This document shows positions 1 through 45,748 of a stretch of DNA of 45,748 nt, piece after piece. The position numbers and the translations under genes are program-made. Position 1 is the stretch's first letter. The number at the start of each line of letters is the position of its first letter. The stretch covers positions 1-45,748 of the forward strand of contig JALAIB010000025.1 in NCBI GenBank assembly GCA_023645945.1, given 5' to 3'. The notes beneath the pieces were generated by a model. That model had not been told where the DNA came from, did not search any database, and saw only the letters and a program-made list of their open reading frames with translations. This DNA is from Diploschistes diacapsis (taxonomy: Eukaryota).

Positions 1-70
1 AAGTAGTAATAATAGTAGTAGTAGTAATTATGGTGGTAGTAATATTAATAATAATAGTAATATAATAGTA
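1..70. repeat. AT-rich degenerate (TAG/TAA)n low-complexity tract
   Basis: aagtagtaataatagtagtagtagtaattatggtggtagtaatattaataataatagtaataatagta: mixed TAG/TAA/TGG triplets with almost no C. It continues past the window edge. Confidence 0.75.
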
Positions 71-119
71 GCACGTAATGCCAATAACTGAGTGCTGACC
101 CCATTATTCAAGTCATATA

Positions 120-329
120 ACGTGTTCCACCACTTAACGGCCCACCCCACAAAGCGGCTCACAATCCCTGCACCTTCGTAAAATGTATTTCTTAACATTT
201 TCACCTTTCATACAAATAATTTTATGTGTGGTTGTGGGGCTCAAAAGCTCGCTTAAAACTATCTAGCGCAATTACCTTATAATGTAGTGAGCCGCTTTGT
301 GGGGTGGGCCGTTAAGTGGTGGAACACAT
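120..329. mobile_element. Non-autonomous TIR element (MITE-like), probably of the Tc1/mariner-pogo (Pot2/Fot1/Tan1-like) group
   Basis: 43-bp terminal inverted repeats at 120-162 (ACGTGTTCCACCACTTAACGGCCCACCCCACAAAGCGGCTCAC) and 287-329, identical at 42/43. The left end is TA|ACGT (TA at 118-119). The right flank is TG rather than TA. The 124-bp AT-rich interior has no transposase. Confidence 0.8.
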
Positions 330-1124
330 TGCCCTAAACAATCATACACTTACCAAGGATTTTACCCAGTCACTGATCCTTGTTGTTCTTTTCATCCTCC
401 AGCTTCTTCACCTGCAAAATGACCCCCTTTCTATGTTCCTTCGACGCCTTGATAAGGTACCATCCAACATGCAAAACCTACGAGGTACCCCGGCACGGAC
501 TATTCCGTACTACTCCGTATACGTGGTGCCTTTACTCGAAAACCACAGCCACAAAGGACTACTACCTACTTACTACAAGTCTCGCCGATTGACAGTGTGT
601 ATGTACAGTACGAAGTAGGTATGTGGATGGTGGATGGTGGATGGTGGCTGATCTACTGCCACTACCACCTCGTGCTGCAGGTCCGGGCTGAACCTAATAG
701 CAAGGCACCACGAACACTCACGGACTATACTGTGCTCTTTCCTTTTACGACGCTGCTTGTGGTACAGCTCGTTGGAAGTCGTTTCGGATGTTGTGTTCCC
801 ATGCTGCCTCAAGCTGCCCAATCTCTTCGTGCTGTTGTTGCAGAATGCGAGAGCATCTTTCGAGGCTATGCGCTTCATCTTCGGGCTTCGATATATTATC
901 TAGGTTGTATGCTCTCGTGTCTTCTCCATCAACATTTCTCCTTTAGCATTGTTTCCTAGATCACCTTTACCTTTTCTTTGATTCCCTTCTTTACCCTTCT
1001 CTTAAAACTTCTTCAGCCTGTCCCGGCTAGCACATCGAGTCTCCTGGCGAGCACGGTGTTTCGCTTCTAAATCTCTCTTCAAAACAAAAGACATAATCGC
1101 AACCTGAACCGGACATCAGTCATC

Positions 1125-1326
1125 ATGAAGGGCGCTCTCCAGACGTCGGCAATCCTCCTGCCTTTGATCCTATCTCTTCCCGCGGAGGCTGTTCCCAAAA
1201 GGGGAAAGGCCAGTGGCGGCTCCAGCAGCACTCAGGGCGGGAACCAGGTGTCGACCAAGTACGATTTTTCAAAAGACAAGTTTGGCGATGGCGCTACCTT
1301 GAACATCCCCACCCAGTAAGTTTCGC

Positions 1327-1361
<35 letters not shown>

Positions 1362-3088
1362 GCTATTTCGGACTAACTGGTCGCAGGAATGGCATCAAGG
1401 GCGGAAACACCGTGAGCCGACGAAGCCTCGAAGACTTTGACCTTTACGTTCGCGAAGCACTCGCCGAGCCGAAGAAGAAGAAGTCGGGTTCGACAACATC
1501 GGGCGGCAACCAGGTGCAGACAACCTATGAATTCAATAAAGACCAGTTTGGCAACAATGCCGTCCTCAATCTCGGTGTCCAGAACGGCGTGCAGGGAGGA
1601 GGAACCAAAGGCAAGCGGGCCATTGCAGATCTCGAGCTTTTCATTCGGGACCTCGAGGAGGAAATCCTGTATAGACGCGAGGCCGAGGCCGAGCCTTTCC
1701 TCAACGGCGGCGCTGCCAAGGGCGGCGACAGTAGGACCAAGGGCGGCAATCAGGTAAGAACTTATGAAAACACCCTCGGCAGACCATATACTAACCACGC
1801 TTGGCAGATCAAGAACAACAACAGTGCGAAAGGGGGCAGCTATGGGCCCGGCACGACGATCAACATGTCAAACCAGAACCAGCAAACGGGAGGAAATACT
1901 ATGGGTGGCAAGGGCGGCGCGAATACTGGCAATGGCGGCGGTGGAGGAGGTTTCTCCATGCCCATCCAGATGCCGCCCTTTGTCCGACGCTCGCTCGACT
2001 ACTCAGAGGCCCACGAGGGAGGCCTGAACCAAATCAGCACGCATCACCGCTTGGGACCCAACGGAATGAGTATGCACTCGACTATTCGTCAAAAAGGTGG
2101 GAACGCACAAGGTCGCGACGGTGCCTCGAATTCCGCCAACGGTGCGGATGGCAAGAGCGTTACCCTTCCCACCCTTCACCTTCGCCGCTGGCTCGAGATC
2201 CGCGACGCCGAGGCTGAAGCATTGATGGACGGCGGAGGTGCCAAGGGCGGCGACTCCAAGTCCAATGGCGGTAACCACGTAAGTTCATAGGAGATCCATT
2301 TGTTAGACCCCAAGTACTAAGCACTCTGGACAGATCAAGAACCACAACAGTGTCAAGGGTGGCAAGTACGGCGCAAACTCGAATATCCAGATGGGCAACC
2401 AGAACATCCAGAACGGTGGAAACACCAGGGGTGGGAAGTACGTTTGAATCCCGCAGGTCAGGAAGGCTCTCGTACTAACAGCGCGCAGTGGAGGGATGAA
2501 TACGGGCAGCGGAGGTGCAGGAGGAAGCTTTTCGATCCCCATGCAGATGCCGCCCATGCGACGCTCGCTCGAGTATCTGCGGTCACGCGACGCTTTTGCG
2601 GAACCCGAGCCCTTTTTGAACGGCGGCGCCGCCAAGGGCGGTGACTCCAAGACCAAAGGCGGGAATCAGGTATGAACCCGGAGGCTTGGAGCTGGAAGGA
2701 GTACTAATACGTCTGGCAGATCAAGAACCACAACAGCATCAAGGGGGGCAAATACGGCCCCGGAACTACCATCTATGCCGGTAACCAGAATTCGCAGGTG
2801 GGCGGCAACACAAAGGGAGGCAACGGCGGCGTCAACACCGGCAACGGCGGAGGAGGAGGAACTTTCTCCATGCCCATCCAGATGCCGCCCTTTGCCAGAC
2901 GCTCGCTCGACTACCTAGAGACCCGGGATGCCGACGCGGAGGCGGAGGCGGAGGCGGATGCGGATATTGACATCTACTACGAGCTCTATGCGCGAGAAGC
3001 GTTTGCCGACCCCGATGCCGAGGCCGAAGAGTTCGACCTGCACGCACGCGATGCTTTCTTCGACGATGATTACGAGCTGAATTACTAG
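1125..3088 (+). CDS. Secreted Kex2-processed repeat polyprotein (KEP), ~560 aa, with Gly/Asn/Gln-rich cargo peptides separated by acidic spacers
   Basis: Exons 1125-1315, 1387-1753, 1808-2278, 2334-2437, 2489-2669 and 2720-3088 total 1683 nt and are open through all five GT..AG introns, each with a CTAA(C/G/T) branch point. Signal peptide MKGALQTSAILLPLILSLPAEA. Repeated KR/RR and LxxR sites are followed by EA/DA/EP dipeptides. Three 77-78-aa repeats align without gaps. Confidence 0.9.
1331..1359 (+). repeat. poly-T homopolymer (29 nt) in intron 1 of the KEP gene
   Basis: Uninterrupted T run between the donor GTAAGT (1316) and the branch point GACTAAC (1371-1377). Confidence 0.9.
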
Positions 3089-3220
3089 GCCAGAGTTGTT
3101 GCGGTCGGTCAGGGGACAGCGATGTTTGGAGGGGGTGGCGAGAGCTCGTTACTCATGCATCGCATTGTGTACGTGAGCGGCGTTGGCTCTCTTTCTTGAC
3201 TTGTATTTAAAGCCTTGCCC

Positions 3221-3490
3221 ACATAATTCAGCAAAAATACCTCGTTCAGAACCAGGCTGCCTTCTGCGCACGTCATGCATCATGTCCGGCACTTGCTGCA
3301 TCAATTCTGTCTGTCTGTCTGTCGTCCTAAGAAACCATACTTTTTGACAGGTTTCACTTGAGCAGTTGGTTGTTTCAACATAATTCAGCAAAATAGAACT
3401 CGGCTGCCTTCTGTGCGCGCGTGTGCACACGCCCGTGAATCTTGTCTCTTAACGTCCCGTCTGCCGTCCTAAGAGACGATACTTTTGAAC
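3221..3490. repeat. Degenerate tandem duplication (~140-160 bp period) in the intergenic region between converging genes
   Basis: ACATAATTCAGCAAAA...GGCTGCCTTCTG at 3221 and 3378. GTCGTCCTAAGAAACCATACTTTT (3321) versus GCCGTCCTAAGAGACGATACTTTT (3463). Confidence 0.7.
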
Positions 3491-3892
3491 GAGTTTTCGC
3501 TCGAAGAAGCAGCTTGGTCGACCAAAACGTCCGAGGCGCCTTTCGAAAGCACTGCTGCGCGGGCCCGCACGCACACGTCCCATGACATGAGCCAGGGGGA
3601 AAGGTCCTCCAAGATAACCGCGGAGCGAGCTAGTTTTTGCACGGAGCCATCGCTCGCGAACGCTCTCCTCGAAAAAAGCGCCTCCGTCCCTTTCTGGGCG
3701 AGTTGGATGATTGTGGCCCTGTCCCCAGCTCACAGTTTGCGCGCTCGCCAAAGACGCCCAGGGGGCCCCCCCCCCCTCAGCAACTGTTTTATTATCGATG
3801 GGAAAAAGTCCTACCTGGCCGAGAGGATTTCTCGGTAGCGGCGTCTATCGAGCCCAGTCCCTCGCTGCATCCTCCTCCTCCTCCTTCTCCTC

Positions 3893-5483
3893 CTACACAA
3901 CCGTCCAAGGCCCGTCACCCGCCTTTCTCCCGGACCACAATCCTCCCCCCAGCACCCTCCTGAGCAGCACGTACGCCGACACCAGCGATCCCCGCAGCAG
4001 CGCGCCCAGCCTCCGTCCCATCGTCATCGAAGACACTCTGCCCTCCTCCTCCATTCCCATCTCCACCTCCGTCTGCATCTCCCTCTCCGTCTCCCTCTCC
4101 GCATCCCACGCCTGCCCCGCCGCCGCAGCGGCGTCGTGGCCCCACAGCCACGGCTGGAACACGGGGTCGGCCCACGCGTTCGGGTGCCCGTCGAAGGGCG
4201 CCAGCGCCATCAGCCGGTCGCGCTCGCGCTGCTGCGCGCCGTCCGGGAAGCCGTGCGTCGCGCGCATCGCGTGGCTGCGGCGCCGGACCTGCGTTGCGCG
4301 CGGCAGCCGGACCCGTTCGTACAGCGAGAGCACGCGCGGGAGATCGGAGGGGCGAGTGCATTTCCTGCAGAGGGCGCTCAGGGCGACGGCGTCTTCGAGG
4401 GCTTGCGCTGCACCTTGGCCCCTGGGCTCACGGTCAGCGTGACAGGGAAAAACTGAGGGAGGTCGAGGGGGAAGGGGGAGGAGAGGCTTACAGGTATGGC
4501 AGCATGCCGTGTGCAGCGTCCCCCAGCAGTGCGAAGCTGCCTTCCGGCGAAGTCCAGGCTGCGATGTCGCTGCCGCGGAACATGGTCCATTTGCGCGTCT
4601 CCTGGGCGAGCTCGAGGAGCGACCGCAGCCTGGGGTCCCAGTCTTTGAATCGCGCTTCCAGTTCTTCGATAGATGCTTCCTGGGGCCCTATTGCCGAATC
4701 GCCTTCTTTCTCGGGCCCGCCGAGGAAGACGTTGAAGAGGTCGTCTTTCTGCAGGAGATAGCTCACCACGTGCGAGTGCGGGCCGAACCAGGCGTTGATG
4801 TTGGGCGGCTCCATCAAGCTGTGCAGCTCTGGGCGTTTGCGCATGGCTGCGGCTTGCAGCACGATTCGGAAGCCCAGGTCGCCGCTTCGTAGAGGAGGGT
4901 CGGGTCTGCCGAGGAGGATCTCGCGGCATCGGGAATTCTGCCCGTCGGCTCCGATGATGAAGCTGCCGGAATACGCCTCCCCCGAGCTCAATCGAACCTC
5001 TGCTCTTGCAAAGTCGATCTCGCTCACGCCGGCGTTTAGCTTGATTTCGACGCCTAGAAACAGGGCTTCTTCGTACAAAACCCTATGGAGGTCTGCACGG
5101 TGCACGTCGAAGTGGGGGAAGCCGTATTTGTCCATGCAGTAGGGAATCAAATTCTGCCTGGAGAGCACAGAACCATCCCGATAAGACCGCAGTACAATGT
5201 CTTTTGGATCGATCGCGTATTGCATTACCTTCTCCAGGATGCCGAGATCGTTGAGAGCTCGAGCTGCATTGGATGCCACTTCGATCCCAGCACCAACCTG
5301 TGCATGCTTAGCGGAGCCGTAGTATTTGCGCCTGATGCTTAGAAGCTCACTGACCTCGCGGATCTCGTCAACCTTCTCGAGAACCAGTACTGCGAAACCA
5401 GCCTTTCGAATCCCTATCGCAGCGGCGAGCCCTCCGAGGCCAGCACCGACTATTATCGCGCGACAGGATGGTTTAAAGGTCAT
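3893..5483 (-). CDS. FAD-dependent monooxygenase (group A; salicylate hydroxylase-like)
   Basis: Exons 5483-5355, 5297-4492 and 4421-3893. Motifs: GAGLGG Rossmann fold, VGAGIE, HRADL, IGADG, LLGDAAHGMLPYLGQGAAQALEDA, and C-terminal PNAWADPVFQPWLWGHDA. Confidence 0.92.
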
Positions 5484-6906
5484 TGTCGGTGATAAGATGG
5501 CTTCTGAGATGATCCACGAGGGTACGGTATGAAGCAGGTCCTCGAAGGCACTGGCACGGGAAATGAAGAGTCGGAAATTCACTTACGCGATCTCTTCAAG
5601 GACGTGACCATCGTCTATCCGGCGAGACGTGAGACTGAGGCGCGGCTTGAAAAAGGCACAATGTCGGGCGGGCACTTCGGGTTCTCAATTCTGGAACGAG
5701 AGCATGTGGAAATTGCTTCCTATTCTTTTGTGCTTCTCTGATGCCGTTTCTGGATACACGGGTTGCAAGGCATCAACCACGCCTTGCACTGTACAGGAGC
5801 GCTCCATCCAGAAGAATGCATCCAGATGCGAGGCGCAGCACACAAAACACCTAGTGCATACTAATGGAGTGTTTTAACATTTCTGATCTTTCCATTTGAA
5901 CCAGCCTGATCTCCCATTCGGATCCTTTAGGTCTGGATTGGGGCAGGATGGTTGAAGGATCACTTGTGATACTGCGCCATGCCCTATTCGGGAGGGTCTT
6001 GAGCTGGTTATATCTATACCGAGCACTGCATCGATGGCATTCGAGGCTGTGGGATTTGGGCGCGTTTGCGCGGTACGTGGATTGATAAGCCATAGAAGTA
6101 AAAATATGATTTCTAGCAACCATGGCTCATCCGTGGATCATAGCCTTTGAGGAAGATTCCTAAGCGCACGCACCAACTCCACAAGCTCTTGTGTAGATCC
6201 GTGCTCGTGCTGCGATAGTACTGCCTGGTGGACTTGATTTCATCGTGAACCCTACGTCTGCAGTTGACGTGGTTGATGGCTAGTATCTAGGTAAAGCAAT
6301 TGTGTGTCATGATGCTACGGTAGTGGCTGGTCCTACCCTCATGTGGTTGCGAGGCGGGGCGTAACAGCTTTACAAAAACACTTGTTAAGCAGATGGTGTC
6401 GACAATCCGTTTCCGGGCTATGGAATTTCCATGCAAAAGGGGGTGTTGTCGGTTTCTGCCTTCGGCTCGGGATAAAGCAGGGCTCCCGTGCACGGCGCGG
6501 CATCAAACGTTGCATGTTGCATTCGTGGAGGATTTCGCGGTATACGCCATATTAGTGCTTAGAGACGTTGATATGATGAGGCGCATTAGAGTGCGATCCT
6601 ACGCACTTGCCAGTGCTACTGCTAGGGTCCCGAGATTATTAGCCTTGGTATCTAATTAAATTCATCAGCAACCTATAACTCAGGTCCAGCCACGGTTGGT
6701 GCGACATCCGAGTGTTACGTTGGACGTTGGGAGACTGAAAAGGTTATTGTAAGAGGATATTGGGTCAGTGAGCATCTCGCTCGTCCCCATGGTCGCTACG
6801 GCAAGTTCATCATATCCCGAACTGGCAAGCTTCATATGCTTCTAATGTTCGTGAATTGGTAAGAGAACTAGAGCCTAACTACAGCCTCAAAGGAACCATA
6901 GGCCGA

Positions 6907-7893
6907 TTACCGCCCAGCATTCAGCCGCGAGACATACTGGACCAAGCTTCCCAGCACGATACTTAGCCCAGTGAAGAGCCAAGAACCCCGGTGAAACCAC
7001 CAGGCACAGTCTGCGGGATTCTTCAAGTCTACAGTGACGACCATTGTCGCACCACTGATTGCTACACAGACACATCCAAGATAGTAAGAAAGCCCTGCAT
7101 CGATAAAGCTGCCGGCAGCGATCAGCAAGGCGACCTGTAGTAAACAGAGACAAGAAAGGAATGGCTTGGCGATAGCTTCGAAACGGATGGCGATTGACCG
7201 GACGCCCTCCTTTTTGTCGTCTCGAATGTCCTGGTGAGCATAGACAGTATCGTAGAGAATAGTCCACGCTATTCCCGAGCCATAAAGAAATGCCACGACC
7301 GGCAGAACTTGCCGGTCAGTAATCGGATCAAGGCCCATTGCGACGAAGCCCATGACGAAGCCGTAAGCCCAAGTAAATCCAAGAATGACCTGCGGGTAGT
7401 CTGTACATCGTTTCCCAAGAGGATACAAGGCAATCAGAAGGATTGATGGGATACCATAGTAGACGCATCGGAGAGGGAAGAGGTGGAATATTCCAATACC
7501 CAAAAGACTCTGGAACACGTTGTAGAGTAGTGCTGCTCGGGTCGAGATGGCACGCCGTGCGAGAGGTCTGTTCTTCGTCCTAGTGACTCGTCGATCTATA
7601 TCCTGGTCCAATACATCGTTCCACGTGCAGGCAGCACCTCGAAAGATTATAGAGCCAACGAAGAACAAGAGAGCTGTCTTGAGGACATCAATTGGGGCTG
7701 CAATAGGCTTGGTGAGAGAGGCCGCGAGTAGAGTTGCTGCGAGTGCTGGCAGGTAGAGATAGAGCGTGCCGGCAGGCTTTCCGAACCGTATGAGCTCCAA
7801 GTAGGGCCCGAAGGCTGAAGGCTTGCTGGTGCTCAACGGAGGCAGCAGCTCTGCCTTCTCGTTGGGAAAATTCATGTATGGAAATGACTGCAT
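6907..7893 (-). CDS. UbiA-family aromatic prenyltransferase (4-hydroxybenzoate polyprenyltransferase/COQ2-like), intronless
   Basis: Aspartate-rich motifs WNDVLDQDIDRRVTRTKNRPLA and YDTVYAHQDIRDD, plus PYLELIRFGKPAG and KRCTDYPQ, and multiple TM helices. Start is ATG 7893 or 7875. No obvious mitochondrial presequence. Confidence 0.92.
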   Translation of the reverse strand: MQSFPYMNFPNEKAELLPPLSTSKPSAFGPYLELIRFGKPAGTLYLYLPALAATLLAASLTKPIAAPIDVLKTALLFFVGSIIFRGAACTWNDVLDQDIDRRVTRTKNRPLARRAISTRAALLYNVFQSLLGIGIFHLFPLRCVYYGIPSILLIALYPLGKRCTDYPQVILGFTWAYGFVMGFVAMGLDPITDRQVLPVVAFLYGSGIAWTILYDTVYAHQDIRDDKKEGVRSIAIRFEAIAKPFLSCLCLLQVALLIAAGSFIDAGLSYYLGCVCVAISGATMVVTVDLKNPADCAWWFHRGSWLFTGLSIVLGSLVQYVSRLNAGR

Positions 7894-9063
7894 AACTGTG
7901 CAATGGTGGGAGACGACCAACGACCACTTTATTCAACGAACGTACTAGTTCTCACAATGGTGAAGTGGAAGACGAATGCTGACCGATGGAAACAGTGGGA
8001 TAGGGGGGTTAATAGAAGGAGGACACAACTCTTAGCACCTAGTTCCAGCCTAGATGTAGGCGCCGTTGCAGTTGCTCCCAGTCTGCAGATTGTGTTCTGT
8101 TACCCGGTAGTATGGGGGCCAAGAATTGCCATATATCCGAGCGTGTCAAAACAACGAAAGAGACGGGCATAGCACATGACGGTGCCTTCATGGACCCAGA
8201 GCTCGCGACATTAGAAGTCTCGCTTTGCATGGTTGTTTTTCACCATGCTTGGAGTAAGAGCCACGATCCCTATATGCAACAGTAAGAGTCCGAAAGGGGT
8301 ATTGGTTACTGGAGGTTGCTGCCTACTTGAGACGGTACCTATTCCTTCCGTGCCTTTGCGTCTTTAGATGAAGCTGTAAAAGAAGAGTCTTTATGCAATG
8401 CAACTACACCCATCTCTACTGAGCCGGGGCGTCAAGTCTTCAACTGAGCATGAGGCTGCAAGACGATAGCGCCATACCGTCACATCAGCCCGTTAGAGAG
8501 CTACCACAAGGCTTGCTCGCCCAAGAAAAACGAAGCGCGAGACAGGCAGTATAGGACGAGCGCGGTCAGAATAGCTATGCTGCACAGAAGAAGCTTTTCC
8601 CATGAAACAATCGCACACCTGTGTCCGTGCAACAAGTGCACCATCACCTCCTGGGTAACATTCTCCTGGGCTCGACTCTACTTTATGCCTTCAAGGCAGT
8701 CCAGGTCTGTGCCTCCTGGATTCAGTTAATAAGATCCTCTACAAGCCGTGCCATGGCTTCTGGCTAGACGCTCAGTGTACTGCGCCATGTCATTTGCATG
8801 CTTCTATTGTTTTGGTTTTACTGTCAAACGTGCATCCCATGTAACTTTTTTATGATGGTTAGACTGCTTTCATCCAAAGGATTCCACTTCTGGTTGTGGA
8901 CCATGAATATGGTGGCATACTTCGAGTCTCACCTTGCTTGGAAGGTGCACAGTGTATGGCATGCTAGGAGTTTCTTACAAGCTGGGGCCTTGATATTCAC
9001 CTTTTACCGCCCTGTTGTTTCTCTTCTCATTTCTTGACAGATATCGACCGTATCTATACAATC

Positions 9064-10560
9064 ATGGACGCACTGGTAGGGACATGGTCCCCAACTAGCG
9101 ATTTGAATGCTTCGCAGCAGCGAATCGTGGCTACGGTGGTGTTGATGCTGCTTCTGTCCACGCTTTTCTACGTTCTCCGATTACTGGTAAGGCATCGGAA
9201 AGGGTCAGCTTGGAAAGGGGACGACTTGTGCGCTGGTATAGCGCTGGTAAGTATTCAATATACACTCGGGCTATTAGCCAACATTACGCAGGTTCTTTCC
9301 TATGGCCCAAACATCACGATTGCAGTTGCTATATATTACGGGCTAGGCGTCCCAGAGGCTGATGCTGGCTTTCTAAATGCCCAGAAGACACTTATTGTGA
9401 GACCGTCTCGGCCCACTGCGCGGTCATATTACTAACAATCCTCAAGCTGGCCTGGGTCGAATCTCTCTTCTGGCAGCTCGCTATGCCCTTTGTCAAGTTC
9501 TCCCTGCTTCTTCTCTACGTCCGCCTCTTTCCAACCCCAGAGATGCGCCGTGCCAGCCTCATTATCGGCATCTTCGTTCTCGCGTGGATGCTCGTCACAA
9601 CCGGCGTCTTCATCTTTGCCTGTTTACCCGTACAATACTACTGGGACAGAGAAATTCCCGGTGGTCACTGCATCAATTATGACCTCTTCTACATAATCAC
9701 CGCCGCGCTCAACACCGTCACGGACGTTATCGTGCTCCTTATGCCGTTGAAAGTCGTCTGGAATCTTACTATCACACGCGCGAAGAAGATTGGGCTCTCT
9801 GTTGTGTTTTTGACCGGGCTTTTCGCCTGCGCGGCTAGCATCGTGCGCATGATCCTGCTCAACGAGCTTGATCCATATAACATTACGGGTGAGCGCCACG
9901 ACCGACATTCCATTTATTCGTAGAGAAAGAAAGACCTGTCATATTCCTGAGCCAAAGCACTACATTCGAGCTTCTACCGCTACCTGCGCACCTCAATGAT
10001 ATTTCACGCGGCCCACAATGCTGCATCTGCATTTTCCCCTTCCCTTTGCTGCTTTCGAGACGCCCCCGCTAACCCTTCCCCAACTAGGTTCCGCCATCGA
10101 CACCGCGATCTGGACCTGCATCGAAGTCTCCTCCGGCAGCATCGCCGCCAACATCCCCGTCCTCGCCCCTCTGTTCTCGCCCATCGCGCGCTTCTTCACC
10201 GGCCGCACCGGCTCCTCGGCCAGGAAGACCCCCGGAGGCGGGTACGCGCTCCCTCAATCCCAGCGCGACAGGATGGAGAAGTATGCCCGCTACGGGCGCT
10301 CCGGTGGGGGAAGCAATGGCGGGAACGGACGGGGAAAGAGAGCGGGAGCGTTGGGGAGACTTTCGGGGTTCACGACTATTGACGAGACGGTAGGGGATCC
10401 GGGCGGAAAGAGTAGAGGGTTTGGGGAGCGCAGAGAGGCGGAGGGGGAGAGGGAGAGGGAGATGGAGATGGAGATTCCGTTTGGGGCGATAGGGGTTCAG
10501 AGTGACTGGGATGTTGATTCGGTGCCGGCGCAGAAGGAGTTGTTTGGGGGGGGGCGTTAG
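9064..10560 (+). CDS. PTH11-like / fungal rhodopsin-domain integral membrane protein (no CFEM domain)
   Basis: Exons 9064-9246, 9292-9396, 9447-9888 and 10088-10560. Motifs: GDDLC, VKFSLLLLYVRLF, CLPVQYYWD..GHC, NTVTDVIVLLMP, KKIGL, ASIVR and WTCIE..IAANIP. Confidence 0.88.
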
Positions 10561-10997
10561 CCCGCTTTGTATTTCTGCTGTTCCTTTGTAGAAAATTTTC
10601 TTAATCTATCCACTAGAAGCAGGAACCAAGCTCTTTTTTTCTTTCTCCCAAAGAGATCCACGAGTTGTAAAAGCAGGTATCAACTAGGCGCCTTCATTTG
10701 CCATGGCATTGAGCTGCAGTGGACTTGAATACTATATTATAGCAGGGTTTGTAGTGAATTATTAGATGAAATCGAATGACGTTCTTGATCCGCAATTAAG
10801 ATGCATCTGCTCTCGTCGTGTAGGCCGTAGCACTGCCACGCAACTCGCGACTTGCTCCAGGTAAAATCCGAGCCCCTAGCCCATTCCTAGCCCTTGCCCT
10901 GCACATGCTCGCTAAAGAATCTTACGCCTTATAGTCAGCAGAGGCAATGGCCCATTACAACGCGCCATAGATGGACATCTCGAAAGGATATTGAAGC

Positions 10998-13757
10998 TCA
11001 CTGCTCAGAATTTGAATACCAGTTCCCGTACGGCATGCCGTTCTGCGCCTGCCCCATGGAGAAGCAGTCGTGGAAGTAGGTCCCCATCATGTTGCCCTCG
11101 GAGCCAAAGGCCGAGCACATGGCGTGCTCCAGCTCCGGGTCGATCGTGTGCTGGTAGGGCCCATCCATGCTGTAACCGCTTACGTTTGCGAAGTCGTGCT
11201 GGTTGGGGTAGTATGGCTGGGTCTCTGTCACGTAGGGCTGTGAAGCGTACGAGTTTAGTTGGTTGTACCAGCCCTCTTGCGGCGGAGGTGCTTGATGGGG
11301 CTGCTGATGCTGTAGCCGAGACACTCGCGATTGTGGTTGTTGTTGTTGTTGTTGAGCAGGACAGACTGGCTCGTTCGAAGCGACCTCGCTTAGGATACCC
11401 AGGGGAGTGCCACCGATCTGCGGAGTAGGCGCTGAGGCCTTGCGATGTGAAGGTGGGGCTAGAGTGTCCGGTTTGGGGTGGATAGCAGGCGATTTGGAGG
11501 TTGGCTTGCCATCCGAGTTGGTCTCGCTGTGCACAGATAATTTGCGGTAGCCTAGTCTGGGGGTATTCCTTTCGCTGTCGATAGGCTCCGCTGGAAGCTG
11601 TGAAGGATCGGGCCCTTCTCTTTTTAGTAGCCTCGCCTTTGGTCCGTCCCGCTGCCTCTCGTACCAAGATTTGAATATTCTTAGCACCATCTCGAATTTT
11701 TGTACTGCGGGGTTGTGGTCGTCATGGTTTGAAGCTTGCAGCTTCTGCATGATTCGGTTCAGGTACTCGCCGACAGGCATCGAAGCTAGTTCTCCGGGGT
11801 TATTTTGCTTTCTCACGGAGCCGGTCACCCGAAGGTTGAGGAACATCAAGAAGATGATCAAGTACGTAAGTCGGGTGAACCACAGGCTGGGCAGGGCATC
11901 CAGATGGTCCTGTGGGATGGACAGAAATATCTCAAGAGCATCCTGCATCGGTTCTGGGGAGGGCATAACAGCCGTGAGTGCTGTGTCCGACATGGGCTCA
12001 CCATATCTGTAAAGGAAGTCCTGCTTGGACTCGGCTGTCGGAGGTACCGAACCATTTGATTCTCCTAAACTAGTGATCATGACTTGAAGGGACGAGAAGT
12101 AGATGAGAAGGAATTTGTACATGAACCTAAGCGAATCTAGTAGGCATCAGCAAAGGAGATGAGAACAAAACCAAGCTACCACTTACAGGAACCCGACGCT
12201 TCGATATCTGGTCCATTCAGCTGTGTTTGTTTCTCAAGGTCGGTCAAAGCCCGTGAGATATCGATCGCTGTTCCTTCCTTGAAGAATAGCCCAATCGCCT
12301 GGTCATAGATTCTTTGCAGTTTGGCCATGCGGCACAGAATTATATCTGTTGATGCCGCATCTTCGGCATTCTCAAGCACCTTGACTGCTTCGTCCATGAA
12401 CCTGCTCCAGTGAACGGTGTTCTGCTGCTTGAGGTTCGTGGAAGAACTACAGTACATTAGAATGGCCCATGGTGCCGGAAAGGATAGACACTCACATTCC
12501 GCTCAACAGGAAGCAGCCAAGCAAAGCTCTCTTCCTCTCCACCATAAGTTCCTTCTTTTCTGAAGGCAATCTCGACGCATTCCTGCCTAAACCAAACCCG
12601 AGTGGGGTGGGGTGGTTCTCATGGATGAATTTGATGGCCACTCCCATTGCTGCGGCCATCTGAGATAGCTGGAAGGGCCTCGTATCGTTCTGATCCTCGG
12701 CAAAGTGCCAAGTTGTCGATATGTGCATAGCTTGGATTAGCTCCAGTGACTTTTCACCCTTGTTTACAACGCGATCAGCGTACGTTTGCATGATCTCCCT
12801 AAGAAGGGTCCGCTGTATGTTGGAATGCTTGTGTCCAGAAGCCACACTCAGGATCGCTAAAAACAAGATGGGCCTCTCCCTTCGAATGTCGCCAACTGTG
12901 GCACAAGGAGGTATGACCACGGCAGGCAAGTACGGAGCCATATGCTCTCTGTAGTAGTTGAACATCTCCGCAGCTACCGCAGAGCTCAGCACCTGACGAT
13001 CAATCACATCCGCGTATTCGTGATTCTGGAAAGAGTTTTCGAGAGGAAGAGGTGCAGCAAGGGCGTGGTTGAGGGAGGCTGCCGCAAGTTGCTTCGCGCT
13101 GTGTCCGAGATGACTTGAGCTTGACAGATCCTGCCCCCTCTCGAACGTAGACCTTCTACGCTTCCGGCTGGGCTTCGCATCCGACAGCATCGGATCATGA
13201 GGCTCGAGAGAGTTCTCGTCAAGCTCGTCCTCGTCCTCGCCGAGTTTAGCATTGTTGCCCTGCACAGCGACCAGGGAGGCTGTCAATGCATCGATTTTCT
13301 TCTCCAGCTCTGCGACCTTGTTGTCTGCTTTCTTCTTGCGTTTGTGGCTCGGCTCGGTGAAGATACAATTCCTATCTGCTTTGGCGCATCTCTTACACGG
13401 GCCCGTCATGGAGGGGTCGCGCTCGCATCTAACCTTGAGGGCGCGACAGGACTCGCACGACCGGGGCCGTTTTTGAGCATCTTGTCCATCACCTTTCTGA
13501 TTCGGTGACGATATAGCGATATCTAGAGTCTCCTCGCTTGGAGGTAATTCCGGCTGTTTGGCACTATAGTAAGGGAGGTTAGGATCTTGTGATATTGAGG
13601 GGAGAGTTGAGCTCTGCTGCTGAGGAGGTGGTAATCGGCGGATTGGGTTCAGGGTGTAGGGCGACTGCGCGTTCTGGGGTGGAGGATATCTGTAGACGTC
13701 TGAGTATGGCTCCAAAGGCTTCTGCTGGCTGCGAAGCTGGGGATCAAGGGCCTCCAT
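10998..13757 (-). CDS. Zn(II)2Cys6 transcription factor with fungal TF middle region (WAR1/PriB-like)
   Basis: CESCRALKVRC..PCKRCAKADRNC zinc cluster, coiled coil VAELEKKIDALTASL, and PILFLAILSVAS middle-homology region. Three exons match ORFs 12492-13757, 12176-12457 and 10998-12122. Likely start MEALDPQ at 13757. Confidence 0.9.
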
Positions 13758-14521
13758 CGACCTTCGTCTGCCTCGTCTCGATTTTTCAGTCGGCAAGTAC
13801 GGCGCCGACTCACCGACCGGTAAGGTACCACAAAATAGAGCTCCAAGGCGGGTCAAGAATATCAAATAACTTTGTCTAGATGTCCCCTTTGGCAGTAGCA
13901 AACCCGAGAGCTTACTTAGTTGAACTCATGCGTCCCATTCTACAAAGCTGCCAGATAATCGGCTATGATGGATCTGGAGAAAGTTCACGGCCGGGGTGGA
14001 ACAAGGGGTGTTCCAGTTGCATCATACGCTAAGCAGCGTACAAAGATAACTACTTAGAATACCTTTCGACGGGCTATTTTTCTACAACAGTTGCTGCGCA
14101 ATGTCCTAACAGCTGTGTGTGTAATTGCATAGAAGTATAGAGGATCTTATTTACAAGATGAGCCCTTTTCGGCAGACGCGCTATTTGTTCCGGGATTGTA
14201 TGGCATGAAGAACTTACAGCTTCATATTCAAGTAAATATATTTCTATGCAAAAGACTCCCTGAGCCCTAGCCTCACTCTCCCTTCAACCGAGCTTCTTTA
14301 GTAGCTGAACACATTTCTAAGCCAGCTGGTGTAGATTCGACGTTCTATTCTCCATAGCTGCAACGAATCTTAAAGGGTTTTGTGTCTGCACACTCTCTCT
14401 TCCCTGAGCCGGGGTTTGCACCGTTTCAGCTCTTGATACGGAACAGTGCTGTTGCTTTGGCATGCTGATCTATGCTTCTTTACCTTACCCTTGATTCTTT
14501 ACCACATGCTCTGACATAACT

Positions 14522-14845
14522 TCAACCAGAGCTCACAGGTGGGATGATGGCTACCTCATCACCTTCCGCAATTATTGAGCTGTCTCTAGCTGGGGTCTGT
14601 AGCTCCTCGACATCTGCAGAAACCGAGCTTTTTTCTGAACCAATATCAATGTATTCTAGGTTCACAGTAACCAAGCAACTGTTGAGTACTTTGTCCTTGA
14701 ACCCACGGTATCTCTGCTCGAGTACATCGAAGAGCTTCGCCGACTCGAGAGGTGCGGGGAGAAACTCAGACATCTTGCGAGTGTAGGAGCTTGCGGAAGC
14801 GAAGTAGAGGATCGTGAAATGCCCAGCCGGAGCTTTAGGCGTCAT
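14522..14845 (-). CDS. cnxG: Molybdopterin synthase sulfur-carrier (small) subunit, MoaD/ThiS fold
   Basis: FTILYFASA N-terminus, VTVNLEY, and C-terminal GDEVAIIPPVSSG. 107 aa, single exon. Confidence 0.9.
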   Translation of the reverse strand: MTPKAPAGHFTILYFASASSYTRKMSEFLPAPLESAKLFDVLEQRYRGFKDKVLNSCLVTVNLEYIDIGSEKSSVSADVEELQTPARDSSIIAEGDEVAIIPPVSSG

Positions 14846-15440
14846 GATGACCTAGGGCAATCTACACGAAATAATCAGCTGAGAAAACAAACTTGTGTTC
14901 GCTGCTAATACGTGAAAAAGTAAGATCAGAGAAATAGAGATTTTCTGCAACAGCCTGACGGCTACTAATAAGATAATACATGCTGTTAATTATTTGACTC
15001 ATCACATAGACGAAGCGCAGATGTAGATATTCAAGTCAACTCACCTCCTAGAGATCCAGCTTCGTTTAGACTCAAAACGTAGTCGATATATCTCTATCTA
15101 TATGCTAGTGAGTGTAGAAGCGGATATCCATCGAGGAAAATTTTGATGATCTGCTTAGATGGATTACTAAGCTCGCTTATCTGTAACTTATCCAAACCCC
15201 TTTCGGCTTGTTTCAGCCCTGGGTGGTGGTTCGGTTAGAAAGGTGTATGATGCTCTGGCAAGACTTAACGGGCTTTGACTACGGAGAGAGTGCTCAACAG
15301 AGACATGAAATAAGAACTCTTGATGAAAGAATTTATGCAAAGAAATAGTATGTGCAAGAAGCGAAAACTATGTACAACGAGTAAAAGCCCTAAATATCCG
15401 CAAGAATCGAACCACTCTCATGCTTTCCTACAACACCCAT

Positions 15441-16807
15441 CTATGCCGTGAATGGAATCTCCCTCTTCTTCTTCGCGGCCAGGTCAGACGCGATTCCGCT
15501 CAGGAATCCGCTGTTTGCGTAGGCCTGGCTGGCATCCCACATCATAACGCCGCCGAAGCTCGAGAAGGTCTCGCTGTAGCTGATGACTTGCTGAAGCTGG
15601 CTCGCGCTTTCGTATCCGCTACCCGCCGCGGTCGGACCCGCGGGGACACCGAGCATGAGCTTGACGTTCGGGTTCAGGCTGACGGTCTTGGCCCAGTTGT
15701 CCCAGGTGCTGAAGTCGAAGTTGTTCTGCTGCGAGGCGCCTGGCACGTAGGATTGGCTGCCACAGTAATTGTTATAGAACTGGATATTAATCTGCTGGAA
15801 GTTAGGCCGAGTATTCGTGACTGGTGAAGTTACACCGTCGCTTACAAAGTCAAAGGGAACAGCACCGTCGAGCATCTGGTTATCGGCATAATCGGGATAG
15901 GGGCATTGCGGAGCAGCGGAGAGGTAGAAATTACGGCCCGTTGACGAAGTTGCGGAGTCCATTAGCGAGCGTAGCTGGTTGCCGAAGGTAGCCATATTAT
16001 TGACGGTGGCCTCGAAGTCGAAGTCAAAGCCGTCGATCGAGGCGGAGCCGAATGGCCGGAGGGCAGAGGATCCGACTTGCTGGGGCCCGAAGGTCTCCCA
16101 GAGGAGGTTGGCACCTGCAATCGCAGCGCTGCTGCTGGTGAAGCCGCCTTCGGTATAGGTGGCACCTCCAACCGAGAGCATGATGGTTTTACCGTAAGCT
16201 TGCTGGCAGGTCTGGATGTCTTGGCTAAAATCAAACGTTAGACATCAGCAAGATAAGCAAGGTGAAGAACACGTACGCTATTTGCGGGCAGTTGAGCAGC
16301 TGAGTTCCATCGAACGTTGTGCCTGATCCTGTTAGTTTTGAAAGCTGGCATCCGCAAGGTTGTGGAACCAACAATCGTTCCCAGCATTTGCAAAATTGAC
16401 TTCTGGCTGACCGCCTTGTCCATTGATCATGGTGAGGAAGGCCATTGGAATGACCTAGCATGCAATGTTAGTGGAAGTTTCGTTAGATCTGTACCGTACT
16501 AACGTCGATATCGCTGTCTATGCAGAACTGTGTCAGCGTGGACTGCCCAATACTTTGCCTTGGGTATCTGTTGACTTACTGGCACAGTAATAAGCTAGCC
16601 CCTGTTGCTCCAGGGTTCCACTACCCTGACCATAGGAATTTTGGCCTATGATAGTTTACTTAGCACCATGGTGTATCTTCTATGGTTCTACTTACCCCAG
16701 TAGACAACCACGTTAGAGCTCGACGAAGGGTTGAAGCCAGCCAGCACTCCTTGAATGGAGGCAAGCCCAGCGGCGGCCACTGCAAGGGTAGAGAACAAGG
16801 AAGCCAT
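15441..16807 (-). CDS. Secreted GH18 class III (Cts1-like) endochitinase, multi-exon, without Ser/Thr tail or chitin-binding domain
   Basis: Signal peptide MASLFSTLAVAAAGLASIQGVLA followed by GFNPSSSSNVVVYWG|QNS. Also SVGGAT, catalytic DGFDFDFE, SAAPQCPYPD, IQFYNNYC and FGGVMMWDAS. Confidence 0.93.
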
Positions 16808-19177
16808 GGTGGAAATGAGGATGAGTCGTGCTTGTTCTTCCCAGAGTTTGAGAGACTGTTGACAGTATGCAGTTGTGAACCTGCCATTGTCGGGTACATG
16901 GATGACTTTATACTCTCAAGGCTTTCCCTACACCTTCCACTCGCTCGCTCCTCGAGTCCCCTGTCGCGACAAGAGGACGTGACACGGCAAACAGCGGCCA
17001 CATGAACTTTGATCTTTCTTCTCCGGTAGACGGAAACTGTCGAATAAGACAAGAGTCTCCATGGCTTCCGCGCGACTCAGGGCATTCAAAGGCATGCAAG
17101 ACCATCCTGGTGCTTCTTGGGTGCCTCCGGAAGGACACCCACTCGCGAGCGGTATCAAAGAAAAACTGAAGGATGTATTCTTACAGGGAAAGGAAGTGTG
17201 ATACAGCTATCGGATGGAGAAGCAAGGTGAATGTAGGCCGGCGAATGGCAGCGACTTGCTTTCACCGGGACGATCCCAGAGTGGCCGCTTAGGACCGTTG
17301 ATCGGCATTGTGCAGTAGAAGGGCAACATCAAGAGCAGATGCAAGATAGCCTCACGCGATAGCCAGATAAAGAGCTGTTGAGCTAATGTGTAGTCTCCCA
17401 GGAATGCTTAGCGACGACTAGTGCATGCAAGTCAGTCATTCGGCCGGCGTCATCTTGACTGGGTTGCATGACTTTTAAGCTTAATTGTTCTTTGAACCTT
17501 GTCCTTCTTCGAGAAGCCATGTTCACCTGCCCAATAGAGTAGGTTTCTACCGTGCGCAAACTGCATGGTCAAAGGCGCAACGTCCCAAAGGAACGAAGTA
17601 CATCAGAAATGTTTTTGTAGCTTCATGAAACCATCACAGGTACGTTATGGCGCGTTTCGCAAACACCAGAGCCTCCAGAGGGAGATTGCGCGGCGTCGCG
17701 CTGATCGTACGATGGCTTGTACCACCATTCCTCTATTATGCTTTCGGCATGCTCATGTAGCTCGCCATATATTGGTTGTCGCGTGCAAGAGCAGCCCTCG
17801 CATGCACTTGGGTTGCGATCAAGAGCTCGAGCATTATCCATCAAGCTTGGGGTCTGAACGCTACCCTAGCACAGGGTTCAATATGAAAGACTTCCGTTTG
17901 CCGGGCCATCTGCCCCGAAGCTGATAGAAAGCGCTGATCATAAGATGCAAATGCCAGAGCAGGAGTTGATAACCAGACACGACGTCCAGGATCATGAACG
18001 CGTTAATTGAGAACCGCGAGGGCCGAATCCAAGCTCAAGGGTGTCCTCAGCCCACCATCAGCATGAGCTCGATTCGACGAAGGCTAGCACGAGGATATAT
18101 TCGAGAAGCATGAAAGGCACGCGCACAGGAACTAAGGTCGGAGCAGATAAGGGTTTAAGTTATCGCTTGAGCTGAGTAATCCGTGCACCATTTCCGTATC
18201 AGGTTAGTCGGAAACTCTTCACCTAACCACTTCTTCAATTTTGTATCCTTGGGGTTGAGATAACAAGTTCACAAATTGTCTCGTGATTGGGGAACATCTT
18301 AGCCCGAGCCATTCCTGCCAGTATCTTCAAGTTATCTGAAACTATGGCAAGTATCACGGCTGCTTTGATGCCCGCGTCGCACTCGCAAAAGTGGATAGAG
18401 CTTCTACCGACCATTTGACACCATCTCCGACCATCAGGTACTACGCTACATACCATTGTGCGCAGGAGACTAGAGTATCGAGATGACCACGAGGAATCGC
18501 AAACGCGGAAAGAACGGATCCCAAGCTCTGTTCCCCGGACCTTGACCACAAACTGCAGTGAGTTTGACTTGTCCCTGTCGATCACTTTTCAAGTTTCCTG
18601 TGCTGAAGAACGTACTTTCATTAGTCAACTTTGACAATAGAGATTTCCAAGATACATATGGGAAATGCTGGATGTGTTGTGCAGAAATCACTCAGAACCA
18701 AGCCATAGAGGCCTTGGAAACGGTTGATGGCAGAATAGTAGCCTTCACAAATCGCACCATATATTTCGTTTTGATCTCAGAACACTCATGATAATCCCTT
18801 GAAGAGTTCTCCGGGGAATCTCAGACTCCCTAAACACAACTCCATGCCTATCTTTTTGTGACCGAAAGGTAAGTCTCATATATGGTGCCTTCCTAGATGG
18901 GTACGATATAAAATAGGACTCCAGGGCATTGTCTATCCCAAAGAATCCAGATTGCCAGAGGTCTTCCCAGTGCACCAGCACAAGGCTCCGACTAAATAGC
19001 AGCAGGGATCCAGCAGCCCTGGACACGCACAACGAACCCATCCAAAGACCTTCCTACCTAGGTCATCATATGCAACAGCGGAATAGGTTCATCTTGCTTG
19101 TACTCGCAAATTCTTCTACTGTTGCCACCAGCTTCCATCCTATTCTCTCCTCCCAGAAACATCCCTTTATTTACATG

Positions 19178-19853
19178 TTAGGCGGCAGCGTCTCGAAAGT
19201 TCGGCGCAATCTCCGGCTCCCACTTGTACTTGGCTTTCCCGTAGATCTCGGCCGCGGACTTGAAGCCGAGCGAGCCCTTGACGTCGAGCAGGCCGGTGCG
19301 GGCGATGAGCTTGTCGCCCAGCACGGCCTGGTGGTGGTAGGCGTGGGTCGTGCGGTTGGCGCAGTAGCAGCAATGGAGGGGCTTGCCTGATAGGGTAGGG
19401 TCAGTCGTCGGATGCCGCGGCATGTTTTGCTTGGGTTCAGTATGGAAGATATGCTTGTTTCTTGTGATGTTGTTTTGCGCGCACTAAGATACAGTCAGAA
19501 GAGGCTTACCAGAGTCTCCCTGGTAGGTGTAAGCCTTTACTATGCCTTTGGTGATCTCGAGGTCGTTTTTGTCGATGATCTTGTTGAGGGTGTAAGCGCC
19601 GCCTGAGAGCTACTTGCAGGTGTTGCAGTGGCTAGACCCAGGGAATTGGTCTCTATCTCTGAGGTCCTGACGTCGAGAACAGGACTTTAGGGCCCAGAGG
19701 CACGCCGATACTTGACTCGATTCAAAGAGTTCTTTTCTTTTGCTCGTATGGGGCATGGGAGAAAGGACCTTCATACCAGAGAATGTGCTCAGGCTGAACC
19801 TTAGCTGTCCACTCCACTTCGCCGCAATGACACTTTGCTTCGTAACTCGTCAT
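19178..19853 (-). pseudogene. GFA / Mss4-like (glutathione-dependent formaldehyde-activating family) pseudogene
   Basis: Spliced model MTSYEAKCHCGEVEWTAKVQPEHILC|HCNTCK*LSGGAYTLN...GDSG|KPLHCCYCANRTTH... has an in-frame TAG at 19610-19612. A CxxC-type ligand appears replaced by Arg (CANR), and a frameshift is likely near the C-terminus. Confidence 0.75.
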
Positions 19854-21881
19854 CTTGGGTTCAAGAGCAGAGACAGCAGATATTGTTTCCAAGCGTGCAG
19901 ATTTGAACTTCTTCCCCCAGAGGGAATTTGATGGCTGTTAAACAACAGAAGGACCGACAGACGTAATATAGATCCTCCCTAGGAAATAGCTCACCTCCCT
20001 CAAGTTCCCTAGACTTGTAGGTGGTTACCTCGTTCGGGTTCCATCATTCCCTACTATAGCGATACTTCCACAATAGGACACTGTTCTCTCCCAGCCACTC
20101 AGCCTTACTCTGTATGCCCCTTGTGAGCGATTGAATGGAACAGGTAGCAGGTCGGCATCCCACCGAAAAGCTTGGAGTTGAGGCCGTCGAGCGCTCTGGC
20201 CTGGACTGAATCAAGTCAAGGAGCTGTGAGGAGCTCCGTGTTCCCGAGGAGCCCCCTCGAAGACGACAACGGCGGCGGCACGCCGACTTAGCTTACGCCG
20301 CCAGAAACTCCAATCAACCACACCACTACCTCTAGACACAACGACTTTTCTTGCATCACAAAGACCCTGCTGCGACTTCTCGTTGACAGTAACAACAGGC
20401 ACGAATCGGTTGTTTGAATAACGATCTAGAAAACCAAACACAGACCGCCAAAAAAAACTCGCAACCGCCCTCACTCCGGGCACGAAAAAGGCGGCCGAGG
20501 CCTTCCGCTGTGCAACCTTCAGGCGTGGGAACTCGGGGAAGGCCAAAATAAAGCAAGCGAGGGGTAAGAAGGAGAAAAGAATGAGTCTTAGCTGTGCGGC
20601 ATATGCAACGCAATGCAAAGTCGCCACCATCCCATCTTCCTTTTCCATTCCTTGCCTCGCGCGCATATCCCACCACCACCCTAGTTCGTCTGATCTTTTG
20701 AGCCTGTCGCTTCTCGACCCACGTACCACAGACTCCACCCGTACACGTCGCACCGCAGATATTAACCATCGACATCTGCTTCCGAGTCTGGTCCTTGTTA
20801 TGCTATGAATGAGGCGACGCTATGGCGCGCGATCTGATGGATCCGGGGGTGCCGCGATTGCACTGCGATGTGGACAATTTGAAACTTGTTTACAAGGATG
20901 GCTTGCACGGCACTGATATCGCCGATGATGGCAGTGTGGTTGAGGCCCAGGGTGTTGGTGCTAATGCCTGCTGCTGATTTTCTCCCTCCTTGCAGTACAC
21001 CGGCATCGTCCCCGAGAGTTTGGATGCGAGGTTCCTTGTTCGTGGTATGCGTGCAGCTTGCTTTGATCTGACCTGGGGATCAGATCGGACTTCCCACCTC
21101 CTGGCCTGTAGATGCAGCGTGTGCATACGCTAATGGGTCTACGAGATCTTGCTGGCAAGTTATCAAACCGCTTGAGAAGCGCAGCATTTGGTCCTTCAGG
21201 CTACGGGCTTGTCTTGGTCAGCAGATGCCCCCGAAGGGGTGATGGGAATGCAGTACTGGTGGTATAAAAGATTTTAGTAGACCTTGCAACCGACTCCTAC
21301 ACAGCCTGGCCATTCTTAGGCACAGCGACTCCGGTGAGAGTTTTGATGCTGATTTCTCTCTCTCGAGGCGCACAACGGTGCGATTGGATACCACAATCGG
21401 TAGATACAAAAGTCCCGAGGCTGTTCAGCTGGGATTTCATTGAGTTGGTCAAACCTCCCCGGAAAGATTCCATTTCGTGCAGCACCCATTTTGCGGCTGT
21501 GTTTCTTGTTGCACAATCTCATCTGATCCTTCTACCCTTTCTCAAATATGTACTATTGTATACAACGGTACGACAAAACACGCATGGAGAACTAAAGAAG
21601 TAGTAATTTGAAAGGAGAACGATGCGAATTGACAGAGGTCGAAGAAGAATCGGTGAGTACGGGTTTAGTAGGGGAGACAGGGAGTGTAACTCGGCATCAA
21701 GTAGGGTATTCCTTTCTATTCGTCAAAGACAACCTTGAACACAGTTTGTTGCCGAGCCCTAGGTACAAGACAGGCATAAAATCGCATTTTTGAATTATAC
21801 CTGATTTGTAGGCATGGTGAATTAAGATAAAGTATGTACAAGCTCGAGATCATGTTGCTTCATGGAATGTCAGAACTTGCA

Positions 21882-24800
21882 TCATAACCTCGAGATTAGT
21901 TCAACCGGTTCCATCTTGATATTCTTCTCATGAGGACTAACGTGAATCATCCTCAGCTTCCACCAATCGCCCAAAGCCATATGCTTAACCATAGAATTAT
22001 GGCCATCGGGGTCATTCCTTAAAACCTGAAAAGTTCGATTGAGCTCTTTAAGCTTCCCTATAAACCCAAGCACTGTCTCCTCCAGCACAAAGCCTTCATA
22101 GAATTCTGGAAGAGTATCTGGGTATGTAGGCTCGTTAAAGTGATGCGCGCGCATCAGCAGTTGGTGGCACCAGGCAGTGTCGGCAGATACCTTGGCAACC
22201 TTGATGACACTTTCCCTGTGCGTGACGCGTTCCGCCATATTTTGAACTCGGGACTTAGAGAAGGGCATATTAGGCAAGTCCGTCTCGGTCAGGGGCCGCC
22301 CTAGCTTCGCCTCGTGCCGCAGTGCAGCCTCGATCTGCCAGTGAGCTACCATGTCTCCGTAGCGGCGAAGGGGAGAGGTAACTTTGGCGTAAGCGTCAGT
22401 CATTAGAGAGTTATGCCGAATACTTTGGGCTGCGGTCAGGCCCCTTTCATGCGCGCGTAGATAGTGCCAAGCAGCAAAGAATACAAGCTCTCCTTTTTGC
22501 CCTGGCAGTCTTGCTTCGTTCAAGCGGTCGGAGTGCTCCGGCACGATGACCCTATCTTGGATCACTGTGCCCCGATATATGATGGGGATACCTCGAGCCG
22601 CGCACCAGGAGGCCCCTATCTCACCAGCCAAGAGCATCACGTTGCTTACCAACGTAGTAGACCCTACTGATTCTTCGAACCAGTCTTTGTTTATCAGTCC
22701 AGGCTCGAACATCGACACCGCCATTTCGATGGTGGGATCACCCTCCACTCTTCTCAAAACTCGCCGCCATGGAAATTCCATCTGCGAGTAATGCACCTGG
22801 GCCTCCTGCATTCTGCTCATCCAGAGCGTAGAGGCCGTCCTCAAGTTCGAATGAGTCGATCCGTGTAAGGCCATTGATTGCTTCGTGCACCAGTCCCGCC
22901 TAGCTGCAGCTAATCTATGCAACATCTGTATTTTTTTAAACTGATCTGCTGTAAGAGAAGTGGCGAATTTCGACAAGTGCTCTGCGGAAACAAGCGGAGG
23001 GGCATGTCCAATGGTATATTTTGCGTGCGAAGGCGTTTCCTTATGTGAGTAGAGATACCGATAGGCGGTAGAGGGCTCCATTGAAGTAATATTATGTATT
23101 CTACTCGGTGTAATCCGAGTCTCAAGCAACTCGCCTTCAAGAGTAATCTTCGCGCTGAAAGTGAGGACCGGACGACCTGGGGCTAAAGAGAAATGCTTTT
23201 GGGTGATTTGCGGTGAGAGCATGTTGTAGACTTTGCCTGGGAAGTAAAGCGTCGCAGTAAGTTGCTCGGCATAAGCCGCTATCGGATGACCCGGGGCAAT
23301 GAACGCGGTGGGATTAGCTATATGAATATGAATCCAGTAACAGGAATTATCCCCTGGTATGGGCTCAAGAGAAAAGCCGTCATCGACCTCCCGTGTCCCA
23401 AATTGGTCGATACAGAAAACTTCCATTTCTCCCCAATCTTGGCGAAGATGGGCCATCGTATCGACTAATTCCCAGTTCCGTGCGCTCTCTGCCGCAGATA
23501 TCAAAAGCCTATCCGTCTGCATGTCGAGGTTCAGGCCTGGAAGGGCCAGCCGAGAGTCGAAACCTATCCGAGTCTCCCAAGGGGCAATTACACCGGCTTC
23601 TTGCAGCAATGTTAGCCCCAAGTTAGCATTCATGTCTCTGAAACGCTTCTCTTCGTAAAAACCAGTGGATCGCAAAATCATTGGCCCCAAGGACGCCAGT
23701 GGAGAACCTATGCGAGTAGATTTTCGGGCAGACCAAAATTCGAGGAACCGAAGTATCAAGGTTTCCGACGGCTGAGCTGCTCTGATTGGGATGCTGCGGA
23801 AAGTCACCTTGGTATCCGTTGGCTTGAGCTGAACAGTCGAAGGGCCAACACTACCGACAGGGCTAAGCTGTCTGAATGTTCTGCTCTTGTCGATTATGGG
23901 CTTAATTCTATCAGCAAAGTCTGCCAACACAGACTTTTTAGGAGTCTGGGGATGCATATGGTCAGATCCAGTACGCATCATGGAGATTTTGTACTCTTGA
24001 TGCTCTCTGACCCAATATCTTATCTGGTTTACAAGACTCATGTCTTGCCTCGATATGATCTCGTACGTGCCAGTCCTCCAATGGATTCTTGGTTCAGGGA
24101 GAAAGCCCAAATTATGCAGAATCAAATGCCGATGCATGGCCCAAGTAGTTGAAGGCGGGATATGATCAGAAGATCCTAATCCTAGTATACGTTTGGTGAT
24201 TTCGTTTATGTGCAACCAAGAGATGTCTCGTTCATGTGCCAGACTTTCGTATGCTGCATCGATTTTCTTAGCATGTATCCTGTACACCTCGTCCGCCTCA
24301 CGAATGAACTTGTTCATTTTTCGCAGTAGCGGTTGGCTCGCATGCTGCGGGACGACTGAAAAAGGATTGTTGAGTTGCATCAATTGTTCTTGAGCGACCT
24401 CCTTCGACGGCATATACGGCAGAACTGCCTTGAGATCGTCGGGATGGCAAAACTCGGATGCGTTGAAATAGAATGAAGTTTGCACAGCAGACACGTGAAC
24501 CCACCTCCCGAACTGGGTGAGTAATTGAATTTGGTGTGGGAAACGTTGCGTTAGAATACCAACAATGCATCGATTATCAACTCTATAACCAGGTTAGCAT
24601 ATCTAGATAAGAGTAGCAGTATCAAATTTGCAGACATGATCTCCAAAAGGTCTCCATGGTTCATCATAGCTTGCGCTCCACTCAGATCCAGCAGGTCATC
24701 GTCGAGAGAATTCTTAGTATCCAAATCAATGTCTCCTTCATCCGTCTCATTTATGGCAATTGAATGTGGCGCGCCTGCACCCAGTGAGGGTTGTGGTATA

Positions 24801-25722
24801 CCAAAAGCAGCCCGTATATTGGACTCTTCTCCATCATGTCTCTTTTGCCAAGAAGCAAGATAGTCGCGGATGTCTTCATTCTGTAGGCTTGGATACGGTG
24901 CAGCGGGAAGTTCGTCATTGTTGACCAAACCAACAGGCTGAACCCTTTCTGGGCTTGCATAGCGCTGGATTTATTAGAGACGATGTTTCGGTTCTAAACA
25001 AGCGTACCCACTGCTAGCAATGAAAAAGGCCTTCTCTGAAACCCATCAGACTGAGGCCTCTGCTTTGAAAGTTCTTCTGCATGCCGCTTCAATATAGGAC
25101 TTGATGGCGTAAGGCCGCTTTGATTGCTAGAGCGCAAAGTCTTCACAACTTTGGTCTGCTGCACAACAGCATTGCTAGCCTTAAGATCATCTTCAATCAA
25201 CCCAAGAAGGGTTTGGCGAAAGCACCAAGAGTCTGGATACGTCGGAGTACATTCTGGTTTTCCATAGGAATATTTCTCGCTAGTTTTCCCATGTTTGAGT
25301 TCAGTTGTCATTGACGTTCGGGCAGAGTGTGCCGTGGTCTGTTCCTCAACCCTTGTTTTACCACTGCCACCGTCTGGAACACCTCGTGGACTCGGTTTCC
25401 CGCCAGGGTCATGGTTGAAGGTTGGCGCTTGATGATATGTTACTCGTGGGCTCGGTATGGGAAGCTCAATAGCCTTTTTTGTAGGTGTACGTTCAATGAG
25501 GGCCTTGGGATTCTCGGCTACAGCATAGTGCTTGCGTATGCGTACTTTAGCATAGTGCTTAAATATGCGTACCCAAATATCCTTGGTTCCTCGGTTGTGG
25601 CTGCTGGTTTGACAGTACGACCTGTTTCGTGGTAGCACTTTATGCTCGAGGCTGAGAGTGCATCGCCAACAGACGCTGCGAAAGATCTGCCCCTTTGCAG
25701 GCGTCGAAGGGTAGCTTAACAT
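21882..25722 (-). CDS. cyt-4: Mitochondrial RNase II/RNB-family 3'-5' exoribonuclease (Cyt-4/Dss1)
   Basis: RNB motifs VFCIDQFGTREVDDGFS, HIHIANPT, TLYFP..MLS and KVTSPLRRYGDMVAHWQI. The N-terminus is basic and presequence-like with CWRC. Three exons: ~25722-25008, ~24964-24636 and ~24582-21882. Confidence 0.88.
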
Positions 25723-25982
25723 TGAGCGTCCTCAGCATTCTAGGCAGGCAAACCTGCCGAAAAGCTTGTCATCAGTTACAGTGGAAGTCGGTTACCTACA
25801 ATTTCCTCGCGTCCTCACGCGACCACGGTACAAAAAATTTCTTATTTCCGGCCCAAAACCCGTTTTTATCACTGGACCGCAACAATTACAACTCCCTTTT
25901 ACCCTCTTCAACTCCCCACGGCTCTCTCGCATTACAGTATACCATTCACCAAACCGAACGCAAAAAACAAAGACACTTCACC

Positions 25983-26409
25983 ATGCCACCGAAGCGCACC
26001 CAACCCCAATCCACAATCCGCGGGCCCGGCCGCAGCCTGCAGCAGCCGAGCTTCCTGCAGAGCGCATACCGTGAGCTCACGGCGGCGGAGAACCAGAGCG
26101 TGATTCGGAGCGTTGCAATATTCGGCGTAAGTTGAACTCCCCACCTCGGGACCCCGATGCGGGATGGAAATGCGCTGGGCGGCGGTAGCACGTTGTGTCG
26201 GGCAGTTTCGCTGGAGGATGGGGAGGCGGCACTTCTATGGGCAGTTTTGGCTAATGTGTGTCTACAGACCGCAGTGGCTTTTTTTGCGTCTAGTTGGAGC
26301 GACTATCTTTTGCCGCCGTAGGTTTGTCCTGCCCTGGTGCTGATCGGTTGTGCTGCGTGTCCTATACGTGACCGTTATGCTAATTCTTGGGTGGCTTCGC
26401 AGGGCCTAA
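25983..26409 (+). CDS. TOM6: Mitochondrial outer-membrane translocase small subunit Tom6
   Basis: Exons 25983-26126, 26268-26317 and 26403-26409 give MPPKR...SFLQSAYRELTAAENQSVIRSVAIFG|TAVAFFASSWSDYLLPP|A*, the pattern typical of Pezizomycotina Tom6. Not fully captured by the ORF track. Confidence 0.8.
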
Positions 26410-27061
26410 CCCTTGAGGTATAAGCGATTGCGGTAGAACAGGGGTGAGGTTTTATATGATTTCCAGATACAGGGAACTAGCGAAGTAGCTGGGACGCCGC
26501 TCCACTTCTCTCCTCGGATAAGCATTCAGTGGAGTTTCTGCCTTGCGCCTTTTGGGTCCAATTGTCGACTTTGTCAGACAGATGGACCCTATCTCGTGTG
26601 ATAGTAGCATGGAATATGCGAGGCAAGATACCGCAGCGAGATTAAATGGGATAAATACATTGTTAAAAGGGCACAGCTTAACAGCTTGCCGATTATCTGC
26701 CTTAGCTAATACCTAATACTTTGTCCCCCGCTAATATTGTCAAATGAAAGACCAAATGGCCGTTACCATATGGACTTCTATCAGACCAATCAATCTGAGA
26801 TCGAAATGCCAGCTGAGCCATCAAGTCATTACAGGTCATGAATGCTGCGAACGAAATGGTTGAAGGATGCTGTTTCTCTTCCATGTGGCCGAAGAGACTA
26901 TAGTTGTCAAAGTCATCGCATACCGACTGATCGAACCCGCCATCGACTCTTCTTCTGCTGCTTGCTTTTGGACAATAAGAAAGGATATGGTCTGGACTCT
27001 TCAGCGTTCCGGGCATTCTCGTCCATAAATTACCTCAGAGAATTGTGGTGAGAAGCTCATA

Positions 27062-30000
27062 TTACCAAGATCCCGCATTTGGCCATACCCATCTCACATC
27101 ATCCTGTTGCCCAAAGGCGTTTAGGTCTGTCATCAAACAGTCCGTATTCTCTATTCCATGGTCGGCATCGAATGGCCAAGATGGCGTTTGCGGCTGCGTA
27201 ATTGGCTGGCCCCCACAAAAGGATGGCTGACCATCCGTCACCATAGCTAAAGTTCCTTGGCCTAGCATTGGGCTCACAGGATGCGAGGCGGAAGGAGTAT
27301 GCAAAGACGAAGGAATGGAGTTAGTGTAGATGGAGGGAGGGTAGGAGTGGCTTGAAAGCGAGGGGGGCTGTGAAGGATAGTTTATCGGACAAGGTCGGGT
27401 GGTGGGACTTGCGAGGGCATTGAACGGCTGCATGTCCACAGTTGAAGTTGACGCAAGCGATATCTGGCGGTCTAGGTAGAACTGGTCCAATACGCAAGCG
27501 TCTGCGGCGGACACTGACGCAGAAGTCAGTGGACGATATGGGTATGACAAGTCGGTTGTAACAGGAGACAGTAAGGAAGCCGTGTTAGGAGATTTGATAC
27601 TGAGTTGGGCAGTCAGGTCGTCTCCAGCTGTACTTGGACGTTTGCATTCGTTGTTAGCGTACAGAGGACTGGGGCCAACTCTATTGCGAGCTTCGAGCGC
27701 ACTAGAAGAGCTTGCAGGCACCCCTGTGGCAGGTGAGAGTGACTGCTTGTTTCGGCATTTTCGTAGAGCGCTGCCTTTTGTTCCCTTATTAGCAGAGCTT
27801 AGGGCGCTCAGTCTCGCTTTTTTGATTGGAGTAGAGTTTGTGGGTTCGTCCTTTGCATGTCCTTTGCGGCTTGCCGTGCGATTTGACTTCACGTTGTTGG
27901 CAATACCTTTAGATTCTAGATCAGAATAGGTTGTTGATGAGCGTAATCCTGCTGTACGATAGCTGGAAACAGAATCGCCATTAGGACCCTGTGTGTCCAT
28001 TGATTTAGGCTCGACTTGATTTCCGCACAAGCGAGCTCGCAGATTCTCCGCTGCAGTTTTAGCAAGATCGTGAATCCCCAGCTGGTGGATCTGTGAAAGA
28101 TTATGATACGTTTCCATCAGACGAGATCTGTCATCGATTTCGCAGGCTCTGGGCGACGAACTTGCAAGAATGATAGCTGCATTGTACGCTTGCTGGCATG
28201 CCGACCAGTTGATCCATCCTCGTCTTTGTCGACTGCTGAAATATTGAAACGATGCTAGAATCTCTCGGCACGATCGAAGGGTACTCTTGTTCACTTGGGG
28301 TTCAGACCCTGGCTGAGGGAAACCTGTGGAAACGATATCGAAATTCTGACGGGTAGAAATTGGTCCGTTTTGTCTTTGTTTGTTCAAAAAGATAATGTAG
28401 TTGTGAACTTGCTGATGTAGCGAGACAGCCTGCGCATCCACGGGCCAAGGAGGTGTCGTACTTCCAGGTTCCAACCATCTCGTGCTGAAGCGAATGGTGA
28501 TCGGGATAGAATCAAGCAAAGACGTCAAACGATGCGTGTAGTCGTCAAGACGTGTCTTACACAAATCTGTATTCGTGAGAATTTCTCGAGTCAAGTTATT
28601 GAAACGGAAATAGCAGCCGATAAGCCTCTGTGTAGAGACATGAAAACATGAAACCTCTGGCGGGGAGCAGTTGCCTGTAATGGATATAGCAAGAGGACGA
28701 TTAAGCGTTATTGAGTAGTGCTGATCTGTCTGGAGTATCCACCACCAGAGTGCACGCCGTAAATTCCATTCCGACTTTGGCCGGCTCGGATGCACTGCCA
28801 ACGGATCACGGTGTACTGCAATATTTTAGGAGTTAGGCCATAACAATGGGGACATGTTGAATACGAACGTTCAAGAACCTGTGACAGCCTGACAATAACA
28901 CCGAAAAGAGCCCACGAATCTAAGAATTTGCCAGAATTTGTGAGGTATGAGCATATCAAGGTCAAAGTCTGAATGATCAATAGTGTTGGCTTGTTGAGGA
29001 AAGAGGCGAGACGAAGAGCTTGCATAGAGGCAGCAACTTTGGTGGTTAGACACCGCCGACCCACATTGAGTTAGGACTTACGGTACACCTTCCCCTCCTT
29101 CGCATTATCTTCCACGACTTCGGCGATCCACTGCTCGTTGGAGCGGTCGTATAGGTCATGCTGAGTGCTCTGAGCGAGGATGGCGAATAGAAAAGCCAAT
29201 GCATCCATGTGTCGCACTGCGCTCTGTTCAATATCCATCAAAAAATGATCAAGGTTCAAGTCAGAGTACTCTGCAATGAGTATTGGGAAGGAGCAGGCCT
29301 GCGAATAGCTGCAAAAAAGCCGGTAGCTTGCAAAGACCTCCCGAGTGTCTGGTAACATTTGCGTGAGTCCAGCCGGGCCCTCATCCACTGTCCAAAAGCT
29401 TGCGAAGGGATACGTAGACGATGACTTGAACTTGTTTGCTATGATCGCAGAAGGCGGCGAATTGGACGTTTCATTGTTGGCTGCTTGAATATGCAACTCG
29501 GAAAACTGGGACGAGATGAGCATACACTAAGAGATGGGATATCAAAACATGCATTTCTTATGACTCCTGATACTGTACCTGCCTTGTTGGACACGTTCTT
29601 AACGGCGATCCCGTCCTCCGCAAGACGCTTGTTCTTGACAACACCCTGTCCTTTGGGGCTCTTGGTTTCAGAAACAGACTTTCGCCTTCTGTGAGGATCT
29701 CCAAGTGCTTCAGGCCTTTTTTGTCCGGAAGAGTGAGCCCCGAGGGAAGCAATCTCGAGCCGAAGCCTTGCGATCTCCTTGTCCTTCTCTCTGAGAGCTT
29801 CAGCCTGTAGTATTGGGTGACGTTCAGATTCGCTGAGATCGTAAACACAATCCCCTGCTACCTGGTGTAAGGAACAGGCCGTGCATGGCTGAATTCGGTC
29901 ACACTGGGAAAACAATTAGATCTAGAACATTTGAGGCTTGCAAAAGGCCAAGTACCTTCACTTTTCTAGTACGGCACGCGTTACAGGACAACTGAGGCCT

Positions 30001-30093
30001 TTTCGATTTTTCGCGTGCTGAGGAGCCCTGCCCCATGACTGCTTCCAGTGGGCGGGAACTTTGGGAGGAGGTTCTGGGGCTGTGTAGATCCAT
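27062..30093 (-). CDS. Zn(II)2Cys6 transcription factor with Fungal_trans domain, multi-exon
   Basis: RPQLSCNACRTRKVK|CDRIQPCTACSLHQVAGDC zinc cluster split by intron 29955-29904. Also LRLASFLNKPTLLIIQTL, SWALFG and RRALWWWILQTDQHYSITLNRPL. Long Ser/Pro-rich C-terminus. Confidence 0.88.
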
Positions 30094-33000
30094 TCCAAAA
30101 TTCGATGGATACTGAGGGTGCTCCTTTTAATGAAGCCGAAATCCTAGTGGTGACGCGCAAAGCGGAAAACCGAAAGGCAACAGGTGGGCTACGGTTGTCC
30201 TAGAATTCATGTACTCAAGGCGATGTGAAAAGGGTTACCTTTTCTGGTGAACTGTCGGAAACGGCGAGGATCAGATGGATAGATGCAAGGATGGGGCAAT
30301 CCATAAAGTATTCAAGGAAAAGTATGCTGAAAACGATTCGATTTTGTTCCTTCCAGCAAATATGCCAACCGTTTACAACAACGCCTAATAGGTGACAGGG
30401 AACACGATCGAGGTCGCTTGCATATCAATCTGCACAAGGTGCCAATCATTCTAGAATTGTCTCAACTTGATAGCGGTACGCTGACTCGTGAATGACAAGA
30501 TGGAATCAAGCGGCGACAGGAATAGAAATCTCGGCGACCTCGTCCAAAAATAATGTTTGTGAATTGCTTGGAAGGGGTTCAAATAATATGACAACAAACT
30601 AGACGAGAATGTGGCTTGCAGAAGGATATGAATCGAGGTCAAGAAGCAGGGTGTAGTAACATATGACAAGGTGCAGAAGCCTGAGCTCGCGCTGTCCACC
30701 TTCTAGCAGCAATCTAGAGAGATCTGCATAGCGCGTGGAAAGGAGGATATTGTGTTCAATAGATTGTTGTGCAACGGAGCTGGTCCCCCAATACCGAGCT
30801 ACATTTCAAGTGTTACCAGCGGCCCGGCCAAGTATGATTACTTTCAAGCACACTCGAGCTCCTCTAGCTGAATAGCTGCAGATATCAAGGGCGAAATGGA
30901 TCTGGCATTAGCTTCCATATCATCTTGCTTGTGTTTCAAGTGTCGAGTAGCAGATCAGAAAGCCAGAACCACACCCAAAGCGGATCATGCAATGGTAAAT
31001 CATGCAAAGTTTATCTCAAGCATGGCCAGCGCAACCCCATGTGCGTCGAGAAACTGCTTGTTGTTGCGATTACAACAAGCAGCATAGGATAGGAATGTCG
31101 AGGGTGCAGTCCTCGGCAAGGATCAGGAACCGTTATCCAGGGGTAGGCAGGAGCTGCTGAGGGAGAGCCACGATATACCTCTGTCGGGCGGTGTCGAGTT
31201 TGTTTGGTGAGGCCTCGTGAGAGCTCCTAGGTAGAATAGAGGGCTGTGGGACTACCACCAGGTGTGGTAACCCCTTTGTTGAGATGCCATGGCTAGGTCC
31301 AGCCGCGGTACTTTTCTGAGCATGACAGCCTTGACAGATTGAGGTTGTCGAGGGTTTGATGAAGGCATCAATTAGAGAGCGGGTGGTGCACGTAGGGAGG
31401 AAGACAGAATCACAATGAGAGAGAAGTCGTTTCGTTGTTGTTCGTTCTGCTTTGTTTTTTTGTGGTCGGCAGACTAACCCTACTACGATTAGCGCTTGTC
31501 GTAAGCAGGGATCTGGCGGCTAGATGTGGTGACAGGGATGCTTCATATCGCGGTGATGCCGGTCCACATATCACATATGTACCTAATGAACGTGAACTTT
31601 AATGTTGGATTCTGGTTATTTGGAATTCTATCCTTGTAACTGCATGTCGAACAGCTTCATCTACGCATAGCAGAGGTACTGGGCCAACGCATCATCATAC
31701 AACGTACCTACCTATACTTCCCTGTCTGACTTGTCAAATTGTCATTACAGCCTTCGCTCCCTAGATCTTATGTGCAAACAGCTCACCAAAATGCTACCTT
31801 GACTGATCACATTGCGCAATACTAGGTATGATACTTGCCTACCAGATTCTGTCAAGTCACGCCATTTACGGTATACGGTGTTGGCCTTTTCCCGGTCTAT
31901 GACCTGTCACAGGGTGCGGAAATCCCTTCCCGCTGTTGCACTAGGTGACGGGTTCATCGCTCACCCAAAGAGCAAATGGCCAAATCCAATCAGTGGATAT
32001 GGCGGTCTCCAGGACTTGGGACGAACGGCAGACAGCCCCTGTTCCCTACAGCGCCGCCCAGTTACCGTCCTGCTGGTTTACTTGCATGTGCTGGAACCCG
32101 GTACCCGGATTGAGTCGAGATAACTGTGGTCATGTTGCGGAACCCTTCAAGATGGGTTCCCCGGTGATCGTGGAGACGTTGGAAAGACCAACACTCTCTC
32201 GAGCGGCTCCAGAGCAAAGCCCCAACGAAGAGAAGCTATGACTTCATGTCCTCGTTGAAGATCTGCGTTCTAGCAAGAGGCTGTTGTTGTTTTACGATCC
32301 CTTTAGGCATTAGTAGTGAAGGACTTATCGCTGAAGTGTCTACGGAGAAATTCTATGGGCTCTTATCAGCAACCGACTAAAGAAAGGCCCTTGTGTTCAA
32401 ACGAGTGCTAAGGTATGAGGTTTATCCATGATATCAGGCACTCGCTGGGATCAATGCTTCTACTTTGAATGATGGATATCAAAGCCTTCATACTGGAAAG
32501 GCTTTTGATGTCCAACAAAATACCTTGGCACTGCAAGCAGTGTCCTTTGAAAGCCTGTTAGCACCCTCTTGAGTATCATGTACGATAGTGAAGCCCCAGG
32601 TAGCAAGTAATGCTGCATGTAATGATATCCAGGCATCGCTGAGCATCAGCTGAGCGAAGACTATTAAGTGTTCTTGTCAATGTGGAAAATACTTGATTTG
32701 GGGAACCACACCGAAGTTGCTCACACAAAGACAAGGGATAATCATGCTTGAAGCTGGCAGGTACTCTCCAGCTTGCCGAAAAGCTTCATTGGTAGCCCAT
32801 ATTTGTGACGGCGTCGTCATTGACCAATCGCAAGCCAAAATACCTGATATTTATAACTGAGGAGATCGACAGCGGCTTACAGTAGGTCTTATATACTCAC
32901 ACTTAACAGTGTTCTTCGGGATTCACGAAACAACCATCATGCCCTCGAAGGGCGTCCCGAGGCTTACTTTCATGGAAAGATCGGACGCTCACTAAAAATT

Positions 33001-34353
33001 GACGTTGCGCATTTTTTGTGGAGGCGTTAAGCGACTGCTTGATGGATATGCAGATCTTGGACGGAGTTGCGGATGATTGGACACCAAATAGGTCATATTG
33101 TTCCTATCCCTGGGCAGGACGGGCTAAACCGGTTACACAAGGTGGCGGGCTTGCCTTCATGGCATCGCCAACACTTATCTATTGGAATCCTGGGTGCTCT
33201 TGAATGGCACACTGGAAGTCTGGTGGCGTGCATGAGCGTAAGGGCTCACTCATCCGATGTTTCCTGTGATTCTCGCAAGGAAGATGGTGCCATGGCTGAC
33301 GTCCTCCTTACGGTCGATCCTTGGACTACCTTCCAGATAAGGTACCAAGCTGTGACTGTCTCCAGAGTGACCAGGGCCGTACCGGGGAGAATGACTAGTT
33401 CCCACATGCCGTGTACTACGCTGGTGCAACGTCAACCTCTGTTGTTAAGTAACCCTCTTGCGTGCCAATGCCAGCATTCCAAAATCAATGTGGACACAAG
33501 CCATGCTTGAGCGAATCAAAGACACATATAGAGGCATTGACCATGATAGCTAAGATGCCCCCTTTTGTGCATTGAGTTTGCATTGGAAAATTGGACAATC
33601 CATCAACTTCCTCCGTCTCATTCGCGGAAAGAGTGGAAACAGGGGGGGTTGCTAGGACGAGAGCCAAAATTTGGATAACGGAAACAACAAGTGCAGTCAT
33701 GTGCCGTAAGGTTCAATTGGCGAACACCATTGATGAGTATGATAATTTATCATGGTATTCAACAGGCCAAGGCCACAAGAATATATGATGGAAGCACGTC
33801 CTAACATTTTATGCCTGTGAACCAAGAGACGGTAAGACTTTCGAAGACCACTTGTCAGCAGTCTAAAATAGAGCAAAGACCGTCAAAGTGCCATTCCAGG
33901 ATTTCACTCTTACTCACTGTTCTACCCATCACCAGAGTGAGGTGCTGCAGCGGTATGTTGAAAGCTGAGAACCTATCTATATAAATGGATTGACAGGTGC
34001 GGCCACAACCAGAGCCTCGCGGTGTAATTGATGGACTTCAGGTTCCGATCAAACATGCCGGGCAAAGTGGGGCATACACAGAATTAGGTAGATACTCCCT
34101 GAAGAGTTGAGCAGAGAAAGCGTTCTTGCTTTACTATGTCTCTACAGTCCGTCAGTTTGGAAACTCAGATTTGGTATTGGTGACTCGAAATCGTCTCTGC
34201 TGTTAGAGTATCTATGTTAGCGGGTCCCCTGACCATCGTAGGTATTTATCTGTTTTGGGACTAAAGCCTCAAGCAAAGGCAGGTACAAAGTATATGGTAG
34301 GTTGGTGGCAGAGTTCAGGGGAGAATTCCCTCATTACCACCGAAGTCGAGATC

Positions 34354-35733
34354 ATGGTCCCCAAATATAACATTCCACGTATCAGGGCAGTGAAGACCTT
34401 CATCACTGAAGGTGTTGGCTCCGGTGGTGGCTATCACAATGTGAGAACAAATCTCATTAGCAAGCCACCGTGACAAAGCTAAAAGTAACAGGTTGAAGGT
34501 AGCCACTGGCTTGTTGGTAGCAAGATATTGACGTCCATGTCGAGATGGGACAAGTATCGCATGTCACGGACGAGCTGGGGATCAGCGATCTGGGTTCCTT
34601 CTGCGTAGAGATAGAGGCTGCAGGTGGAACCAAGGGGTTTGATACTGTGTTTCGAGGACCTTCGGCATGCTGGCTCGTTGTACAGCACTTTGAAAGGGTT
34701 CTTCTTAGCGCAGTATCTCACGATGATCCCACCCTGCGGTCAAAGTACATGCTAATGTCCCTCAGACCCACGAGATACTAATAAACTTCATGACCAGATG
34801 TCCAGGGAATCCATATATTGTGGTCGTAAGGGAATCCCTGTGGCTGTGATCAGTGTCGTCGACCTCGCGGTATAGGACGTATTAGGTAAGATGCGGAACG
34901 AACCAGTGTACAAGATGATAGGTGCTGCAACCCGTGAGAGGCTTCACTTCTACTGCACAGGTCCGGAGCCGGGACACGCCAAAGAAGCTGGTTTTGTAGG
35001 TGCAAAAGTAGCCTTACCGTACGGTCCCGAGGAAGGTAATGAAGGCTTGAAGAACAACATTGAATATCTGAAGGCTCAAAGGGCCAAGATCGAACCAGAC
35101 TTTCCATTGCGAGTTGACTGCTACATGAGTCTCAATGTCTCCTATACAACAGAGCTAGACAAAACCTGCAAAAGCCTCAACATCGACTGTTGGGAAGAAT
35201 GCTTGTCACTAGATGACTTGAACGATTGGAACAGATAAAGAGAGCGCACCCGACGGTCAAGCTTACCACAAGCGAGCATGAGTACTCCCGATATGGCTTT
35301 CGCGAGCTCATCAAGGGTCGCAATATTGGCATATTGCAACCGGATGTTATGTGGGTAGGAAGCATGACTGAGCTTCTCAGGGTGTCGGCCATGGCTTCTG
35401 TGAATGACACCTGTTTGTACCGCACACAAGCCGCCTTTATAGCTCTCTCTTCGTGGTTTCTCAGGTCAATGCGCTGTTCCAGGAGTGTTTGGCAAATTCT
35501 CCTGACAGAAAGTCTGTTCTTCCAGTTTTGGAGATCTTTTTCTCAATAAGCCCATCCCGATCAAGAGCTATTTAGATATTGATATCCTGGACCGCCCAGG
35601 GTTCGGCCCTCCATCTCAATCCTGCGCGAGATTGCTTCCAGCGAGCAGTATTTTCGCTCCACCGCCTAAGAAGGCCTTGACAACCGATGCCACAGAAGAG
35701 CCTCGAGGAGAGAAAGAGCCTCCTCAAACTTGA
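34354..35733 (+). pseudogene. LRA3: L-rhamnonate dehydratase (enolase superfamily) pseudogene
   Basis: GVGSGGGYHN, HWL, SRTSWGI, ISVVDLA, EPVYKMIG, FYCTGP, LRVDCYMSL, WEECL, EHEYSRYGF and LQPDVMW. In-frame TAG at 34873-34875 where Trp is expected (DLAV*DVLGK), a frameshift at ~35226, and further disruption after ~35405. Confidence 0.88.
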
Positions 35734-36541
35734 TGGCTAATCATCAAGTTGTCTCTTTCAGCAAACCCCCTTTACTTCACGCTAGATAGTTTCATAGCAT
35801 TTAGACCGACAGCCTCGACAACATTGTTTACACCATGGAGGTTCAGATGCTTCAATGCAATCTGGATTGTACCTGGTGGCTTGACATCTATATTTACGCA
35901 ATGAAGTTCTTCTTAACGGCAGCACCGTAGCACCATTTAGAAAATTTCCGCGCATAGGTAGGCGGACTGATAACCATCTGGCTTTGGTAAGATACGGTCT
36001 TCTCGGCTTTCGACTGCACCTGATTGTCTGTCTTAGAGGCACGCTTCACGTAAGCTTGCGACACCCTATGAAAACTAAGTGAAGGATTCCCGGGGGCCTA
36101 AAGTACGCCGAACAATTCTTCCGTATCCGACCTTTGAAGCCCGTGAAGGCGATGATAACCGATTACGCAAACTCTTATTCCTCGAGATCAGGTCAGCGGC
36201 TCCGCCGAGCGTGTTGCGTCGTAGCGGTATCGGATACTAGATCATCATAACGCGCATAGTACTAGGCCGAAAGATGGTATGGTAGCACCAGCAGTTTGTT
36301 TGAGAAAGTAAATGGTGCTCAAAAAGAGTCGTCGGCAATAACGCGGCAGAAACATGTGAGCCCCTCCATGACGAAGGCTGGAGCGTGGAAAGGAAAGGAA
36401 GGGACTGAAGTCATAATATAAGATAGGAATGACTTACTTCCCTTGAATCCCTTTACCAAATGTCTGGCCAGCAATAAGTCTTCGATACTCTGTCCACACA
36501 CCCATTGTACATCCCCAACTTCACAGAACTCACCAGCGAAA

Positions 36542-37796
36542 ATGGCAGACAATTACGACTTCGTAGGTTGGGTCGCTCAAGATCCGTCTGCTGCCGGTGG
36601 GTTCATCGATAAGGCAGCTTAACATAACGCTGACCACATGAACAGATTGGAAGATGAAGTAGGAGAACTTCGAGCCCAAACCATTCGGAGAAGACGACGT
36701 CGACATCAAGGTCGAGTGCTACGGCATCTGTGGCTCCGATCTGCACATCCTTTGCTCTGGATGGTTCGAAACTCCATACCCGATGGTTGTTGGCCACGAG
36801 ATTGTCGGGAAAGCGGTTAGAGTTGGCAAAAACGTGAAGCACGTCAAGTAAGACTCTCTGTTTCGGTGAACGTGGCGAGCTGCTGACGTTGAGGAAGGGT
36901 CGGAGACCGTATCGGTGTTGGTGCTCAGTCGCGATCGTGCTTGAAATCCGACTGTTGCGAGTGCTCTAACGGATATGAGCACCACTGCCAACAGCCAGGA
37001 CATGCAGACACGTTCGGCTCCGTATTACCCGATTAGAGCAAAACATTTGATGAATATGCCTACTTCTTGTGGAAACCGCTAGGCTAAAGGAAGCGCAGGT
37101 GGCTATGCAGATTAATACAGAATCCAGGGTCATTGGGCAATCCACTCGAACGAAGCCGCGCCTATGCTTTGTGGAGGTATTACATCATATTCTCCGTTAA
37201 GGAATAACGGCTGTGGACCAGGTAAGAAAGTTGGTATTGTTGGCATCGGCGGATCAGGTCACTTTGGTGTCCTCTTTGCAAAGCTCCTTGGTGCCGACGA
37301 AGTTGCGGCTATCAGCCGCACAAGTGCGAAGAAAGACGACGTAATGAAGATGGGGCCCAGTGGCTTCATCGCTACCGACGAAGATAAAGACTAGGCATCT
37401 AAGCATGCGCAATCGCTGGACTTGATTGTCAGCACAGTCTCTTCACCAAACATGCCACTCGAAGAATACCTGCAGCTTCTGCGGTTCCGAGGCACCTTGA
37501 TTCAAGTTCGCGCCCCTGAGTAAGTAAAGCACACCGTTCTAGCTACGTTATGCTCATTATTTCAGGGGATAAAATTCCCGGCTTCCCGGCCTTCGCCTTG
37601 ATCGATACCAAGATCAAGATTGGGGGTTCGCAAACCGGTGCGTGGCGGAAATCAAGGAAATGTTGGATCTTGTAGCCATGCACAAGACGAAAGCATGGAT
37701 CAAAACGCCAATGACTGAAGCCAACAAGGCTATTATCGACATGGCCGGTATTGTTATGTGTTCGTCAACGAGAAAAATGGGAGAAATTTGCAGTGA
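36542..37796 (+). pseudogene. NADP-dependent zinc alcohol dehydrogenase (ADH6/cinnamyl alcohol dehydrogenase-like) pseudogene
   Basis: MADNYDFVGW, DVDIK..YGICGSDLH, VVGHEIVG, GVGAQS, APMLCGGITSYSPL and VGIVGIGGSGHFG. In-frame TAG at 36660-36662 and 37392-37394 (both at expected Trp positions), plus frameshifts/deletions. Confidence 0.85.
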
Positions 37797-38200
37797 ATGC
37801 TCAATGAATGAAAGAAGAGCAGGGTCGGATTAAGGTTATAGAGTTGGTAGATAGAGAAATAGTCTGGCATCTATCTAATGTTTATTAAATGATATAAGGG
37901 ACACGAAAGGTCGATGACGTGCATTCCAGTCGGGTCGTTGTGAAGGGTAGTCCTATTAGCTTCAGTGTCGTCTGTCTCCACGAATATATCTTGAGTTTCA
38001 CAGAATCTCATGGTGGTAAAAAGAAAGGAATACGCTGATGTAAACAGTAGCGCTTTAACTCCAAGTATCGGATGAAGCATTCAACACTTTGACAGCTACT
38101 GCAACGTCCAACTGTGAACATAGGCGGATGAAAGTGTATGACGGTGCAGCATTTCGACAATGAAGCTGGATAGATTTTGTAAAGTAACGAAGTACATAAG

Positions 38201-39091
38201 ATGTCTAAGCCTCAGCTCCTGAGGCAGAGTTGCTGCCATAACCGGGCGCTTTGACAGGTATTGGGCGTGCCATTGCCATCGGATACCTCGAGTATGCGGC
38301 CAAAGTTACTATCGATTACCTTGGAACCGGGTAGGATTAATCATTTCTGTCAGAGCCAAAGAATGATGTTTTAGGTACAGAAATAGACTTCATGGCTTTA
38401 CCTGGGAATATGACCTTGTCGGCGACAGACCAGCAGCTTGTCGGAGCGGCTGTTCGAAAATGGGGTCGGTTGGATGCTTTTTTCAGGAACACCGGCATTT
38501 GTCAGTTCGCTATTTCCGGACACAAGTCCTGGTATCTACAGAACTTGTCAGTGCCCTACTCATCGGCTACCGGCAGCCTTGATCTGGCCCTCTTCTCTTC
38601 AACCGTCCGTAAAACCCTTAATAGAGCTTTCTTCGCAACGTAAGCCGCCGCCATCCAAATGGCCTCACAGACGAGTCAAGTCGGATCCATTATCGCCGTG
38701 TCTAGTATAAGCGCCCTTGTTGGGGAGCAGGCCAAACTCATTACACACCCATGAAAGCTGGTGTGCCGAGTCTGATGCAAAGCTGCCCCTGCGCGATGGG
38801 CAAATATAACATTGGGTGCAATGCTCTTCTGCCTGAAACGATCCGGACGCAGCTCAACGAAGAAGATCTGAAGGATGAGCAGAAGAAAGCCTATATGGAC
38901 AGGGGAATACCGTGTGGCAGAACTGGATTGCCAATTGACATGGTAGGGCCCGCTGTGTTTCTAATAAGCGATATGAGTGCATATATGGTACGTCAAATTG
39001 TCAGACCGGTAGCCATTGACACTGGTCCAAGTAGAGTGGGTCCCAGATGCTTGTCGACGGTGAACTTTGTTGTAAACCTGCTTGCAGATGA
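38201..39091 (+). pseudogene. LRA1: L-rhamnose 1-dehydrogenase (SDR) pseudogene
   Basis: Fragments RVAAITG/LTGIGRAIA, WGRLDAF..GICQF, SSISALVG, HYTPMKAGV.SLMQS, CNALLPETIRTQLNEEDL, IP.GRTG and GPAVFL.SD. Several frameshifts and TAA at 38641-38643. Confidence 0.82.
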
Positions 39092-39604
39092 AAAGAACGT
39101 CAAGCCCGCAGTTGTAGTGCGGAAGTATAATATAAGAAGAAATTGAAGTCAAGATGCTAAAGCTCAAGATTAGTCAGCTCAGCTTCCAAAATCTCTTGGC
39201 ATAGCTGAAACTACGCGCACAAGGACGCCCAGAACATCAGGTTCATAGAATTTACTAATTATTCATCGCATCACGCACAAACTACTTCAAGGATATCAAG
39301 AAACCGTGGCCTCAAGATACTAGGCTTTGGGGGTTCTAGCTTTCTATACGGTGTACCTACATATCTTTCGCCAAGAGGATTTCTCCAACCAGTAGCCGGG
39401 CAAACGCTGGAAGCTTGATGATTGAAGCATAACGTTCAGTATAACTTCATAGCCACGAAGTTTGGGAAGCGGGACGTCCTGGCCGCTGTATAGACTGCAT
39501 AATCCCTTGTTAGGGTGAACCCGTCCTGCACCTCGAAACTCGTCCAGTACGGGCGGCTCACGATCGCCAAAGCCGATTCCACACGATATTTGCGTCACGT
39601 CACA

Positions 39605-41835
39605 ATGCCTCCATTAGGAAGCAAAGGAAAGGGGAAAATAAAAGATCACCGACAATCTCGGAGTCGGAACTCAACTCCAAGCTCTGTGATCAGCGCTCCG
39701 ACGAGTGCAACAGCCATCAGCTCCGATGCAACAGCGTACCTGAAGTTACCCATCAGTTCTTTGATGGTCCCAAATAACCTCTTATACGATGATATAGTGG
39801 ACCGAAATGGAGGCAATGGCGGTATCCCCAATCCAAGGCATCTGGAGGCCCTGACAAGCAGCTTGCGTACTCTCAGCCAGCTCGCGAACACGCGGGAACA
39901 AGAGTGTGATAAAGCCATGCGAGAGCTTGTCGGAAGGCGGAAGCAAGTCATTGAAGAAGAAAGAGACAGAGAGCGGGAGACACGAGAGGCGGAAGAAAGA
40001 GCAAACCTCAAGCGTTACGCCGAGGACGAGGAAGTTGATGGCGTACAAAAAGTAGCAAAACTCAAGAGAAAAAAAGATCTAAGCAGAATCAAGGGAGAGA
40101 GACCTTTAGCTCATGGAGCTCACGGACTAGCTCGACAAGATGGATCAGATGGTACACCGAAAGGTAAGTCGATTCGTAAACATTTCTTAACATTGTTATC
40201 TCTATCAGTGTGAAGCTGCCCCCTAGTGTCCCTACTCCACCACCGAAGAGTCTTCCACAAAGGAGCCATTCATTCTTTCTCCGGACTGGTGGCCTGAGCT
40301 TCACATGTAGTTGCAAATTGATACAGGGCCTAACATGCTCAACTAGTCAAAGCATCTCCATCCCCTGCCAAGAGAAAGCGCTCGACTGGCTCAGGTAGCT
40401 CTTCATCATTGTCACCTCCCTCACAAGTTCAGTCTCCAGCACTCGCGGATCAGAAACCATCCGCATCCAAGCGAAACTCTCCTGCACCGTCTGCTAGTTC
40501 CGATGAGTCGCACCAACCCCCACCGGCTGCCAGCATACCTCAATACCAGACATTTGGCGCTAATCCCTTGACGTTTGACGATCCCACAGTATACCATGTA
40601 CGAGAGGTCACCAGTGACATGGACGATGAAGAAAAAAAGGAGATCTACTCTGTCACAACCTTCCCTCACAGTGATCTCCGGGATCTGATAGCGGGGACCA
40701 TCCCCGACAAGGATTTCAGCAATGCCAAGCCTACTAACCAGGTCAACGCCAACACCTTTGCTACTTACCTAGAGCCTTATTTCCGTCAATTGACTGACGA
40801 AGATCTGACCTGGCTTAGAGAGAGGGTAAGTCTCCTCAGTTGTGGCTGAGCTGTGCGCTGATCGTCCAGGGTGACCAAGTCACTCCCTTCATGATGCCTC
40901 GACGGGGAAACAAGAGCTACCAGCAAATATGGGCAGAGGAAGACGGTATCGTCACGTCTGACGCACAGAGTCGGGACAAGCTTCCTCCAAATCAAGCTCG
41001 AGGTAGCATTGAGCTGATGGATGACCAGGCGGCCGAGTCCGAGGACATATCAACAGGTTCCATCACCGCTCGACTAATGAACGCAATGCGGCTAGAGAAC
41101 CGGCCCGAGGAGAAGGAGAAGGAGAAGACGAACAGCGTTGTCAATGGCGAAGGGAGCGAGTCTTTCAATGGTGATTTCAGTGAGATGAACGGGGAGACCA
41201 ACAGCGATGAGCGTCCGTCCGCCAGTTTCTTTCCGGATTCGAATGCGCCCATGTGGAAGGCCGCTACGGCGAAGCAAGACTATGCTCAGATAGACGAACG
41301 TCTCAAGCTGGAGCTGCGCCACATGGGTTTCCTCGGCCTGGAGGACGAACCGGACTTTGATGCTCATTATGACGACGATACAGCGCAGCGCTTGCGGTCC
41401 ATGCAGTCCGAACTTCGGAAACAGATGATCGTCAATGGGTCACGCAAGGCGAGGCTCCTCTCGATTGCCGAAGAACAAATGGGATACCAGGAATTCACGA
41501 CCATCCGAGACGATCTCGACACCCAAGTCAATCAAGCGTTTTCGAAGCGCAACCGGCTGACGAGCAAGGGCAAGAAGAACGTCAAACGTCCCAGCGCAGC
41601 GGGCGGACTGTTGGGCGGCGCAGGGATGTCGCGACCGGGCATTGGCGACATGGCACGCACCTTGATGGATAGGCGACGGCGGTGGAAGTCGACGATCGAG
41701 CCAGTATTCAGCGACGATGTTACAAAGGTCCGTACCGCTGGAGAGTCCATCTTCAGGAACGAGGACATGGGCCCGTTCGTGGCGGCGGAGAAGGACAGGT
41801 TGGAAGAGGAGCTGCAACTGAGCGGACTTGGTTGA
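39605..41835 (+). CDS. NGG1: SAGA/ADA histone acetyltransferase complex subunit Ada3/Ngg1
   Basis: Exons 39605-40163, 40347-40825 and 40870-41835. Motifs: RQSRSRNSTPSS, RPLAHGAHGLARQDG, FDDPTVYH, DKDFSNAKPTNQV, IDERLKLELRHMG and QEFTTIRDDLDTQVNQAF. Confidence 0.9.
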
Positions 41836-42822
41836 GGCTCTCGTTGTTCGGTATTGTTATCCACCCACAATGGGTAGTGGATAACACTACATGAATTTTG
41901 GTATGGACGGACCTGAGGGACAGCCAGCAACTGGAGACAAGCGTGGGAGGGCGCCAAGCGTTTATTGATGCTAGGCATACTCTGCTATTATTGGGTCCAT
42001 AGAGAGACGAGAAGAATTAGATGTATTATTATTTTGCTAGGATGCACAACGCGTGCGCTGGTGTATCTACCATAATGTTGATTACATAGCAAACAATGCT
42101 ACATTGTCGTTGATACAGCATACTTCCAAAGGCATTTCGAAGCCAACCCCTACGGTATCCCATAAACCTCTCAGAATCTTCCATCACGCTTCCACTAGCA
42201 GGTCGAAGGCTCCAAGACACAATCCAAAAATGTTACCTTCCTTTGGCCCAAAGAAGCGCTCTTGGCCGGTTCCCAAGCATTTGGCTCGATCTCACGGTAA
42301 TCGAATCGTGATTAGCCTGCTGTTGAGTTTCACCGGATCGACGCTTGGCCCTGGCTAGCGGGTCAAAAGTCCCCCTTGTGCGTGTCCCGTCTCTGGCACT
42401 CTTTCTCATCATCGTCATGGATGGGAACGATGATTTGCTGCTTGTTTGAATGAAGTCTGGTTAGATCATGGAAGCGATGGCTCACTGCTCACTGCTGCTC
42501 CATTGCTGACCGAGCCTCTTGCCAGTTGCCCGATCTCAAGTGTTTCCCATCCGCATCCCTTTTCGGTCCACAACTCACCCAAGCGTACACTTACTAGCTA
42601 TTTCCAGTCCACCATTGCATGGCTACGACCCCATTGCATGCAGCCACACCATGGCCGGCTCAGTATGTTTTCGCCTTACCTCGTCTCTCTGTTTTACTAT
42701 ACTAACCCCCACCTTCTTCAGCACATCGCAGTTACGCAAAATATCCTCAATTGCAGCTGAACATCATCTTTTCGGCTCCATTTCCTCCATCTCCAGCTCC
42801 ATGAGCTGGCCGCATTTGGAGC

Positions 42823-43920
42823 ATGAGTCGCGGCACTGCAACCAACGTTTTTGCCAATGGCGGCAACACGCGCCTTTCCATTATCGCTGAAGACGAGAAC
42901 CAGGCGCCCCCTAGCGTATCAAATCCGAAGCTGTTTTCGACAGCAAATCGGTCGCACAACAGAAGGTGGAGTGACCAGCCGCCGCGACACAGCTTCGAGG
43001 CGCCTCCGCCCAAATATGACCTCTGTGACGGCACCCAGCAGCCGCGGAAGCGCAAATTCTTCGGCCTGTTAAACAGCCCACAGTTCACGAAACGAGGCGG
43101 GTGGAGGAGATTTACAATCCTTGTACTCGTCTTGATTGCAGTCATAGTGGGACTAGGTGTCGGCCTCGGCGTCGGCCTATCGCACCGAAACAACAGGTGC
43201 CGTCACCTTTTCCCTCCCTACCCCTAAACGAGCCCGGCCAGTCTTGCTAACGCCCACAGCTCCTCCTCTTCTCCATCGCCATCACCGCCATCATCACCCC
43301 TCCCCTTCCCCCTGGGCTCGTACGCCATTCCCGCCTACCTCGGCAGCGTCGACACCTCGTGCACCTCCAACTCCGAAACCTTCTCCTGCTTCCCCGGCCC
43401 AACCTACAACACCTCCGGCACCGGGTCCATGGTGACCTTCGACTGGATCATCTCCTCCCCAACAAACGATACCACCTCCAACCTCTCCATCTCCTCCTCG
43501 ACCGACCCCTTCGCCAACAGCTTCGCCTCGGTGCCCCTCACCCTCAAAAACAAGGGCCAGGACGACGAAGGCTACTCGTTCGTGGTGCCACTGCAGAAGG
43601 TCGTCGCGCCGAACGGCAGCATTAGCCCTGACGGCGCAGCGGCGCAGTGCTACTACAACAACACGGATTTCCAGGCGATACTGTACACCAAGAAGCCGTA
43701 CCAGAACGTCCCGGGCGCGAGCGACAACGGAGCGCAGGGCGGCCACTGGAAGGTCTGGCCGTACGCGGTCAACGTGACGCAGAGCATCCAGGGAGGGAAG
43801 GGCGTGCCGGAGTGTTTCGAGCTGACGAAGAGCGGGACCGGGACCGAGATCCCGGGGCCGACGCCGCAACCCGCGAGCGCGCGGTGCGAGTGCAGTTGGC
43901 TGAACTACGACCTTTCGTAG
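42823..43920 (+). CDS. Single-pass (type II) membrane protein with Cys-containing extracellular domain; conserved fungal family of unknown function
   Basis: Exons 42823-43196 and 43260-43920. TM segment FTILVLVLIAVIVGLGVGLGVGL after RGGWRR, then PFPLGSY, CTSN..FSCFP, QCYYN, WPYAV, PECF and CECSWLNY. The start could lie further upstream. Confidence 0.75.
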
Positions 43921-44476
43921 GGAAGGGGGGTGGTTTGATTAGGTCGGGTTTGGTTTGGGTTTTTGGAGTCGGCGTCATGTGCTGGGTTTCCGGGCTGGGG
44001 ACGGAACGAGATGATGGTGTCCGGGTGCAGCAGGGCAGCAAAACGTATCAATGATACGAAGTCACCGCATTTTTTCGAACGGAGCACGCGAAGTCTCGGG
44101 CGCGCCTTCCGAGTATCTCTATCCGACAACCTGAATCCAGACAGGCGGAGAAAGAACTGGACAGCCGGTCGGGGAACAACTATGTACGCCGGACGAGCGT
44201 CCACAAGCAAGCCCAACGGAAGATACGCAACGACCCAAAGCAGCTACGGGGGGAGGGGGGCGAAAGAAGGGCGACGAAGACATGCAGTCTGTTTTTCCCC
44301 CCCCCAACGTGTTAAGTTGCGTCGTTGCGTCGCGGGCCATCCATCTCTATTTTTATCCGCTGTTCCTGGTATCCAACTGCATGGCAACTGGAAAGCGTTC
44401 CGTGGTCAGGCAAGGCAAAGCGAAAGCGAAAGGCAAGATGGCGCTTGGATTCATGTGTAATTACGATGTGCAATAC

Positions 44477-44511
<35 letters not shown>

Positions 44512-44517
44512 CGTGTG
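44477..44517. repeat. Compound (CT)n(GT)n microsatellite
   Basis: ctctctctctctctctctgtgtgtgtgtgtgtgtgcgtgtg. Confidence 0.85.
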
Positions 44518-44777
44518 TACTTGGTGTTCGAATCGGCTGTCCATATCCACAGTCCCATGCTCAATTGGCGATAGTCGATGATAATCGACAGTCCACACGC
44601 ACGTGCGCACACTTCCCTCTATGTGTAGATGTGCATACATGGGACATGTACATGTAAATAAGCAAAAGGGGCCCCGTACTCGATTCCCAGCTGCATAACT
44701 CACAAACTCGGTTTGGCGCGCGCGGAACTTGCACGGGCACGCAACACGGGGGCAGAACGAGCAAAGCAGCACAGCGA

Positions 44778-44797
44778 CAACAACAACAACAACAACG
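44778..44797. repeat. (CAA)n microsatellite
   Basis: caacaacaacaacaacaac in non-coding sequence. Confidence 0.75.
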
Positions 44798-45682
44798 AGA
44801 CGCAGCGATAGATATGAGCGGCGGGAGGGTTATTTTTTTTTTCCCCCCCCTCTCTTTCATCTGCGTGGATGGAGACTAGCCCTCGCAAACTAACTAACTC
44901 GTTCCAGGCCCCCGATATCCGTACCCATCATGCCTATATGCCCATGCCTCCCGAGTTAAGTAAAAGCCTGCGCCGTCAGCGCCATCAGCGTCCGCAAATA
45001 TCCCCCCCCCCTTTCCTCTATCGGTGCGCCTGGCCTGGCCCGGCCCTGGGCATGAGGATCCAAATAAATAACCCCCCCCCCAATGTGCCCTTGCTATAGC
45101 GCCGGTCGGGTAAGAAGGTTGTGAAAACGGAAGCGTGAGATCAAGGTGCTGTCGATGAGCTGGTGGGACAGCTCCGGTGGGAAACGACGCCGGAAGTAGA
45201 AAACGCCTGCCTGACTCCCTGCCCTGCCTGCCCGGCCGAGTGGTATCATGTTGTGTGCTGAATGGGGGTATGAGCGAAGGTGCTTGGGGGGAAAAAAAAA
45301 GGAAGGAGAAGAAGAGCAAGGGGAAAGGAAGGAAGGAAGGAAGAAGCAAATTCTGTGCCGGAACGCCGCGTGCTGAATCGAGTCAAGTCGTTTGTGTTGG
45401 GTCGTGTATGTATGTCTTGTACCGTAAGCCGTAAAGGGGAGGGAAGTGAAAGTTAGCGAGGTGGCTGCAGCGTCGGCCTCTGCGCTGTGGGGGCAGAAGA
45501 ATTAGAGATTGAGTTCTGGGCGAATGAAGTGGCCGTGCGTGGCTATGGCATGTAGAGCAACGCATCCCGAGGTCGAGAGCCGGTGGAGGGAGTGCACTCG
45601 ACACGGAAAATGCGTAGTACCCGGGAACCATACGAACAGCAGGCACCGCACGGCAACTCGCAGCTCCAAAGACCGACAGCGA

Positions 45683-45711
45683 CCCCCTCCGTAACCCCTC
45701 CGTAACCCCCC
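45683..45711. repeat. Short tandem repeat (CCCCTCCGTAA)x2-3
   Basis: ccccctccgtaacccctccgtaacccccc. Confidence 0.55.
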
Positions 45712-45748
45712 CGCTCAAGCCTTCCCCACGCACATCCCCCTCTTGACC

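Follow-up and report, generated by a model that had tools for sequence, protein, structure and literature searches.

A predicted six-exon gene

The window, by which we mean the whole stretch of 45,748 nucleotides that was analysed, carries at 1125–3088 of the forward strand what we predict, from its sequence and from the junctions of its relatives, to be a real six-exon gene. The ATG at 1125 is the first after an in-frame stop (1068–1070), and the stop codon TAG lies at 3086–3088, so that the coordinates given in an earlier, sequence-only reading of this DNA are exact. The spliced length is 1683 nt, giving 560 codons with no internal stop, and the encoded pre-pro-polyprotein of 560 aa is free of Cys. 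The gene is built as follows.

1125..3088, forward strand: whole gene, ATG to TAG; six exons, 560 codons, junctions checked against relatives
1125-1315, 1387-1753, 1808-2278, 2334-2437, 2489-2669, 2720-3088, forward strand: exons of the predicted splice model
1316..1386, forward strand: intron 1; 71 nt, phase 2, with a run of ~29 T; inside short unit S1
1754..1807, forward strand: intron 2; 54 nt, in frame, stop-free; inside long unit L1 after GGNQ
2279..2333, forward strand: intron 3; 55 nt; its position in long unit L2 matches that of intron 2 in L1 and intron 5 in L3
2438..2488, forward strand: intron 4; 51 nt, donor GTACGT; only L2 has an intron here
2670..2719, forward strand: intron 5; 50 nt; inside long unit L3

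Five introns and six exons had been proposed before, and the proposal holds: every intron starts with GT[AT][AC]G, ends with CAG and contains a CTAAC, CTAAG or CTAAT branch site, and their removal leaves the 560 codons open. Because intron 2 is in frame and has no stop, its retention would add 18 aa. Among the relatives described below, HSPs run gap-free (±8 aa) across junctions 1 to 5 in 18/31, 39/50, 35/48, 40/48 and 31/40 cases, respectively. By eye, the fragmentary relatives P0025, P0021, P0017, P0023 and P0003 end or carry an insertion exactly at intron positions of the window, a conservation judged from fragmentary database proteins only. For instance, P0025 terminates 3 residues beyond the intron 1 junction, while P0017 and P0023 continue straight into ...YV... 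where intron 4 lies.

Cargo units, acidic spacers and tail

The predicted protein can be divided into the following segments.

1125..1190, forward strand: signal peptide; 22 aa, with MK, hydrophobic core and A-E-A (Kyte-Doolittle)
1191..1417, forward strand: V-P dipeptide, KR and short unit S1; S1 is 48 aa after KR, net +2, and spans intron 1
1418..1471, forward strand: RR, acidic spacer ending LYVR, three X-Ala/X-Pro dipeptides
1472..1612, forward strand: short unit S2; 47 aa, net +4, four Lys at its start
1613..1696, forward strand: KR, 20-aa acidic spacer with LFIR and LYRR, EA-EA-EP
1697..1984, forward strand: long unit L1; 78 aa, net +5; spans intron 2
1985..2188, forward strand: RR, variant unit V, RR; V is 64 aa, net 0, with 5 His
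2189..2221, forward strand: spacer WLEIR, DA-EA-EA
2222..2558, forward strand: long unit L2; 77 aa, net +4; spans introns 3 and 4
2559..2612, forward strand: RR, spacer ending LRSR, DA-FA-EP-EP
2613..2896, forward strand: long unit L3; 78 aa, net +6; spans intron 5
2897..3085, forward strand: RR, acidic tail devoid of cargo; 61 aa, net -20; contains three LxxR sites and X-Ala runs and closes on aromatic and acidic residues

The 9-residue Kyte-Doolittle mean of the signal peptide peaks at 2.84 at residues 10–18. By inspection, the claimed signal peptide is present, with the hydrophobic core and A-E-A, and the same layout is seen in the relatives. The claimed alternation of cargo with acidic spacers was likewise found, and every segment quoted in support of it is present. 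In charge, the precursor is balanced, with +21 in the cargo and -21 in the remainder.

The three long units had been described as gapless repeats of 78, 77 and 78 aa. Their pairwise identities are 49/77, 64/77 and 53/77 without a gap, and this similarity is far above chance. At the DNA level, repeat families D1–D5 recover the three long and the two short copies, and D2 extends into the donor site in all three long copies. Between the long units dS is about 1.0–1.15 and dN/dS 0.14–0.26; S1 and S2 are also homologous, with 22/41 residues identical and a dN/dS of 0.30. These values indicate that the cargo units are under purifying selection. Elsewhere in the window no paralogue was found, the best outside match having an E of 0.004 at 23% identity. 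We considered a deep orthology of the first and the second long units across orders and rejected it: the unit tree groups units by lineage, with pairs or triplets from the same protein together in P0012, P0004, P0009 and P0010 and separate clades for first and second units in Xylographa only.

Two points of the earlier layout need revision. The fourth unit, V, had been taken for a divergent, shortened copy of the long repeat; it is instead a third unit type, which is conserved in five relatives (P0006, P0013, P0014, P0015 and P0022). In the window, no LxxR and no dipeptide run stand ahead of it. In the relatives, unit 1 follows the signal peptide and X-Pro/X-Ala and then begins with Lys-Lys, so S1 may start at the KR itself rather than behind it.

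Conserved candidate cleavage sites and protected cargo

The linkers in front of the long units follow a simple code. Across the family, Arg or Lys followed by a perfect (X-[A/P])n run precedes 34/43 starts, and most of the 9/43 imperfect linkers insert Gly or Gly-Gly ahead of the conserved start or stem from a search pattern set one residue off. Among non-redundant linkers of at least 4 aa, 14/18 are perfect X-Ala/X-Pro runs, against 0.35 expected when their own residues are shuffled, and in the window the Ste13 signature X-Ala/X-Pro is found in 4/4. At the Arg that precedes at least two dipeptides (n=114), P4 is Leu in 78 cases, Ile in 17 and Phe in 12, although these residues make up 12% of the family composition; a basic P2 is found at 4/114 of these sites. 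LxxR is listed as an extension of the Kex2 motif in a published account (PMC8528282). The family would be a clean natural case of this extended motif, with Leu, Ile or Phe at P4 in 107/114 sites, mostly without a basic P2. It weighs against the processing model that most N-side sites have no basic P2 and so require the LxxR specificity, which is less well tested. The processing code proposed earlier, KR or RR followed by X-Ala/X-Pro, stands for the dibasic cargo ends and the dipeptide runs, but the N-side cuts would follow [L/I/F]xxR.

In the cargo, these motifs are missing. Across 41 long units (71–82 aa, net +2 to +7, mean 4.7) we counted 0 adjacent basic pairs against 16.4 ± 3.8 expected, a value reached by 0/2000 shuffles; the zero for [K/R]R after residue 40 is partly a product of how the units were cut, whereas the KK and RK counts are not. 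[L/I/F]xxR also occurs 0 times inside the 41 units, and all 12 such motifs of the window protein end in spacers, in the tail or in a closing RR. Dibasic sites and X-Ala/X-Pro runs are kept in register across relatives, over spacers of 2 to 28 residues. All 18/18 full-length relatives have a net charge of 0 to -17, and each has a tail that lacks cargo and carries -11 to -30. At the sequence level, the conserved sites, the cargo without internal motifs and the purifying selection uphold the earlier reading of a processed, secreted polyprotein.

Proposed processing route

We infer that the window protein is cleaved and secreted. It is probably a charge-neutral, Kex2-processed repeat pre-pro-polyprotein, belonging to an unnamed, lineage-restricted family; the gene is that of a lichen-forming ascomycete, which the relatives of its neighbours place in the class Lecanoromycetes. 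The steps below are drawn from the sequence and from the established alpha-factor pathway. Entry into the ER would be by way of the 22-aa signal peptide. A Kex2-type convertase of the late Golgi would cut after the cargo-closing RR or KR and also after the spacer-closing [L/I/F]xxR. A Ste13-type dipeptidyl aminopeptidase would then strip X-Ala/X-Pro, leaving conserved N-termini such as FLNGG, and a Kex1-type carboxypeptidase would trim the trailing basic residues. The predicted products are six Cys-free, Gly/Asn-rich peptides: two short ones of 47–50 aa, three long ones of 77–78 aa with net +4 to +6, and one His-rich variant of up to 64 aa. In transit, the acidic spacers and the -20 tail would offset the +21 of the cargo.

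Alternatively, the protein might be secreted uncut, as an intact glycine-rich repetitive protein of the wall or matrix with acidic linkers. Glycine-rich repetitive wall proteins are common, which favours this explanation. We nevertheless consider it very unlikely, as it leaves unexplained the strict X-Ala/X-Pro periodicity in linkers of 2 to 28 residues, the Leu, Ile or Phe at P4 in 107/114 sites, and the dibasic end on every cargo with no basic pairs inside.

An unnamed family in lichen fungi

An exhaustive search of 1.84 billion representatives found 25 relatives at E<=1e-3, 15 of them at <=1e-10, and a word-indexed search found 17. The relatives with a named organism (7/7) are 'hypothetical proteins' of the lichen fungi Trapelia, Xylographa and Lambiella (Ostropomycetidae). 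The family thus appears to be unnamed and lineage-restricted, so far to lichen fungi only, a distribution that rests on few named genomes. For the neighbouring cyt-4 gene, the best named relatives are Ostropomycetidae lichen fungi at 36–39% identity. The long units are about 50% identical across orders, with many invariant Gly positions, and within the family conservation is highest over the mature N-terminus FLNGG.AKGG.S.

No Pfam family matches four pieces of the window protein at E<=1, and no Pfam domain was found in the relatives. At E<=10, 18 relatives give sub-threshold matches only; DUF596 appears in 7/18 (best E 4e-4), which we assume to reflect composition. In the PDB, a sequence-profile search gave a best E of 0.16 and nothing meaningful. 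A dedicated search found no relative longer than the window protein, and scans of metagenome contigs found no DNA of relatives. By title, the family was not found in the literature on lichen fungi with Kex2, the secretome or small secreted glycine-rich proteins. Overall, the homologue search returned relatives and no characterised family with known function, in agreement with the earlier statement that the cargoes match no recognised family.

Candidate roles of the released peptides

What would such peptides do? Most likely, and we put this forward tentatively, they serve in defence: each transcript would yield several copies of secreted cationic peptides rich in glycine, which would make the precursor the counterpart in a fungus of those for ant hymenoptaecin and bee apidaecin. 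Two points speak against it: a 78-aa unit carries about +5, which is a low charge density, and has few hydrophobic residues, and the ~50% unit identity across orders exceeds the conservation of many defence peptides. A broader proposal, which we regard as doubtful, is that cationic peptides confined to lichen Lecanoromycetes are secreted in bulk to police the bacteria, fungi or algae of the thallus. They would come from the first fungal precursor of the hymenoptaecin type, one that arose independently of the animal system.

Surface layers of hyphae are important to lichens, and in Ustilago maydis the repellents that Kex2 releases build amphipathic amyloid fibrils on the aerial hyphae. The peptides might likewise be structural and assemble by themselves on the hyphal wall or within the matrix of the thallus. 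Such a role would suit the low-complexity composition rich in Gly, Asn, Gln and Ser, the tight unit length of 71–82 aa and the many invariant Gly positions. It would also suit the single strand-turn-strand hairpin predicted in each unit at a conserved Gly-Asn-Gly turn, a motif that we take to resemble curli repeats. However, the Pfam curlin repeat is absent at E<=1 in the window pieces and, like any other amyloid family, at E<=10 in the 18 relatives. An AlphaFold2 model of P0026 with 18 aligned relatives (mean pLDDT 38.6, pTM 0.27) gives one beta-hairpin per unit at pLDDT 53–63 and nothing more, a confidence too low for a claim about the fold, and the predicted complex of four long-unit copies, at a score of 0.02, speaks neither for nor against self-association. 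This poor model favours no role. A precedent is described for Rep1, whose Kex2-cut precursor gives 11 wall peptides (PMC3133707). On the other side, all 41 long units are cationic and are neutralised by acid in the precursor, for which a wall coat has no obvious need. We regard a structural role as the next most likely after defence, although unlikely in itself.

The named members of the family, all from lichen-forming fungi (7/7), and the strong conservation of the mature N-terminus FLNGG.AKGG.S would also agree with signals or effectors that the fungus itself or the photobiont perceives while the lichen forms. According to a survey of Kex2-processed repeat proteins, a signalling role is suspected for many of them (PMC6339444). 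Yet peptides of 77–82 aa in three unit classes are far longer than known fungal peptide signals, no linked receptor gene lies in the 20 kb downstream, and the lichen-only distribution comes from few named genomes. This role seems improbable to us.

The gene neighbourhood bears on a further alternative, in which the repeats are cores of a ustiloxin- or dikaritin-type RiPP precursor, modified by clustered enzymes. It is suggested by the signal peptide with Kex2-flanked repeats, and by a FAD monooxygenase and a UbiA prenyltransferase 1.4–4.8 kb downstream. However, DUF3328/UstY is absent from the 69 other ORFs of at least 85 aa in window positions 1–20,000, where the upstream part is only 1.1 kb and small exons could escape. 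Moreover, the cargoes (47–78 aa) lack both Cys and a short, conserved aromatic core. In the published outline of a lichen RiPP cluster survey, the UstY-linked candidate precursors have no repeats and represent another type (PMC12048977). We give a RiPP precursor almost no credence.

For the preferred defence role as for a structural one, the predicted peptides are short enough for making and for testing antimicrobial or self-assembling activity. To our knowledge, lichen fungi are not yet easily handled genetically and little is known of thallus secretions; the family supplies concrete predicted peptide ends to seek in lichen extracts by mass spectrometry.

Comparison with known systems

Two published definitions of repeat proteins processed by Kex2 (KEPs) can be applied here. 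As outlined by Umemura (2020; PMC7329392), a KEP has an N-terminal ER signal peptide and at least three tandem repeats of 8–100 aa between KR, KK, RK or RR. The fragments from one dibasic site to the next that hold L1–L3 measure 84, 88 and 94 aa; the units show identities of 49–64 of 77, and by inspection the signal peptide is present. In the outline of Le Marquer (2019; PMC6339444), at least three similar fragments follow from KR/RR cleavage and the repeats make up at least 15% of the protein; the three long units here make up 233/560 aa (42%). The predicted window protein fits both definitions, and it shares with KEPs the Ste13 X-Ala/X-Pro signature as well. It differs from them in its cargoes of 77–82 aa, near the 100-aa upper limit of the definition, in carrying three cargo classes in one precursor, in the N-side cut at [L/I/F]xxR instead of a dibasic site, and in the long cargo-free acidic tail. 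Xylographa, Trapelia and Lambiella are absent from the strain and KEP tables of Umemura (PMC7329392). Judged by its sequence, the protein would represent a type of Kex2-processed repeat protein not yet catalogued. We claim no new kind of system, because thousands of such proteins whose roles have yet to be assigned are already catalogued. Of the 'undescribed system' announced by the sequence-only reading, the uncatalogued family remains, but the protein falls within both KEP definitions and its architecture has a precedent in animals.

The processing logic resembles that of the Saccharomyces cerevisiae prepro-alpha-factor (MFalpha1), with Kex2 cutting after a basic site, Ste13 removing Glu/Asp-Ala and Kex1 trimming; this three-enzyme logic is cited in the hymenoptaecin precursor article (PMC3415428). 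In MFalpha1 the cargo is 13 aa, against 47–78 aa here, where no glycosylated pro-region is evident. Pfam MF_alpha and MF_alpha_N gave no match in the window pieces at E<=1 or in 18 relatives at E<=10.

The peptides of Ustilago maydis Rep1 are amphipathic, not Gly/Asn-rich and cationic. Those of Candida albicans Ece1, the candidalysin precursor, are ~30 aa, hydrophobic and helical, one being a cytolysin, and we know of no Ste13 spacers in Ece1. Rep1, a basidiomycete gene, is described as one secreted precursor that is cleaved in the secretory pathway to give many medium-sized extracellular peptides (PMC3133707), and Ece1 as a Kex2/Kex1-processed source of several peptides (PMC12153327); in these respects both resemble the window protein.

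By published description, the closest known architecture is that of the ant hymenoptaecin multipeptide precursor, with the bee apidaecin precursors beside it. In Camponotus floridanus, the ant precursor is described as holding six antimicrobial domains rich in Gly, each 97 aa long and set between EAEP and RR, and its authors suggest that it too is processed by these three enzymes (PMC3415428). Both precursors have a signal peptide, several long, Gly-rich, Cys-free cationic copies and RR/KR with EAEP-type spacers. The ant precursor has one divergent first domain, and its domains group by species, a pattern also shown by the units here. The two are likened by architecture alone: hymenoptaecin is an animal gene, and the libraries searched gave no sequence similarity. 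The spacers here are longer and contain LxxR, and an intron interrupts each long unit, whereas the ant repeats are reported to lie in a single exon. Antimicrobial activity is known for the ant peptide, while the window peptides are known from sequence alone. The likeness would represent convergence of a fungal precursor with an insect multipeptide precursor.

Structure of the putative precursor gene

The putative peptide-precursor gene lies at 1125–3088 (+) of the window, opens at the first ATG past an in-frame stop and closes with a TAG at 3086–3088. Five introns interrupt it, all of which begin with GT, end in CAG and have CTAAC, CTAAG or CTAAT as branch site.

Table. Introns of the precursor gene
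1316–1386, +, intron 1 (71 nt)
1754–1807, +, intron 2 (54 nt)
2279–2333, +, intron 3 (55 nt)
2438–2488, +, intron 4 (51 nt; donor GTACGT)
2670–2719, +, intron 5 (50 nt)

Splicing yields a stop-free ORF of 1683 nt (560 codons), and DNA repeat families recover three long-unit and two short-unit copies in the gene. On this basis, the coordinates, exon count and quoted peptides of an earlier sequence-only reading are correct. Introns 2, 3 and 5 occupy the equivalent point in the three long repeats, directly past GGN-Q/H. Being in frame and without a stop, intron 2 would merely add 18 residues if retained; any of introns 1, 3, 4 and 5, if unspliced, breaks the frame or introduces a stop. Intron 1 contains a run of about 29 T (1331–1359); a run of this length is unusual among fungal introns, and errors or polymorphism in its length are likely.

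The gene model rests on comparison with the proteins of relatives. In BLASTP of the spliced protein against 36 database relatives (P0001–P0036), HSPs free of gaps within ±8 residues span junctions 1 to 5 in 18/31, 39/50, 35/48, 40/48 and 31/40 cases. In relatives, this gene seems to be represented by several short, mis-called fragments among the database proteins; read by eye, these break exactly at the intron positions of the window. By the same inspection, P0025 has its first 14 residues as in the window and stops three residues past the intron-1 site, P0021 ends just past GGN-R, and P0017 and P0023 continue ...YV..., as the window would through the intron-4 donor GTACGT. P0003 is longer by 16 residues at the intron-1-equivalent site, but within its second short unit (also by eye).

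Anatomy of the putative precursor protein

The protein alternates predicted cargoes (short units S1 and S2, long units L1–L3, and a His-rich variant unit V) with spacers.

Table. Segments of the precursor, from N- to C-terminus
Predicted signal peptide, residues 1–22 (hydropathy peak 2.84; cleavage context A-E-A)
V-P, then K-R, between signal peptide and S1
S1, 48 aa, +2, then RR
Spacer ending LYVR, then EA-LA-EP
S2, 47 aa, +4, then KR
Acidic 20-aa spacer with LFIR and LYRR, then EA-EA-EP
L1, 78 aa, +5, then RR
V, 64 aa, net 0, five His, then RR
Spacer with WLEIR, then DA-EA-EA
L2, 77 aa, +4, then RR
Spacer ending LRSR, then DA-FA-EP-EP
L3, 78 aa, +6, then RR
C-terminal tail, 61 aa, net −20, with three more LxxR sites and X-Ala runs

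The precursor has no Cys and a single Trp. Its cargo totals +21, and everything else past the signal peptide totals −21. Gly makes up about 29% and Asn 13–16% of L1–L3, and the short units match the central part of the long units, both in alignment and in a shared predicted hairpin.

This balance extends across the family. All 41 long units (71–82 aa, median 79) carry a net charge of +2 to +7 (mean 4.7), whereas the full-length precursors are at 0 to −17 (18/18) and each ends in a cargo-free tail of 32–98 aa with net −11 to −30 (n = 18); the acidic parts thus counterbalance the cationic cargo family-wide. Past the last LxxR and Asp/Glu-Ala, all 18 full-length members end in an aromatic-acidic C-terminus rich in Tyr/Phe and Asp/Glu (window 3050–3085), which could be another small released peptide or a sorting signal. 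An AlphaFold2 model of the relative P0026 (18-sequence alignment) reaches a mean pLDDT of 38.6 and a pTM of 0.27, and only one beta-hairpin per unit exceeds 50 (pLDDT 53–63). On this model, P0026 is taken as mostly disordered or without an assignable fold.

Sequence evidence for processing

At 34 of 43 long-unit starts in 22 family proteins, the nearest Arg/Lys is followed by a linker made purely of X-Ala/X-Pro dipeptides. The remaining nine linkers mostly contain an extra Gly or Gly-Gly, or the search pattern is one residue off. Although the linkers are anywhere between 0 and 28 residues long, they keep the two-residue register, as selection for a dipeptidyl aminopeptidase substrate would predict. 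Among non-redundant linkers of at least 4 residues, 14/18 are perfect, against 0.35 expected when their own residues are shuffled.

Across 37 proteins, 114 Arg precede at least two such dipeptides. Position P4 of these sites is Leu in 78, Ile in 17 and Phe in 12 (107/114), residues that together make up 12% of the family composition, and P2 is Lys/Arg in just 4/114. LxxR is an extended Kex2 motif reported in fungal effector pro-domains (PMC8528282). By residue preference, the N-side Arg sites of the family are this motif.

A dibasic pair closes every cargo. Inside the 41 long units (3221 aa, 204 Lys, 44 Arg), we found no [L/I/F]xxR and no adjacent basic residues, against 16.4 ± 3.8 expected for the latter (0/2000 shuffles so low; 0 against 9.9 in 24 non-redundant units); since a unit was ended at the first [K/R]R, or at Arg then D/S/G/W then Leu, past residue 40, part of this absence is built in, whereas that of KK and RK is not. 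In relatives, the signal peptide is followed by X-Pro/X-Ala and then Lys-Lys (e.g. F-P-K-K, Y-A-K-K, I-P-G-P-K-H), which suggests dipeptide trimming immediately after signal peptidase. By this layout, S1 of the window may start at K-R rather than beyond it.

These features (dipeptide register, LxxR, dibasic ends and missing internal basic pairs) support, with corrections, the earlier proposal of a Kex2/Ste13-cut polyprotein. Signal peptidase would act first, Kex2 would then cut at RR/KR and at LxxR, and Ste13 followed by Kex1 would complete the trimming. Judged from these signals and by analogy with the alpha-factor pathway, we consider this route quite probable. That the product is instead an uncut matrix protein seems to us decidedly improbable.

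Family, distribution and history

Searched exhaustively with phmmer, 1.84 billion cluster representatives yielded 25 relatives at E ≤ 1e-3, of which 15 reach ≤ 1e-10 and 6 reach ≤ 1e-30. A word-indexed search gave 17, none with a precomputed Pfam domain; the 7 with an organism name are all 'hypothetical protein' and come from Trapelia coarctata, five Xylographa species and Lambiella insularis (Ostropomycetidae, Lecanoromycetes). Among named records, the family is found only in lichen fungi. No Pfam family matches pieces of the window protein, Pfam at E ≤ 10 gave nothing above threshold on 18 relatives, and a PDB search by sequence profile gave no meaningful match. DUF596 appears sub-threshold in 7/18 members (alignment including P0002 and P0029–P0035; best E 4e-4), and these matches are probably compositional.

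All full-length relatives share one plan, in which a signal peptide is combined with one or two short and two or three long units, with spacers that are acidic, and with an acidic tail whose end is aromatic-acidic. V, previously read as a divergent, shortened copy (P4), keeps the same motif in five relatives and is no decayed copy. By these comparisons, this is a conserved precursor family without a name or Pfam model. We found no description of it in the open-access literature, in agreement with the nameless 'hypothetical' records.

Pairwise, L1, L2 and L3 show dS of 0.98–1.15 (saturated) and dN/dS of 0.14–0.26; S1 against S2 gives a dN/dS of 0.30. On these rates, the unit copies are old and each is maintained by selection. 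In a tree of the long units (41 units, 81 columns, many forks open), units mostly cluster by lineage. Starred support marks groups of units from one protein in P0012, P0004, P0009 and P0010, L1–L3 of the window group together with weak support, and first and second units form separate clades within Xylographa only. This pattern fits repeated lineage-specific duplication or homogenisation.

Surroundings of the gene

On its 3' side, the gene is flanked by a diverged tandem duplication some 145 bp in size (3248–3354 and 3395–3496; repeat families D6 and D7, 82–84% identical, spacing 142–147 nt); a terminator or a piece of the UTR may have been duplicated here.

Table. Neighbouring genes identified by Pfam
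4491–5582, −, FAD-dependent monooxygenase (FAD_binding_3, E 1e-8), just downstream of the gene
6910–7932, −, UbiA-family prenyltransferase (E 5e-45), just downstream of the gene
9363–10557, +, fungal rhodopsin-domain membrane protein
12495–13925, −, Zn2Cys6 regulator
14525–14851, −, ThiS-like small protein
15444–16244, −, GH18 chitinase
21882–24593, −, cyt-4-type mitochondrial RNase (RNB)
40819–41835, +, Ada3

The monooxygenase and the prenyltransferase may represent part of a cluster for secondary metabolism. The best named relatives of the cyt-4-like RNase are from Circinaria, Xylographa, Trapelia and Stictis (36–39% identity); unnamed records reach 49–51%. These relatives place the window in a lecanoromycete that lacks a near named genome among the data searched. 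DUF3328 is found in none of 69 neighbouring ORFs, which argues against a RiPP precursor, a reading we regard as very improbable indeed.

Candidate roles and comparison with known systems

The accessible text of PMC3415428 describes a Camponotus hymenoptaecin precursor with six 97-aa domains and one divergent first domain, for which its authors invoke Kex2, Kex1 and a dipeptidyl aminopeptidase. Like that precursor, as far as this text describes it, the lichen precursors carry several cationic, Cys-free, Gly-rich peptides of 80–100 aa, RR with Glu-Ala/Glu-Pro spacers, and acidic parts that offset the charge. A lineage-specific duplication or homogenisation pattern is also described there for the ant domains. 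By this analogy, we tentatively read the predicted peptides as defence peptides, a plausible role that falls short of a probable one. Wall or matrix peptides, for which the fungal repellents offer a precedent (PMC3133707), are a somewhat unlikely alternative, and a signal or effector role appears improbable.

The window precursor fits the two operational definitions published for Kex2-processed repeat proteins, or KEPs (Le Marquer 2019, PMC6339444; Umemura 2020, PMC7329392), and is therefore of a known kind, not a new one; thousands of such precursors without known role already exist. Compared by genus, Umemura's tables do not list the carriers of the family. For Lecanoromycetes and KEPs, PMC12048977 reports UstY-linked clusters with candidate precursors lacking repeats. 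For work on the peptides that lichen fungi secrete, the family provides a well-defined, testable handle, and for the LxxR/Ste13 code it is a clean case for comparison. Among KEPs, it is distinguished by unusually long cargoes of three classes, by cargoes consistently preceded by LxxR plus dipeptide runs and followed by dibasic sites, and by a dedicated acidic tail.

Follow-up and report, generated by a model that had tools for sequence, protein, structure and literature searches.

Motifs of a predicted secreted repeat-peptide precursor from Diploschistes diacapsis probably belong to a Kex2-processed repeat protein and not to the HET-s/HRAM family

The window analyzed here, a stretch of 45,748 nucleotides from Diploschistes diacapsis (contig JALAIB010000025.1), carries near its start a gene for a repeat-peptide precursor of 560 amino acids. 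We spliced this gene by hand into six exons, using GT..AG introns with branch sites CTAAC, CTAAG or CTAAT. The spliced frame is open and its length is a multiple of three, and homologous proteins without introns are colinear with the precursor across the exon junctions. DNA sequencing runs containing the stretch come from a lichen metagenome, a rock metagenome and one further organism; no RNA sequencing runs containing it are listed. The features of the locus are as follows.

1125-3088, + strand: gene for the predicted secreted repeat-peptide precursor, 560 aa, six exons, spliced by hand
1125-1315, 1387-1753, 1808-2278, 2334-2437, 2489-2669 and 2720-3088, + strand: exons of the precursor gene
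1316-1386, 1754-1807, 2279-2333, 2438-2488 and 2670-2719, + strand: introns of the precursor gene
1125-1190, + strand: predicted signal peptide MKGALQTSAILLPLILSLPAEA, followed by VPKR; identified by inspection of the translation, with the same layout in homologs
1236-1411, + strand: module 1 (aa 38-72), in a short-type peptide; holds motif 1260-1313 and spans intron 1316-1386; core profile 40.2 bits, second profile search 45.3 bits
1502-1609, + strand: module 2 (aa 103-138), in a short-type peptide; holds motif 1526-1579; core profile 22.5 bits, second profile search 27.5 bits
1697-1984, + strand: long peptide 1 (aa 168-245), FLNGG...MPPFV, flanked by RR-EAEAEP on the N-terminal side and RR on the C-terminal side; interrupted by intron 1754-1807; 51.1 bits
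1742-1903, + strand: module 3, within long peptide 1; holds motif 1820-1873
1991-2188, + strand: degenerate sixth unit (aa 248-313), His-rich, with an RR end; aligns with a long unit of homologs, core profile only 10.5 bits
2222-2558, + strand: long peptide 2 (aa 325-401), LMDGG...MPPM, flanked by R-DAEAEA on the N-terminal side and RR on the C-terminal side; interrupted by introns 2279-2333 and 2438-2488; 49.3 bits
2267-2429, + strand: module 4, within long peptide 2; holds motif 2346-2399
2613-2896, + strand: long peptide 3 (aa 420-497), FLNGG...MPPFA, flanked by R-DAFAEPEP on the N-terminal side and RR on the C-terminal side; interrupted by intron 2670-2719; 56.1 bits
2658-2815, + strand: module 5, within long peptide 3; holds motif 2732-2785
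2903-3085, + strand: acidic C-terminal tail (aa 500-560), net charge -20, with an aromatic/acidic end (...DDDYELNY), like the tails in homologs

An earlier note on this DNA had drawn attention to five motifs of 18 residues, and translation places all of them exactly at the positions given there: NSAKGGSYGPGTTINMSN (1820-1873), NSVKGGKYGANSNIQMGN (2346-2399), NSIKGGKYGPGTTIYAGN (2732-2785), YEFNKDQFGNNAVLNLGV (1526-1579) and YDFSKDKFGDGATLNIPT (1260-1313). All five are copies of a single 36-residue module and align without gaps over its whole length, with the pattern GGN-Q-h-x5-h-x-K-x2-[FY]-G-x4-h-x-h-x2-Q-N-x3-GGNT. The precursor thus contains five modules, two in short peptides and three in long ones, together with one decayed copy. 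Within the module, the flagged 18-mers correspond to the end of the first strand, the turn with the invariant Gly and the start of the second strand. We built a core profile of 37 columns from 35 long units of the family. The two N-terminal motifs, which the earlier note had called more distant, prove to be akin to the others, since their core profile scores of 40.2 and 22.5 bits compare with at most 5.4 bits in 180 shuffles, and against one profile the five modules of the window score 27.5-56.1 bits. The long peptides of the window are 77-78 aa in length, Cys-free and Asn/Gln-rich, with a net charge of +4 to +6 and 29% Gly. Long units across the family have net charges of +3 to +6 and 24-29% Gly (18 units tabulated of 35), and spacers have net charges of -2 to -20.

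The peptides had been described as cargo of a secreted, protease-cut precursor, and the predicted signal peptide, the dibasic sites and the Ste13 signature all point to this reading. Besides acidic spacers, the precursor has eight dibasic KR/RR sites, and its six exon translations have no Pfam domain match at E<=10. The signal peptide would take the precursor into the secretory pathway, and a kexin would probably cleave it on the C-terminal side of Arg or Arg-Arg. Next, a Ste13-type dipeptidyl aminopeptidase may strip the X-Ala/X-Pro runs (EA-EA-EP, DA-EA-EA and DA-FA-EP-EP), as for yeast alpha-factor, and a Kex1-type carboxypeptidase may trim the C-terminal RR. The Ste13 signature is defined as an X-Ala/X-Pro run after a basic site (PMC6339444). 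Such a run stands in register directly before the mature N-terminus in 28 of the 35 long units, including all three of the window; every run has an Arg before it, and the remaining 7 units miss the register by one Gly or one residue. What counts against assignment to the Kex2-processed repeat proteins (KEPs) is that the upstream cut would follow a single Arg in 26 of these 28 units, rather than the classical KR or RR.

With KEPs, of which yeast alpha-factor is the prototype (PMC6339444, PMC7329392), the precursor has in common a predicted signal peptide, similar peptides repeated between KR/RR sites, and runs of X-Ala/X-Pro. It differs in that its peptides are much longer (77-78 aa) and Gly/Asn-rich and in that two peptide classes carry one 36-residue module; in addition, most upstream cuts in the present family would follow a single Arg, no Pfam family fits, and every named member is a lichen-forming Lecanoromycete. 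That the motifs belong to a KEP and, at the same time, are not HRAM members is a joint statement we consider probable; it concerns what the motifs are and does not extend to their function. A dikaritin-type RiPP reading was rejected: neither of the modifying-enzyme genes, UstYa/DUF3328 or tyrosinase, is present among the 18 neighboring ORFs scanned, and the peptides are far too long. Known dikaritin cores are far shorter than the peptides of the window.

The family comprises 42 representatives among 1.84 billion proteins. The precursor architecture is kept in 17 proteins, and likewise across the 42 representatives. Named relatives are all lichen-forming Lecanoromycetes, and the family appears limited to lichen-type fungi. 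Members carry only hypothetical-protein labels and have no Pfam family, and a published description of the family was not found in the literature searched, which took in passages of the lichen RiPP paper (PMC12048977). It is probably a previously unnamed KEP family. Matches to Pfam at E values of 0.039-5.3 (DUF596, PX, Gly_rich_2, Apidaecin and others) and PDB profile matches at E values of 0.068-1.6 were judged to be low-complexity noise, and a query of the ESM Atlas with one mature unit of the homolog P0010 gave no usable match.

The earlier note had further proposed that the motifs are in register with the repeats of the HET-s prion domain (HRAMs). The HET-s repeats that it quoted are correct, being contained in the 21-residue r1 and r2 motifs in supplement file 2 of PMC4518210. 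If the motifs were truly related to HET-s, each peptide would be an HRAM-type rung, forming an extracellular HET-s-like beta-solenoid or interfering with the NLR/HeLo signaling of other fungi. The copies in the window do share with HET-s the starting Asn, alternating hydrophobic residues and a Gly-Asn end 18 residues on: all three keep N3, hydrophobic residues at positions 5, 10, 16 and 18 and N20, and two of the three keep G19, so that the register agrees with HRAMs at four of the five hydrophobic positions and at both polar sealing positions. Monomers are predicted to be disordered in both systems. HRAMs also tolerate very low identity, many having less than 10-15% identity with HET-s (PMC4518210). 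When the whole precursor is compared with the HET-s repeats without gaps under BLOSUM62, the top-scoring window pairs unit 2 with r1 (score 28, within-unit shuffle p of 0.004), and the close relatives P0016 and P0017, like window unit 2, beat within-unit shuffles against r1 (p 0.004-0.006).

The likeness nevertheless weakens once the whole precursor and the whole family are considered. A score of 28 is equalled or passed by 4.7% of 20000 whole-protein shuffles (p=0.047). At the flagged position, units 1 and 3 reach a score of 14, less than the average of 19.7 for shuffles. When residues are shuffled within each unit, unit 2 alone among the three of the window stands out (units 1 and 3 give p=0.20 and p=0.28, respectively), and p exceeds 0.05 in 30 of the 35 family units. 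Since the three window copies are paralogs, they count as one observation, not three. Conservation across the 35 units points the same way. The HRAM-defining Gly19, a perfectly conserved residue of the third beta-arch in HRAMs that two of the three window units have, is found in 11 family units and is replaced elsewhere by Ser (17), Gln (6) or Pro (1), and none has the positively charged K/R of HRAM position 15. Hydrophobic residues occupy HRAM positions 5, 10, 16 and 18 in 35, 30, 35 and 34 units, respectively; position 8 is hydrophobic in only 9 and is Gly in all three window units. The Gly that is invariant in the module (35/35) falls at HRAM position 11, which is not a Gly position in HRAMs. 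The 18-residue spacing emphasized in the earlier note holds in the window copies and breaks down in the family, where 19 of the 35 units have a one-residue insertion between positions 10 and 11. Lys6, present in all three rungs, probably lacks the acidic partners by which the two HET-s rungs pair.

Database searches and architecture also argue against membership. The Pfam family HET-s_218-289 (PF11558) matches none of the six exon translations and none of 20 family members at E<=10; this miss alone is weak evidence, because PF11558 matches only 38 of 155 true HRAM proteins (PMC4518210). PDB sequence searches returned no HET-s chain. HRAMs, which fall into five subfamilies with 310 motifs, are laid out as r1, a loop of 6-18 aa and r2; they occupy the C-terminus of HeLo, HeLo-like or sesA proteins or the N-terminus of an NLR, and the neighboring NLR gene carries a matching r0 motif (PMC4518210). 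Their r1/r2 rungs are paired and cytosolic. In the predicted secreted precursor the rungs are single: the flagged motifs of the long peptides start at aa 191, 348 and 443, leaving gaps of 139 and 77 residues that contain RR sites and acidic spacers. The r1-loop-r2 layout is absent from the precursor, as is any HeLo, HeLo-like or sesA domain, and the N-terminus carries a predicted signal peptide instead. Of the 56 ORFs of at least 130 aa listed in the 42 kb downstream of the gene, 18 were scanned, and none of these has a NACHT, NB-ARC or HeLo domain; upstream of the gene the window offers 1.1 kb. With the Pfam, PDB, shuffle and conservation tests mostly against it, kinship with HET-s is highly improbable. 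The motifs are most probably not an NLR-type amyloid signaling motif, and their likeness to HET-s looks like chance or convergence of two strand-turn-strand sequences that both contain Asn and Gly, not like homology.

The suggestion that one module supplies one rung of a stacked beta structure fares differently, in that it fails for an HRAM rung and finds weak support in structure prediction. Full-length AlphaFold2 models were made for the homolog P0001, not for the window protein. In the best of five models, four modules form confident strand-turn-strand units (strand pairs 34-42/51-60, 116-124/133-143, 221-229/239-249 and 328-336/346-356; block pLDDT 76-90, pTM 0.42), and this is the only confident model of the five (mean pLDDT 50.6 vs 39.0-42.8 in the others). 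For repeats, AlphaFold2 is reported to over-predict beta-solenoids, with high confidence even where the fold is unrealistic (PMC11795689). Structural comparison of the P0001 model with the PDB listed 50 matches, among which 21 chains span modules, all at Z<=5 and so below the level of trust, chance level being Z 7-8. We take these 21 chains to be beta-helix, solenoid-type or functional-amyloid folds. Among them are the CsgA fibril (Z 5.0, rmsd 9.1 A, 88 residues aligned) and FapC (Z 3.0, rmsd 2.8 A, 82 residues aligned), both below the trust level. HET-s fibril chains are not among the 50 matches listed, an absence that excludes nothing. A second structural comparison aligned only four chains (best Z 2.6), and Foldseek returned no PDB match for the model at E<=0.001. 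For a 64-aa fragment of the window protein, AlphaFold2 gave an uninformative model with a pLDDT of 51.6 and no secondary structure, and a four-copy complex prediction scored 0.03, which is evidence neither way. The invariant Lys of the five modules, together with a net charge of +4 to +6, would probably oppose in-register homotypic stacking.

Because of the strand-turn-strand model and the beta-helix and amyloid matches, the idea of a cross-beta rung survives weakly, as an analogy with curli or repellents and not with HRAMs. Curli CsgA (8enq) and FapC (9u4u) consist of strand-turn-strand repeats that are imperfect copies of one another, have a high content of Asn, Gln, Gly and Ser and stack as rungs of an extracellular beta-solenoid (PMC10192328, PMC12392863), and in this they resemble the present modules as modeled. 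They are among the best structural matches to the P0001 model, yet weak ones, and no Curlin-repeat Pfam match was obtained at E<=10 in 20 family members. The rungs of the present family differ in being about 36 residues long, eukaryotic and located in separate peptides after predicted cleavage. The repellent precursor Rep1 of Ustilago maydis is a secreted pre-pro-protein from which cleavage along the secretory pathway yields many peptides, and these form amyloid fibrils on the surface of hyphae (PMC3133707), so that a secreted, protease-released fungal amyloid is already known in principle. Both precursors are secreted and multi-peptide, as far as prediction goes for the present one, and the likeness drawn here is one of description; Rep1 differs in coming from a basidiomycete and in yielding 11 peptides.

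As to function, we tentatively suggest, at somewhat less than an even chance, that the released peptides act outside the cell, where their modules would self-associate into stacked beta structure and serve as surface or matrix material, much as Ustilago repellents or curli do. The main alternative is that the peptides are soluble defense peptides, cationic, Gly-rich and Cys-free, that act as antimicrobials or control the microbiome or photobiont with no need of ordered assembly; the acidic spacers would then act as neutralizing propieces, like those of insect precursors that carry several peptide copies. Antimicrobial peptides of 50-130 aa that are cationic and Gly-rich exist, as do multipeptide precursors of the apidaecin type, and the charge and Gly content of the units, the opposite charge of the spacers, the multi-copy precursor with its X-Ala/X-Pro runs and the featureless prediction for the monomer fragment all agree with such a role. 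It is made unlikely, while still a serious contender, by the lack of any match to an antimicrobial family (of 20 members, one matches Apidaecin at E=0.3 and two match Gly_rich_2 at E=0.94, neither significant) and by the gapless 36-residue register, in which Gly, Lys, the aromatic residue and Gln-Asn are invariant across five modules and many species. So strict a register suggests a structural constraint, for which a disordered membrane-active peptide would have no need.

Alternatively, the peptides could be diffusible signals made by the alpha-factor route, pheromone-like or serving the symbiosis, with the module as a ligand surface read by a receptor. Known pheromone-type peptides are much shorter than 77-78 aa. 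The low complexity of the present products, the occurrence of two different peptide classes with one common module and the lack of receptor evidence likewise tell against signaling, which we regard as improbable even though the combined Kex2 and Ste13 signature is a hallmark of alpha-pheromone-type precursors (PMC6339444) and the family has so far been seen only in lichen-type fungi. Returning to self-association, a more specific form of it is distinctly unlikely in our estimate: separately cleaved peptides would co-assemble, one rung per module, into an extracellular curli-like beta-solenoid fiber, a eukaryotic 'split solenoid' functional amyloid seen so far only in lichen-forming fungi. If this were true, the acidic spacers would keep the rungs apart until secretion, and the fibers could build thallus matrix or hyphal surface, or have ordered Asn/Thr/Ser/Gly faces turned towards water or ice. 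The ice nucleators of lichens are proteinaceous.

A secreted HET-s-type prion motif, if true, would have moved amyloid signaling motifs outside the cell; since the tests do not bear this claim out, it should not be propagated. What is left is a probable KEP family whose cationic, Gly/Asn-rich peptides are unusually long and share a strictly conserved module, predicted to be strand-turn-strand. If these peptides self-assemble, they would be a second case of protease-released functional amyloid in fungi, after the Ustilago repellents, and candidates for a structural or protective role in the lichen thallus.

The five motifs singled out in the earlier note lie exactly where it placed them, at 1820-1873, 2346-2399 and 2732-2785 (close copies) and at 1526-1579 and 1260-1313 (distant copies), each in one reading frame when the window is translated. 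Free-standing ORFs were rejected as a reading of them, all five falling within one spliced precursor gene. The introns of this gene were picked by hand (canonical GT..AG, 50-71 nt, CTAAC-type branch sites), which gave a coding sequence of 1683 nt and a protein of 560 aa. The gene model is supported by alignment, since its exon junctions are colinear with uninterrupted homologous proteins.

Features of the precursor gene and its product
1125-1315, 1387-1753, 1808-2278, 2334-2437, 2489-2669 and 2720-3088, forward strand: predicted exons, spliced by hand
aa 168-245, 325-401 and 420-497: long peptides 1-3, 77-78 aa each
1991-2188 (aa 248-313): decayed sixth unit, His-rich, ending in RR
2903-3085: acidic C-terminal tail with the tip ...DDDYELNY

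Read directly from the sequence, the predicted product is a secreted multi-copy precursor with an architecture conserved across its family. Its translated N-terminus is hydrophobic and of signal type, there are eight KR/RR sites, and basic Gly/Asn-rich peptides alternate with acidic spacers. By composition, the three long peptides carry a net charge of +4 to +6, with 29% Gly and 18-21% Asn+Gln, and their mature N-termini read FLNGG or LMDGG. Directly before these termini stand in-register X-Ala/X-Pro runs (EA-EA-EP, DA-EA-EA, DA-FA-EP-EP), with Arg before each. For family counts, 35 long units (49-84 aa) were excised from the window protein and the homologs P0001-P0017 and aligned; 32 are complete (76-84 aa) and three are shortened by mis-spliced models. 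The homologs P0018-P0052, 16 of them inspected by eye, were left out of these counts. A run in register, with Arg before it, precedes the mature N-terminus in 28 of the 35 units and is off by one Gly or residue in the other seven; eight internal matches to the pattern were set aside from this count. The upstream cut site is dibasic in only two of the 28. Such runs match the Ste13 signature that the available part of PMC6339444 gives for precursors of alpha-factor type and for Kex2-processed repeat proteins (KEPs). On this signature, a kexin would cut after Arg or Arg-Arg, a Ste13-type enzyme would strip the X-Ala/X-Pro pairs from the peptide N-termini, and C-terminal RR would be trimmed, releasing two short and three long peptides with one module apiece. 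Every full-length member of the family has a long acidic C-terminal tail with an aromatic/acidic tip (...YDEYDY, ...FDEYEY, ...EFDEYDF or ...AYYYY in homologs), and conservation of the tip suggests a possible role in sorting or chaperoning.

A 37-column core profile matches the window's short N-terminal peptides at 40.2 and 22.5 bits, as well as those of all eight other precursors tested (nine family proteins in total), while 180 shuffles peak at 5.4 bits. The five window modules align without gaps over 36 residues. All begin with GGN and have hydrophobic residues at 5, 11, 22 and 24; Lys at 13 and Gly at 17 are invariant, position 16 is aromatic, positions 27-28 are Gln-Asn, and positions 32-33 are GG followed by N/G-T. 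The flagged 18-mers are the middle of this module. Because all five form one gapless module, the grouping into three close and two distant copies was right. The decayed sixth unit aligns with a long unit of homologs, yet reaches just 10.5 bits against the core profile; a His-rich decayed unit is also carried by P0010, P0020 and P0025.

Phase-0 introns of 50-55 nt (1754-1807, 2279-2333, 2670-2719) lie at the same point of every long unit (GGN[Q/H] / IKN), which implies that intron and unit were duplicated together. Unit 2 alone is also interrupted by a fourth intron, 2438-2488, after GGN-T-R-GG. Five predicted proteins (P0015, P0016, P0017, P0028, P0030) end or run on into odd residues exactly at these two places, and this looks like intron read-through in their gene models. 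Intron 1 contains a run of 29 T at 1331-1359.

The earlier note gave the HET-s repeat sequences correctly. Its headline claim, that the 18-mers match the HET-s-related amyloid motif (HRAM), is not borne out, the likeness being thin in profiles, shuffles, position rules, architecture and context. The Pfam profile HET-s_218-289 (PF11558) matches none of the six exon translations and none of 20 family members at E<=10, and no HET-s chain was listed at E<=10 when PDB chains were searched with a single sequence or with the family profile. The PF11558 miss is weak alone, because that profile detects just 38 of 155 HRAM proteins (PMC4518210, section 4, in the part available). When ungapped BLOSUM62 windows of the precursor were compared with the two 21-residue HET-s motifs, the best was unit 2 against the first pseudo-repeat (r1), with a score of 28, which 4.7% of 20000 whole-protein shuffles equalled or beat (mean 19.7, sd 4.2); for units 1 and 3 the score at the flagged motif is 14. 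Within-unit shuffles gave p<0.01 in three of the 35 units (window unit 2 and those of its close relatives P0016 and P0017), p of 0.05-0.07 in two more, and p>0.05 in 30 of 35. The signal is thus limited to a single sub-lineage, and the family consensus lacks it.

The HRAM rules (PMC4518210, sections 4 and 9, as far as available) were applied to the 35 units in the window's register. Hydrophobic positions 5, 10, 16 and 18 are kept in 35, 30, 35 and 34 units. Position 8 is hydrophobic in only nine and is Gly in each of the three window copies; Gly19, "perfectly conserved" in HRAMs, occurs in 11, and no unit has the positive charge that HRAMs conserve at position 15. Nineteen of the 35 units have one residue more between positions 10 and 11, which destroys the 18-residue spacing. 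The Gly that is invariant in the family (35/35) falls on HRAM position 11, a salt-bridge position in HET-s. HRAMs consist of r1, a loop of 6-18 aa and r2, whereas the window copies are separated by stretches of 139 and 77 residues that include cleavage sites; the precursor also has a signal peptide in place of a HeLo-type domain. No NLR-type domain was found among the 18 ORFs scanned of 56 listed downstream of the gene in the window. A true HRAM is therefore very improbable, and we conclude that the resemblance probably reflects chance or convergence, both sequences being strand-turn-strand units that contain Asn and Gly.

One precursor exon used as query retrieved four Xylographa-type proteins, and a family profile retrieved 17. 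When 1.84 billion representatives were searched exhaustively with a profile, 42 matched at E<=0.001 (21 at E<=1e-10), so the family is small. Its named members, all labelled "hypothetical protein", belong to lichen-forming Lecanoromycetes (Lambiella, Icmadophila and six species of Xylographa). For the neighbouring cyt-4 gene, the closest named relatives are from Lecanoromycetes too, with identities of only 35-39%, and the window DNA occurs in a lichen and a rock metagenome run. No Pfam family was found for the window protein or the family proteins searched, and no description of the family in the literature searched, including the available part of a lichen RiPP paper (PMC12048977). By every sequence-level feature tested the precursor appears to be a member of the known KEP class, within which it would represent an unnamed family with unusually long peptides, lichen-only so far among named members.

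Other ORFs of the window
4488-5582, reverse strand: FAD-dependent monooxygenase
6907-7932, reverse strand: UbiA-type prenyltransferase
9363-9923: fungal-rhodopsin-domain membrane protein
12492-13925: Zn2Cys6 regulator

These four ORFs may be part of a small prenylated-metabolite cluster, the first two lying 1.4-4.8 kb downstream of the precursor gene; no link between them and that gene was found in the window. About 0.8 kb upstream of the start codon, a 44-nt inverted repeat (119-162 and 287-330, 98% complementary, arms 124 nt apart) could be a small foldback or MITE-like element. Positions 1-70 are AT-rich trinucleotide-like simple sequence (AGT/AAT repeats), in contrast to the GC-rich remainder.

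A 64-aa window fragment alone was predicted as featureless (pLDDT 51.6). The full-length homolog P0001 was folded by AlphaFold2 with a 20-row family alignment, and one model of five had confident modules (mean pLDDT 50.6, 42.8, 40.7, 39.1 and 39.0). In this best model (pTM 0.42), ten-residue blocks reach pLDDT 76-90 over approximately residues 30-60, 110-140, 220-250 and 320-360, strands pair at 34-42/51-60, 116-124/133-143, 221-229/239-249 and 328-336/346-356, and two spacers hold helices. By homology, the 18-mer would comprise the end of the first strand, a Gly turn and the start of the second. Foldseek returned no match to the model. Among the 50 matches listed by an exhaustive VIA-align search, 29 cover a spacer helix only and 21 span the modules; judging by their titles and known folds, all 21 appear to be beta-helix or beta-solenoid proteins. 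They include the CsgA curli fibril (Z 5.0, rmsd 9.1 A, 88 aligned), SufB/SufD-type chains (Z 3.9-4.6), a tailspike (Z 3.6, rmsd 2.9 A, 87 aligned), the FapC amyloid (Z 3.0, rmsd 2.8 A, 82 aligned), Candida Awp adhesins, filamentous haemagglutinin, a pentapeptide-repeat protein, MinC and pectate lyase. These matches indicate that AlphaFold2 placed the four P0001 modules as stacked rungs. The reality of that arrangement does not follow, since no Z reaches 7-8, the range that the tool itself assigns to chance, only one model in five is confident, the model is of a homolog, and for repeat sequences AlphaFold2 is reported to predict beta-solenoids that are confident yet unrealistic (PMC11795689, in the part available).

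The invariant Lys and the net positive charge of the peptides argue against simple homotypic in-register stacking, and are easier to reconcile with mixed stacking, counter-ions or an absence of stacking. The main rival to assembly is a soluble cationic Gly-rich defence peptide with anionic propieces, which we consider unlikely; a signalling peptide is more doubtful still. Our tentative preference, held at somewhat below an even chance, is for extracellular assembly, whose nearest working analogues are bacterial curli and the Ustilago Rep1 repellents, the latter processed to 11 peptides, which assemble as amyloid fibrils on aerial hyphae (PMC3133707, in the part available). The acidic spacers would keep the modules apart in transit, and the released modules may then associate outside the cell into stacked beta structure, serving as surface or matrix material.
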